Part shown: piece by piece, positions 1 to 42,282 of the stretch
How positions within the stretch are numbered: the first letter of the stretch is position 1
Layout: each line of letters opens with the position of its first letter
Assembly (NCBI GenBank): GCA_009780795.1
Contig: WQZJ01000001.1
Span: forward strand, 1 to 42,282
Length of the DNA: 42,282 bases
From: Methanomassiliicoccaceae archaeon
GTDB lineage: Archaea; Thermoplasmatota; Thermoplasmata; Methanomassiliicoccales; Methanomethylophilaceae
Direction of reading: 5' to 3'
The notes under the pieces: model-generated
Told to the model about the DNA's origin: nothing
The model's input: only the letters and a program-made list of their open reading frames with translations
Database searches by the model: none
Program-made: the position numbers and the translations under genes

Positions 1-930
1 AAAAAGAGGAACAACAAGCTGCCCAGATCGTACCTGAGATCGTTGGGCATGTTCATACAGTTCTGGCTTGACTCGGATGACGAGGTGTACGTGAAACTGA
101 TATCAGGCGACGATACTGCGCTGGAGGCATTCTGCATGGACCCGTACGAGGCGGCGGAGCCGCTGCGGTGTTGTCACTCGTCCATACATATGTCGGGAAC
201 GCTTGAACCTCTGACGGAATACCGTGACGTTCTCGGACTGGAGGAGGCGATGCTCGAACGTTTCGCATCGCCGTTCGATCCGAATAACCTGATGACGATA
301 CACGCCTCCGACGTTACAACGAAGTACGAGGAGATGAAACAGGACGAATCGATAATACCCAGGATGGAGGACCACATCGTCAACGTGATATCATCAGCGG
401 AAAGGAACACAGCGGTGTTCTTTCCGTCGTACTCGCTGATGGACATGATGATCAGGGACGGTGTGCCTCATCGTATCGGACGCAAGGCGTTCGTCGAACG
501 GAAAGGGATGACCAACGCGGAACATCAAAGCATGGTCGACGGTTTCAGACGGTCCGGTAATTCGGTACTCTTTGCGGTCACCGGCGGAAGGATAAGTGAG
601 GGCATCGACTTTCCGGGAAAGGACATGGAGGTGGCAATACTCGTAGGAATGCCGTTCTCGCGGCCGGGCGCGAAACAGAACGCTTTGATCAGATACTACG
701 ACATAAGGTCAGGGAACGGTTGGGAGCATGCGGTCATATCACCGGCCACCAGGAAGATGAGACAGGCGATGGGACGACTCATTCGTTCGGAGACCGATAT
801 CGGCGCCGCGGTCATATTGGATAAGCGTGCTGCAGCGTACCCTTTGCTGGCATCCGATCACTCGTCAGATCCGGCAGGGGACGTGAGACGATTCTTCGAA
901 CGGCACGGAGCCGACAGCCTGAACAGATAG
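1..930 (+). CDS. XPD/Rad3-family (DinG-like) DNA helicase, C-terminal part; 5' end lies outside the window
   Basis: Frame 1 is open from nt 1, with no stop before the listed ATG at 43. Helicase motifs are present: VLFAVTGGRISEGIDFPG (motif V-like) and RQAMGRLIRSETDIGAAVILDKR (motif VI-like). The gene ends in TAG at 928-930. Confidence 0.75.
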   Translation, partial: KKRNNKLPRSYLRSLGMFIQFWLDSDDEVYVKLISGDDTALEAFCMDPYEAAEPLRCCHSSIHMSGTLEPLTEYRDVLGLEEAMLERFASPFDPNNLMTIHASDVTTKYEEMKQDESIIPRMEDHIVNVISSAERNTAVFFPSYSLMDMMIRDGVPHRIGRKAFVERKGMTNAEHQSMVDGFRRSGNSVLFAVTGGRISEGIDFPGKDMEVAILVGMPFSRPGAKQNALIRYYDIRSGNGWEHAVISPATRKMRQAMGRLIRSETDIGAAVILDKRAAAYPLLASDHSSDPAGDVRRFFERHGADSLNR

Positions 931-1021
931 AACATCCGAAGGGCGAAAAGGCCCATGAGCGCGATTATTGAAAATAGCAGACAAGTTTATACTATCGGCG
1001 AATGATGCATATGGTGATATC

Positions 1022-1330
1022 ATGAACTCCGCGGACGGAACAAGGTTCTCGATCGAAGAACTGAGGAACATAGTAGCTCCTATCGCAAAAGAATACGGCG
1101 TAAAGAAGGTCTACCTGTTCGGTTCGGCGGCTCGCGGGGATGACAATGAAAACAGCGACTACGACTTTTGCATAGAACGCGGTGAAATAGACTGTATACT
1201 GATACTGTCGGAATTTTTCAAAGACCTTCACGATGCCGTCGGTCATGAGATAGATATGGTAACAACGAAATCGGTCGGTCCGGAATTTCTTAACAAGATC
1301 ATGGAGGAAGGAGTAGTTCTCTATGGGTAA
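1022..1330 (+). CDS. mntA: MntA-type minimal nucleotidyltransferase (antitoxin of an MNT/HEPN pair)
   Basis: It carries the signature LFGSAARGDDNENSDYDF (GSxxRG...DxD) of minimal nucleotidyltransferases. I prefer ATG 1022 because a GGTGA lies 4 nt upstream and a TATA-like TTTATACT sits at 986-993. The track start at 968 is a TTG that would include that TATA box. The gene overlaps the downstream hepT by 8 nt. Confidence 0.8.
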   Translation: MNSADGTRFSIEELRNIVAPIAKEYGVKKVYLFGSAARGDDNENSDYDFCIERGEIDCILILSEFFKDLHDAVGHEIDMVTTKSVGPEFLNKIMEEGVVLYG

Positions 1331-1670
1331 AGATGCCAACCGATTAATTACGATAATCAAATATTGTGACAAGATCGAAGCGAGAATTGAAGAGTTCGGC
1401 AATGACATAGAGGATTTTCTGAGCAATGATACATACCATGATGTTTGTTCATTCTATCTCTCCCAGATCGGTGAGAACGTAGGCTTCATATCGCCGAAAC
1501 TGACAGAGAAACACCCCGACATAAGTTGGGTGGGCCTGATGGAACTGAGAAATACGGTCACGCACGGTTACGAAGGGATGGACCTCGAAGCTGTTTGGAC
1601 GACGATAACAAAAAAGGTCCCCCGAATAAAGAAGACATGTGAAAGGATACTGAGAGAATTGAAACCGTGA
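1323..1670 (+). CDS. hepT: HepT-like HEPN-domain toxin (DUF86 family)
   Basis: It has the Rx4HxY HEPN motif (RNTVTHGY), is 115 aa long and overlaps the preceding nucleotidyltransferase gene. This is the typical MntA/HepT arrangement. Confidence 0.8.
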   Translation: MGKDANRLITIIKYCDKIEARIEEFGNDIEDFLSNDTYHDVCSFYLSQIGENVGFISPKLTEKHPDISWVGLMELRNTVTHGYEGMDLEAVWTTITKKVPRIKKTCERILRELKP

Positions 1671-1832
1671 TGAGGTTCCGCTTCTCACAGAACATCAACA
1701 AAAAACGTACAGGTAAGGAAACGGCACGGGTCGTTTGAATGCCGTGAGCGCTGTTACCGTCACGTACAGGACATCGTGTCGGGCCGAAAGCATTTATACG
1801 GTAATTTGACATTGTTCGGTCGAGGTCTGTCG

Positions 1833-2405
1833 GTGGAGATATTGGACATTATCATCATTATGCTGGCGGGACTGTGGTTATTCCTGCCTGCGATGCTCCC
1901 CAATTCCGCGGCCGTTGTGTTCGGCGGCGGTACGCCGATCGATCTGGGGAAGAGCTGGCGCGGTAAGCGCATACTCGGCGACGGGAAGACGTGGAGAGGA
2001 TTCTTCGGCGGAGGATTCGCAGGTGTCCTCTTAGGTGTGATACTGATGGGGATAGCGTACATATTCGACAAAGGGGCGCTGTGGGGCTATATCGACTGGT
2101 GGACAGGATTAGGCATAGTGTTCTGTCTGTCGTTCGGCTCGCTGCTCGGCGATATGCTCGGCTCGTTCGTTAAAAGACGCATAGGCATCGAGAGAGGAAA
2201 GAAGGCGCCGATATTGGATCAGTACGATTTCCTGATAGGCGCGTTCCTTCTGACGGTGCTGTTCAATCACTCTTGGGTGTACGCCACGTACATAGAGGGA
2301 TGGCACATACTCGCGCTGATATTCCTGCTGATCATAACGCTGCTGCTGCACCGTGTGATGAATATAATCGGCTACAAGACAGGATTGAAGGACGTACCGT
2401 GGTGA
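1833..2405 (+). CDS. carS: CDP-archaeol synthase (CDP-2,3-bis-O-geranylgeranyl-sn-glycerol synthase)
   Basis: This is a polytopic membrane protein with the CarS-like blocks LPAMLPNSAAVVFGGGTPIDLGK, GDGKTWRGFFGG and GDMLGSFVKRRIGIERG. The start is uncertain. GTG 1776 (the track start), GTG 1833 and ATG 1860 are all in frame. A TATA-like TTTATA at 1793-1798 argues against 1776. Confidence 0.7.
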   Translation: MEILDIIIIMLAGLWLFLPAMLPNSAAVVFGGGTPIDLGKSWRGKRILGDGKTWRGFFGGGFAGVLLGVILMGIAYIFDKGALWGYIDWWTGLGIVFCLSFGSLLGDMLGSFVKRRIGIERGKKAPILDQYDFLIGAFLLTVLFNHSWVYATYIEGWHILALIFLLIITLLLHRVMNIIGYKTGLKDVPW

Positions 2406-2409
2406 TAAC

Positions 2410-2943
2410 ATGAGCGAGATAAAGAGAGCATTGGAGAAGTGCGGTGCATTGCGATTTGGGAAGTTCACGCTGGCGTCCGGGGCCGAAAGCGATTATTATG
2501 TGGATATCAAGAAAGCAAGCACGGACCCGGGGACGCTGTATCTGATATCACAGCTGATGGCCGAACAGATACAGACATCCGGTAAGAGATACGACCGCAT
2601 AGCGGGCGTGGTGCTCGGTTCGGTACCGTTGGCGGCCGCACTGTCGCTGGCAACAGGCATACCGTATGTGATGGTACGAAAGGAAAGGAAGGACCACGGT
2701 ATGTCGAAACAGATCGAGGGCGATCTTAACGTGAACGATAACGTGATAGTGATCGAGGACGTCATAACATCCGCCGGTTCGTCGATATCCGCCATCTCAA
2801 CGTTGAGAGAGGCGGGTGCGTCCGTGGAGGACGTGATCACGGTAATAGACAGAGAATCCGGGGGGAAGGAGGCGCTGAGTTCGATCGGTGTAACGCTGAC
2901 ATCGCTGGCGAGGGCGTCGGACCTTCTCGGAAGCAGGAACTGA
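2410..2943 (+). CDS. pyrE: orotate phosphoribosyltransferase
   Basis: It has the N-terminal LRFGKFTLASGAESDYYVDIK and the PRPP-binding loop VIVIEDVITSAGS. It starts 4 nt after the carS stop. Confidence 0.9.
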   Translation: MSEIKRALEKCGALRFGKFTLASGAESDYYVDIKKASTDPGTLYLISQLMAEQIQTSGKRYDRIAGVVLGSVPLAAALSLATGIPYVMVRKERKDHGMSKQIEGDLNVNDNVIVIEDVITSAGSSISAISTLREAGASVEDVITVIDRESGGKEALSSIGVTLTSLARASDLLGSRN

Positions 2944-2960
2944 AAGTAAACACAACGGAG

Positions 2961-3950
2961 GTGAGAGGGACGGCTAAGATAAGAATAGGCATATACGGCT
3001 ACGGGAACGTCGGTAAGAGCGTCGAAAAGGCGGTGGCGAGGAATGATGACATGTCATTGGAGGCAGTGTTCACGAGACGCGACCCGAACAGTGTGACACC
3101 TACAACGGGAGTGAAGGTCGTCCCGTCCGATGAGATACTCACGTACAAGGACAAAATAGATGTGATGGTGCTCTGCGGCGGATCCGCGACCGACCTCCCG
3201 GAACAGGGGCCGGAGATGGCGAAGCACTTCAACACGGTCGATTCGTATGACACACACGCCAAGATCCCCGAGTACCTCAAGAAGATGGACAAGAACGCCC
3301 GCATGAACGGCAGAACCGCAGTGATATCTGTCGGATGGGATCCCGGTGTACTGTCGATGATGAGGTCGCTGTTCATATCGTCCGTCCCGGACGGAGGTAA
3401 TAACACATTCTGGGGTCCCGGCGTGAGTCAAGGTCATTCTGACGCCATCAGGAGAGTGGAAGGCGTCGCTGACGGCATCCAGTACACAGTGCCGTCGGAG
3501 TCCGTCCTGAACGAGGTCAGGGACGGTTCGCGAAGTGAATACACGATGGCGCAGAAGCACAGGAGGGTCTGTTACGTAGTCCCGAAGGAAGGCGCGAACA
3601 GAGATACGATAGCCGGCGGGATCAGGAACATGCCTAACTACTTCGTCGGTTACGACACAGAGATCAATTTCATAACGGCGGAACAGATGCACCGCGAACA
3701 TAGCAAGATGCCTCACGAGGGATACGTGTTCCGGAACGGGACGACAGGCACGGACGAAAGAAATCACATGGGGATGCACATCAAATTCGACAGTAACCCC
3801 GGGTTCACAGCATCTGTCATGGTCGCGTACGCGAGAGCGGCGTTCAGATTATTCGGCGAAGGGGACCACGGTGCGAAGACAGTGTTCGACATACCCGTGT
3901 CGTATCTGTCCAAAGAGGGCAGGGACCGGCTGATCGCCGAGCTGTTATGA
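2961..3950 (+). CDS. ddh: meso-diaminopimelate D-dehydrogenase
   Basis: It starts with GTG. It has the Rossmann N-terminus IGIYGYGNVGKS and the Ddh-typical blocks VLCGGSATDLPEQGP, ISVGWDPGVLS and FWGPGVSQGHSDAIRRV. Confidence 0.8.
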   Translation: MRGTAKIRIGIYGYGNVGKSVEKAVARNDDMSLEAVFTRRDPNSVTPTTGVKVVPSDEILTYKDKIDVMVLCGGSATDLPEQGPEMAKHFNTVDSYDTHAKIPEYLKKMDKNARMNGRTAVISVGWDPGVLSMMRSLFISSVPDGGNNTFWGPGVSQGHSDAIRRVEGVADGIQYTVPSESVLNEVRDGSRSEYTMAQKHRRVCYVVPKEGANRDTIAGGIRNMPNYFVGYDTEINFITAEQMHREHSKMPHEGYVFRNGTTGTDERNHMGMHIKFDSNPGFTASVMVAYARAAFRLFGEGDHGAKTVFDIPVSYLSKEGRDRLIAELL

Positions 3951-3954
3951 CACG

Positions 3955-4500
3955 GTGCGGAAGATGATACCAGATAAAGATTGCACCGGATGTCCGCTGT
4001 GCGAGGCCAGGACGCAGGTGGTGATGCCCGACGGTAACAGGAACTCAACGGTGGCCCTGGTGGGCGAGGCCCCCGGCGAAAGGGAGGACATAACAGGAAG
4101 ACCATTCATCGGAAGGTCCGGGAAGTTACTGGAGAAGATAATGAACGAGGCCGGGATAGAGAGGTCGGACGTTTTGATAACGAACACGGTGAAGTGTCGA
4201 CCTCCGAACAACAGGGACCCGACGAAAGAGGAGATGGACGCATGCAGACCGTTCCTTGAATATGAATTATCCAGTAGGAAGGTGGTCGTAGGTCTCGGAA
4301 GGTCCGCGTGTCGCACTCTCGTAGGCTATGAGGGCAAGATGGCCGACATAGTGAACACGGAGATCAAGATCAACATAGGCGGAACGGAGATAACGTTCAT
4401 ACCGACATACCATCCGGCCGCATGCATATACAACAACAATTCGAAGGCGGAGCTGAGAAGGACGATGGCCATACTGAAGAGCAGGTACATGGAGCGATAA
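3955..4500 (+). CDS. udg: family 4 uracil-DNA glycosylase (Fe-S type)
   Basis: It has CTGCPLCE, GEAPGEREDITGRPFIGRSGKLL and TNTVKCRPPNNRDP, which are canonical family-4 UDG motifs. The start is GTG 3955, with an alternative ATG at 3964. Confidence 0.85.
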   Translation: MRKMIPDKDCTGCPLCEARTQVVMPDGNRNSTVALVGEAPGEREDITGRPFIGRSGKLLEKIMNEAGIERSDVLITNTVKCRPPNNRDPTKEEMDACRPFLEYELSSRKVVVGLGRSACRTLVGYEGKMADIVNTEIKINIGGTEITFIPTYHPAACIYNNNSKAELRRTMAILKSRYMER

Positions 4501-4501
4501 C

Positions 4502-5281
4502 ATGAGCGGCATAGATTGGAACGATGTCTCAGGCGTGATGATAGACATGGACGGTACTGTGTACAAAGGAGGTAACGTGATACCGGGCGCCCCGGAGTTC
4601 ATCGAGAGACTTAAGGAAAAAGGGATACCGTTCGTGTTCCTTACCAACAACTCATCATCGAACCGCGCCAACTACCTGATAAAACTGCTCGGGATGGGAT
4701 TCAAGGTAAGCATCGATAACATACTGACGTCGACCACGGCGACGATAGAATATCTTCTCAAATATCAAAACGGAAAGACGGTCTATCTGCTGGGGACGCC
4801 GAGGTTCGTCTCCGAGATAGAGGAAGCAGGCATTATCGTTGCGGATGATGCGGACGTAGTTCTGCTGGCATTCGACACTACGATAACGTACGAGAGGATA
4901 AACACCGCGTACCAGCTGATCAAAAGAGGCGCATCACTGGTGGCGACACATCCGGACGATCTTTGTCCGACGGAGAACGGATACGATGTGGATATAGGAC
5001 CGTTCATAAGACTGTTCGAATCCATGACATCCGTGAAAGCCGAGGTCATCGGAAAACCGAACCCGATGATGGCGATGATGGCCGCGGAGAGGATGAACGT
5101 CCCCCATGAGGGAATGGTGATGATAGGCGACAGGATATACACGGACATGAAAATGGCGACGGATGCGGGCATACGGTCGGTGATGGTGCTGTCGGGCGAG
5201 GCAAAAAGGGAAGATGTGGAACGATCGGGCATAACGCCGACGATGATCGTAGATTCAGTGGACGATCTGATGCGTCAGTGA
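4502..5281 (+). CDS. HAD-superfamily subfamily IIA phosphatase (NagD-like)
   Basis: It has the HAD motif I DMDGTVY followed by FLTNNSS, and the C-terminal GDRIYTDM motif IV. Confidence 0.8.
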   Translation: MSGIDWNDVSGVMIDMDGTVYKGGNVIPGAPEFIERLKEKGIPFVFLTNNSSSNRANYLIKLLGMGFKVSIDNILTSTTATIEYLLKYQNGKTVYLLGTPRFVSEIEEAGIIVADDADVVLLAFDTTITYERINTAYQLIKRGASLVATHPDDLCPTENGYDVDIGPFIRLFESMTSVKAEVIGKPNPMMAMMAAERMNVPHEGMVMIGDRIYTDMKMATDAGIRSVMVLSGEAKREDVERSGITPTMIVDSVDDLMRQ

Positions 5282-5377
5282 CGACGTGAGACCGTCCACT
5301 GAACATCAGAGGTGTTCCGACGGGATACGACACATCTTTCGATGGGTTTTTAACATACGCTCATGATTCCTTTGACC

Positions 5378-6295
5378 ATGAGCGTCGACGACATCGCGGC
5401 GGCGATAAAAAGCATGGAGATACGCGGCGCAGGACGCATCGCGCGTGCCGCGGCCGCAGCGATCGGTGATCTGGCGAGGTCACGTGAATGGAACGATATC
5501 TCGTCGCTCATGAGGGACGTATCAGATTCGAAGGCGAAGCTCATCGGATCGAGACCGACCGCCGTCTCGTTGCTGAACGGCATACAGTTCACATTGAGGG
5601 GACTGAACGGATGCACGACGGTCGATGATGCAAGAAAACTTTTGATAAGGAACTCGGAAGAGTTCATCATGTCGTCGAACATGGCAGTGGAACGTATAGG
5701 ACTGATCGGCTCCAGAAGGATAAAGGACGGCGCCGTGATAATGACGCACTGCAACAGCAGCGCCGCGATCGCATGCATCAAGGAAGCACACAGGAGCGGC
5801 AAGAGGATAAAGGTCTACGCGACCGAATCAAGACCGTGGAGACAAGGCATACTCACTGTAAACGAACTCGCCGAGGCGGGAGTGGACGTCACGCTGATCA
5901 TAGACGGTGCCGTACGTTCGGTGATGAAGTATACTGACATCGTGATGGTCGGGGCCGACACGATAACATCGAACGGTGCCGTGATCAACAAGATAGGCAC
6001 GTCCCAGCTGGCACTTGCGGCGCACGAGGCCCGCGTACCGTTCGTCGTGTGCAGTGAAACATACAAGATATCGCCGCAGACGCTGTTCGGCGATATGGTC
6101 ACGATCGAAGAGAGAGATACAAGCGAGATAGTGAGAAAGGGAGAGATACCGGACACGGTAAAAGTGTTCAACCCGGTGTTCGATTCGACACCTGCGAGGT
6201 ACATCGACGGTATAGTCACAGAGATAGGGATAGTCAGCCCCGGCTCCGTGTACGAGATAATGGTGAAACAATTTGGTGATATCGAGTTCAAATGA
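5378..6295 (+). CDS. e2b2: ribose-1,5-bisphosphate isomerase (eIF-2B alpha/beta/delta-like, e2b2 family)
   Basis: It has the N-terminal block SMEIRGAGRIARAAA and eIF2B-like family features (VYATESRP, GADTITSNGAVINKIGT). The track start is ATG 5363. I prefer ATG 5378 because a TATA-like TTTTTAAC at 5347-5354 lies about 27 nt upstream of it, which fits a leaderless mRNA. Confidence 0.8.
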   Translation: MSVDDIAAAIKSMEIRGAGRIARAAAAAIGDLARSREWNDISSLMRDVSDSKAKLIGSRPTAVSLLNGIQFTLRGLNGCTTVDDARKLLIRNSEEFIMSSNMAVERIGLIGSRRIKDGAVIMTHCNSSAAIACIKEAHRSGKRIKVYATESRPWRQGILTVNELAEAGVDVTLIIDGAVRSVMKYTDIVMVGADTITSNGAVINKIGTSQLALAAHEARVPFVVCSETYKISPQTLFGDMVTIEERDTSEIVRKGEIPDTVKVFNPVFDSTPARYIDGIVTEIGIVSPGSVYEIMVKQFGDIEFK

Positions 6296-6305
6296 GGTGA
6301 AAACA

Positions 6306-7541
6306 ATGGATTATTCATATCTGCATCTTGGCGAGAAGGCGGACCCGGACGACCATGTGATATGCGTGTACAGAATAACAACCAAACTTCCGATGGAACA
6401 GGCGGCGGCATCGCTCGCCGCCGAACAGTCCACCGGTACGTGGACCGGGATATCGACGCTTGAGCGAGACATCTTCGAGAGATACGGCGGCCGTGTGACG
6501 GATATCGACGGTAACGTGGCGACGGTGGCGTTCCCGAAGGATGACTTCTGCATGGACATAGGCGCGGTACCGCAGATACTGAGCATCATAGCCGGGAATC
6601 TGTTCGGACTGCATTCGATAGATAAAGTGAGATTGGAGAATGTATTCTTTCCCAAGTCCATAAGGGATGAGTTCAAGGGACCGAAGTTCGGACTGGCCGG
6701 ACTGAGAAGGATACTGGACCGCCCGGAGAAGCCGCTGGTCGGTACGATAGTGAAACCCAAGATAGGACTGTCGCCGAAGGACACCGCCCGTTATGTGTAC
6801 GAGTCGGGGAAGGGAGGGCTGACCAACAGCAAGGATGATGAGACGCTAGTGAACCAGAAGTTCTGTCCGCTCCAGGACAGGACGGTCGCTATTGCCGAGG
6901 TTCTCGATCAACTGGAGAGCGAAGGTCACAAAATGGTGCACGCCATAAACGTCAGCACAAGCGGCCATAAGATAATAGAGGCGGCGGAGAACGCACAGGC
7001 ATGGGGTGCCAAGCAGATAATGGTCGATGTGCTCACCACGGGCTTCGCTGCCGTCCAGGCGCTCGCCGAGGACCCGTCCATCAAAGTTCCGATACATGTG
7101 CACAGGACTATGCACGGCGCCATGACGAGGGATCCGCTGCACGGGATAGCGATGCTCCCCATAGCGAAGCTCTGCCGCATGTGCGGTGCCGATGCGCTGC
7201 ACGTCGGTACGCTGGGCATAGGGAAGATGGAAGGTGACAGCAAAAGCGATATCAACAACATAGACGCATGCTTCGACCGTTCTGTCGAGTACAAGACGGT
7301 AATGCCCGTCTGCTCCGGCGGGGTGTACCCCGGGCTGATAGACAAGATAGTCAGGGCTGCGGGCCGTGATGTGCAGATACGGGCGGGAGGCGGTGTCGCC
7401 GGCCATCCCGGCGGTATACGTGCCGGTGCGCTCGCCATGTCACAGGCGGTGGACGCCGCATTCTTCGGAATTCCGTTGGACGAGTACGCGGCGACGCACA
7501 ATGAATTAAGAACGGCGCTGGACATGTGGGGTCTGAAATGA
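6306..7541 (+). CDS. rbcL: type III ribulose-1,5-bisphosphate carboxylase/oxygenase large subunit
   Basis: All catalytic blocks are present: KPKIGLS, GGLTNSKDDE (carbamylated Lys plus Mg ligands), IHVHRTMHGA, LHVGT, GKMEGD, VCSGG and GGGVAGHPGG. ATG 6306 is preceded by GGTGA. The track start at 6273 overlaps the e2b2 gene. Confidence 0.9.
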   Translation: MDYSYLHLGEKADPDDHVICVYRITTKLPMEQAAASLAAEQSTGTWTGISTLERDIFERYGGRVTDIDGNVATVAFPKDDFCMDIGAVPQILSIIAGNLFGLHSIDKVRLENVFFPKSIRDEFKGPKFGLAGLRRILDRPEKPLVGTIVKPKIGLSPKDTARYVYESGKGGLTNSKDDETLVNQKFCPLQDRTVAIAEVLDQLESEGHKMVHAINVSTSGHKIIEAAENAQAWGAKQIMVDVLTTGFAAVQALAEDPSIKVPIHVHRTMHGAMTRDPLHGIAMLPIAKLCRMCGADALHVGTLGIGKMEGDSKSDINNIDACFDRSVEYKTVMPVCSGGVYPGLIDKIVRAAGRDVQIRAGGGVAGHPGGIRAGALAMSQAVDAAFFGIPLDEYAATHNELRTALDMWGLK

Positions 7542-9058
7542 AACTTATCGCCAGATTGTACGACGTGGATTCCTCGGAGCCGAGAGTGGTCGCTCACGGA
7601 GAGGATTGCAAAGAATTGGGAGTGAAGCACATGGACCGCGTCAGGATCGACGCCAGGTCGTCGAAGGTGATAGTGGTGAGCATATCCGACTCCGTGGTGA
7701 AGAAGGGTGAGATATTGATACCAATGTCCCTGATGACGACGGTGGGCGCGGAGGTAGGGACGCCGGTGGAAGTGGTATATTCCCCGAAGCCCGATTCCGT
7801 GCGCAGCATCAGAAAGAAGATGGACTCCGTCAAACTGACCAAGGACGAGATACACGAGATCGTGTTCGACATCTATGAGGGAAAATTATCAAAGATAGAG
7901 ATATCCGCGTGGCTCACCGCACTGTACATCAACGGCATGGATAACGAGGAGATAGCAAACTTCACGCAGTCGATGGTGAACACCGGTGAGAAGATAGTGT
8001 TCGACAGGACCCCGGTGTTCGACTTCCACAGTCTAGGCGGCGTCCCCGGTAACAAGGTGACACCGATCGTCGTCTCGATAGTGGCATCCGCGGGTCTAAT
8101 GTTGCCGAAGACATCGTCCCGTGCCATAAGCAGCGCATGCGGCACGTCCGACTTCGTTGAGGTGTTCTGTGACGTGGAGTTGGATGCGGCGAAGCTCAAG
8201 AAGATATCCGAGACGATAGGTGGTGTGCTGGCATGGGGCGGTTCCATGAACATAGCACCGGTGGATGACATGGTGATAGACATAGAGTACCCGCTTGGGA
8301 TAAACCCGCGCGCACAGATGCTCGCGTCGATCCTCAGCAAGAAACTCGCGATAAGCGCAACCCATCTGCTCGTGGACATACCGATGGGCTCCGGCACAAA
8401 GGTGAAGACACTGGAGGAGGCGAGGGAGTACGCACGCGACCTGATGGAACTGGGCACAAAACTCGGAATGAGGACCGAGTGTGCGATAACATACGGCGAC
8501 CAGCCGGTCGGTAACGCGATCGGTCCGGCGCTGGAGGCGCGTGAATGCATACGCATACTGGAGGGTATGACACATCCCGCGAGCGTGGTCGAGAAGGCAT
8601 GCGACCTTGCCGGTATGATACTTGAGATGGGAGGCATCCCGGACGGACCGACGAGGGCGCGTGAGATATTGTCGTCGGGTGAGGCGCTCAGCAAGTTCAG
8701 GGAGATAGTGGAGGCGCAGGGCGGCAAGAAGAACATAATGTCTGAGGACATCCCCATCGGAAAATACGTACATGATGTGAAGGCCGTTCGGGCCGGATAC
8801 ATCCATTCGATAGACAACAAGGACCTTGTGACGATCGCACGTGCGGCCGGTGCGCCCGCGGACAAGGGCGCAGGTATATTACTGTACAGAAAGAAGGGGC
8901 AGAGGGCCGAGAAAGGTGAGACGCTCTTCCAGATATATGCGGACAACCAGACAAAGGCGGACCGCGCCAGGGACATGGCCATAAAACTGGCACCGGTCGA
9001 CATCGAAGGGATGCTGATAAAGAAGGTCCCGAACCCGTCGGCACTGAAGGGGATATGA
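7538..9058 (+). CDS. deoA: AMP phosphorylase (thymidine-phosphorylase family with N-terminal extension)
   Basis: It is about 506 aa and has thymidine phosphorylase family blocks (HSLGGVPGNKVT, TSSRAISSACGTSD). An additional N-terminal domain is typical of archaeal AMPpase. Its start forms an ATGA overlap with the rbcL stop at 7538-7541. Confidence 0.85.
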   Translation: MKLIARLYDVDSSEPRVVAHGEDCKELGVKHMDRVRIDARSSKVIVVSISDSVVKKGEILIPMSLMTTVGAEVGTPVEVVYSPKPDSVRSIRKKMDSVKLTKDEIHEIVFDIYEGKLSKIEISAWLTALYINGMDNEEIANFTQSMVNTGEKIVFDRTPVFDFHSLGGVPGNKVTPIVVSIVASAGLMLPKTSSRAISSACGTSDFVEVFCDVELDAAKLKKISETIGGVLAWGGSMNIAPVDDMVIDIEYPLGINPRAQMLASILSKKLAISATHLLVDIPMGSGTKVKTLEEAREYARDLMELGTKLGMRTECAITYGDQPVGNAIGPALEARECIRILEGMTHPASVVEKACDLAGMILEMGGIPDGPTRAREILSSGEALSKFREIVEAQGGKKNIMSEDIPIGKYVHDVKAVRAGYIHSIDNKDLVTIARAAGAPADKGAGILLYRKKGQRAEKGETLFQIYADNQTKADRARDMAIKLAPVDIEGMLIKKVPNPSALKGI

Positions 9059-9849
9059 CCCGAGAGCTCTGTTTCACGGTGGATGTGGACAGGGATGTCA
9101 ACGAACGCATTCCTGGCAGGACGGACGCGGTATCGCCGAACACCGGCGGAAAGGCAAGGTTCACGTCGTCGGAGGCAGGCGTGAACATGGTACTCGAGCT
9201 GCTTGACAGCATCGGAGCAAAGGCGACGTTCTTCGCTGAGGCGAGGACGCTAAGGAACATAGATGTCCATTTCGGCAAGAACGAGGTTGCAATGCACGGC
9301 CTCGATCACGAGGACATGACGGGCGAGGTGTCCGGGATAACGCTGACCGACGACGAGATGCGCAACATAATGCGAACATCCGCCGATACGATCAGGGACG
9401 TGACCGGCAGCTCACCGAAGGGCTTCAGGGCGCCTTACATGAGGATCGATGAGAGAATAGTGAACATATTACCGGAGTTCGGCATAAGATATGATTCATC
9501 GATGTACGCGGACCTCGGAAGCTCAATGCGCCCGTACCGTCTGAACAGCGGGATAACGGAGATACCCGTCCCCGTCCGTGTCGACGGTAACGGAAAGAGA
9601 ATGGCAGCATACCTGTGGCCGATGCATGAAGGTATCCGCAAATTCAGCGAATATATAGAGATGGCTAACGTCATGGAGGACGGCGTATTCGTGATAGCGA
9701 CACATAGCTGGCACATGACAGAATCCAGATCGGACGGTATTTTCGACAACGCTCGCAGAGAGAAGAACCTGAGAGATGTGAGAGAGATACTAACATCACT
9801 CCTGGACGACGGTTTCAAAATGGCGAGGATGTCCGACGTCGGCGTCTGA
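9055..9849 (+). CDS. polysaccharide deacetylase / NodB-homology (CE4) family protein, cytoplasmic
   Basis: The CE4 motifs are present: FTVDVDRD (Asp pair), HGLDHED (HxxxH) and FRAPYM (RxPY). No signal-peptide-like N-terminus is visible. Its start forms an ATGA overlap with the AMP phosphorylase stop at 9055-9058. Confidence 0.7.
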   Translation: MTRELCFTVDVDRDVNERIPGRTDAVSPNTGGKARFTSSEAGVNMVLELLDSIGAKATFFAEARTLRNIDVHFGKNEVAMHGLDHEDMTGEVSGITLTDDEMRNIMRTSADTIRDVTGSSPKGFRAPYMRIDERIVNILPEFGIRYDSSMYADLGSSMRPYRLNSGITEIPVPVRVDGNGKRMAAYLWPMHEGIRKFSEYIEMANVMEDGVFVIATHSWHMTESRSDGIFDNARREKNLRDVREILTSLLDDGFKMARMSDVGV

Positions 9850-10008
9850 CACACACAGGCGGCACATACTCCGGCCCTCTGACGGACATTTATCCGTCTG
9901 CCGGTCAAAAACGAAAATTTTGAAAGTTCAGAGATACGTCGTGCGGTGTGAAGCCGATGCGCAAAATGATATAAGCGTGCACAATATACAATGGCATAAG
10001 GGGACCGT

Positions 10009-10245
10009 ATGATGTCGCAGACGCAGATAAGTATTGAAACAAGCGTTTACGAGAAGATGAAGCATATAGCGGACGGAAAGGGAATGACGGCCTCCCATTA
10101 TGTCAACGAATTGTTGGAAAAAAGTGCCGAAGAGACCCCGGGAAGGGGCCACGTATGGAAGTTCTTCGGCGTGATAGACGATGAGACCTTCGAGGTTCCT
10201 GAAGATCGACCCGGATCGTGGGATGCCCCGAGGGAAAGATTATGA
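10009..10245 (+). CDS. vapB: ribbon-helix-helix antitoxin (VapB/CopG-like)
   Basis: It is 78 aa, and the N-terminal ISIETSVYEKMKHIADGKGMTASHYVNELLEK fits a beta-strand/helix/helix RHH fold. Its stop overlaps the ATG of a PIN-domain gene (ATGA at 10242-10245). Confidence 0.7.
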   Translation: MMSQTQISIETSVYEKMKHIADGKGMTASHYVNELLEKSAEETPGRGHVWKFFGVIDDETFEVPEDRPGSWDAPRERL

Positions 10246-10645
10246 CATATTTTCTAGATTCGAACATCCTGATATTTTTACTCAGAGGCAAAAACGAAAG
10301 GATTGCGAAAAAGATAGATCTCTCTATGACAATGATATCAAGATTCCTTCCGTGGTCGTGGCGGAACTGATAGAGGGTGCCTGTGCAAGTCGCGATGCCG
10401 AACGCAACATCAAACAAACGCTGACATTCATAGATCCGTATGAAACTGTACCGTTTGATAAAGACACGGCGATGATATGCGGTAAAGTAGGCGCAAAACT
10501 GAGAGCTGAAGGAAGAATGATAGGCCCCAAAGATCTTATGATAGCCGCCACGGTGATATCGCGCAATGGTGTGCTCGTTACGAACAACACAAAAGAATTC
10601 AGTCGTATAGAAGGTCTTCGTTTGGAAGACTGGACCGAACCCTGA
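10242..10645 (+). pseudogene. vapC: PIN-domain VapC toxin interrupted by a frameshift
   Basis: The PIN N-terminus MTYFLDSNILIFLLRGKNERIAKKIDLS is in the frame of ATG 10242, and that frame stops at 10368-10370. The rest of the domain (IKIPSVVVAELIEGA ... DLMIAATVISRNGVLVTNNTKEFSRIEGLRLEDW) is in the -1 frame, running from about 10325 to 10645. The span is 404 nt, which is not a multiple of 3. The frames switch at the tctctct tract at 10319-10325. Confidence 0.8.
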
Positions 10646-10811
10646 ATGCATCTAAAGCGTCTGAATGACGATATCCGTACACTTTCCGTACCTCATCGGG
10701 GGCGCATTCACTCGACTCAGGAAACATGGCACACCGTTCGACCGTCCCACTGTGCCCGCGGGCGCGTGAGAATATTAATACCGCGACTGCAATGCGCAGA
10801 CGGGAGATCAG

Positions 10812-11690
10812 GTGTTCAGGTTAATCAATGGTAATGAGATTTCTTCATCGATATACGAAGAGCTGAAGGGAAGGATAGCCTCGCTCAGGTCGAAGGGCAT
10901 CACGCCGGGACTGGCTGTCGTCCTCGTGGGCGAGGACCCGGCGTCCCAGGTGTACGTCAGGATGAAAGGGAAGAAGTGCGAGGAGCTCGGGATGCATTCG
11001 GTCACGATCGTGCTTCCGGCGGATACGACGGAATCGGAACTTCTTAAAAAAGTGGACGAGCTGAACAGCGACAGTAAGATACACGGGTTCCTGGTCCAGT
11101 TGCCGCTGCCGAAGAACATAGACGAGGATAAGGTGATAAACGCCATAGACCCGAGGAAGGATGTCGACGGGTTCCATCCGAGCAACGTCGGAAGTATGCT
11201 GATCGGAAAGCCGCTGTTCCTTCCGGCGACGCCCGCGGGCGTCCAGCAGATGCTCATCCGCAGCGGTGTCGATATATCAGGCAAGCATGTGGTCGTCGTC
11301 GGCAGAAGCAACATAGTCGGAAAGCCGATTGCCGCAATGCTCGTACAGAAGGGCGCCGGCGCGGATGCTACCGTGACGGTCGTACACTCGAGGACGAAGA
11401 ATTTAGGAGAACTTACCAAATTGGCCGACATACTGATCGTGGCCATGGGGAAGGCGCGGTTCATAACCGCGGATATGGTGAAAGACGGCGCTGTGGTCAT
11501 AGACGTCGGCACGAACAGGATAGACGACCCGTCCAGCGAGAAAGGCTCGAGATTGGTGGGCGATGTGGATTTCGACAACGTCAAGGAAAAGACAGCAGCG
11601 ATAACCCCGGTCCCGGGAGGAGTGGGACCGATGACGATATGCATGCTCATGGCCAACACGGTCATGGCGGCCGAACTATCGTTACTGTGA
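10812..11690 (+). CDS. folD: bifunctional 5,10-methylene-tetrahydrofolate dehydrogenase / methenyl-THF cyclohydrolase
   Basis: It has PASQVYVRMKGKKCEE, HGFLVQLPLP, DVDGFHP, VVVGRSNIVGKP and PVPGGVGPMT. It starts with GTG, preceded by GGGAGAT, and a TATA-like AATATTAATA lies at 10771-10780. Confidence 0.9.
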   Translation: MFRLINGNEISSSIYEELKGRIASLRSKGITPGLAVVLVGEDPASQVYVRMKGKKCEELGMHSVTIVLPADTTESELLKKVDELNSDSKIHGFLVQLPLPKNIDEDKVINAIDPRKDVDGFHPSNVGSMLIGKPLFLPATPAGVQQMLIRSGVDISGKHVVVVGRSNIVGKPIAAMLVQKGAGADATVTVVHSRTKNLGELTKLADILIVAMGKARFITADMVKDGAVVIDVGTNRIDDPSSEKGSRLVGDVDFDNVKEKTAAITPVPGGVGPMTICMLMANTVMAAELSLL

Positions 11691-11708
11691 TGCTACAAAG
11701 GTGACAAA

Positions 11709-12359
11709 ATGAAAGAATGCGAGGCGCACGGATACTACCGTGAAGAGATATGCCCGGTGTGCGGTGACCCGGACGGAAGATTCCTGATGAACGATTCGGA
11801 GGTCGAGAGGCTCGGAAGGACCCTCGCCGGGATACTGAGGCACGGAAAGTTCGAACCCGATATGGACGATCAGGGATTCGTCAGTATGAGAGAGATAATC
11901 TATCTTGTGAAGGAACACAACTACCGCATGCACTGGCTGAGACCGCACCATGTGATCGCGCTGGTCGAGACCGACCCCAAGGGAAGGTACCAGATATCAG
12001 GGGACCTGGTAAGGGCCACGTACGGTCATTCGATACCGCTCGAGCTGGAACTGCCGACGGATGACGTTCCGGCGGAACTGTTCTTCCCGACCACGGCGGA
12101 GGAGGTCGACATAATACTGGAGACCGGACTCCTTCCGTCGGACCGCTCGATGGTCCATCTTTCGTTGACGTACGAGGATGCGATGAGAGCCGGTAAAGTA
12201 AGGGTGGACAATCCGATAATCCTTGTCATAGACGCGGATGCGGTGTTCGATGCCGGTCTCGACATAGGGAAGGCAGGAAGGACCGTGTTCCTTGCAAAGG
12301 AAATACCCCCGGACTGTCTGGAGATCGCGGTCGAGAGCGATTATGCGGAGGATAACTGA
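11709..12359 (+). CDS. kptA: RNA 2'-phosphotransferase Tpt1/KptA with N-terminal Cys/His zinc-ribbon-like extension
   Basis: The Tpt1 blocks are present: LAGILRHGKFEPDMDDQGFV, DPKGRYQISGDLVRATYGHS and VHLS. An N-terminal CEAHGYYREEICPVCG extension precedes them. Confidence 0.8.
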   Translation: MKECEAHGYYREEICPVCGDPDGRFLMNDSEVERLGRTLAGILRHGKFEPDMDDQGFVSMREIIYLVKEHNYRMHWLRPHHVIALVETDPKGRYQISGDLVRATYGHSIPLELELPTDDVPAELFFPTTAEEVDIILETGLLPSDRSMVHLSLTYEDAMRAGKVRVDNPIILVIDADAVFDAGLDIGKAGRTVFLAKEIPPDCLEIAVESDYAEDN

Positions 12360-13306
12360 TGGTCACGCTCAAACCTGAGGAGGTGGAGGCAAAACACGGC
12401 AAACTGTTCTGCCAAGGTTTCTTCACGATGGTGGACGAGGAGAACGGTGTCGCCCAGATAGTGGAGAAATGTGTCTCCCGCGGTCCGATAGAATGGGATC
12501 TCGTCAACAGGAAGAGAACGGGCGGGGTGCTGAGGGACATACGATCGGACGGCATGACGATAGTGATGGACGTCGCCATCGGCGAGGCCCCTCTGAACTT
12601 CGGCCCCGTGTCCGCGGAGCTCGGAGGGCAGGGGATAAGCTCGCTCCTTGTCAAAGGGGACAGGGTGCACACCAAATGGAGCGGCCTGGCAGGTGCGTCG
12701 GTCGGCGTGGGGGCATGCATACCTCAGTGCAGAGATGTCATAGAGACGATATATCCAGATGATTTCAAGATGGGCGGCGCGCACCGCGCCGATGTTGAGA
12801 TAGTGACACCTAAGATGATACGCGTTGTCATCGGCACCGACGACACCGACACCAAGGAGAAGGGAGCGTCATGGGTGCTGATGATGAAGCTCGGACGGGA
12901 GTGCCCCACAGGGAGATTCCTAGACCAGAAGATCATACAGCTCAACCCGAAGGCACCCAATAAGACGACCAACTGCTGTTCCACCGCCGTATCATTCGCT
13001 GTAAGGCCGGATGAGGCCGATGCGCTCGTCGCATTCGCTAAAGATTTCATTGCAAAGAACACATATTCCGACGAGACTGTGATGACCGTGTTCAAGGGAC
13101 TCAAGATACCGAAGAGGCTGGAAGAGTTCGGATGGAGCGCGAAGCGTACGCTTCTGACGCCGGAGGACGCTCACGCGATCGCGGATGAATGCGGCGTGGA
13201 GATAGTCCGTATAACCGGGGACAAGGGCGTGATCGGCGCCGTGGCGGCGATCGGATGCTTCGACATGGGCATAAGGGCCGCCGGGGTACCGGAGGATTTC
13301 AGTTAA
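12359..13306 (+). CDS. uncharacterised protein with a C-terminal TiaS-like (DUF1743-type) nucleotide-binding domain; possibly methanogenesis marker protein 11 family
   Basis: The C-terminal half has VVIGTDDTDTKEKGASWV and IIQLNPKAPNKTTNCCSTA. These resemble the GIDDTDS and RLNPNIPxKTRGN blocks of the TiaS N-terminal domain. The N-terminal 150 aa match nothing I recognise. The gene overlaps the kptA stop by 1 nt (TGATG). Confidence 0.45.
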   Translation: MVTLKPEEVEAKHGKLFCQGFFTMVDEENGVAQIVEKCVSRGPIEWDLVNRKRTGGVLRDIRSDGMTIVMDVAIGEAPLNFGPVSAELGGQGISSLLVKGDRVHTKWSGLAGASVGVGACIPQCRDVIETIYPDDFKMGGAHRADVEIVTPKMIRVVIGTDDTDTKEKGASWVLMMKLGRECPTGRFLDQKIIQLNPKAPNKTTNCCSTAVSFAVRPDEADALVAFAKDFIAKNTYSDETVMTVFKGLKIPKRLEEFGWSAKRTLLTPEDAHAIADECGVEIVRITGDKGVIGAVAAIGCFDMGIRAAGVPEDFS

Positions 13307-13307
13307 G

Positions 13308-14087
13308 ATGACCTTGAAGGATGTTCTGAAGAGGAAGGCGTACAATCGGTACGAGGTAAAGCTCGAGAGAGAAGTGAAACAAGGTCACATACCGAATCAC
13401 GTGGCCGTCATAATGGACGGCAACAGAAGGTATGCCAAGGAGACGCTGAAGGCGGACGCGAAGGAAGGGCACCTGAAAGGTAAGGAAAAACTGGAGGAGA
13501 TGCTGGACTGGTGCATGGAGCTCGGCGTCAAAGTATTGACTGTATATGCATTCTCTACCGAGAACTTCTCGCGGATGGAAGATGAGGTGGAGTTCCTGAT
13601 GGACCTCCTTGAAAAGACACTTATATCGTTCGCGGACGATGAACGGATACATGAGAACAAGATCAAACTGACGGTGATCGGCGACATCGACATGATACCG
13701 GACGAGGTCGCGAGAGCGGTAAGGTATGCTGAGGAGAGAACATCCGAATACACCGGGTTCTACCTGAACATGGCGATAGCATACAGCGGCCGCCAGGAGA
13801 TCAAGGACGCGATAAAGAGCATAGCGCGCAAAGTGAGGGACGGCGAACTGGATGTGGAGGAGATAAGCGAATCGTTGATCTCGGGACATATGTACGCCCC
13901 GTCCCTGCCGGACCCGGACCTGGTCCTCAGGACATCCGGCGAGCTGCGCGTATCTAATTTTCTGCTGTGGCAGATGGCATATTCGGAACTGTATTTCACG
14001 GACATATATTGGCCCGGATTCAGGAAGATGGACTTCATGAGGGCGATAAGGGAGTATCAGTTACGCTCAAGAAGGTTCGGACATTAA
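13308..14087 (+). CDS. uppS: cis-prenyltransferase (undecaprenyl/dolichyl-type di-trans,poly-cis polyprenyl diphosphate synthase)
   Basis: It has HVAVIMDGNRRYAKE, LTVYAFSTENFSR and LVLRTSGELRVSNFLLWQMAYSELYF. Confidence 0.9.
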   Translation: MTLKDVLKRKAYNRYEVKLEREVKQGHIPNHVAVIMDGNRRYAKETLKADAKEGHLKGKEKLEEMLDWCMELGVKVLTVYAFSTENFSRMEDEVEFLMDLLEKTLISFADDERIHENKIKLTVIGDIDMIPDEVARAVRYAEERTSEYTGFYLNMAIAYSGRQEIKDAIKSIARKVRDGELDVEEISESLISGHMYAPSLPDPDLVLRTSGELRVSNFLLWQMAYSELYFTDIYWPGFRKMDFMRAIREYQLRSRRFGH

Positions 14088-14116
14088 TTAATATGAAATA
14101 GTCCATCTCGGGGGCG

Positions 14117-15841
14117 ATGGCATCGGATATCATATTCCTGCATGCTCCGAGCGTGTACGACTTCCGAAAGAAACCGATATTCTACGGGCCGATAAGCGAC
14201 GTGGTCCCCTCGTCACCGGTGTTCGAGATGTATCCGATAGGATTCATGACGATGTCGTCCCACCTGGAGGCGGCCGGATACAGGACGAGAATAGTCAATC
14301 TTGCCGTTCAGATGCTCCAAAGCGCCAAGTTCGACGCCGAGAAAAAAATATCTAAACTGGATGCGAAGGTGTTCGCGATAGACCTGCACTGGATGCCCCA
14401 TGCGCACGGTGCGCTGGAGGTGGCGAAGCTGGTCAAGAAGCATCATCCAGACTCCGTCGTGGAACTGGGAGGTTTCACGTCATCGTATTTCCACGAGGAA
14501 CTGATACAGAGGCCGGAAGTGGACATGGTGATGCGCGGTGATTCGACCGAGATGCCCCACGTGACGCTGATGGACGCCCTGACAAAGGGAAAGGATCTTT
14601 CGGATGTCCCGAACCTCACATGGAAGGACAAGGACGGAAGGATCCATGTCAACGAACTGTCGTTCGTCCCCGATGATCTGGACTGGCTGAAGTTCGATTA
14701 CGGGACGATGATCCGTAACACACTCAGGCACCGCGACATAAAGGGGGCGCTGCCATGGCTGGGCTGGGACAAGCTTCCGCTGGCGTCGGTGTTCACCGTT
14801 CGAGGTTGTTCGTACAACTGTGCGGAATGCGGAGGTTCGGCGTTCGCCAACAAGAGACTCCTGTGCCGCAACAGACCCGCATTCAGGAGCCCGGAGAAGC
14901 TGGCAGAGGACATAGATTCGATAGGCGATTATCTCAAAGCACCGATATTCGTGATCGGTGACATAAGACAGCAGGGCAACGGGTACGCGGAACGTCTTTT
15001 CGAAGAGATCAAGAAAAGGAAGATAGACAACCACCTTGCGTTCGAGCTGTTCAAACCGGCGGACGAGGAATTCTACAGGATGGCGGAGAGCGCACTGGGC
15101 GAATACTCCGTGGAGTTCTCGCCGGACTCCCACGATGAACGGGTGCGCGAAGCGCTCGGAAGGAATTACGATAACGAGTCGATAGAGCGCACGGTACGAA
15201 AGGCGTTCGACCACGGATGCACGAGATTCGATCTGTTCTATATGACCGGCCTTCCGGAACAGACCAGAGAGTCCGCGCTGGACAGCGCCAGAGCATCGAA
15301 GAGGTTATGGGAGCTGGTGGACAAGGATGACGGCCTTTTCATATACAACGCGCCGTTCGCACCGTTCGTCGATCCCGGGAGCAGAGCGTTCGAGGACCCC
15401 GAGAGATGGGGGTACAGGTTCTTCGCCCGCACGCTGGAGGAGCACAGGGCGCTTCTCGATAACCCGTCATGGAAGCATGTGCTCTCGTACGAGACGAAAT
15501 GGATGACGCGCGACGATATCGCAGAGGTGTCGTATGATGCGGCGCTGGAACTGGCGAGGATGGAGCGCAAGTGCGACCGTATATCCAAAGAGGTCTTCGA
15601 TGAGCGCGTGGAGAGGACGACGAACGCCAGAACGATGCTCAAGAGGATAGATAAGATATTATTAATAAAGGACGCGCGCGAGCGCGAAGAGGGTTTGTGG
15701 GCGATAAAAGAGGAGGCGGAGAACCTGATGGCATCCACCGTCTGCAACAAGAAAGACCTCGATTGGAAGACGGGATCGATATGGTCCAACGCCCCCCGTA
15801 TAACTCTCGGCCTGATGAGGAACGCACTCAGGAAAAGATGA
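14117..15841 (+). CDS. radical SAM protein with N-terminal B12-binding-like (Rossmann) domain
   Basis: It has the CX3CX2C motif VRGCSYNCAECGG (Cys231/235/238, nt 14807-14830). About 200 aa precede it, and their layout (LHAPSVYDF..., AIDLHWMPHAHGALEVAKLVKK) resembles cobalamin-binding-domain radical SAM enzymes. The protein is 574 aa. Confidence 0.7.
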   Translation: MASDIIFLHAPSVYDFRKKPIFYGPISDVVPSSPVFEMYPIGFMTMSSHLEAAGYRTRIVNLAVQMLQSAKFDAEKKISKLDAKVFAIDLHWMPHAHGALEVAKLVKKHHPDSVVELGGFTSSYFHEELIQRPEVDMVMRGDSTEMPHVTLMDALTKGKDLSDVPNLTWKDKDGRIHVNELSFVPDDLDWLKFDYGTMIRNTLRHRDIKGALPWLGWDKLPLASVFTVRGCSYNCAECGGSAFANKRLLCRNRPAFRSPEKLAEDIDSIGDYLKAPIFVIGDIRQQGNGYAERLFEEIKKRKIDNHLAFELFKPADEEFYRMAESALGEYSVEFSPDSHDERVREALGRNYDNESIERTVRKAFDHGCTRFDLFYMTGLPEQTRESALDSARASKRLWELVDKDDGLFIYNAPFAPFVDPGSRAFEDPERWGYRFFARTLEEHRALLDNPSWKHVLSYETKWMTRDDIAEVSYDAALELARMERKCDRISKEVFDERVERTTNARTMLKRIDKILLIKDAREREEGLWAIKEEAENLMASTVCNKKDLDWKTGSIWSNAPRITLGLMRNALRKR

Positions 15842-16651
15842 TCATTCCTTCCTTCCGAGTTCCTTGGACCTCATGGTCGCCGCTTCCACCGCGTTCATCA
15901 GGGCGGACCTGAGACCGAACTCCTCGAGTACTTTCACACCCTCGATGGTGGTGCCTCCGGGAGAGCATACGACGTCCTTCATCTTACCCGGCTGCTCGCC
16001 CGTTTCCAATATCGTCTTGGCGGCGCCGAGCAGTGTCTGCGCCGCAAGCTTCATGGACACGTCCCTCGGAAGTCCCATCAGGACCCCGCCGTCAGAAAGT
16101 GCTTCGATCATCATGTACGCATACGCGGGACCGCTGCCGCTCAGCCCCGTCACAGCGTCCAAAAGGTTCTCGCTAACCTCGAACGATATGCCGACCGCCT
16201 TCAACACGCGGTCGACCAGCTCACAGTCCCCGTCCGTCGCCTTCGATCCGCGTGCAAATGCCGACGCGGAGGCCAAAACCATACAGGGCTGGTTAGGCAT
16301 AACACGTATGAAACGACATGCTGGCTCATTAGATTCCAAAGTTGCAGTGGTTGTCCCGGCGAGTATTGACATGACCAAATGGTCCTTCGTAAGGTGACCT
16401 TTCAGCGACGCGAGGACGTCCTTCACCTGCTGCGGTTTCACCGAAAGCACGACGAACTTGGACGCTTTCGCGACCTCGGCGTTGTCCACATGGATGTCTA
16501 TGCCCAGATGTTCGGCGATATGCCTTCTCCGAGGCTCATGGACCTCGCTCGCAACTATCTCGTCCGCCGAATACAGGCCCGTGGATATGACGCCCCTAAT
16601 CATCGCCTCGGCCATGTTGCCGGCGCCGATGAAACCGATCTTCTTGGTCAT
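15842..16651 (-). CDS. proC: pyrroline-5-carboxylate reductase
   Basis: It has the N-terminal KIGFIGAGNMAEAMIRG and the C-terminal CSPGGTTIEG block. Its stop abuts the stop of the convergent radical SAM gene with no spacer. Confidence 0.9.
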   Translation of the reverse strand: MTKKIGFIGAGNMAEAMIRGVISTGLYSADEIVASEVHEPRRRHIAEHLGIDIHVDNAEVAKASKFVVLSVKPQQVKDVLASLKGHLTKDHLVMSILAGTTTATLESNEPACRFIRVMPNQPCMVLASASAFARGSKATDGDCELVDRVLKAVGISFEVSENLLDAVTGLSGSGPAYAYMMIEALSDGGVLMGLPRDVSMKLAAQTLLGAAKTILETGEQPGKMKDVVCSPGGTTIEGVKVLEEFGLRSALMNAVEAATMRSKELGRKE

Positions 16652-16770
16652 TTTTTACACCGTGTGCGCGATGGTTGTGACCGTTAATAAAACCTGCTCC
16701 GGACGCGGTCCGCGCGGTTGTCCCAGCAGTTCACGTTATACGCGCGTAATCTGTCCTATTTTTGTTGGAA

Positions 16771-16790
16771 CTTTTATATAATTATAAATC
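16771..16790 (+). promoter_or_regulatory. TATA-box region of the fpo operon promoter (leaderless fpoA)
   Basis: CTTTTATATAATTATAAATC is centred about 27 nt upstream of ATG 16804. The same 152-bp region must also carry the divergent proC promoter. Confidence 0.5.
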
Positions 16791-16803
16791 ATGCCGAGCC
16801 CCA

Positions 16804-17166
16804 ATGTCATTAATTGCTGAATACCTGCCTGTGGCGATCCTCGCGATCCTCGCGATCGGATTCGCCCCTATCGCATGGCTCTTCTCAAGGTTTTTCAGAC
16901 CGGATAAGCCCTCGCAATGGAGGGACACGACATATGAGTGCGGTTCGGAGCCGATAGGCGATGCGCGCGTACAATTCAAGTTCCAATACTACATCTTTGG
17001 TATCATTTTCGTGGTCTTTGATCTTGTCGCGACGTTCCTGATGCTCTGGGCGGTCGCGTTCACGGAACTGTCTGACGCAGGTAAGGCGTGGGCGGTCCTG
17101 TTCCTCGCGATACTTCTCATAGGCGTGGCTTATGCTTTGAAAAAGGAGGATAAAATATGGATATGA
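16804..17166 (+). CDS. fpoA: Fpo/Nuo-like complex subunit A
   Basis: It has TYECGSEPIGDARVQFKFQYYIFGIIFVVFD, typical of NuoA/ND3. I prefer ATG 16804 because the TATA-rich CTTTTATATAATTATAAAT at 16771-16789 lies inside the longer track ORF. Confidence 0.85.
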   Translation: MSLIAEYLPVAILAILAIGFAPIAWLFSRFFRPDKPSQWRDTTYECGSEPIGDARVQFKFQYYIFGIIFVVFDLVATFLMLWAVAFTELSDAGKAWAVLFLAILLIGVAYALKKEDKIWI

Positions 17167-17720
17167 GCCTGTATCCGCACGCGGTCGCGATGAGCGCGAG
17201 CGAATTCATGTCGTGGTCATCGGCCATGATCAACAATATGCTCAGCTCAGGAACGAAAAGAATTGTCGATAATCTCACAGGCCCGATATGGTCGTGGGCG
17301 ATGAAGAACTCCATCCACCCGCTGCACTTCGGACTGGCATGCTGCGCGCTCGAGATGGCCGCCGCGTCGAACACCAAGTACGATGCGGAGCGCCTCGGTA
17401 CGATATACCGTTCGAGCCCGAGGCAGACGGACGTCCTTCTGATAAACGGATGGATATCCAAGAAGCTCAGGCCGGACATCAGGCGTCTGTACGAGCAGAT
17501 GCCGTCGCCCAAATGGGTGGTGGCGATGGGCGAGTGCGCCATATCCGGAGGTCCGTGGTATGATTCGTACAACATCGTCCAGGGGACCGACCAGATCGTT
17601 CCGGTGGACATATACATCCCTGGCTGCCCGGCAAAGCCGGACGCGATGCTGGACGGTTTCATGCTGCTTCAGCAGAAGATCAACAGATACTTCGAAAGAG
17701 GCGTTTTCATGGAGGACTGA
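17157..17720 (+). CDS. fpoB: Fpo/Nuo-like complex subunit B (N2 cluster subunit)
   Basis: It has FGLACCALEM, GECAISGGPW and IPGCPAKPD, the NuoB/PSST Cys ligands. Confidence 0.9.
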   Translation: MDMSLYPHAVAMSASEFMSWSSAMINNMLSSGTKRIVDNLTGPIWSWAMKNSIHPLHFGLACCALEMAAASNTKYDAERLGTIYRSSPRQTDVLLINGWISKKLRPDIRRLYEQMPSPKWVVAMGECAISGGPWYDSYNIVQGTDQIVPVDIYIPGCPAKPDAMLDGFMLLQQKINRYFERGVFMED

Positions 17721-17722
17721 GC

Positions 17723-18193
17723 ATGACCGAGAAGATGATCGAGGCACCCACGGTGGAGGAGATAGCTGCCGCCGTGGACAGAGAGTTCTCATATATGACG
17801 GTGAAGAAGAAGACGGGCGTGCGCAGGATACACTACTCCTGCGACAGGAAGGCGATACACGACCTGTGCAAATATCTGCATGACGTCCTCAACTTCGAAC
17901 AGGCATCGTCGGTGTGCGGTGTCGACTGGAAGGACCACATGCAGGTGGTCTATCATCTGTCCAACTACGAGACAGGGATAATGGTCGAGATAACGGTCGA
18001 CGTTCCGAACGACGACCCGCACATAGACTCCGTGGCGCTCATTTGGGAAGGGGCGGACTGGCACGAGAGGGAGACGTACGAACTGTTCGGCATAATATTC
18101 GACGGGCATCCGAAACTGGAGAGGCTGCTGACGCCTCAGAACTATGAGTTCTTCCCGTTCAGGAAATCATACAAGCTAAGGGGGCAGGAATAA
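17723..18193 (+). CDS. fpoC: Fpo/Nuo-like complex subunit C
   Basis: It has the NuoC block WEGADWHERETYELFGIIFDGHP. Confidence 0.85.
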   Translation: MTEKMIEAPTVEEIAAAVDREFSYMTVKKKTGVRRIHYSCDRKAIHDLCKYLHDVLNFEQASSVCGVDWKDHMQVVYHLSNYETGIMVEITVDVPNDDPHIDSVALIWEGADWHERETYELFGIIFDGHPKLERLLTPQNYEFFPFRKSYKLRGQE

Positions 18194-19287
18194 TGAGCGA
18201 CATGTGGATCACGATGGGCCCGCAGCACCCGTTCTCGCACGGGCTGTGGACGCTCAAGATCAGGGCGGACGGAGAGATAGTTCAGGAAGCGGAGCCCGTG
18301 ATCGGATACCTGCACCGCGGCTGGGAGAAGGAATGTGAGAACCGCACATATCCGATGATCATACCGATGGCCGACCGTCTCTGCTATTCTGCGTCCATGA
18401 CATGGTCGCACGTATACTGCAAAGTGGTCGAGGAGGCCATGGGGATAGAGCTGACGGACCGCGCCAAATACCTGAGGGTGGTCGCGGACGAGATATGCAG
18501 GATACAGTCACATCTGATGTGGCTCGCCGCGATGGGGACCGATCTAGGCAACCTGACGGTGTTCCTGTGGTCGCTGAGGGAGAGGGAGTTCTTCCTGGAC
18601 CTGAACGTCAAGCTGTGCGGACAGAGACTGACGACCAACTATCCGAGGATAGGAGGGGTCAGGAACGACATGCCGTACTACTTCGAGAGGGACTGCCTGA
18701 GGGCGGTCGATCGTTTCGAGAAGATGATATGGGAACTGGTCGCGATGATGGACGAGTCGGCGATATTCCTGTCCAGGATGCAGGGCGTCGGGATCGTCTC
18801 GCGCAAGGATGCCGCCAACTTCGGGTTGACGGGACCGACGATGAGAGGATGTGGCGTCGACTTCGACGTTCGCCGCGACGATCCGTACTGCAACTACGAC
18901 CAGCTCGAATGGGACGTTGCCGTGTGCAACGACGGCGATGCGTACGGAAGGTACAAAGTTAGGATAGAGGAGATGTTCCAGAGCTGCGACATCATCAGAC
19001 AGGCGATGGCGAAGCTCGACGCGATACCGAAGACGGAACCGACCAGGGTGAAGGCGCCCAGGAGGGTCCCGGAGGGCACGCACTTCGCGAGGGTCGAGGA
19101 CCCGAGGGGAGAGAGCTTGATGTATCTGGTGTCCGACGGCACCGACAAGCCGTACAGGCTGAAGGTACGCAGCCCCATATTCGTGAACGTATCTGCGTCC
19201 AAACATCTTGTGAAAGGCGTGAGAATAGCAGACATCCCCGCGATCATGGGGACGTTGGACATGTGTCTGGGAGAGACGGACAGGTGA
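18193..19287 (+). CDS. fpoD: Fpo/Nuo-like complex subunit D
   Basis: It has MGPQHPFSHG, GYLHRGWEK and the C-terminal DMCLGETDR, typical of NuoD/49 kDa. Confidence 0.9.
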   Translation: MSDMWITMGPQHPFSHGLWTLKIRADGEIVQEAEPVIGYLHRGWEKECENRTYPMIIPMADRLCYSASMTWSHVYCKVVEEAMGIELTDRAKYLRVVADEICRIQSHLMWLAAMGTDLGNLTVFLWSLREREFFLDLNVKLCGQRLTTNYPRIGGVRNDMPYYFERDCLRAVDRFEKMIWELVAMMDESAIFLSRMQGVGIVSRKDAANFGLTGPTMRGCGVDFDVRRDDPYCNYDQLEWDVAVCNDGDAYGRYKVRIEEMFQSCDIIRQAMAKLDAIPKTEPTRVKAPRRVPEGTHFARVEDPRGESLMYLVSDGTDKPYRLKVRSPIFVNVSASKHLVKGVRIADIPAIMGTLDMCLGETDR

Positions 19288-19291
19288 TACC

Positions 19292-20455
19292 ATGCCATAC
19301 AGCAGCATAAGAGAATGGGTGACATGGAGCGAGCCTATCAACAGCCCGTACGGGGTGTTCAACATACCCTACGAGCTGGCCTACCGCGTCTGGGAACTGA
19401 TCGGCGGAACGCTGGCATGGCTCATAAACCTGATATTTCCGGGCAACAGCCTGTCAGAGTACCTGGCATTCGACCAGACGTTCGCAAGTTACATCGCGAT
19501 AGCGATAATGGTCATCGTGATCTTTGCCGTCGCGTTCGTGATAAATCTTACAATGATATGGCAGGAACGTAAGGTCCTGGGAAGAATGATGGACAGAAGG
19601 GCCACGCGCATAGGTCCTCTGGGGTATCTGCAGTGTCTCGCTGACGGACTTAAAACGTTCCTGAAAGAGAACATCATGCCGGAGAAGGCGGACAAGAAAG
19701 GGTACATGTGGGCACTTGTCGTGCTGATAGGCACGTCCGTGCTCATAGCATGCATGATACCGCTCAGCAGCAGATGGTTCGTGGTCGATTACAACACCGG
19801 TCTGCTTCTGATATTCGGTCTGTTCGCGATCGCGCCGTTCATGATACTGGTGGCCGGCTGGTCGCAGAATAACAAATACTCTTTGATAGGAGGTATGAGG
19901 GCCGCGGCACAAATGGTGGCGTACGAGGTCCCGATGCTCCTGGTACTGGCGTCGGTCGTATTGCTGGCCGGCAGCTTCAATATAAATGATATAGTGTACG
20001 CGCAGATGGAGACCACATGGTACATACTACCATTGTTCCTGGGTTTCATAGTGTTCCTGATATCAGCGATAGCGGAATCGGAAAGGATACCGTTCGACCT
20101 TCCGGAGGCGGAGGCCGAACTGGTCGAGGGATGGCAGACGGAGTACAGCGGAATGAAATGGGGACTGATCATGCTGGCGGACTACTTCAGAGGGTACGTC
20201 GCATGTGCGCTGATAGTGATAATGTTCCTCGGCGGCTGGACGCTCCCGTTCATCGGCGACGGGCCGATACCTGAGCTGGTGTTCCTGCTCAAGGTGTTCA
20301 TGGTGTTCTTCATATTCGCATGGGTAAGGGCGGCGCACTGCCGTATCAGGACCGATCAGATACTGCACTTCGGGTGGAAGGTACTTCTTCCGCTGTCGGT
20401 GGTGAACCTGGTCATAGTTCTGGCCATCATGCTCGCAGGAGGGATATTATGGTAA
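19292..20455 (+). CDS. fpoH: Fpo/Nuo-like complex subunit H, with about 50 aa N-terminal extension
   Basis: It has QERKVLGRMMDRRATRIGPLGYLQCLADGLK and ESERIPFDLPEAEAELVEG, the NuoH/ND1 signatures. The ERK motif lies at aa 92-94. Confidence 0.9.
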   Translation: MPYSSIREWVTWSEPINSPYGVFNIPYELAYRVWELIGGTLAWLINLIFPGNSLSEYLAFDQTFASYIAIAIMVIVIFAVAFVINLTMIWQERKVLGRMMDRRATRIGPLGYLQCLADGLKTFLKENIMPEKADKKGYMWALVVLIGTSVLIACMIPLSSRWFVVDYNTGLLLIFGLFAIAPFMILVAGWSQNNKYSLIGGMRAAAQMVAYEVPMLLVLASVVLLAGSFNINDIVYAQMETTWYILPLFLGFIVFLISAIAESERIPFDLPEAEAELVEGWQTEYSGMKWGLIMLADYFRGYVACALIVIMFLGGWTLPFIGDGPIPELVFLLKVFMVFFIFAWVRAAHCRIRTDQILHFGWKVLLPLSVVNLVIVLAIMLAGGILW

Positions 20456-21192
20456 TAAAGTACCTGGACAAGTTCCCTAAGAAGAAGAACGCACGCACGC
20501 TCTGGGTGCTGAAGCCCATGTGGGTGACCTTGAGGAAGATGTTCAAGACCACCCTTCACAGGCCGGTGACCATAATGTACCCGTACGAGAAGGAATGGGT
20601 ACCTGACAACTACCGCGGAAGGCCGGGTCTGCACTTCGACAAGTGCCTCGGATGCAGCATATGTGAGAGGATGTGCCCCACCAAGTGCATAAACATGGTG
20701 GATTCGCCGGATGACACAGGTAAGAACGTACTGAGGCCGCAGGTGAACCTCGGAAGGTGCATGATGTGCGGATACTGTGCGGAATACTGTCCTGTGAACG
20801 CGATGATAGTCACACCCGACTACGAATTGGCCGCATACACGCGTGAGGAGCTCATATACGGCCCCAGGAAGCTTGCGTGGCCGAACGCGACCGAAGGAAT
20901 GGAAGTGCACCTGAAGGAGCACCTTCTGTCCGACATCGCGGCTGGCGAGACCGGTAAGCTGACGGCGTTCTACGAGGTGGACAGGCCGGAGCTCGAGGAT
21001 AAGAAGTGCATAGGCTGTACCAGATGTGTCAAGGTGTGTCCTGTCGACGCGATAGAGATGTACACCGCCGGCGAGAACGATAAGGGAAAGCCGATAAAGC
21101 TCCCGAAGTTCGACAACGGCAGATGCGTTTGCTGCGAGAAATGCGTGGATGAGTGTCCCAAGGACGCCATCACGATAAAGGAGGTGCTATGA
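20449..21192 (+). CDS. fpoI: Fpo/Nuo-like complex subunit I carrying four CxxCxxCxxxCP motifs (extra 2x[4Fe-4S] module)
   Basis: ATG 20449 overlaps the fpoH stop. The track start at 20320 lies inside fpoH. The motifs are CLGCSICERMCP, CMMCGYCAEYCP, CIGCTRCVKVCP and CVCCEKCVDECP. Confidence 0.85.
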   Translation: MVIKYLDKFPKKKNARTLWVLKPMWVTLRKMFKTTLHRPVTIMYPYEKEWVPDNYRGRPGLHFDKCLGCSICERMCPTKCINMVDSPDDTGKNVLRPQVNLGRCMMCGYCAEYCPVNAMIVTPDYELAAYTREELIYGPRKLAWPNATEGMEVHLKEHLLSDIAAGETGKLTAFYEVDRPELEDKKCIGCTRCVKVCPVDAIEMYTAGENDKGKPIKLPKFDNGRCVCCEKCVDECPKDAITIKEVL

Positions 21193-21545
21193 TGAGCATT
21201 ATCTCTACATTGGATTCGCTGGTCACCGGCGTAGGGGACGGCATATCGAGCGTGGTGACATTCATCGTTAATAACCCGGATGCCATCGCATTCTTGGTAG
21301 TATTTGCGATAACGATCGCGTCCGCGCTGTTCGTGGTGATATCGAAGGAGGTGGTGCACAGTGCATTCTACCTTGCGCTGACGACCATATGTGTCGCGAT
21401 CACATACTTCTTCCTGGAGGCGGAGTTCGTGGCCATCGTTCAACTGATGGTGTACGTCGGCGCCGTGACGATAGTGTTCGCGTTCAGCATCATGCTCACT
21501 CGAAATAAGATAATGGAGAAGAAGGGAGGTGACGGCAATGGATAA
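21189..21545 (+). CDS. fpoJ: Fpo/Nuo-like complex subunit J, N-terminal half (split J1)
   Basis: This membrane protein has the NuoJ-like VHSAFYLALTTICVAITYFFLEAEFVAIVQLMVYVGAVTIVFAF. Its ATG overlaps the fpoI stop. Confidence 0.8.
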   Translation: MMSIISTLDSLVTGVGDGISSVVTFIVNNPDAIAFLVVFAITIASALFVVISKEVVHSAFYLALTTICVAITYFFLEAEFVAIVQLMVYVGAVTIVFAFSIMLTRNKIMEKKGGDGNG

Positions 21546-21834
21546 GAGAGCGCTCGTGCCGAGTGTGGTACTGGCGGTCGCCATAATGGCCATATTCTCG
21601 GCCGCCGCCTTCTCGGGCGACTGGTTCCGCGACTACAACGCGGAGGAACTGCATCCTCAGGAGTTCGCTCCCGGCCCTGACGGGCTGTCAAAGGATTCGA
21701 TCAATTACATGCTGTTCGAGGAGTTCGGGCCGATACTGATAGTGTTGGCACTGCTCATGTTCGGTTCGATCATAGGCGGTGTCTACATAGCTAAGGAAGA
21801 CGAAGAAGAAGAAACGGAGGAGGATAATAGATGA
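21538..21834 (+). CDS. fpoJ: Fpo/Nuo-like complex subunit J, C-terminal half (split J2) with acidic tail
   Basis: It has the C-terminal NuoJ-like block LFEEFGPILIVLALLMFGSIIGGVYIA and the tail KEDEEEETEEDNR. It overlaps the J1 stop. Confidence 0.7.
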   Translation: MDKRALVPSVVLAVAIMAIFSAAAFSGDWFRDYNAEELHPQEFAPGPDGLSKDSINYMLFEEFGPILIVLALLMFGSIIGGVYIAKEDEEEETEEDNR

Positions 21835-22133
21835 TCCCCATCGAGCTTTTCCTCCTATTGTCCGCGGTACTGTTCAGTATCGGACTGCTGGGTGTCCTGG
21901 TCCGGTCCAACGGTATCGTGATACTGATGTGCATAGAGATAATGCTGAACGCGGCGAACATCAACTTCATAGCGTTCGCGTCCCATTCGCCGGAACCGCT
22001 GGCGCAGATATTCGTGATAGTATCCATAGCGGTCGCCGCGGCTGAAGTGGGCGTGGGCATCGCTATACTATTGCGCGCGTACAAGGTGAGGAAGTCGACC
22101 AACATAGACGACCTTACGACCCTGAGGTGGTAA
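21831..22133 (+). CDS. fpoK: Fpo/Nuo-like complex subunit K
   Basis: It is 100 aa with three predicted TM helices and has the NuoK-like MCIEIMLNAANINF and AAAEVGVGIAILL. Confidence 0.85.
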   Translation: MIPIELFLLLSAVLFSIGLLGVLVRSNGIVILMCIEIMLNAANINFIAFASHSPEPLAQIFVIVSIAVAAAEVGVGIAILLRAYKVRKSTNIDDLTTLRW

Positions 22134-22134
22134 G

Positions 22135-24153
22135 ATGATCGGATCGATATCATTCATGGAATTTGCGTGGCTGATCCCGTTCGTACCGCTCCTGGCGTTC
22201 GTCATAGTCGGTTTCTTCGGGACCAAGTTCAAAGGAGGTGGCGGACTATTCGCCGTATCCTGTGCGCTGTTCGCGTTCGCGATGTCCGGTCTGGTGGCGT
22301 ACGAGTTCTTTACCGGAAGCGGCGTCCCGTACTCGCCGGACCCCATACAATGGCTGGCGATCGGCGAGTACACACTGAACTTCGGAATATACATCGACGG
22401 GCTGACATGCGTTATGCTGCTCTTCTCGTCGTCCATATCGCTGCTGATATTCATCTACTCGATAGGGTACATGAGCGGCGAAGGGAAGGGAAAGAGAAGG
22501 TACTACGCCGAGATATCACTGTTCCTCGGCGGTATGCTTGGTCTTATCCTCTCGAGCAACTACCTGGAGATGTTCATCTTCTGGGAGATAATGGGCGTAT
22601 GTTCGTATCTGCTCATAGGGTTCTGGTCATTCAAGCACCCTGACGGCGACGAAGCGTCCGCGGCGGCGGCCTCGGCGGCCAAGAAGGCGTTCCTGGTCAC
22701 AAGACTGGGGGACGTGTGCTTCATGGCCGGTCTGTTCGTGCTGCTGTGGTCGTTCAAGAGCCTCGACTTCGGTGTGCTCTTCGACCCGGCCGAGATCGCC
22801 GGCGTCGACGGCGGGATGATACTCTTGGGCATACTGCTGTTGTTCGGCGGTGTGATAGGTAAGAGCGCCCAATTCCCGCTGCAGGACTGGCTGCCCGATG
22901 CGATGGCCGGTCCTACCACCGTATCCGCGTTGATACACGCGGCGACGATGGTCAAGGCCGGTGTGTACCTCGTTGCGAGGTCATACCCGCTGTTCGTGCA
23001 GAACGCGGATGCCATGCTGCTGATCGCGGTGATAGGAGGTGTGACGGCCTTCATAGCTGCGACGATGGCGCTCAATAATATGAATATAAAACGGGTGCTG
23101 GCGTATTCTACGATATCCCAACTGGGGTACATGATAATGGCACTGGGTGTCGGAGGTTATATCATAGCCACCGAGATGGCCCACGGCGACGTCAGCTCGG
23201 ATGGATACACCGCAGGTGTGTTCCATATGATGAACCACGCCTTCTTCAAGGCGCTGCTGTTCATGGGCGCGGGGTCGGTGATACATGCCGTAGGTACCGA
23301 GGATATGCGTAGAATGGGCGGATTAAGTAGAAAGATGAAGATAACATCGTTCACGATGCTGATCGGATGTCTGTCCATCGCAGGGTTCCCGCTGTTCAGC
23401 GGGTTCTGGTCCAAGGATCTGATACTCGAAGCGGTGATGGAACCGTCGTCGCACAGCATCATATTCGTGCTGCTCTTCGTGCTTGCACTGATAACGGCGT
23501 TCATGACCGCGTTCTACATGTTCAGGCTGTGGTTCATGACCTTCAAGGGAAGGACGGGAGATGCGTCGGCGCACTGTCACGGCGAATCGCCCAAGTCGAT
23601 GACCGTACCACTGGTCATACTGTCGCTGTTCGCCGCGTTCTCCGGGTTCTTCATATTCCTCGGACTGAACGATGTGATAACGTTCAGTGTGATCGGCGGC
23701 GAGTTCTTCGTCGGCGGCCACGGACACTCCGCGGCATACATAATGGACCACATAATGACCAATGTGTGGACGTATGTGTCCATCGCCATCTCACTGGCGG
23801 GCATAGTGCTGGCTTACATGATGTACGCGCGCAGGTCCATAGACCCGGCGATGTTCAACGCCGACGGGAAATCGAGGATATACAGGTTCCTGACCGCACG
23901 CTACTACTTCCCGCAGCTGTACGACCAGATATCCCTCAAATTGGGATACAGCGTGGCCAAGGGAGTGGAGTATGTGGATGAGAACCTGATAGACGGTACG
24001 GTGAACGGCCTTTCGAACTCTGTGATAGGGACGTCCGGGTCCATGAGGAAGCTGCACTCCGGTTACGTGAGGGACTACGCGTCCTTCATGGTGATCGGTG
24101 TGATAACGATCTTCGTGGTGCTTTACATCCTGGTCACATCAGGAGGTGTCTGA
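22135..24153 (+). CDS. fpoL: Fpo/Nuo-like complex subunit L (antiporter-like, long)
   Basis: It is 672 aa and has GKSAQFPLQDWLPDAMAGPTTVSALIHAATMVKAGVYL, typical of NuoL/ND5. Confidence 0.9.
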   Translation: MIGSISFMEFAWLIPFVPLLAFVIVGFFGTKFKGGGGLFAVSCALFAFAMSGLVAYEFFTGSGVPYSPDPIQWLAIGEYTLNFGIYIDGLTCVMLLFSSSISLLIFIYSIGYMSGEGKGKRRYYAEISLFLGGMLGLILSSNYLEMFIFWEIMGVCSYLLIGFWSFKHPDGDEASAAAASAAKKAFLVTRLGDVCFMAGLFVLLWSFKSLDFGVLFDPAEIAGVDGGMILLGILLLFGGVIGKSAQFPLQDWLPDAMAGPTTVSALIHAATMVKAGVYLVARSYPLFVQNADAMLLIAVIGGVTAFIAATMALNNMNIKRVLAYSTISQLGYMIMALGVGGYIIATEMAHGDVSSDGYTAGVFHMMNHAFFKALLFMGAGSVIHAVGTEDMRRMGGLSRKMKITSFTMLIGCLSIAGFPLFSGFWSKDLILEAVMEPSSHSIIFVLLFVLALITAFMTAFYMFRLWFMTFKGRTGDASAHCHGESPKSMTVPLVILSLFAAFSGFFIFLGLNDVITFSVIGGEFFVGGHGHSAAYIMDHIMTNVWTYVSIAISLAGIVLAYMMYARRSIDPAMFNADGKSRIYRFLTARYYFPQLYDQISLKLGYSVAKGVEYVDENLIDGTVNGLSNSVIGTSGSMRKLHSGYVRDYASFMVIGVITIFVVLYILVTSGGV

Positions 24154-24154
24154 T

Positions 24155-25696
24155 ATGGAGTTCATAGGTCTTGAGATACCGTTCCTGTATCTGTTGCTGC
24201 TCGTACCGCTCATAGGGGCGGTGCTCAGCGGATTCACGCACAAGAACAGAAAGATGGCGAAATACGTCGCCATAATCTCGTCAGGTATAACGCTCGCGCT
24301 GTCCCTGATGTACATATACGCACTGTCCAGCGGAGATTACTTCGATTCCACGAGCTTCGCATGGATAGACACGGAATGGATCAAGATATCGTTCGCGCTC
24401 GGCGTCGACGGCATGAGCATACTGATGGTATTGCTCACAACGCTGCTGGTGTTCCTGGTCTCGATATTCTCGGGTTCCGAGAGCAACAGCCCCAACACCT
24501 TCTTCGGCCTGATACTGGCGATGGAGGTAGGTCTCCTGGGAGTGTTCCTGGCGCAGGATTACTTCCTGTTCTACATCTTCTGGGAGGTGGCGCTGGTCCC
24601 GATGTACTTCCTGATCAGCGGTTGGGGAGGGCCCCGCAGACACTACGCGGCGATCAAGTTCTTCATATACACGCATGTGGCGAGCCTGATAATGCTGATC
24701 GGTATCTTTGCGATGGCGATGATGGCGGCCGGAGGCGGTCCGTGGGTCGTCGGCGGAGGCGCGGTGGACTTCTCGTTCGCGGCGATAAGGGACGCGATGG
24801 AGAACGACATGTTCGACAAGGTGTTCCAGACGGCCATATTCGGAATGATGTTCCTGGGCTTCGCCGTAAAGATGCCCGTGGTGCCGTTCCACACATGGTT
24901 ACCGGATGCGCACGTCGAGGCACCGACCGCAGGCAGTGTTCTGCTGGCGGGCGTCATGCTTAAGATGGGTACGTACGGTATAATCCGCATATGCCTCGAG
25001 ATGCTCCCCGACGGGGCGCATGCGTGGCAGCCGGTGATGATAGTGATCGCGCTGGTGGCGATACTGTACGGTGCGTACGCCTGTATAGCTCAGAAGGATC
25101 TGAAGAAGATGGTGGCGTTCTCATCCATCAGTCACATGGGACTGGTGTTGCTTGGCATAGCCACCTTGTCCGAGCTCGGGATAACGTTCGCGATATTCCA
25201 GATGTTCGCGCACGGTCTGATAACGGCTGTGCTGTTCATGGTGTGCGGCATAGCCGGCCACAATGCGGGCACAAGGGAGATACCGTTGCTGGGAGGACTG
25301 GCCGGGAAGATGCCCAAGTTCGCGTTCTTCATGATGTTCGGATTCATGGCATCGCTGGGATTACCGGGACTTGCGGGATTCGTCGCCGAGTTCGGTATCA
25401 TAATGGCGTTCTTCGAATACCTGGCCGGAACGGCGTACCTATGGGTTATCGTCTTTGCACTGGCATCGCTGATGCTGACCGCGGGATATTATCTGTGGGC
25501 CATGCAACGTACGATATTCGGAAAGGAGACCGATAGGATAGATATCAAGCACGTGCACGACGTCAGTAAACCGGAGACACTGGCGCTCGGTGTGCTGTGC
25601 GCACTGATCGCCCTGTTCGGTATAATGCCGTGGCTGGTGGTGGACATGCTCGGTCCGACCGTTGACATGATCTGCCACTTCCTGGGGGTGATCTGA
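24155..25696 (+). CDS. fpoM: Fpo/Nuo-like complex subunit M (antiporter-like)
   Basis: It has KMPVVPFHTWLPDAHVEAPTAGSVLLAGVMLKMGTYG. ATG 24155 lies 8 nt after AGGAGG. The track start, GTG 24146, overlaps that RBS. Confidence 0.9.
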   Translation: MEFIGLEIPFLYLLLLVPLIGAVLSGFTHKNRKMAKYVAIISSGITLALSLMYIYALSSGDYFDSTSFAWIDTEWIKISFALGVDGMSILMVLLTTLLVFLVSIFSGSESNSPNTFFGLILAMEVGLLGVFLAQDYFLFYIFWEVALVPMYFLISGWGGPRRHYAAIKFFIYTHVASLIMLIGIFAMAMMAAGGGPWVVGGGAVDFSFAAIRDAMENDMFDKVFQTAIFGMMFLGFAVKMPVVPFHTWLPDAHVEAPTAGSVLLAGVMLKMGTYGIIRICLEMLPDGAHAWQPVMIVIALVAILYGAYACIAQKDLKKMVAFSSISHMGLVLLGIATLSELGITFAIFQMFAHGLITAVLFMVCGIAGHNAGTREIPLLGGLAGKMPKFAFFMMFGFMASLGLPGLAGFVAEFGIIMAFFEYLAGTAYLWVIVFALASLMLTAGYYLWAMQRTIFGKETDRIDIKHVHDVSKPETLALGVLCALIALFGIMPWLVVDMLGPTVDMICHFLGVI

Positions 25697-27228
25697 TGGT
25701 AGACATAATGGGCTTCATTGACTATGTGACGCCACTGGCGCCGCATCTCATACTGATAATAGCGGCGCTCGTCGCGCCGGCGATCGGCATGAAGAGCGGA
25801 AAGGCGACCGAAGTATTCATGATAATCGCGGGTGTATTCGCGATGATCGTCACCGGATACCTCATGTGGACCGGATACGTCGGTGAGTTCGAGGGACTGT
25901 ATCAGTTCAACACGTTCACCGGATTGATGTCACTGCTGTTCCTGTCAGTGTTCATACTTGTGGCGATGATGTCGTCCGCGGAGGGAAGGAAGCACCACGG
26001 TGAATACTTCGCCCTGCTGGCGGTGTCCACTGTAGGTATGATGCTGGTGTGCGCAGCGGAGGATATGATATCACTGTTCGTGGGATTGGAGCTGGCCAAC
26101 ATAACCGCGTTCGCCCTGGTCGCGTTCAAGAAGAACGACCCCAGGTCGTCCGAGGCGGCGGTCAAGTTCCTGATCACGAGCGGTCTGTCGACCGCGCTGT
26201 TCCTGTACGGTATGTCGCTGGTGTACGGTTTCACGGGATCGATGTCGATCAACGAGATAATCTACCACATGGCGGTGACCGACCCGTCGGTGTCGTACAT
26301 GGTGGCGATCGTCGTGCTGATAGCCGGATTCGCGTTCAAGATATCCGTCATCCCGTTCCATGCGTGGGTGCCGGACGTGTACGAGGGAGCACCTACGCCG
26401 GTCTCCACCTTCTTGGCCATAGGGTCCAAGAAGATGGGATTCGTGGTGTTCTTCAAGCTGTTCCTGCTGTTGTTCATCGCCGTGCACTTCCTCAGCCAGA
26501 TCGATGATCCGACCGCGGCAATGAGGATACACGAACTGCAGTGGGTGTTCGGAATGCTCGCAGCGGGAACGATGATCGTAGGTAACGTGGTGGCGATATC
26601 ACAGACCAGTATCAAGCGTATGCTGGCGTATTCCACCATCGCGCAATCAGGTTATCTGATGATAGTGCTGTGCGTGGGTACGGAATACGCCATGGCGACC
26701 GGTCTGTTCTACATGATCGTGCACGTGTTCATGAAAGGCGGTGCCTTCATAGTGGTGGCCGCGCTCGCGGCCCGCGGTCTGGGTGAGAATATCTCGGACT
26801 ACAAGGGACTGTCGAAGCGTGCCCCGCTGGTGGCGTTCGCGATGCTGCTGTTCATGTTCGCTCTTGCCGGAATTCCGCCGCTGGCGGGATTCACTGCCAA
26901 GTTCTTCCTGTTCTCCTCGGCGGTCACGCCGGACGGGACATGGATATGGCTGGTGGCCGTAGCGGTGATCAACAGCGCCATATCGCTGTACTACTACGCG
27001 AAGGTCGTGAAGACGATGTACGTCGACAAAGGTACCACCTCAGAGCGCATACGCATATCGGGGAGCTTCAAGCTCGCCATAGCGATATGTGCCATCGGGA
27101 CGATCATCATCGGCCTGTACCCCGGTCCGGTCCTCGAGATATGCGAGGCGGCCGCGAACGCGTACATAGGCGGATTCAAGGAATGGTTGTTCGACTTCCA
27201 TTCGGAACTGTTCCCGCCCATTCCGTGA
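25696..27228 (+). CDS. fpoN: Fpo/Nuo-like complex subunit N (antiporter-like)
   Basis: It has KISVIPFHAWVPDVYEGAPTPVSTFLA and LAYSTIAQSGY. Its ATG overlaps the fpoM stop by 1 nt. Confidence 0.9.
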   Translation: MVDIMGFIDYVTPLAPHLILIIAALVAPAIGMKSGKATEVFMIIAGVFAMIVTGYLMWTGYVGEFEGLYQFNTFTGLMSLLFLSVFILVAMMSSAEGRKHHGEYFALLAVSTVGMMLVCAAEDMISLFVGLELANITAFALVAFKKNDPRSSEAAVKFLITSGLSTALFLYGMSLVYGFTGSMSINEIIYHMAVTDPSVSYMVAIVVLIAGFAFKISVIPFHAWVPDVYEGAPTPVSTFLAIGSKKMGFVVFFKLFLLLFIAVHFLSQIDDPTAAMRIHELQWVFGMLAAGTMIVGNVVAISQTSIKRMLAYSTIAQSGYLMIVLCVGTEYAMATGLFYMIVHVFMKGGAFIVVAALAARGLGENISDYKGLSKRAPLVAFAMLLFMFALAGIPPLAGFTAKFFLFSSAVTPDGTWIWLVAVAVINSAISLYYYAKVVKTMYVDKGTTSERIRISGSFKLAIAICAIGTIIIGLYPGPVLEICEAAANAYIGGFKEWLFDFHSELFPPIP

Positions 27229-27246
27229 GCAAAACCCCTTCCAATG

Positions 27247-27286
27247 TTCTTTCTTTTTCATTCCCATCAGCGGACGCTGTTTTTTT
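27247..27286 (+). terminator. oligo-T tracts after fpoN (archaeal-type terminator candidates)
   Basis: The tracts are TTCTTTCTTTTTCATT (27247-27262) and a T7 run (27280-27286). They lie in the 102-bp gap between fpoN and the polyprenyl synthase gene. Confidence 0.45.
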
Positions 27287-27330
27287 GAAGCTGGAAGGTT
27301 TTAAGTACATTCTCTCTTTTAACAAGGGCA

Positions 27331-28293
27331 ATGGATGAATGGTATGCGCCTATCCGTGACGATCTGAACGAGGTCGATCGCAACATCACGGGCGTGCTAA
27401 GGTCGGAACGGCCGGAACTTCAGGAAATGTGCGATTATCTCATATCATCGAACGGCAAGAAGATAAGGCCGGCGATGTGCGTCCTCGCGCACTACGCATG
27501 CGGCGGTTCGAAAAAGGACGAGGTGCACAGGATAGCATCATCGTTCGAGATGATACATTTGGCGACATTGGTGCACGATGACATCAATGACAGGTCGGAG
27601 ATACGCCGCGGCCGCAGGACCGTTCACAGGGAATATACAGTAACGAAGGCAATAATTCTCGGTGATTTCATATTTGCGATGGGATTCAGACTGGTCGGTT
27701 CCGCGGACAAGATGATAGTCGACATCATGGTGGACGCATCCACCGCGATGGCCGAGAGCGAGTTCATACAGAAGGAGTTCGAGCACACGCCGGCCGTCAC
27801 CGAGGAAGATTACATGAGGATAATCAAAGGGAAGACCGCCATGCCCATCTTCGCGTGTGCCAGGGCGGGTGCGTACCTTGCGGCCGCCGGCATCGAAAGA
27901 ACGAAGGCGGTATCGGACTTCGCGCTCGATGTGGGTCTCGCCTTCCAGATAGCGGATGATGTACTCGATATAGTCGGGGACCACCGGTCCACCGGCAAGA
28001 ACGTCGGTATAGACATCGTAGAGGGCAAGCCGACGCTTCCCGTGATCTACGCGATGTCGGACCCGTCCGCCGGCCCGCGAATAAAGGAGATATTCCGGAA
28101 GAGCACAATATCCGACGATGAGATGAGAGAGGCGATCAACCTCATCAAAGGTACGGGTTCGGTGGAGAAATGTCTCGCCAAGGCGAGGACGATAGTGGAG
28201 AACGCGATACCGAAACTGTCGTGCCTGGAGGATTCCGAATACAAACGATCGCTGATAGGTCTCGCGAGATATGCGGCGGGACGCGACAGGTAG
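27331..28293 (+). CDS. trans-polyprenyl diphosphate synthase (IdsA/IspB family; chain length not determinable, long-chain-type CLD residues)
   Basis: The first Asp-rich motif is LVHDDINDRSEIRRGRRT, the second is FQIADDVLD, and GKKIRP is present. Ala78 lies 5 residues upstream of the first motif. The gene ends in TAG at 28291-28293. Confidence 0.85.
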   Translation: MDEWYAPIRDDLNEVDRNITGVLRSERPELQEMCDYLISSNGKKIRPAMCVLAHYACGGSKKDEVHRIASSFEMIHLATLVHDDINDRSEIRRGRRTVHREYTVTKAIILGDFIFAMGFRLVGSADKMIVDIMVDASTAMAESEFIQKEFEHTPAVTEEDYMRIIKGKTAMPIFACARAGAYLAAAGIERTKAVSDFALDVGLAFQIADDVLDIVGDHRSTGKNVGIDIVEGKPTLPVIYAMSDPSAGPRIKEIFRKSTISDDEMREAINLIKGTGSVEKCLAKARTIVENAIPKLSCLEDSEYKRSLIGLARYAAGRDR

Positions 28294-28297
28294 TACC

Positions 28298-29389
28298 ATG
28301 GAGAACATCAAGACGGATGTCCTCGTCGTCGGTGCGGGGCCGGCAGGCAGCGTGACGGCGAGATATGCCGCCGCCAAGGGCGTCAGTGTGACCATCATCG
28401 AACGAAGGTCCGATATAGGGGTCCCGGTGAGGTGCGGTGAGTTCATGCCGTCAAACGAGGAGATAGAGGCCATGTTCCCGTTGGCCGGAGACATTGACGA
28501 TCTTTTCGAGATGCCTCGTGACCTGATGGTCAGGGAGACGGAGGCGATAAGGCTCATCGATCCGAAGATGAGGCGCACCGAGATACCGTTCACCGGTTAT
28601 ACGACAGATAGGGACAGATTCGACAAGCACCTCGCGGCGCTCGCCGAGAAGGAGGGTGCATCGCTGATAAGGGACTGCGCGTTCATAAGGATAAAGGACG
28701 GCGTCGCCGAGACATCCGCCGGCGATATCGAATACAAGGTGATAGTAGGCGCCGACGGACCCGGGTCAAGGGTGTCAAGAAGCCTGGGACTGCCGAGGCC
28801 CGAACAGCCGTACCCCGCGGTCACGGCGCAGGCCGCCGGTGATTTCGATCCGGTAGTGACGATGTTCTTCGGCGGCATAGCACCGGGCGCATACGGGTGG
28901 ATAATACCGAAGAGCGGTCAGGCCAACGTGGGCGTCGGATTCTCACCGAAGTTCGCTGACGGCGACATCGGCGGATATTTCGAGAATTTTGCGAAGAAGC
29001 ATGATCTCGACATCATCACCCAAATAAGGGGAAAGTACGTGCCCAGCAAAGGTCCCGTCAGAAGAACGTTCACCGATAACGGAATGACGGTCGGCGACGC
29101 CGCCGGGCATGTGATATCGGTCAACGGCGGCGGGATCCCGCTGGCGATGATAGCGGGCCGCATATGCGGTTCCGTGGCCGCCGACAATGTTACCGACGGA
29201 AGACCGCTCTCCGACTATCAGGCGGAGTGGTCCGCCGCTATGCTGAAACAGCTGAGGATCGCGGCCAGGGGCAAGATGATGGCGGATATCTTCGCATTCG
29301 GCTCGGACCGGAGAACGAACATGTGCATGAGACTTCTCGGAAAGAGGAGGCTCAGCAACCTCATACGCTGTAAGCGCATCTTTCCCTGA
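28298..29389 (+). CDS. geranylgeranyl reductase family FAD-dependent oxidoreductase
   Basis: It has the N-terminal DVLVVGAGPAGSVTARYAA and GGR-family blocks (RCGEFMP, VGADGPGSRV, GDAAGHV). ATG 28298 lies 4 nt after the synthase stop. The track start at 28271 overlaps that gene. Confidence 0.85.
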   Translation: MENIKTDVLVVGAGPAGSVTARYAAAKGVSVTIIERRSDIGVPVRCGEFMPSNEEIEAMFPLAGDIDDLFEMPRDLMVRETEAIRLIDPKMRRTEIPFTGYTTDRDRFDKHLAALAEKEGASLIRDCAFIRIKDGVAETSAGDIEYKVIVGADGPGSRVSRSLGLPRPEQPYPAVTAQAAGDFDPVVTMFFGGIAPGAYGWIIPKSGQANVGVGFSPKFADGDIGGYFENFAKKHDLDIITQIRGKYVPSKGPVRRTFTDNGMTVGDAAGHVISVNGGGIPLAMIAGRICGSVAADNVTDGRPLSDYQAEWSAAMLKQLRIAARGKMMADIFAFGSDRRTNMCMRLLGKRRLSNLIRCKRIFP

Positions 29390-29402
29390 CATCCAGAAAA
29401 GG

Positions 29403-29861
29403 TCATCTCTTCCTGTGCGCTCTCATGGAGGACCCACATACAGGACAATCGTCACTCTTCTCCTTGTACCATCTTCCGCATCCGACACATCTGTAATTCC
29501 ATTTCTCTATCTTCTTTATCCCGCCGGTCCCGACGGAGCGGTACTCTATGCCCATGATGCCGCAGACGTTCTGTATCGAGAAATCGTCCGTGAACACGGT
29601 ACCGCCGAGGTCTATCGCCAATGCAATGACAGAGATGTCCACATCGGAGAGCCTTCCCGCGTCCCCGCTCTTTTGTGCGACATCCTTTACCATATCCGCG
29701 GACGCTTTCGTGCATTCGGAGACCCGCAGAAGGTCACCCCATCTGTCGACGCGCTGATCCTTGTATCTGCGAAGCTCGGCGACCACGCCCTCAGGTACGG
29801 CAATGTCGCCGGGCGGAAGGTCCTCCATGGCGAACAGCGCAGAACTGTCGAGTACGATCAT
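29403..29861 (-). CDS. nob1: Nob1-like endonuclease (PIN domain plus C-terminal zinc ribbon), 16S rRNA 3'-end maturation
   Basis: It has the PIN N-terminus MIVLDSSAL, an internal SDVDISVIALA..FTDDFSIQN and the C-terminal CVGCGRW...CPVCG zinc ribbon. The 152-aa length matches archaeal Nob1. Confidence 0.75.
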   Translation of the reverse strand: MIVLDSSALFAMEDLPPGDIAVPEGVVAELRRYKDQRVDRWGDLLRVSECTKASADMVKDVAQKSGDAGRLSDVDISVIALAIDLGGTVFTDDFSIQNVCGIMGIEYRSVGTGGIKKIEKWNYRCVGCGRWYKEKSDDCPVCGSSMRAHRKR

Positions 29862-29908
29862 GATATTCCCATGAGCGCACGGGTATTAATCTTTGTTCTT
29901 TTTCGAGG

Positions 29909-29922
29909 CCGTTCCGGAACGG
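29909..29922. promoter_or_regulatory. 14-bp perfect palindrome in the nob1 / small-ORF divergent region
   Basis: CCGTTCCGGAACGG is a possible operator. No function can be assigned. Confidence 0.3.
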
Positions 29923-29999
29923 AGGGCGGCATATACGCTCAGGACAGTGCCAGTGGACAGGTATCATTTTTATCGTTAAGGTAGCAACAGTTTTAACTG

Positions 30000-30296
30000 A
30001 TGATATGTTTCACGTGTTCGATGGACATCATCATTGACGAGGAGGTAAAGGAGTACATACTCTCCGAAGGCATAGATTTCAGACTATGCACCACATGCAG
30101 CGGGCCCGCTCTCGTCCCGATCCTCATAAAACCGCCGAAGGAGTCCGACCTGAGGGTACCTATCAGCGACGATCTGTTCCTTTACATATCGAGGGTGCAG
30201 GCAGGTTATGTCAGACACATAACAATGGACCTCGTCTATGATCCGGAGAAGATATTCTCATGTCCGGCACTCAGTTCCGTGCGCGGACTCTATTGA
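30000..30296 (+). CDS. hypothetical small Cys-containing protein
   Basis: The 98-aa ORF sits on its own strand, flanked by minus-strand genes either side (nob1 upstream, thiI-like downstream). A TATA-like TTTTTA at 29967-29972 lies about 27 nt upstream of ATG 30000. I do not recognise the family. Confidence 0.45.
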   Translation: MICFTCSMDIIIDEEVKEYILSEGIDFRLCTTCSGPALVPILIKPPKESDLRVPISDDLFLYISRVQAGYVRHITMDLVYDPEKIFSCPALSSVRGLY

Positions 30297-30913
30297 ACTA
30301 GTTTCGCGGAATCAGCGGATGATGTGATCATGTCGCTGAACTCCATCCGTGACTGGAGCGCGAGAACCTTTGACGGTTCAGCATCCGTGACGGGTCTCAG
30401 CGGAACGACGCCGCACGGCGATTCCGGAAGGATGGACAGATCGTACGTCCCTATCTCCTTGGCAACGGCCTCGATCTCAAGTTTATCCATCCCTATCAGC
30501 GGCCTTATCACGGGAATATCGAGACCCGACGACTCGGAACGTATGTTCCTGAGCGTCTGCGATGCCACCTGACCCAGTGAATCACCCATCACGATACCGG
30601 AACATCCGTTCCTTACGGCGAATTCCTTCGCGACGCTCATCATCAGCCGTTTGCATATGACGCACTGATAGTTGTCGCACACATCCCTTATGAGTGATTG
30701 GTTGCTACCGTGATCGGCCGAGTACAACGGAATTTGTTTTCCGGTGACATCATTGAGACGCTTCGCGATGCGTCTGACCTTCTCGATACACCGATCATCC
30801 GTGTAAGGGCGGTTGTCCATGTGCAGCAGAACAATGTCAGCCCCGCGGACGGCCATCCTGTAGGCGGCCACTGGGGAGTCGATACCGCCGGAGACCAGGG
30901 CGACGAGTCTCAT
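30290..30913 (-). CDS. thiI: ThiI-like PP-loop ATP pyrophosphatase, catalytic domain only (no THUMP/NFLD)
   Basis: It has the PP-loop ALVSGGIDSP and the ThiI-type blocks GDSLGQVASQT and RPLIGMDKLEI, plus the Cys motif CVICK and a later ESPCG. ATG 30913 forms an ATGA overlap with the csl4 stop. The longer track ORF to 31030 overlaps csl4. The gene ends in TAG at 30290-30292. Confidence 0.75.
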   Translation of the reverse strand: MRLVALVSGGIDSPVAAYRMAVRGADIVLLHMDNRPYTDDRCIEKVRRIAKRLNDVTGKQIPLYSADHGSNQSLIRDVCDNYQCVICKRLMMSVAKEFAVRNGCSGIVMGDSLGQVASQTLRNIRSESSGLDIPVIRPLIGMDKLEIEAVAKEIGTYDLSILPESPCGVVPLRPVTDAEPSKVLALQSRMEFSDMITSSADSAKLVQ

Positions 30914-31476
30914 TGGAATACGACGTTTCCGTAGTCGTCCGCAAGCTTCCTGGTGTACGAGCGGTCGCACTGTTCGCAGTAAAGCTGCGTCTTTCCCTTT
31001 CTCACAAGTTCGGATCTGCATCTGGAGCAAAGCGATCTTATGACCCCAAGGTGTTCATCCTTCGTCGCCAGCTGGAGTGACGGTTTGATACCGATGACCT
31101 GTGCCCTTATGTGGTCTCCCTTCCTGAGCTCCTTGGACACATCGTCCGTGTAACCGGGCGATATCTTTGAGACGTGTATCGTTGCGTACGTCTCGCCGCC
31201 GACCTCTCTCAATTTACCGTCCGCGGCCACTACGTCGGCCGTGGCCATGGTGGACCTGGTGTCGGCGACTATCGCAAAGACCACGTCTCCCTCCCTCAAT
31301 ACGTTCGGAGGGTTGGGAGATATGACGCGTGCGGTCATCTCCTCCTTGTCCAGTTCCAGGATGCCTATCTGCGATGCATATATCTTACCGTCGGTGGCAT
31401 ACGTTCCGTCGGCCGCCAAATACTCTTCCTCAACGGCGACCTCATCGCCGGGAAATACCTCTCTTCTCTCTTTCAT
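30910..31476 (-). CDS. csl4: exosome complex RNA-binding subunit Csl4
   Basis: It has an N-terminal domain, an S1-like central domain (GDVVFAIV...HVSKI) and the C-terminal zinc ribbon CSRCRSELV...YCEQC. Confidence 0.8.
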   Translation of the reverse strand: MKERREVFPGDEVAVEEEYLAADGTYATDGKIYASQIGILELDKEEMTARVISPNPPNVLREGDVVFAIVADTRSTMATADVVAADGKLREVGGETYATIHVSKISPGYTDDVSKELRKGDHIRAQVIGIKPSLQLATKDEHLGVIRSLCSRCRSELVRKGKTQLYCEQCDRSYTRKLADDYGNVVFQ

Positions 31477-31480
31477 CTGT

Positions 31481-32074
31481 TCACCTGATCATCAACATAA
31501 CGATGTCTATGCTCTGTTCCGTCTTGCTGTGGAACGAGAAGGTATGGGGTATATTAAATCTATACCTTCTTTGAAGACATATCTCCCTCCCGGCGGCGTT
31601 AACATAATCGTTCAGAAATTCCGCCGTCGACGTCATGTGCATTGTGTACACACAACCGCACAGTTCCATCGCCTTATCGAGGAAGGCCCTGTCGGCCCGC
31701 CGTTTCTGACATCCGAACGGAGGGTTCATCAGAGCGGTGTCGCCCCGCATGGTGACATCAGAGATATCGCACTCCGTGAACTCCAGGTCAGCGCCGAAGG
31801 CAGCGGCGTTCTCTCTCGCGACGGTTACCGCCTTACCGGATATGTCGAAACCCTTCGCACTCGTCGCTCCCAGCATCCATGCACCTATCGTGAACATCCC
31901 GGTGCCGCATCCGAGGTCTATGACATCCATTCCGTTGATGTCTCCTTCGGAATACGCTGTGAACAGGATGTCCGACGCTATCACGGAAGGAGTCATATAC
32001 TGCTCCAGTGACGAGTCTGGGTCAATGAAGTTCCTGACCCGCTGCAGTCTTATCTCGAGGTCCTTCTTCTTCAT
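31481..32074 (-). CDS. SAM-dependent methyltransferase with NPPF motif (METTL5/COG2263-like putative RNA N6-adenine methylase)
   Basis: It has motif I VIDLGCGTGMF and motif IV MNPPFG. Confidence 0.7.
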   Translation of the reverse strand: MKKKDLEIRLQRVRNFIDPDSSLEQYMTPSVIASDILFTAYSEGDINGMDVIDLGCGTGMFTIGAWMLGATSAKGFDISGKAVTVARENAAAFGADLEFTECDISDVTMRGDTALMNPPFGCQKRRADRAFLDKAMELCGCVYTMHMTSTAEFLNDYVNAAGREICLQRRYRFNIPHTFSFHSKTEQSIDIVMLMIR

Positions 32075-32120
32075 ACTGCCACGACACTGGAAAAGATAGC
32101 GGAAGAGGTTTCTGCCATAC

Positions 32121-33722
32121 TTACAGAAGGGCTTTCATCACCCTTGCCGCTCGGGCATCTATCGTCTCGATACCGGTCACTTTGCTCGCGTACTCGGTGA
32201 GACAGTTTATGTCCCCTCTCTCGATACATTCGAGCTTGAACTTACGCGCTCCGGCCATCAGCTGTTTCAGTCCCTCGCCTATGCGGTCATGCCAGTACGT
32301 GTACAGGCCGACAGCACCCCACGGTATGTCTGTTCCGATCTTCGCACCGGGTCTGAGCGTCTGTACGGCGTTGCCCGAAATGAAGAACTGCTCCGGTTTG
32401 GTGCCGTACTGCTCCGCGAACGACGACGGGAGTTTTCCGCTCTCGGCAAGTTTCACGTAATGACTGCTCTTCATCACCGCAAGCAACGGCGTCCTGGACA
32501 TCCCTATCGACTTTACGATGGGGCCGTCCCCGAGGTCCGACATGGCCATCGCCTTGTACATCTGCGTTTCGTTGACGAACCCGCCGGCGAACGAGATGTC
32601 CGGTACGAACTCCCTGCGTTCCTTCAATATCCTGGCGCACTCGACCACCTGGGCGCACAGATGGACGGTAGGGGTGCTCATCTCGTTCATCATCGGTACC
32701 GGTGACATGCCTGTCCCTCCGCCCGCACCGTCGAAGGTGAGCAGATCGATCTTCGCCTTCGATGCGCATCTCATCGTGAACGCGACGACCTCCGGCCTGT
32801 ACGCGCCCGTCTTCAGGAACACATTCTTTGTCTTTGCTCTGAGATTGTCAACATCCTCCAGGAACGATGTCTCGTCCGGGAACCCGACACGGCTGTGTCG
32901 CTCGAATGATTTGAATAGACCTGCCTTGAAGGCATCCTGAACTCCCTTGTCCTCCGGGTCCGGAAGGACGAGGTACCCGCGGCTTTTCAGCTCAAGGGCC
33001 CGTTCCAGTGATGTAAGTCTTACTTCTCCGCCTATTGCCTTCGCGCCCTGTCCCCATTTCCTTTCGATGACATCGACATCAAGTTTCGACGTCACATAAT
33101 CGTCGACACCCGCTCTGAGGTCCTCGACGTTCGTCTGCACGACGATGGCGCCCGTCTTACCGTCCCACTGATCCCTGAAGGAGTTGATGCGGAACATCAT
33201 CTCCGGGGAAGACTGGACCTTACCGTTGGAATAAACGGACTCGGAATCCATCCCGCAGATGTTCTCGCCTATCACCTGGCACACACCGGTTATGGCCGAA
33301 CCGACGGCCATTCCCTTCCAGTTCCTCTTGGCGACGGCGGTCGAACCCAATCCGGCGATGTGCACTGGAACGTTCATAGGTATAGGCCGTTTCGACCTGG
33401 AACCGACGGACGTCCTTATATCGGCGTTCTCGAAGAACGCTTTGTCCGGGTCGGCGGCGATACCTTTGGCCCCTATGAGCTCTGACATGATCTGTATGTG
33501 CGACCAGTCGAGATAGAAGTCCTTGTTAGCGGATGCGGTGCTAACTCCGAAGTGCTCGGGGCTCGGGTACAGCACCTCTCTGCCCCTGAATGTCGCTTTG
33601 CCGGCCTCACATAGGACGGTGCACTCTTCGATGCATATCGGACACATTCCGCTCAGCGGGTTCGGGTCACGGACGCGCGTGGCGGTGCCGGTGGTTGATC
33701 TTTCGTTCTCTATCCCCTTCAT
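32121..33722 (-). CDS. glutamate synthase-related FMN/Fe-S protein (GltB domain-2-like)
   Basis: It has the N-terminal Cys cluster CPICIEECTVLC. A central TIM-barrel-like region has blocks typical of the GltS FMN domain (DGAGGGTGMSP, ISFAGGF). Confidence 0.7.
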   Translation of the reverse strand: MKGIENERSTTGTATRVRDPNPLSGMCPICIEECTVLCEAGKATFRGREVLYPSPEHFGVSTASANKDFYLDWSHIQIMSELIGAKGIAADPDKAFFENADIRTSVGSRSKRPIPMNVPVHIAGLGSTAVAKRNWKGMAVGSAITGVCQVIGENICGMDSESVYSNGKVQSSPEMMFRINSFRDQWDGKTGAIVVQTNVEDLRAGVDDYVTSKLDVDVIERKWGQGAKAIGGEVRLTSLERALELKSRGYLVLPDPEDKGVQDAFKAGLFKSFERHSRVGFPDETSFLEDVDNLRAKTKNVFLKTGAYRPEVVAFTMRCASKAKIDLLTFDGAGGGTGMSPVPMMNEMSTPTVHLCAQVVECARILKERREFVPDISFAGGFVNETQMYKAMAMSDLGDGPIVKSIGMSRTPLLAVMKSSHYVKLAESGKLPSSFAEQYGTKPEQFFISGNAVQTLRPGAKIGTDIPWGAVGLYTYWHDRIGEGLKQLMAGARKFKLECIERGDINCLTEYASKVTGIETIDARAARVMKALL

Positions 33723-33827
33723 GGTATCACCGTTTCGTCATAATTCTGGGAGAGGGAAGCGAAAGATACGATATATATTTAGTGGATTCATCGATTTTCG
33801 AGTTGCGGCGGATGTATGCGGTAACGG

Positions 33828-35531
33828 TCACTCGAAGAAGAAGTGTGACGGGGATTCCGGCTTCGGCGAGAAGCAGGATTCATTGATCTTCTCTATCTTC
33901 GCGGGATAGCTGTCAAGTGAGCCGATGACACTTCTCATGGTCTCCTCGAGTCGCTTCGGCGGCGAGATCACTCTGGCGTTCAGCACAAGCTTCCCGGGAC
34001 TGGATATGAATCTGGATCCGTGGATGCCGTCAACCTGTATCGATTCCTGGACCAGTGACATCTTGGCCGATGCCTCCGGCGAAGAGATTATCACCTTCAC
34101 GTGGACGATGGCCTTCGGTCCGTATTCCTTCGCGACACCCTTCATTATGTCGGATGACATCGAGTACATGTCCACCTTGCCGTCCGGTGTTATATCGAAC
34201 GTCCCGGAGTACCACCCCAGTTTCGCCTTTTCGAACGCAAACCCTTTGTTGTCATCCTTCTCCGCGATCTTGGTGCTCGTTCTCTCAGATAATATCATAT
34301 CTATTATAGATCCCAGGTTCCTGAGGTCGGACGATGACGTCTCTATTATCTCGGCATCGGGAAGTATCTGCCTTAACTGCTCCTTTATCCCGGCGACCGC
34401 GTCCTGACGGACCAGGTCCGCCTTGGAGAGGATGACCACTTCCGCCTCTTTGATCTGATGTGCCGGTATGAGGTCGACGGATTCGACGTTCCTCTCCTTC
34501 TGTCCGGACAATATGTCTGACGCCCTTATACAGTCGATGACGACGGTGAACGGGGCAACGTCGAACTCATCCGGGTACATGGATCTGAGAGGAGCGACGA
34601 CGGACCCCATCAGGTTCGTCGACGTTCCGATAGGCTCCGCTATGATGACATCCGGCCTGCCGGCCGAGACCAGCGTCCTGGCGCTGGTCACGAACTCGTC
34701 GAAGTTGGAACAGAAGCATCCGCCGAGTATCTCACGCACGTCGAACCCGGCGTCCTTCGTGAACTCCGTGTCCACGAGGACGTCCCCTTGGTCATTGGTT
34801 ATTATCGCTACTGATCTGTCGTTCCTCTCCCTGAGCTCCCTGGCAAGATTCACCGCGAGCGTGGTCTTACCCGCCCCCAGATATCCGCCGAGCACGAGGA
34901 ACCTGGTCTTTCCCGATCCCATGTTGTCTTCCCTCCTTCTCATGAAAGTGCATCTGTCGCAAGGTATGGTGAGGACGCACCTCTCACCTGTAACAAGGCT
35001 TTTCAGTGATTCTATGATCCCGGCATCCAGAGGCCCGGCCCTTTTCCTGTTGTTGATCCTTAACGTATCCTCTTCCGCAGCGCTCATCGCAGGAGGAACG
35101 ATGCCCTTTTCGATAAGGGACCTCATGCATTCGCTGTTCTCCTCGTCGGAACAGGAATCGCACCTCAACCCGACCTCGGATAGCGGTCCGTAGAGTTCCG
35201 CGAGCGGATCCACGATGTATATCTTCCGGTCGTTGCCGATGGCGATGTAAACAGCATCTGGATCAGACGGTACTATGTACTCAGTGCGGGCACCCCGTAC
35301 TTTCTCTTCTCTCGCGACCTTCCACATCGCCGGCAGATGGTCGCACAGCTGGTACGACAGCTGCTGATACTTTATCCCAAGACGGTCGGCGAGGTCCTGT
35401 TTCGATACGGGCCCGTGTGCTCTGACCATCTTGAAAAGGGCGGTCAGGATGCGCTGGCGCATCTCGTGATCGTGTATCGAGATGTACGTTTCCGGATCGA
35501 GGCAGATGATCTCCATCTTGCAGTTCGGCAC
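33828..35531 (-). CDS. fusion protein: winged-helix DNA-binding domain, Cys-rich linker and G3E-family (CobW/HypB/UreG-like) P-loop GTPase
   Basis: This is one uninterrupted 567-codon ORF. The wHTH is RQRILTALFKMVRAHGPVSKQDLADRLGIKYQQLSYQL. The Cys motifs are CDSCSDEENSEC and CVLTIPCDRC. The GTPase part has Walker A GGYLGAGKTT, GGCFCS, DVIIAEPIG and SKAD. The start is GTG 35531, with an alternative ATG at 35516. Confidence 0.65.
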   Translation of the reverse strand: MPNCKMEIICLDPETYISIHDHEMRQRILTALFKMVRAHGPVSKQDLADRLGIKYQQLSYQLCDHLPAMWKVAREEKVRGARTEYIVPSDPDAVYIAIGNDRKIYIVDPLAELYGPLSEVGLRCDSCSDEENSECMRSLIEKGIVPPAMSAAEEDTLRINNRKRAGPLDAGIIESLKSLVTGERCVLTIPCDRCTFMRRREDNMGSGKTRFLVLGGYLGAGKTTLAVNLARELRERNDRSVAIITNDQGDVLVDTEFTKDAGFDVREILGGCFCSNFDEFVTSARTLVSAGRPDVIIAEPIGTSTNLMGSVVAPLRSMYPDEFDVAPFTVVIDCIRASDILSGQKERNVESVDLIPAHQIKEAEVVILSKADLVRQDAVAGIKEQLRQILPDAEIIETSSSDLRNLGSIIDMILSERTSTKIAEKDDNKGFAFEKAKLGWYSGTFDITPDGKVDMYSMSSDIMKGVAKEYGPKAIVHVKVIISSPEASAKMSLVQESIQVDGIHGSRFISSPGKLVLNARVISPPKRLEETMRSVIGSLDSYPAKIEKINESCFSPKPESPSHFFFE

Positions 35532-35550
35532 GTACCCTCTATCATCGCCT

Positions 35551-35576
35551 TTTTATTTATATCCAAGCGTACGCTT
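35551..35576. promoter_or_regulatory. shared TATA element plus 12-bp perfect palindrome between the wHTH-GTPase gene and proA
   Basis: TTTTATTTATAT (35551-35562) is followed directly by AAGCGTACGCTT (35565-35576) in the 86-bp divergent intergenic region. Confidence 0.5.
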
Positions 35577-35617
35577 AATAACGTGGAAGATGTTGCGTCA
35601 AAAAAGGCGATATCCTC

Positions 35618-36937
35618 ATGGCGAACATCAAAGAGAACGTTATACGCGCAAAGGACGCCGCGACCGTCCTGTCGGCCGTGAGCACCAGCGTGAAGGATAA
35701 GGCGCTCGAGGCAATGGCCGATGCTCTGGACAACTTCAGGAAGGAAGTGATCTCCGCGAACGCCGAGGATATGATCGCAGCGGAGAGGATGAGGGCCGCC
35801 GGCGAGCTTACAGACCCTATGGTAAAGCGTCTGAGGGTGAACGACGAGAAGATCGACGGAATGATGGACGGCATAAGGGATGTGAGGAAGTTAAAGGACC
35901 CGATCGGCGAGACGATGTCCGCGATGGAGCTGGACGATGGTCTGACGTTGTACCAGGTAAGATGTCCGATAGGACTCATAGGTGTGATATTCGAATCTAG
36001 GCCGGATGTGGTCCCGCAGATAATGGCGTTATGCCTCAAGAGCGGTAACGCCGTCGCGTTCAAAGGAGGCAAGGAGGCGGCAGGTACGAACCGCGCGCTG
36101 TTCGATATATTGTCAAAGGCAGCGTACGCGGCCGGTATACCCGAGGGCTCGTTCTGTCTCATGGAGACAAGGGAGGACGTGTCCGCGATATTGGGAATGG
36201 ACGGCCTGATAGACCTTCTCATACCGCGAGGGTCCAACGAGTTCGTTAGGTATATCCAAGAGAACACAAAGATACCGGTCCTCGGTCACTCCGCAGGGAT
36301 ATGTCACGTATATGTGGATGCGGACGCGGACATCGATGTCGCTGTGAATGTGACGCTGGACTCGAAGATACAGTACCCGGCGGTCTGCAATGCCGTCGAG
36401 ACGTTACTCGTGAACGTTCGCATAGCTGATGAGTTCATCCCGAGGATGACGGACATCTTCATCAGGAACGGCGTGGAGGTAAGGGCGGACGCATCCGCCA
36501 TGAAACTGGCCGGAACGCACGTGAAGGAGGCGAAGGACAGCGATTGGGACGAGGAGTACAACGACCTCGTGATCTCGATGAGGACAGTGGATTCACTGGA
36601 TGAGGCGGTGGATTTCATCAACAAACACGGTTCGAAGCACACGGATGCGATAATCACACGCAACAAGGACAATGCGCTCAGGTTCGCGAACTTCGTCGAT
36701 TCATCGAGCGTGATGGTGAACGCATCCACCCGATTCTCGGACGGATACAGGTACGGGAAGGGCGCCGAGGTGGGGATAAGCACGAACAAGATACACTCCA
36801 GGGGCCCGGTGGGCATGGAGGGACTGACGATATACAAGTACGTGCTGACAGGCGAAGGGCACGTTGTGAAGGATTACGCGGGAAAGGATGCGAAGAGATA
36901 CACGCACAGAACGCTGGACAAAGAATTCAAGTTGTGA
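35618..36937 (+). CDS. proA: gamma-glutamyl phosphate reductase
   Basis: It is an aldehyde-dehydrogenase-fold protein with ProA blocks (IGVIFESRPDV, AFKGGKEA, PAVCNAVETLLV, HGSKHTDAIIT). Confidence 0.9.
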   Translation: MANIKENVIRAKDAATVLSAVSTSVKDKALEAMADALDNFRKEVISANAEDMIAAERMRAAGELTDPMVKRLRVNDEKIDGMMDGIRDVRKLKDPIGETMSAMELDDGLTLYQVRCPIGLIGVIFESRPDVVPQIMALCLKSGNAVAFKGGKEAAGTNRALFDILSKAAYAAGIPEGSFCLMETREDVSAILGMDGLIDLLIPRGSNEFVRYIQENTKIPVLGHSAGICHVYVDADADIDVAVNVTLDSKIQYPAVCNAVETLLVNVRIADEFIPRMTDIFIRNGVEVRADASAMKLAGTHVKEAKDSDWDEEYNDLVISMRTVDSLDEAVDFINKHGSKHTDAIITRNKDNALRFANFVDSSSVMVNASTRFSDGYRYGKGAEVGISTNKIHSRGPVGMEGLTIYKYVLTGEGHVVKDYAGKDAKRYTHRTLDKEFKL

Positions 36938-36941
36938 CACC

Positions 36942-38060
36942 ATGAACAGAAAAGAGCACCTGAAGGGGGCGCACAGGATCGTCGTGAAAGTCGGAACATC
37001 ATCCATAACAAGAGGGGGACCGAGCGCATCGTCCGAGTTCATGGACACCATAGCCAGACAGGTGAAGGATCTAAAGGACAAAGGAACGGAGGTGTTGATA
37101 GTAACATCCGGCGCGATAGGCATCGGACTGGCGGTGATGGACGCCAGGGCGCGGTCGCGCGAGATACCCGTGAGGCAGGCGGCGGCATCCATAGGACAGA
37201 GCGCGCTGATGCAGAAATGGAACGAGAGCTTCCAAAGGCACGGTATAGCGACGGCACAGATACTGCTGACATATGACTTCTACTCTGACCGCGAGAAATA
37301 CCTCAACCTGAGGAACGCGATACAGACGATACTGGAGTTCGGTGCGGTGCCGATATTCAATGAGAACGATGCGATATGTGTCAAAGAGATAGACGCGGTG
37401 TTCGGTGACAACGACACACTTTCGGCGATGGTGTCGATAAAGATGGACGCCGACCTTCTGATAATATTGTCGGATGTTCACGGTCTATACGATAAAGATC
37501 CGAAGTTATTCGGAGACGCTAAGCTGATCCCGGAGGTGACGGACATAACCGATCGGATACGGGAGCAGGCCGGCGACACGGCTGGCCGCCTGGGGACGGG
37601 AGGCATGAGGACGAAGATACGTGCCGCCGAGATATGCCATGAGGCGGGATGCAGCGTCATCATCGCCGGGAGCGACGTCGACGATGTCATCGAAAGAATA
37701 ATCGACGGCGAGGAGATAGGCACGATATTCATCACCGATAAGAGAGAAAGCAGGAAAAGCAGCTGGATACGGTATGCGCATGCGTCCGGCTCGATAGAGG
37801 TGGATGAGGGTGCCAAGAAGGCGCTGCTGAAGCACGTGAGCCTTCTTGCGGTCGGTATAAAGGACACAAAAGGAAGGTTCGACAGAGGCGATGTCGTCAA
37901 CATCACATGCGGCGGTGCAGTGATAGCGAAAGGCATACCCGATTACAATTCCGACGACATATCGAAGATCAAGGGGCTGCACAGTGACAGGATGTTCGAG
38001 GTACTCGGTCACAAGAACTATGACAACGTGATAAGGAGCGAGAACATAGTCATAATGTGA
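36942..38060 (+). CDS. proB: glutamate 5-kinase with C-terminal PUA domain
   Basis: It has RIVVKVGTSSIT, VTSGAIGIG, NENDA, GDNDTLSA and GTGGMRTK, with a PUA-like C-terminus. ATG 36942 follows the proA stop by 4 nt. The track start at 36888 overlaps proA. Confidence 0.9.
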   Translation: MNRKEHLKGAHRIVVKVGTSSITRGGPSASSEFMDTIARQVKDLKDKGTEVLIVTSGAIGIGLAVMDARARSREIPVRQAAASIGQSALMQKWNESFQRHGIATAQILLTYDFYSDREKYLNLRNAIQTILEFGAVPIFNENDAICVKEIDAVFGDNDTLSAMVSIKMDADLLIILSDVHGLYDKDPKLFGDAKLIPEVTDITDRIREQAGDTAGRLGTGGMRTKIRAAEICHEAGCSVIIAGSDVDDVIERIIDGEEIGTIFITDKRESRKSSWIRYAHASGSIEVDEGAKKALLKHVSLLAVGIKDTKGRFDRGDVVNITCGGAVIAKGIPDYNSDDISKIKGLHSDRMFEVLGHKNYDNVIRSENIVIM

Positions 38061-38078
38061 CGCGTTCGCGGAACGCGT
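38060..38078 (+). terminator. perfect 8-bp stem / 3-nt loop hairpin immediately at the proB stop
   Basis: The sequence acgcgttc-gcg-gaacgcgt begins with the last base of the TGA. AT-rich sequence follows. It could be a terminator element or part of the integration junction. Confidence 0.4.
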
Positions 38079-38230
38079 ATATCGATTATTTAGAGGAATA
38101 AGTGGGCCCAGCCGAGATTTCGGCATCGCACGGCCAGCACTTCAAAAAACAGATTTCAATAACGGTATTTTTCACGTTATTGATTTTCATTGAAAACAAG
38201 TAATCAAAATACAGAAAACACCCGGTATAT

Positions 38231-39271
38231 CTAATCAATCGCGTCCTTTTCCCATCGATCGCCGAGAGCGTTCCGGACAGCCTTGCGCTTGTCGATCCGG
38301 AGGTAATACTTCTCGGTGTTCGTCTGCCTCTCATGCCGCAGCTGCTTCGACGCAGCTCCGATCAGAGACAGATCGTCATCGACGAGCAGAGTGAGCAGCG
38401 TCGGCCGCAGATCCTTGATCCGGAAGCTGACTCCGGAGAGCTCCTCGATCTTGATCTTATGTTTCCGGAACGTGTTTCCGCAAAGAGGCTTACCTGTAGA
38501 GGGATTGACGAAAACAAACTTCGTTTTGACTCCCATCTCTGCGAGGTACTCTTCCCGCTCCTTCAGGGAACGTTCGAGGCGTCTGAGCATATCCTGTCGG
38601 ATGATGTTGACCTTTTCCTTCTTGCCCCAGGAACCCTCGCCCTTGGGGTGACGTACATAGAATGTCTCCGCGGCGAGATTGATATCCTGCATCTCCGCCT
38701 CGAACATCTCCTTAGGCCGGCAGCCGGTGCCGAAGGCCAAAGGCAGCAGCACCCGCATGACGATCCCCGGATATCCGCCGATCAGATCAATGGCGGCGAA
38801 GATCCTCCGCACCTCCTCGATCGGCAGCGCACGAACCTCACCGTCGCCGTCGGCCGACTTGATCACGATCTCGTCATCCTCGGCCATCCTCTCAATGATC
38901 TTGTTGCCCCAGAACTCAAGATATCCCTTCAGGATCTTGACATACGTTCCTTCAGAACTGTTGGTCATCTCTTTCGCCTTCATCCACCTGAAGAAGGCCT
39001 CGATCTCAGCCGGCCCCATGTGACGAGGGTCTGTAGTCTCGATGGATCCGGAAGACTTGAATCTCTCGAAGACCTCTGAAAAGTACTCCAGCTTCCGACC
39101 GTTCTCATAGATCGTGACCGGCGTGAATCTTATCGATTTCTTGGCGATGTAATGCTTGATCCCTGCCTTGAATGGATATCGGCCGAGCCTGATCCCGCTG
39201 CGCGTCTCCGCCCACCGGCTGCTCTCCGCAGCCTTCTTTTTTGTTCTCTTTTTCGCTCCCATCCTGTGCAC
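38231..39271 (-). CDS. int: tyrosine recombinase / phage-type integrase
   Basis: The C-terminal catalytic region has GTGCRPKEM (Arg I), KDLRPT (H/K-x-x-R) and LRHERQTNTEKYYLR (His plus the Tyr nucleophile). The gene ends in TAG. Confidence 0.8.
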   Translation of the reverse strand: MHRMGAKKRTKKKAAESSRWAETRSGIRLGRYPFKAGIKHYIAKKSIRFTPVTIYENGRKLEYFSEVFERFKSSGSIETTDPRHMGPAEIEAFFRWMKAKEMTNSSEGTYVKILKGYLEFWGNKIIERMAEDDEIVIKSADGDGEVRALPIEEVRRIFAAIDLIGGYPGIVMRVLLPLAFGTGCRPKEMFEAEMQDINLAAETFYVRHPKGEGSWGKKEKVNIIRQDMLRRLERSLKEREEYLAEMGVKTKFVFVNPSTGKPLCGNTFRKHKIKIEELSGVSFRIKDLRPTLLTLLVDDDLSLIGAASKQLRHERQTNTEKYYLRIDKRKAVRNALGDRWEKDAID

Positions 39272-39273
39272 CC

Positions 39274-39394
39274 CAATTTTGTTAATTTGTTAACTTTTTT
39301 GTCTGTGAAACAACATAGCCAGCATGTTTTGTTTTTTGTAGGTTAAAATAAAGTTAAAACGACAATTTTGTTAACTTATTTGATTTTGTTAACC
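39274..39394. repeat. cluster of TTTGTTAA(C/T) iteron-like repeats between the ATPase gene end and the integrase start
   Basis: There are four copies, at 39277-39285, 39286-39294, 39366-39375 and 39384-39393. The string CAATTTTGTTAA occurs twice. Two GTTAAAA motifs lie at 39342-39348 and 39353-39359. Confidence 0.6.
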
Positions 39395-40917
39395 TCCTCT
39401 GAAAGGTCAAAAGAGTCCGTCCACTCCGGTGCCCACATCCTCAAATATTGCATGAAGAAGGGCTTGAAGTCACGGTGCTGCGGCTTGAAATAAGACTTGT
39501 TCTGTTTCCCCCGTTCATACGAAAAACCGAGGGAGAGGATCTTCGCTGTGATCGTCTTCGTAGGTACCTCGTCCCGGCCGGCGTTGCCCTGATCCTTCAG
39601 GATCGCGTTGTAGCAGTTCGCGACGTCTGTGGTGCTGACATTTTCAACGATATGGTCAAAGTTGGCCGCCGTGATCACGGGGTTGAGTTTGTCGACAACG
39701 AGCTCTTTCCGCCGGCTGAAGACGGCGTCGACCATGGCCATGAACGTGATCGCTTCCGGTGTGTCTATGATGATCTCCCGGTTGGCCTTGACGCTGTCGG
39801 CAATAAGCTCGATCGTGGGCCTCTCTGAGCCTGTCAGTAAGCTCGTCGTGTACAATGTGCTCGCGATGTTGCGAGCTCGCCCCCTGATCTGCGGAGCACC
39901 CTTCATCCCATTCACGAAGGCGTAATACCACTGTCCCTTCCATTCGCCGCTGTCGATCCTATCCCGGAGGTGTCTTCTCGTTTGAGCTGCAGGTTCCTCC
40001 CAGTTCAGCCCAAAGGTCTTCGATCCGCCGAGGAAGGCCCATCGGAGGGCGTAGAGCTCTGTCCGGATCCTGTAAGGGCTGATGTCATCGAGGAGCTCCT
40101 CATCCTCATGGATGCTGTCGATATCGCCCAGCTCCAGATCGTCCGGCATACCGATCATCCCGATCCGGATGCCGCGGTTGTATACGTCTTCAGGTAGACC
40201 TTCAGCTTTGACCGTGAGGGCGATGTGCGTATGCACGTGATTTTTGTATACGCGCTGAGACTTGGGGTCTGCGCGGATCAATAAATTCCCCTTCTCGAAG
40301 GCTGCTTTGATGAGCTCGCAGACCTCCATGCCGCGATCGCTCTGCATGGTGCCCATGAGCTCGTCCAATAGCAGCGTCACGTTGTCGGTTTCGATCTGCC
40401 GGCTGAGAGCAGCTGCAGAATAATTGGTCACATACTGGCCACGGTAGACGATGAGATTCAATGTCTTCAGCGTGGTCGACTTTCCGGAGACCGTCACACC
40501 GTCAAATATGAGCACCGGCGCATATCTGAATACCTCCCGGAAGTACGATGAGATAACCCAATTGGCGACCAGATCGTAAGCGTTGTCGTCAGAGAACCAC
40601 ACGAACCTCCGGAGATATCGGACGATGCGTCCGTGGATCTGCGACAGATCGTTCTCGATCGGCAGCAGCTCATGGTCGTTGAACTTTCCCGGAGAATGCC
40701 ATGCAGACCTGTGCACGGCATTCTCAAGGATCCTGATCTCGTCCTTGGTATACTTGTCCTGGTTGTAGATATCGGACGCGGAGATCGTCTCTGTGTCGCC
40801 GGCACCGTTCAGGATGAGCACCTTCGTGAGGTACTTGTCGTCGACGCTGCGGTCTGTTCCTCGATCTAAATTCGGGACGACGAACCGCTCGATCATTTTG
40901 GCGCTGAAGATACTCAT
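39376..40917 (-). CDS. P-loop NTPase of the mobile element (candidate replication helicase/initiator, SF3-like)
   Basis: It is 513 aa with Walker A DGVTVSGKSTTL and Walker B VTLLLDEL. It sits between small regulatory ORFs and the integrase, as plasmid or viral replication proteins do. I do not recognise the family precisely. Confidence 0.55.
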   Translation of the reverse strand: MSIFSAKMIERFVVPNLDRGTDRSVDDKYLTKVLILNGAGDTETISASDIYNQDKYTKDEIRILENAVHRSAWHSPGKFNDHELLPIENDLSQIHGRIVRYLRRFVWFSDDNAYDLVANWVISSYFREVFRYAPVLIFDGVTVSGKSTTLKTLNLIVYRGQYVTNYSAAALSRQIETDNVTLLLDELMGTMQSDRGMEVCELIKAAFEKGNLLIRADPKSQRVYKNHVHTHIALTVKAEGLPEDVYNRGIRIGMIGMPDDLELGDIDSIHEDEELLDDISPYRIRTELYALRWAFLGGSKTFGLNWEEPAAQTRRHLRDRIDSGEWKGQWYYAFVNGMKGAPQIRGRARNIASTLYTTSLLTGSERPTIELIADSVKANREIIIDTPEAITFMAMVDAVFSRRKELVVDKLNPVITAANFDHIVENVSTTDVANCYNAILKDQGNAGRDEVPTKTITAKILSLGFSYERGKQNKSYFKPQHRDFKPFFMQYLRMWAPEWTDSFDLSEEVNKIK

Positions 40918-40995
40918 GGGAATCCCTCCAAACGTGTCTGAGTACGGTGTCCGCAGCTCGCCTTCACGATGAGCTCCGGCGATATCGGCGCCGCC
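40911..40995. repeat. direct repeat copy A (85 bp, 32-bp perfect core at 40960-40991)
   Basis: It aligns without gaps to 41522-41606, an offset of exactly 611 bp. Confidence 0.9.
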
Positions 40996-41003
40996 TTCGT
41001 CAT
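40914..41003 (-). CDS. 29-aa mini-ORF encoding the repeated peptide MTKAAPISPELIVKASCGHRTQTRLEGFP
   Basis: It is wedged between the 72-aa ORF and the ATPase gene by two ATGA overlaps (41000-41003 and 40914-40917). The peptide is conserved with the C-terminus of the 86-aa ORF despite many nucleotide differences. It is below the ORF-track length cutoff. Confidence 0.5.
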   Translation of the reverse strand: MTKAAPISPELIVKASCGHRTQTRLEGFP

Positions 41004-41218
41004 TTGAATAGATCCTCTACGTTCTGTGTAAATTCCAGGAACAGTTTCTCTATTGGTTCCGTTATATTCGGGTCCAGGAACACCGCGATCTCCAAGATCA
41101 CTCTCACAAGGGTCGATAAGGCCCTTCCGTCCTTCGTCCTGGCCTCTATCGTTATCACGTTGCCGGATATCATTTGCGTCAGCTCGAGAGCGTCCGCTGA
41201 TTGCTCTGTTTTTTCCAT
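41000..41218 (-). CDS. hypothetical 72-aa protein of the mobile element
   Basis: It is an ORF with no evident low-complexity sequence and is transcribed divergently from the RHH gene. I do not recognise the family. Confidence 0.5.
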   Translation of the reverse strand: MEKTEQSADALELTQMISGNVITIEARTKDGRALSTLVRVILEIAVFLDPNITEPIEKLFLEFTQNVEDLFK

Positions 41219-41232
41219 TTTTGCTCAATCCT

Positions 41233-41304
41233 ACAAGAATAATTCTTGTTATGCCGTAACTGTTATGGCAGATATTTATAATTTTTTGCAAGAATACCTC
41301 TTGT
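41233..41304. promoter_or_regulatory. bidirectional promoter/operator region of the element
   Basis: It holds the 17-nt perfect palindrome ACAAGAAT-A-ATTCTTGT (41233-41249) and the imperfect palindrome TGCCGTAAC-T-GTTATGGCA (41252-41270). The TATA box TTTATAA lies at 41275-41281, about 27 nt before ATG 41305. A second CAAGA-ATACC-TCTTG inverted repeat lies at 41289-41303. Confidence 0.55.
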
Positions 41305-41466
41305 ATGGCAGGACGTAAACCATACATTACAGTGACTCTTCCGGAAGAAATGCTTGAGTACCTTAGGAAAAAAGTAGAATCTCGCGAGTTCGCAAGCATG
41401 GCGCATGGGATCGAATTATGCGTTCTCCGGTTCAAAGAAGCAGAAGAGAAGGGGTTGAGGCCCTGA
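41305..41466 (+). CDS. 53-aa ribbon-helix-helix (CopG/Arc-like) DNA-binding protein, absent from the ORF track
   Basis: My own translation is MAGRKPYITVTLPEEMLEYLRKKVESREFASMAHGIELCVLRFKEAEEKGLRP. It fits a beta-strand (ITVTLP), helix, helix layout. A TATA box at leaderless distance precedes it, next to palindromic operators. Confidence 0.6.
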   Translation: MAGRKPYITVTLPEEMLEYLRKKVESREFASMAHGIELCVLRFKEAEEKGLRP

Positions 41467-41521
41467 GGGCATTTTAGGATTGAGCTTTCTAAAATTCTAA
41501 CCTCAGAGGCCCCATTGTTTG

Positions 41522-41606
41522 TACTCATATGAAACCCTCCAGTCTGCTTTGTGTCTTGTGTGCGCAGCTAGCCTTCACGATGAGCTCCGGCGATATCGGC
41601 GCAGCC
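41522..41606. repeat. direct repeat copy B (85 bp, 32-bp perfect core at 41571-41602)
   Basis: It aligns without gaps to 40911-40995. Confidence 0.9.
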
Positions 41607-41785
41607 GGTGAGATCTCATAAAAGAGGCCACAGACCTTCACGGTGTAATTCTTCTTCTTCGCCGCCGAGACAAAGATACCTTGACCGTTGTCGTAGTGCC
41701 CGAAGCAGTACAGCAGGAACCCTCCCTCGACGGGATCCCAAATCTTCCGTCCGCACCGGTCACACGGTTCTCTGTTTACTTCCAT
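41525..41785 (-). CDS. 86-aa zinc-ribbon-like protein ending in the repeated peptide tail
   Basis: It has the N-terminal CDRCGRKIW and the C-terminal AAPISPELIVKASCAHKTQSRLEGFI. GGAGGAG lies upstream of ATG 41785. Confidence 0.55.
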   Translation of the reverse strand: MEVNREPCDRCGRKIWDPVEGGFLLYCFGHYDNGQGIFVSAAKKKNYTVKVCGLFYEISPAAPISPELIVKASCAHKTQSRLEGFI

Positions 41786-41789
41786 GTGA

Positions 41790-41972
41790 TCACTCCTCCG
41801 GAAAACTTATGATGCTGCGCTGTTCCCTCTCAGCCCGCTTCTTGGCATCCATGGCGCGTCTTATACGTCCCCAGGGGTCAGACGTCGTCTTGGCGTTCTC
41901 TTTCCCTTCCTGCGGCCACTCTGAGGCCTCCGCGACCTTTAACTGAAGGTCGCAATCCTCACACTCTTTCAT
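41790..41972 (-). CDS. hypothetical 60-aa protein (MKECEDCDLQ...), mobile element
   Basis: Its ATG forms an ATGA overlap with the upstream ORF at 41969-41972. It has a basic, coiled C-terminal half. The longer track start at 41999 overlaps the upstream ORF. Confidence 0.45.
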   Translation of the reverse strand: MKECEDCDLQLKVAEASEWPQEGKENAKTTSDPWGRIRRAMDAKKRAEREQRSIISFPEE

Positions 41973-42130
41973 GGCATCGCCCCCGGAAGCAGGATCCACT
42001 GAGCCGTATGGTCAGTTCCCTTGTCACAGCCGTCCGGACCTTCCAGGTGCGATGTCGCCGGCTCCACGCAGGCTCTGTTGCATCCGACGCATTGCCACCA
42101 CCATTGCCGGCGATGTCCATTGCCGGTCAC
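41969..42130 (-). CDS. hypothetical 53-aa Cys/Trp-rich protein, mobile element
   Basis: GTG 42130 lies 6 nt after GGAGGG and forms a GTGA overlap with the stop of the upstream partial ORF. It contains WWWQCVGCNRAC. Confidence 0.4.
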   Translation of the reverse strand: MTGNGHRRQWWWQCVGCNRACVEPATSHLEGPDGCDKGTDHTAQWILLPGAMP

Positions 42131-42282
42131 GGGGTTCCCTCCTCGAACGTCACAATGTCCACGCACTCGATAGCGTCGCCACAATGCGGGCAGAAATCCA
42201 GAGTCAAGTATCCGTAGTAATCGCCGTCATTATAGTGGGCTTCGGCGCAGATCCTGCAGGTGGCGATGTTGTAGAAGTAGAC
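42127..42282 (-). CDS. zinc-ribbon protein, C-terminal fragment (N-terminus outside the window)
   Basis: My own translation of the minus strand from the window edge is VYFYNIATCRICAEAHYNDGDYYGYLTLDFCPHCGDAIECVDIVTFEEGTP, then a stop. It contains a CxxC...CxxC pair. Confidence 0.45.
   Translation of the reverse strand, partial: VYFYNIATCRICAEAHYNDGDYYGYLTLDFCPHCGDAIECVDIVTFEEGTP

Follow-up and report, generated by a model that had tools for sequence, protein, structure and literature searches.

The gene described here lies on the minus strand of the window, by which we mean the whole stretch of 42,282 nucleotides that was analysed, and it joins an N-terminal two-domain protein to a C-terminal GTPase in a single frame. 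The proA and proB genes diverge from it, and a gene for a GltB-like protein follows it on its own strand. The genes and the segments of the fusion protein are located as follows.

32121 to 33722, minus strand: gene of a GltB-like protein, a divergent FMN-domain relative with an N-terminal CxxCxxxCxxxC; it has its own TATA box and a GGTGAT Shine-Dalgarno sequence
33828 to 35531, minus strand: whole fusion gene, 567 codons plus stop, GTG start
33831 to 34271, minus strand: C-terminal domain, aa 421-567, an alpha/beta fold ending in CFSPKPESPSHFFFE (AlphaFold2, Foldseek)
34272 to 34910, minus strand: G3E GTPase domain, aa 208-420, with G1 (215-223), CxC (272/274), ExxG (299-302) and SKAD (369-372)
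34902 to 34937, minus strand: fusion junction, aa 199-210, RREDNMGSGKTR; split genomes have a stop codon and a gap of 9-105 nt here
34923 to 35267, minus strand: beta-sheet and helical Cys-rich subdomain, aa 89-203 (alignments, AlphaFold2)
35268 to 35498, minus strand: ArsR/SmtB-like winged helix-turn-helix, aa 12-88 (AlphaFold2, Foldseek; HTH_20 below cutoff)
35499 to 35531, minus strand: N-terminal strand, aa 1-11, with the near-invariant Cys4 (alignments A3 and A5; AlphaFold2 strand at aa 3-10)
35618 to 36937, plus strand: proA, gamma-glutamyl phosphate reductase (Pfam Aldedh), divergent from the fusion gene
36942 to 38060, plus strand: proB, glutamate 5-kinase with a PUA domain (Pfam AA_kinase, PUA)

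An earlier note on this DNA had described one 567-codon reading frame with three modules, and a renewed reading confirmed this. The motifs were found at the positions given there, namely Cys at 124, 127, 135, 185, 191 and 194, Walker A (GGYLGAGKT) at 215-223, GGCFCS at 270-275, ExxG (EPIG) at 299-302 and SKAD at 369-372. AlphaFold2, which the note had suggested as a check, likewise returned three folded parts, with a pLDDT of 82 for the whole protein and 89 for the N-terminal part; the pTM of the model is 0.61 and its interdomain geometry is unreliable. The GTG codon and the residues that follow it, xxC(K/R)ME, are kept in all seven loci of the fused clade. The codon of Cys4, a seventh conserved Cys, precedes the alternative ATG at 35516, which makes the GTG the probable true start. 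An internal start at M206 was also considered: at the junction, in this window only, an AGGAGG is followed 9 nt on by an ATG. It was rejected, as the relatives have no Met there.

The N-terminal protein and the GTPase

The AlphaFold2 model of the N-terminal part contains an alpha-alpha-alpha-alphaR-beta-beta winged-helix fold (pLDDT 89; a prediction only), built from helices 13-20, 23-39, 44-51 and 55-65 and strands 70-78 and 81-88. The recognition helix KYQQLSYQL occupies aa 54-62 and the wing EEKVRGAR aa 75-82, and Y55, Q57, L58, Y60, Q61, L62, K77, R79 and G80 are invariant. The winged helix that the earlier note had placed here is ArsR-like by fold, with the PH1932 ArsR homologue, Phr and the ArsR/SmtB family as the top Foldseek matches and a Foldseek probability of at least 0.97 for AntR, SmtB, SqrR, CzrA and ArsR. 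The topology is shared with ArsR/SmtB proteins, PH1932 (1uly/2cwe) and Phr (2p4w), of which the latter two also carry an added C-terminal domain; the alignment to these two-domain regulators spans 204 columns (E=1.4e-4) with low TM-scores of 0.37-0.39. An hhalign comparison with ArsR-type regulators over the winged-helix core gave E=8e-5 and 61% probability, and at aa 21-62 Pfam HTH_20 scored 22.8 bits (E=9e-5). Neither HTH_5 nor HTH_20 reached its gathering score (22.8-24 bits against a 27-bit cutoff), and HTH_20 matched only three of 39 partner-family members at E<=0.01, so that ArsR membership is not established by sequence.

The region after the winged helix had been taken for a linker with six Cys. 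All six are present, but the region is a folded and conserved subdomain of the N-terminal two-domain protein, with a pLDDT of about 89-95 across aa 89-180. C124, C127, C135, C191 and C194 are invariant and C185 is near-invariant; together with C4, which is present in at least 90% of the sequences in alignments A3 and A5, this amounts to five invariant and two near-invariant Cys. The subdomain has no Pfam match and no PDB sequence match, and a PDB profile search with the partner family returned nothing significant. None of the conserved Cys occupies the alpha3N or alpha5 sites of ArsR/SmtB proteins; they all lie outside the winged helix, in this separate subdomain of about 115 aa and in the N-terminal strand. 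The N-terminal part is one conserved protein of two domains, an ArsR-like winged helix followed by the Cys subdomain. Its family has 237 members, nearly all about 206 aa long; none is annotated, and every one comes from Methanomassiliicoccales. It is an undescribed order-wide family of gut and environmental methanogens.

G3E GTPases are defined by an ExxG in G3 that replaces DxxG (PMC11672702). The assignment of the C-terminal part to this family, made in the earlier note, withstood the profile search: Pfam cobW (PF02492) matched aa 212-396 with E=3.5e-26 and 92.3 bits against a 20.7-bit cutoff, and YjiA was the top match both by sequence (E=3e-6) and by fold (Foldseek E=1.8e-10). Walker A, the E and G of ExxG and the K and D of [NS]KxD are all invariant in alignment A2. 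The metal motif is reduced. It reads GGCFCS here, and its third Cys is replaced by Ser, Thr or Ala throughout Methanomassiliicoccales, which leaves CxC[S/T/A] in place of the CxCC of COG0523 proteins; bacterial relatives in the same GTPase family retain GGCFCC. The Methanomassiliicoccales clade lacks two family Cys, with CxCC changed to CxC[STA] and GSCTD to GTSTN. The C-terminal domain, kept in 510 family representatives, is predicted to comprise strands 438-449, 475-522 and 544-554 and helices 455-469 and 525-541. Pfam CobW_C did not match it at E up to 1, and its end is a CFxPKPExPxH tail peculiar to the family. Foldseek nevertheless aligned the protein to YjiA over 356 columns, this domain included, and the predicted beta-alpha-beta4-alpha pattern is similar. 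The NCBIfam equivalogs for CobW, ZigA, YjiA-like proteins and the CobW-related selenoprotein all scored far under cutoff (best 63 bits against 180). In its P-loop G domain, ExxG, [NS]KxD, Cys motif after G2 and alpha/beta C-terminal domain the protein resembles the COG0523 G3E GTPases (E. coli YjiA, ZigA, ZagA, CobW and eukaryotic ZNG1), from which it differs also in being fused to, or paired with, a DNA-binding-type protein. We place the C-terminal part among the G3E GTPases, as a COG0523-like member whose metal motif is reduced to CxC.

Fused and separate forms among relatives

Some 25 protein clusters, at 77-86% identity, share the fused architecture. The frame is continuous in L006-L011 and also, at about 54% identity, in L004/L046. 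The fusion recurs in seven species-level Methanomassiliicoccaceae genomes and in a second, distant lineage. About 30 other Methanomassiliicoccales loci carry the same parts as adjacent genes, one for a protein of about 206 aa and one for a GTPase of about 365 aa, separated by gaps of 9-105 nt. Comparing fused with split forms had been proposed in the earlier note, and the comparison identified the pair of genes as a conserved operon, of which the fusion is the less common form. The clade of the window and L004/L046 are each more distant from the other than from split forms, and judged by these distances the fusion with this partner arose independently twice. The GTPase stands with no partner gene nearby in L014-L019, L022, L047 and L049; Methanarcanum is one of the genera in which the adjacent partner gene is absent.

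Two separate genes in most relatives are what one would also expect if sequencing or assembly had falsely joined two genes in the window. The probability of such an artefact is practically negligible: the frame is continuous in independent assemblies from at least seven species-level genomes and in about 25 protein clusters, and the junction sequences differ among clades, all of them free of stop codons. On these comparisons the fusion is real. The literature searched contained no described fusion of this kind, in keeping with the earlier note, which knew of no characterised one.

In the wider GTPase family, fusions to regulators are rare, and the neighbours are often ArsR-type or PadR-type regulators and aquaporin-type channels. 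Independent fusions of the GTPase to HTH_20 (P0211, two contigs) and to PadR (P0282, one contig) were found, and in 12 of 80 metagenome loci the GTPase lies beside ArsR-type or PadR-type regulators, which have three conserved Cys each. The nearest outgroup members (L053, L064 and L067) are beside MIP channels. The B. cereus homologue shows a MIP-GTPase arrangement beside Acr3-ArsD-ArsA, and a Bathyarchaeota homologue adjoins ArsA. The 80 metagenome loci contained no homologue of ArsA, ArsD or Acr3, and MIP and ars genes were absent from the window and from about 50 Methanomassiliicoccales loci. The module of regulator, MIP channel and GTPase appears to be undescribed. More distant members lie within corrinoid methyltransferase clusters (L060/L061 and L068), a context that matches COG0523 'subfamily 13' of Haas 2009 (PMC2770081). 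Two unannotated genes of 205 and 206 aa beside the GTPase in L067 were examined as partner homologues and are not homologous.

The intergenic region and the neighbouring genes

The region between the fusion gene and proA spans 35532-35617 (86 bp) and contains the following elements.

35554 to 35561, minus strand: TATA box of the fusion gene, TATAAATA, centred about 26 nt upstream of the GTG
35565 to 35576, no strand: 12-bp palindrome AAGCGTACGCTT, between two TATA-like boxes and at the BRE position of both
35575 to 35582, plus strand: second AT-rich box TTAATAAC, the probable proA TATA; TTATTAAG is kept in six of the seven fused-clade loci
35593 to 35601, minus strand: TTGACGCAA box, TGAYGCAW in the fused clade

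The sequence ATATAAATAA is invariant in the fused clade, and the same TATA-to-start geometry is seen in split genomes. With the TATA box so close to the GTG, the mRNA of the fusion gene is probably leaderless. The box TTAATAAC probably serves proA, judging by its distance of about 40 nt to the proA ATG. The earlier note had described a single TATA element followed directly by a perfect palindrome; the palindrome is indeed perfect, but it is flanked by two TATA-like boxes rather than one. Nor is it to be read as lying downstream of a proA TATA. As the TATA box beside it is 26-30 nt upstream of the fusion start, the palindrome lies upstream of the fusion gene's own TATA, at the BRE position.

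Perfect palindromes of this length are not rare in the window (15 of 12 bp against 13.4 expected), and one arises in the shuffled 86-bp region with P=0.023, which makes it only mildly unexpected. The 8-bp core GCGTACGC is over-represented window-wide, mostly within genes. A second exact copy of AAGCGTACGCTT at 13142 was dismissed as a site, since it lies inside a methanogenesis-marker-11 gene and has no promoter context. The palindrome is perfect in this window only, and the versions of the relatives are imperfect; within the fused clade a palindromic centre is kept through differing sequences (CGTACG, GGTACC, GTGCAC, GCATGC), and in L006 the box is split by a 22-bp insertion.

Most relatives have, at the same position, another palindrome in its place. 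This 16-bp sequence, ACTCAAATATTTGAGT, occurs with 0-3 mismatches 31-37 nt upstream of the partner-gene start in about 15 distinct Methanomethylophilaceae loci, and it is the sole such match within each locus of about 11 kb. Other clades carry ACTCGA-N8-TCGAGT or TTGACTCAA there. A search of the window for ACTCAAATATTTGAGT as an ancestral palindrome gave no match at up to 3 mismatches. In most relatives the palindrome is wholly unlike that of the window, yet the recognition helices hardly differ (S59 here, V59 there). The TTGACGCAA box is one base off TTGACTCAA, the box upstream of the partner gene in deep-branching relatives; the match is weak and post hoc.

The divergent proA-proB pair and the downstream GltB-like gene, both named in the earlier note, were recovered as described, and the divergent arrangement with proA is found in most related loci. 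proB probably starts at M19 of the listed reading frame; homology to its relatives begins at about residue 19. The GltB-like protein has a partial match to Pfam Glu_synthase (E=1.4e-8) and no NCBIfam or PDB match. Its gene is present in about half of the related loci, so it is not an insertion, and it is absent from the host-associated lineages that keep the pair. The regions upstream of the GltB-like and partner genes were compared across loci for a common operator, and no common palindrome was found. A candidate site near 33800, ACTCGAAAATCGA, was discarded because it is not conserved. In L047, L048, L049 and L052 a three-subunit glutamate synthase and an Lrp regulator adjoin the GTPase locus. 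An OCD-family gene upstream in L004, considered as a proline-forming cyclodeaminase, scores as an archaeal alanine dehydrogenase. The gene neighbourhood suggests a link to proline and glutamate metabolism, which is unproven.

A proposed coupling of a regulator to its GTPase

The gene is best viewed as the fused version of a two-gene operon conserved across Methanomassiliicoccales. Directly established are the modules and how well they are conserved, the occurrence of fused as well as split forms, the layout of the promoter and the presence of conserved palindromes. Palindromes at a fixed place before the gene's own TATA across species are a signature of autoregulation. The partner would be a dimeric transcription factor that regulates itself by way of a site with dyad symmetry, placed immediately before the TATA box of its leaderless promoter; the divergent proAB promoter is only about 13 bp away in the clade of the window and may be controlled too. 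The Cys subdomain probably carries Zn, an Fe-S cluster or both, or else some other ligand bound through thiols. We infer that regulator and GTPase act as a complex: the ligand on the regulator's Cys site would be loaded, removed or reported as GTP is bound or hydrolysed, which would set DNA binding, and covalent fusion would hold the partners at a 1:1 ratio. DNA binding, the identity of the metal, the physical coupling and the regulatory targets enter this model as proposals. To an autoregulatory transcription factor that is physically coupled to a GTPase servicing or reading its metal site we give an even chance.

Repression of metal-handling genes by a metal-responsive regulator has parallels in Zur over COG0523 genes and ArsR over ars genes. 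The operon may be an ordinary one, in which the N-terminal protein is a metal-responsive repressor, the GTPase serves another client and the two genes fused by chance with no mechanistic meaning. We regard this as a serious though unlikely account. A regulator as the first gene of an operon is the commonest arrangement and explains adjacency with no physical coupling, and the GTPase is kept with no nearby partner in some lineages. Possible clients would be the Fe-S/FMN enzymes of the GltB-like or glutamate synthase type, in view of the GltB-like gene that follows the GTPase in about half of the loci and the glutamate synthase and Lrp genes of L047, L048, L049 and L052, or Zn/corrinoid methyltransferases, with whose clusters distant family members are associated. 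Winged-helix fusions occurred at least four times in the GTPase family, however (with the partner twice, with HTH_20 once and with PadR once), which would be unexpected for a neutral accident. The GltB-like gene, moreover, has its own promoter, has no upstream palindrome in common with the partner gene and is absent from host-associated lineages that retain the pair.

The N-terminal protein could instead be a client or adaptor of the GTPase, a Cys-rich metalloprotein whose winged helix makes protein contacts, the palindromes then belonging to another regulator or to the promoter architecture. Winged helices have protein-protein roles too, with TFE-alpha and ScpB among the Foldseek matches, and such a role would suit both the uncertain ArsR membership and an operator sequence that varies between clades under a constant 'recognition' helix. 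Yet the best structural matches are DNA-binding regulators, the basic wing residues K77 and R79 are invariant, the palindrome keeps a fixed distance from its own TATA box in many species, and genuine ArsR and PadR regulators are found paired with relatives of the GTPase; we consider a client or adaptor role quite improbable. The pair might also serve in handling As(III), Sb(III) or a similar metalloid, a role that its closest relatives outside Methanomassiliicoccales may have. The MIP channels beside the nearest outgroup members, the ars genes near the B. cereus and Bathyarchaeota homologues and the three conserved Cys of each associated ArsR-type or PadR-type regulator point that way. With no MIP or ars gene in the Methanomassiliicoccales loci, two family Cys lost in that clade and no ArsA, ArsD or Acr3 homologue in the metagenome loci, this is very unlikely for the present pair.

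The coupling of a regulator to its GTPase, which we favour, has partial precedents. The Chlamydomonas COG0523 protein CBP1 (CobW/CobW_C plus a WW domain) binds the Zn-dependent activator CCM1/CIA5 (PMC12891040). There too a COG0523-type GTPase is attached to a transcription factor, one with a Cys/His metal-binding site, and modulates gene expression; CBP1 is eukaryotic, however, its contact is non-covalent through the WW domain, the transcription factor is of an unrelated family and the homology is limited to the G domain. BirA, PutA and NadR likewise combine a DNA-binding domain with a nucleotide-using catalytic domain that could set DNA binding, but the likeness is limited to function, with no homology between the domains, and for the present protein the coupling is a proposal. 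In the MeaB-mutase fusion IcmF a G3E GTPase is fused to its partner in some lineages and separate in others, the partner there being an enzyme client (a B12-dependent mutase) and not a DNA-binding-type protein. A palindrome at the gene's own promoter, here a candidate binding site, is shared with ArsR/SmtB regulators; the present family differs in being unannotated, restricted to Methanomassiliicoccales and below the HTH_20 cutoff. A wider and rather doubtful generalisation is that the GTPase family works directly on transcription factors, by GTP-driven loading or stripping of the thiol-bound ligand of its own winged-helix regulator. This would be the Cys7 regulator in Methanomassiliicoccales and, in bacteria and other archaea, Cys3 ArsR-type or PadR-type sensors with a MIP channel, plausibly for As(III)/Sb(III)-like solutes.

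To our knowledge, most COG0523-type GTPases have no known client. The fusion in two lineages and the obligate gene pair in relatives name a specific likely working partner for this one, and two small soluble proteins make the partner question directly testable. An unannotated order-wide family and a candidate operator are further outcomes of the analysis. Should the metal state of the transcription factor be set by the GTPase, the pair would be a prokaryotic counterpart of the algal CBP1-CCM1 pair and a new way to gate a metalloregulator.

A fused gene and its two-gene relatives

The features under discussion lie in the window as follows.
33828..35531 (-): fusion gene ORF, 567 codons, GTG start
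35532-35617: fusion gene-proA intergenic region, 86 bp
35565-35576: 12-bp palindrome AAGCGTACGCTT, in the intergenic region
35575-35582: second conserved AT box TTATTAAG (TTAATAAC in the orientation of proA), ~40 nt away from the start ATG of proA
13142-13153: second exact copy of AAGCGTACGCTT, inside the methanogenesis marker protein 11 gene (12359-13306)
3825, 13144, 25073, 35567, 36122: copies of the 8-mer core GCGTACGC, mostly within genes
32121-33722: GltB-like gene, 533 aa, with its own TATA and GGTGAT Shine-Dalgarno
38231-39271 (-): tyrosine recombinase/integrase gene, directly after proB

The single 567-codon ORF and every motif listed in the earlier note were verified at the claimed positions of the translation: Cys 124, 127, 135, 185, 191 and 194, Walker A as GGYLGAGKT (aa 215-223), GGCFCS (aa 270-275), ExxG as EPIG (aa 299-302) and SKAD (aa 369-372). 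The 86-bp region shared with proA and its palindrome are likewise present. An alternative ATG at 35516 lies downstream of the C4 codon, and the GTG is kept in 7/7 loci of the fused clade (the window and L006-L011), which together indicate that GTG is probably the true start. An internal AGGAGG was observed 9 nt ahead of an ATG (M206), precisely where the two halves join (34914-34933); Met is absent from this position in relatives, and the pair might serve as a separate translation start for the GTPase half in the window organism.

The full architecture is common to ~25 Methanomassiliicoccaceae protein clusters (77-86% identity) and to the distant protein P0025 (54%). Hundreds of ~365-aa Methanomethylophilaceae proteins match the GTPase and C-terminal half only (64-75% identity), and their genomes carry, immediately upstream of the GTPase, a 206-aa ORF with 50-62% identity to aa 1-203 of the window protein. 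One genome per species was scanned, followed by reading-frame analysis. An unbroken frame is seen in the window, in L006-L011 and in a second lineage, L004/L046; partner and GTPase genes are separate at ~30 loci, with gaps of 9-105 nt, and the scan detected no partner gene near the GTPase in L014-L019, L022, L047 and L049. As each fused clade is closer to split forms than to the other, and their junction sequences are unlike, we infer that the fusion arose twice independently. The fusion is genuine, and among the forms of this two-gene operon it is the less common. In deep-branching Methanomassiliicoccales, two paralogous GTPases of the same family flank the partner gene.
L051: 4983-6086 and 8485-9564
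L052: 3163-4230 and 4968-6092

The two halves of the protein

The N-terminal part had been read as a winged helix plus a linker; it is instead one conserved family of 237 proteins, nearly all of 200-235 aa, annotated as hypothetical throughout and, where named, all from Methanomassiliicoccales. Invariant residues comprise C124, C127, C135, C191, C194 and H22, with Y55, Q57, L58, Y60, Q61 and L62 in the recognition helix and K77, R79 and G80 in the wing; C4, C185 and H65 are near-invariant. The AlphaFold2 model of this part (pLDDT 89.4, pTM 0.86) starts with a strand, followed by the winged helix (aa 12-88), a small sheet and a subdomain of helices that bears Cys. Its best Foldseek match was the P. 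horikoshii ArsR homologue PH1932 (E=1.4e-4, 204 columns, TM 0.37-0.39), the best matches also including the Pyrococcus regulator Phr, followed by many ArsR/SmtB proteins. No Pfam domain was found in any family member, HTH_20 was matched by just 3/39 members (in the window protein over aa 21-62, at 22.8 bits against a 27-bit cutoff), and a PDB profile search with the family gave no match. The modelled fold is therefore ArsR-like, whereas ArsR membership at the sequence level is not established.

The C-terminal part is COG0523-like in architecture. Pfam placed a cobW domain over aa 212-396 (E=3.5e-26) and did not detect CobW_C in the window protein, while CobW-related NCBIfam families were matched far under cutoff only. 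Among solved structures E. coli YjiA is the closest in sequence, and it is also the best Foldseek match of the full-length AlphaFold2 model (pLDDT 82), over 356 columns. Throughout the family the G motifs do not vary. CxCC, the defining COG0523 motif (PMC11672702), is cut down to CxC[S/T/A]. When 1.8 billion representative proteins were searched with a profile, 510 matched at E<=1e-30, most of them 355-385 aa long and spanning both domains; the subfamily is widespread and unnamed, with a typical C-terminal tail, PxPxP[HY], often preceded by CF.

Promoters, candidate operators and gene neighbourhood

In all fused-clade loci ATATAAATAA is followed by the GTG ~24 nt on, in the direction of the fusion gene, and the start codon comes ~26 nt after the TATA centre. 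Such spacing is the geometry of leaderless archaeal mRNA, and on this established promoter spacing the fusion gene mRNA is predicted to be leaderless. The second AT box is probably the TATA of proA. Between the two TATA-like boxes, at the BRE position for each promoter, is the 12-bp box.

Among the fused-clade loci compared, the box is perfectly palindromic in the window only; relatives carry AAGCGTACCCTT, AATGGTACCCCT, AAGCGTGCACCCCT, AAGTGTACCTTT or AAGCATGCCCTT, with a 22-bp insertion after the last in L006. Its centre stays palindromic through changing sequence (CGTACG, GGTACC, GTGCAC, GCATGC). The meaning of the perfect palindrome is limited, since perfect 12-bp palindromes number 15 in the window where 13.4 are expected, the probability of finding one in the shuffled 86-bp region is 0.023, the core GCGTACGC occurs five times against 0.8 expected (five reached in 0/100 shuffles), and a second exact copy is in a coding region. 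No enrichment of the core was found in the related genomes' loci; CGTACG is ~2-fold enriched in the window.

Judged by comparison of sequences, the palindrome signal is much stronger in the split genomes. There, in ~15 distinct loci, ACTCAAATATTTGAGT with 0-3 mismatches precedes the start of the partner gene by 31-37 nt, as the only match in each ~11-kb locus, and other clades have ACTCGA-N8-TCGAGT, ACTC-N8-GAGT or TTGACTC(C)AA in the same place. A palindrome at a fixed upstream position is typical of a dimeric regulator that controls its own gene, making this a candidate operator, with the caveat that the fused clade has a different box despite a nearly identical recognition helix (S59 in the window, V59 in split relatives).

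The order proB-proA <-> partner-GTPase-(GltB-like)-methyltransferase-Csl4-ThiI is conserved over much of Methanomassiliicoccales, the GltB-like gene being present in about half of the related loci. No palindrome common to the upstream regions of the GltB-like and partner genes was found. The GltB-like protein is uncharacterised and very divergent (partial Pfam Glu_synthase match, E=1.4e-8; no NCBIfam or PDB sequence match), with an N-terminal CxxCxxxCxxxC motif and 70-87% identity across the order. In deep-branching lineages proAB is exchanged for other nitrogen or amino-acid genes.
L047, L048, L049, L052: Lrp/AsnC regulator and three-subunit glutamate synthase
L004: alanine dehydrogenase and GNAT acetyltransferase
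L065: glutamate-semialdehyde-dehydrogenase-like gene

This recurrence of glutamate-family genes in varied arrangements is suggestive of a possible link to the partner-GTPase pair. Elsewhere in the window, proC lies at 15842-16651, ~20 kb from proAB. Beyond the integrase gene come two ORFs, one of 513 aa that matches no family and one of 204 aa; 38231-41528 may be an integrated element, and no tRNA genes were found anywhere in the window. From translated ORFs read by eye rather than by family search, we take 5363-9058 and 16762-27228 to encode genes of the AMP pathway (those for ribose-1,5-bisphosphate isomerase, form III RuBisCO and AMP phosphorylase) and an Fpo-like complex.

Regulators paired with the GTPase

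Rare independent N-terminal fusions occur elsewhere in the GTPase family.
P0211: HTH_20 fused to GTPase, 2 contigs
P0282: PadR fused to GTPase, 1 contig
P0300/P0354 and P0213: MIP channels fused to GTPase

In a metagenome sample of 80 loci of bacterial-type relatives, the GTPase adjoins MIP in 16 and a small winged-helix regulator in 12; of the 37 loci that extend 1 kb or more in both directions, 9 have one or both next to the GTPase. Every adjacent ArsR-type regulator bears a Cys towards its N-terminus and GCC or DCC towards its C-terminus, the PadR-type ones share CxC and a third Cys, and fused versions bear the same motifs. Repeatedly in this family, the GTPase is paired with a winged-helix regulator that bears Cys. 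An operon of GTPase, MIP (aquaporin-type) channel and small regulator recurs in bacteria and archaea (L070-L149, L053, L057-L059, L064, L067), and the closest relatives outside Methanomassiliicoccales are linked to MIP (L053, L064, L067). With two unrelated regulator families, each with three conserved Cys, beside MIP and a CxCC GTPase, it appears to be a module not described so far, serving a solute that binds thiols and permeates MIP, As(III) or Sb(III) for instance. Other members lie within corrinoid methyltransferase clusters, in agreement with COG0523 'subfamily 13' of Haas 2009 (PMC2770081), or alongside Fer4 and radical-SAM genes; given these varied contexts, the family is functionally mixed.

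Several other explanations were weighed. The leading one, an ordinary repressor-plus-cargo operon in which the fusion is incidental, has perhaps one chance in four; lineages whose GTPase has no partner gene nearby fit it, and against it stand fusions to winged-helix regulators that arose at least four times within the GTPase family. Less probable is an N-terminal protein acting as client or adaptor without DNA binding, with which the empty domain searches are compatible; the invariant basic wing residues and the fixed palindrome point towards DNA binding. A role in metalloid handling, for which the Acr3-ArsD-ArsA genes beside the B. cereus homologue would speak, is improbable; among the GTPase relatives, ars genes were near only there and in one Bathyarchaeota contig. 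An assembly artefact, which would make the joined frame spurious, can be practically dismissed, the frame being continuous in two lineages.

No published account of such a regulator-GTPase fusion was found in the literature searched; algal CBP1-CCM1 (PMC12891040) is the closest functional precedent. The reading we favour, at about even odds, is a Cys-rich ArsR-like autoregulator working with a COG0523-like GTPase, here fused to it, in which the GTPase would service or read the ligand site of the regulator.

Follow-up and report, generated by a model that had tools for sequence, protein, structure and literature searches.

At the right end of the window (the whole 42,282-nucleotide stretch of DNA analyzed here), a mobile element coding for a tyrosine integrase and an SF3/MCM-like helicase is integrated in the DNA of a Methanomassiliicoccales archaeon, and the two direct repeats found within this element are probably copies of a duplicated gene junction. 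Each copy would combine a PIP-type protein tail, a Shine-Dalgarno sequence and an ATGA stop/start overlap, with the copies flanking an inserted regulator cassette and providing a relay to the helicase. The integrase gene (38231-39271, minus strand) is located at the element end, where it adjoins host proB (36888-38060). According to the mechanism that we favor, orf69, ZnR86, the helicase and the integrase would be one chain of translationally coupled ORFs, and each repeat copy would supply the last 26 codons of ZnR86, a GGAGG Shine-Dalgarno sequence inside the L-E-G-F codons and the ATGA overlap that launches the helicase. A self-contained cassette coding for a putative ribbon-helix-helix (RHH) regulator and orf72, with a divergent promoter and two operators, would now lie between ZnR86 and the helicase. 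Copy B would preserve the ZnR86 tail and copy A the native helicase initiation region, with copy A also relaying ribosomes to the helicase start by termination-reinitiation, either from orf72 (via a 29-codon ORF) or from ZnR86 (via a 204-codon ORF). Because the gene end was copied, the upstream protein would keep a functional tail, and the downstream gene would keep its embedded ribosome-binding site and stop/start overlap. That the relay ORFs are translated, and in which order the historical events took place, is what we infer from this arrangement.

A repeat finder placed the two copies at 40911-40995 (copy A) and 41522-41606 (copy B) as ungapped 85-nt direct repeats that are 81% identical and spaced by 611 nt. 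This, together with a core search, reproduced the coordinates, size, spacing and perfect 32-bp core given in the preliminary description. On the minus strand, copy B covers the end of the 86-aa ZnR86 gene (41525-41785), namely its last 26 codons and the stop with an overlapping ATG (ATGAGTA), and forms the C-terminal tail of ZnR86 as had been proposed. Copy A has the same 26-codon tail with a stop that overlaps the helicase ATG (ATGAGTA), and it is indeed part of a free-standing 29-codon ATG ORF (40914-41003, minus strand) held between two ATGA overlaps. The minus-strand translations of the two copies are AAPISPELIVKASCGHRTQTRLEGFP and AAPISPELIVKASCAHKTQSRLEGFI, each ending at a stop codon. 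The core, GCCTTCACGATGAGCTCCGGCGATATCGGCGC, is identical at 40960-40991 (copy A) and 41571-41602 (copy B) and is confined to these two positions within the window, where no further match was found at up to 3 mismatches (expected number 0 from 100 shuffles). It lacks a strong palindrome and encodes (A)PISPELIVKA, which is the PE(I/L)(V/L)K linker motif of the ZnR86 family.

Both copies, with unchanged spacing, are present in five independent contigs, these being the window and four contigs (L042-L045) from four other samples. The latter differ from the window by 2-18 SNPs with zero SNPs inside either copy, so the assembly artefact considered in the preliminary description is ruled out by contigs from different samples that share the structure and have distinguishing SNPs. 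A transposon target-site duplication is ruled out by a repeat that is 85 nt long and just 81% identical. The same is true for attL/attR sites of the element integrase, as the copies are internal, being 1.6-2.3 kb inside the integrase end and bracketing only 611 bp; there is also no copy of the core near the proB junction. RNA structure in the repeat is ruled out by folding z-scores, which on the coding strand are -0.4 (each copy) and -0.1 (core) and on the opposite strand no better than -0.8, and an Rfam search of 38000-42282 gave no match.

Differences between the copies follow the reading frame. Specifically, the coding frame has 4 amino-acid differences between copies versus 8-11 in the other five frames, and the diverged part, comprising 15 codons 3' of the core, has 15 nucleotide differences with an NG86 dN of 0.27 and a dS of about 2 (2.0). 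With 15 substitutions placed at random, the probability of acquiring no stop and at most 4 amino-acid changes is 1.2e-4. In a distantly related locus, L012, an HNH endonuclease tail that reads HRTQTRLEAYL before its stop shows six consecutive synonymous codon differences relative to copy A. These sequence comparisons indicate that selection acts on the peptide and not on the DNA alone, as the preliminary description had suggested. Part of the DNA conservation (LEGF and ATGA) is nonetheless the helicase ribosome-binding site and stop/start overlap. The Shine-Dalgarno sequence GGAGGG of the helicase (40924-40929, minus strand) lies within the L-E-G codons, 6 nt before the ATG, and the same hexamer occurs in copy B at 41535-41540. 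Since the E-G of the box is forced by the embedded GGAGG, conservation of the motif is partly at the RNA level. Core and flank are heterogeneous, with differences at 0/32 versus 15/42 positions (Fisher p = 6.5e-5). Note that with a dS of about 2 beside an unchanged 32-nt block, one simple duplication is insufficient, and the pattern calls for two parental tails that had diverged or for gene conversion at a later time.

The preliminary description could not assign the 26-aa peptide to a known family. It is in fact the C-terminal module of the ZnR86 family, small Cys-rich (CxxC...CxxH...C) proteins of 60-108 aa from related archaeal elements, and has two parts, the PE(I/L)(V/L)K linker and, at the very C-terminus, a PIP-type box, Q-[ST]-x-[LIM]-E-G-F-[F/I]. 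This tail is the best-conserved part of the family. In an alignment built by exhaustive HMMER searching, F85 is invariant and Q79 and E83 are present in at least 90% of members, with family tails that include QSSIEGFF, QSNIEGFF, QSHIEGFFGG, QSFMEGFFG, QTQIEGF and QSMLEAFQ, all directly followed by a stop. The PIP consensus is QxxhxxFF, usually found right at a terminus, and KTTQSTLDSFFK is the consensus peptide for archaea (PMC3504372, PMC4929162). As judged from sequence, the ZnR86-family tails fit both. The box forms the last 8 residues in both window copies, QSRLEGFI in copy B (41528-41551, minus strand) and QTRLEGFP in copy A (40917-40940, minus strand), and in most homologues. The full QxxhxxFF is present in 4 of the 10 retrieved ZnR86 homologues; the window copies have a non-aromatic last position (I or P), which in copy A must be encoded by an xxA codon because of the ATGA overlap. 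The copy A proline, giving F-P and not the canonical FF, may weaken any clamp binding.

The ZnR86 tail is predicted to be disordered (AF2 pLDDT below 50 at residues 53-77) within a model of low overall confidence (pLDDT 56) that is too poor for a fold search. Upstream of ZnR86, the small protein orf69 (41790-41999, minus strand) ends in a second kind of PIP-like tail, REQRSIISFPEE. Of 22 loci, 6 have a PIP-like motif within the final 25 aa of the ORF that abuts the helicase start, compared with a background of 1.9% of ORFs overall and 1 of 40 among host ORFs. Thus the ZnR86 tail is a likely sliding-clamp (PCNA)-binding tail, and its box would dock ZnR86 on the host clamp during element replication. 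Word-indexed protein searches with ZnR86 and orf72 returned only the same element, a viral contig scan for closer relatives gave nothing, and a phage collection gave no match.

The gene downstream of copy A codes for a 513-aa P-loop ATPase (39376-40917, minus strand) with a Walker A motif GVTVSGKST and a Walker B motif LLLDE. Its structural model (pLDDT 85) matched MCM subunits, the NrS-1 helicase region and MPXV E5 in Foldseek at E-values of 1e-6 to 1e-4 and viral primase-helicases at 1e-16, with low TM-scores of 0.3-0.5. Because the modeled fold resembles MCM, NrS-1 and D5/E5 helicases, the ATPase is assigned as an SF3/MCM-like replicative helicase. Sequence searches against Pfam, NCBIfam and PDB gave no match, PHROG matches were weak (2.6e-5 to a family of unknown function and 7.6e-4 to DNA primase), and tblastn gave a weak match to a Sulfolobus islandicus plasmid. 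ATGA junctions leading from a tail-bearing ORF to the helicase occur in the window and in L005, L006, L012 and L046, where the junction is present in single copy. In L012 it is the HNH endonuclease (Pfam HNH, 7.8e-13) that abuts the helicase through ATGA. These single-copy junctions are what the preliminary description had advised looking for among relatives, and they support its reading of a junction between a small-protein tail and the ATPase, which it took to be ancestral. The homologous spot in L006 has GCGGCG..ATATCG in common with the core.

The 526-nt insert between the copies codes only for the RHH regulator and orf72. The putative regulator (53 aa, 41305-41466, plus strand) is the sole plus-strand gene of the module and has a typical strand-helix pattern in its N-terminal sequence KPYITVTLPEEMLEYL; its Pfam RHH_1 match has an E-value of 0.021 and 15.2 bits, below the 20.5 cut-off. 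The 72-aa product of orf72 (41000-41218, minus strand) has no match in Pfam, PHROG or NCBIfam, and paralogous cassettes show purifying selection on the orf72 frame. Between the two genes is a divergent promoter region (41233-41304) where two operator-like palindromes of 16-17 nt, ACAAGAATAATTCTTGT (41233-41249) and CAAGAATACCTCTTGT (41289-41304), flank a TATA-like box (TTTATAA) and are 55 nt apart. A toxin-antitoxin pair is ruled out, as the genes are divergent and orf72 matches no toxin family. Small archaeal plasmids of the pRN1 family carry CopG-type RHH proteins together with primase-helicase replication modules. The window resembles them in having a small putative RHH regulator adjoining a replication helicase and palindromic operators at the promoter. 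It differs from them in that its RHH gene is divergent, not co-transcribed, and paired with a 72-aa protein, in that its helicase has no recognizable primase domain, and in that the element integrates by a tyrosine recombinase.

Looking for the cassette elsewhere, as had been advised, revealed it at other positions and in several copies in L004, L013 and L033-L037. The RHH proteins of L033, L035, L036 and L037 have 58-71% identity to that of the window and helicases that are 39-44% identical, and the L004 RHH is just 42% identical although the L004 helicase is 64% identical. This discordance between the RHH and helicase phylogenies fits a cassette that was recombined in, which is compatible with the inserted or recombined module proposed at the outset. 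No near-identical variant that lacks the cassette was found. Since there is no relative above 65% helicase identity without a cassette, the insertion is deduced from distant comparisons only.

Stop/start overlaps link ZnR86 to a 204-codon ORF (41525-41528), orf72 to the 29-codon ORF (41000-41003) and the 29-codon ORF to the helicase (40914-40917). The 29-codon relay ORF, MTKAAPISPELIVKASCGHRTQTRLEGFP, starts at an ATG overlapping the stop of orf72 (AATGA). Micro-ORFs with a stop/start overlap at either end also follow orf72 homologues in L034b (14 aa, leading to the helicase), L035b (9 aa) and L037 (5 aa). In archaea, ATGA overlaps cause strict translational coupling (PMC6728339). The start that follows copy B had looked non-coding, but the ATG at 41528 instead opens the 204-codon ORF (40914-41528, minus strand) that ends exactly at the copy A stop after running antisense to the RHH gene, crossing the promoter and reading orf72 in another frame. 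Of 11 cassettes, 10 have an equivalent long bridge frame open, compared with a 0.2-2% chance of openness per cassette when the null preserves both proteins and their codon usage, and in 9 of 10 cassettes the frame ends at ATGA, TTGA or TGAATG, usually behind a GGAGG-like motif. Chance does not explain the openness of this frame. A conserved protein is also ruled out, as the translation is junk-like and rich in R/G/S/D, a paralogous cassette pair has 20/63 residues changed in the bridge ORF versus 11/63 in the orf72 frame, and identity is 44-47% in the antisense frame versus 58-71% in the RHH frame. From sequence, the 204-codon ORF looks like a bridge that is kept open with an unconserved amino-acid sequence. 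Long antisense ORFs are common in this purine-skewed genome.

The recurrence of relay ORFs suggests direct selection for ribosomes to remain on the message across inserted modules. Described termination-reinitiation coupling (Huber et al. 2019, PMC6728339; PMC10666635) has the same ATGA overlaps, Shine-Dalgarno sequences inside the upstream ORF and chains of coupled genes. What differs is that the cassettes use short (5-29 codon) or long (204-377 codon) sequence-unconstrained ORFs that are apparently pure relays across an opposed regulator gene, and that the window relay was made from a duplicated gene end. A more elaborate scheme, which we regard as speculative and unlikely, has the cassette nested in an ORF selected only for openness. 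Upstream ribosomes would translate antisense through the repressor gene and promoter and reinitiate by ATGA at the helicase, and in the read-through RNA the ribosome-binding site of orf72 would be hidden by a covarying long-range stem. In this scheme the window relay ORF would also have captured the clamp-binding tail, and host PCNA would be modulated either by a free PIP micro-peptide of 29 aa or by a disordered product of 204 aa with a PIP tail.

The most serious rival to a duplicated junction, which we consider possible though rather doubtful, is that orthologous tail-helicase junctions of two related but diverged elements recombined recently and that copy A has no present peptide function. 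Conservation in copy A would then be inherited from a former full-length gene, the 29-aa ORF would only carry the helicase ribosome-binding site and ATGA, and the core would be a crossover or heteroduplex tract. A dS of about 2 in the tail beside an unchanged core is what juxtaposed orthologues and a crossover would give. The discordant RHH and helicase phylogenies also point this way, as does mosaicism in the population, with L042 and the window diverging abruptly upstream of 42112. Copy A is furthermore closer than copy B to the helicase-proximal tail of L012 (8/8 versus 6/8 over HRTQTRLE). However, this history requires at least two illegitimate joints, and a search for the parental form found none. 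The copy A homology also looks selected, as it begins exactly at the domain/linker boundary of the family and an ATG coupled to the orf72 stop is retained, and analogous relay ORFs are present in other cassettes.

We consider it improbable that the cores are direct-repeat binding or recombination sites at which a recombinase, or homologous recombination, excises or inverts the 611-bp module. A perfect core among neighbors saturated at synonymous sites speaks for such sites, as does the shared GCGGCG..ATATCG of L006, and, as read from the sequence, recombination between the cores would delete exactly 611 bp and restore an in-frame ZnR86-tail-ATGA-helicase junction. However, no core match at up to 9 mismatches exists in any related locus or elsewhere in the window, which rules out a dispersed DNA motif; a strong palindrome is absent; the hypothetical ZnR86 product of precise deletion is absent from a 15-billion-protein collection; and the cassette is present in all five contigs. 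Since the core codes for the conserved linker, coding constraint and gene conversion are sufficient. It is highly improbable that copy A is the remnant of a second ZnR86-family gene in tandem whose N-terminal domain was replaced by the cassette, with gene conversion later homogenizing the core: rows of PIP-tailed small ORFs are typical (orf69, ZnR86 and the 29-codon ORF in the window, a ZnR homologue and a 47-aa ORF in L053, an 87-nt tail repeat in L004), but homology extends 3 nt beyond the stop into a helicase-type start, ATGAGTA, which points to a duplicated junction, and there is no trace of a second N-terminal domain.

The duplicated junction would be a clear natural example of a cassette insertion into a translationally coupled operon in which neither neighbor is broken. 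Together with the cassette arrangement it is of specialist interest and is assembled from known parts. The setting is the Methanomassiliicoccales, gut methanogens where mobile elements are barely studied, and if the tail binds PCNA, then ZnR86 represents an uncharacterized family of very small mobile-element proteins that link the element helicase to the host sliding clamp. Archaeal PCNA clients with C-terminal PIP boxes include Fen1, RNase HII, NucS and NreA, the last having an N-terminal Cys4 domain and a C-terminal PIP (PMC4929162, PMC3504372). Like these, the ZnR86 family carries its motif right at the C-terminal end, behind a linker that is flexible and basic; unlike these, it is tiny (60-108 aa), element-encoded and unrelated in sequence to any known client, and its box is putative, with I or P replacing the second aromatic in the window copies. 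The 64-aa TIP, which is found only in Thermococcales, has a putative N-terminal PIP (PMC4929162). TIP and the eukaryotic p21 peptide are likewise small, with a clamp-binding motif as their main feature, and could compete with host replication factors (PMC4929162), whereas ZnR86 has no sequence relationship to them, its putative motif is C-terminal, and its gene is probably coupled in translation to a replicative helicase. Finally, the HNH endonucleases of L012 and L013 end in PIP-like tails (RTQTRLEAYL before the stop, and NQTKLDFW...), reminiscent of ZRANB3, a PCNA-recruited HNH nuclease (PMC5481773), although this is an analogy only, as organisms, size and architecture all differ.

The 85-nt direct repeat at the right end of the window is real, and it is largely explained as a duplicated gene end, with a tail of the PCNA-interacting peptide (PIP) type and the initiation signals of a helicase gene, placed around a mobile RHH cassette. 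The two copies at 40911-40995 (copy A) and 41522-41606 (copy B) align ungapped with 81% identity at a spacing of 611 nt, and the perfect 32-nt core claimed in the preliminary description is present at 40960-40991 and 41571-41602. On the minus strand, copy B forms the tail of the 86-aa Cys-rich protein ZnR86 (41525-41785) and copy A that of a 29-codon ORF, pep29 (40914-41003). Contigs with the same element from four further samples (L042-L045) show 2-18 SNPs relative to the window, with none inside the copies. As these contigs with distinguishing SNPs all carry both copies at the same spacing, the assembly artefact considered earlier is excluded. Reading the repeat as an att site or target-site duplication, or the core as a dispersed DNA motif, was rejected; the window has no further core match at three or fewer mismatches (chance expectation 0), and folding and Rfam gave no RNA structure in the repeat.

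Comparison of the two copies upholds the suggestion, first made from the sequence alone, that selection acts on the encoded peptide. Specifically, the peptide is kept in one of six frames, with 4 amino-acid differences versus 8-11 in the other frames, and the 15 codons 3' of the core contain 15 nucleotide changes with only 4 replacements (G/A, R/K, T/S and P/I), corresponding to a dN of 0.27 and a dS of ~2. Random substitutions preserved the peptide this well, with the frame free of stops, in 1.2e-4 of simulated trials. The difference between the invariant core and the saturated stretch beside it is significant as well (Fisher p = 6.5e-5).

The 26-aa peptide, which previously had no family assignment, can now be placed by HMMER and alignment as the linker and PIP-type box of a ZnR86 family. 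An exhaustive profile-free search with ZnR86 as query recovered proteins of 60-108 aa that align in three parts: an N-terminal Cys-rich domain (CxRCxRKxW...GF.LxCFGH...GIFV..ERKK.Y.VK.C.MF.E.), a variable linker that often includes PE(I/L)(V/L)(K/H), and a C-terminal box. The box is the best-conserved feature of the family: F85 never varies, and at least 90% of members have Q79 and E83. Box sequences include QSSIEGFF, QSNIEGFF, QSHIEGFFGG, QSFMEGFFG, QTQIEGF and QSMLEAFQ, each directly before the stop, and QRQIENFI. The repeated peptide in its entirety is linker plus box, ending QSRLEGFI in copy B and QTRLEGFP in copy A, and the homology of copy A starts exactly at the end of the N-terminal domain. 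PCNA clients carry a PIP box of the form QxxhxxFF, usually at the extreme terminus (PMC3504372), and the archaeal consensus peptide is KTTQSTLDSFFK (PMC4929162). As a sequence pattern the family box is that of a PIP box, closely like this archaeal consensus, and binding of the tail to PCNA would be a well-founded and moderately probable reading of it. The ZnR86 tail is predicted to be disordered, within an otherwise poor model. As a separate observation, HMMER matched ZnR86 residues 13-44 (window 41654-41749) to multiple repeats of 1100-1600 aa proteins, and an RCC1-repeat protein is encoded nearby in the related locus L052; a likeness between the N-terminal domain and one RCC1-like blade is possible.

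Related elements also have PIP-like tails beside the helicase. At 6 of 22 loci the last 25 residues of the helicase-abutting ORF include a Qxx[LIM]xx[FYW] motif, against a background of 1.9% of all ORFs in the loci analysed and 1 of 40 among host ORFs of the window. The protein that carries the tail varies by locus: it is a ZnR86 homologue in L006, an HNH endonuclease ending ...HRTQTRLEAYL in L012 (3432-3935, the gene overlapping the helicase start directly), an HNH endonuclease with ...NQTKLDFW... nine residues from its end in L013 (2559-2987), and unrelated small basic proteins in L005 (...DQSHLSDFF...) and L046 (...DQSRLGDFF...). The HRTQTR stretch of the L012 tail differs from copy A at six codons in a row, all synonymously, though the two helicases are only 39% identical, which argues strongly for selection at the peptide level on the tail next to the helicase. 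Several elements carry such tails in tandem sets of two or three, and in the window orf69 (41790-41999, minus strand) ends REQRSIISFPEE. The L004 locus has a direct repeat of its own, 87 nt long (2359-2445 and 3919-4005, 72% identical, 1560 nt apart), that encodes a different PIP-like tail (PVE.IFRDR.RQ..KREQRxLxxFxEGL) with GGAGG and brackets a module including an RHH cassette. In L053 (2222-3563) an ATGA joins a ZnR86 homologue to a downstream 47-aa ORF (MTKAPYWPQ...NQRKLGEFGS) with another PIP-like tail; this ORF shares the MTKA start of pep29, and its next ATGA leads to an integrase without a helicase between.

The repeat lies in an integrated mobile element that spans ~38.1 kb to the window end, adjoins host proB and is terminated by a tyrosine integrase (Pfam Phage_integrase, 3.4e-13). 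Its genes are on one strand and mostly linked via stop/start overlaps, the 53-aa RHH gene being the one strand exception found on close examination of 38.1-42.3 kb. A sister contig has an HD phosphohydrolase and a Zot-like ATPase further upstream. The 513-aa P-loop ATPase (39376-40917, minus strand) gave no sequence-family match, and it is related only to 23 proteins, found in metagenomes and in Candidatus Methanoplasma and Methanomassiliicoccales MAGs. Its AlphaFold model (pLDDT 85) matches MCM subunits, the NrS-1 helicase region, poxvirus E5/D5 helicase and viral primase-helicases, tblastn gave weak matches to plasmid Rep proteins, and we treat it as the element's putative replicative helicase. 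The window and L042, otherwise 99.4% identical, lose similarity abruptly upstream of 42112 (window 42112-42282; L042 up to ~9673), indicating recent module exchange within the element population.

The repeat also carries RNA-level signals. GGAGG(G) sits within the L-E-G codons, 6 nt upstream of the ATG, and because an ATGA overlap joins the stop to the next start, only xxA can serve as last sense codon, which is why the final tail residue is I, P, L or S depending on the element. ATGA-type overlaps mediate strict translational coupling in archaea (PMC6728339). The ATGA junction between a tail-bearing ORF and the helicase is found in the window and, in single-copy form, in L005, L006, L012 and L046, and the junction is therefore ancestral. 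In L005, L006 and L046 the Q..L..F motif lies 18-22 residues before the stop, where a Shine-Dalgarno sequence (SD) cannot account for it, so peptide-level and RNA-level constraints both act.

The module between the copies holds the putative RHH regulator gene (41305-41466, plus strand; weak Pfam RHH_1 match), a TATA-like box between two operator-like palindromes, and the 72-aa orf72 (41000-41218, minus strand). The cassette also exists elsewhere: RHH/orf72 cassettes occur in L004, L013 and L033-L037, and in some loci there are two, flanked by direct repeats of their own. Between the window and elements with helicases only 39-44% identical, RHH identity is 58-71%, and with L004 it is 42% at a helicase identity of 64%; given this discordance, the cassette has moved between lineages. 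RHH/orf72 is not recognisable as a toxin-antitoxin pair.

Duplication of the junction around an inserted cassette fits the data, and the homology spans the stop, the ATG and three more bases of a helicase-type start (ATGAGTA). One duplication cannot by itself produce a dS near 2 beside an unchanged block, and two routes remain. Related elements may have recombined, the core being the crossover, and so have brought two diverged orthologous tails together, in line with the mosaicism visible between L042 and the window, or an old duplication may later have been homogenised locally by gene conversion. The collections searched contain no relatives closer than 65% helicase identity, and the protein collection lacks the product predicted for a precise deletion.

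Copy A probably acts as a translational relay at the least. Two overlaps hold pep29, that of its ATG with the orf72 stop (AATGA) and that of its stop with the helicase ATG, and the same device, a short ORF between stop/start overlaps, follows orf72 homologues in other loci. These ORFs have 14 codons in L034b (4888-4932, two ATGA overlaps, leading to the helicase), 9 in L035b (4766-4795), 53 in L034a and 5 in L037 (4452-4470, MEVRA). The L034, L035 and L037 relay peptides are without a PIP box, and the common denominator would be a ribosome relay from orf72 to the next gene.

The start after copy B had been taken as non-coding, but this duplicated ATG opens a 204-codon ORF that ends at the copy A stop (40914-41528, minus strand). 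This bridge frame is antisense to the RHH gene, in the register where third codon positions coincide, crosses the promoter and reads orf72 one base shifted. Of 11 cassettes, 10 keep it open, over 217-469 codons; they include those of L004 (2449-3111), L033 (1138-2100 and 2097-3125), L034 (3080-3985 and 3811-4932), L035 (2409-3623 and 4136-4795), L037 (3463-4470) and L013 (1255-2001). Host coding strands in window 1-38000 have a strong purine bias (GC skew and AT skew +0.1 to +0.2), which favours long antisense ORFs, and antisense shadow ORFs of 100-376 codons are numerous there, such as 7873-9003 (minus strand) opposite 7526-9058 (plus strand), so a long antisense ORF alone is weak coding evidence here. 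Under a null model that kept both proteins and codon usage and shuffled the intergenic spacer, the frame stayed open in only 0.2-2% of trials for each cassette. An ATGA, TTGA or TGAATG overlap with the next gene, usually preceded by GGAGG, ends it in 9 of 10 cassettes. Its amino-acid sequence is junk-like and unconserved, a paralogous pair having 20/63 residues changed versus 11/63 in the orf72 frame. We infer that the bridge ORF is selected for openness and not for sequence; it would carry ribosomes, and perhaps coupled transcription, across the oppositely oriented regulator. The components are all of known kinds, and what is new is how they are combined, together with the conserved relay and bridge ORFs, which bear on studies of archaeal mobile elements and of translational coupling.

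The RHH gene and its promoter lie between inverted-repeat arms, at equivalent positions in the window (41223-41236/41472-41485), L037 (3976-3986/4231-4241), L035 (2917-2927/3168-3178) and L004 (2527-2540/2846-2859). The arm sequences differ between loci, so the arms covary. The orf72 start is closely preceded by one of the arms, which covers an SD-like AGGA (window, L037) or GGAG (L035); in L004 this arm is 23-36 nt upstream. Read-through (minus-strand) RNA folds, in both MFE and centroid structures, into a ~260-nt domain closed by pairing of the arms, a stem that L033 and L036 lack; folding z-scores are -2.8 for the window and -3.7 for L037.
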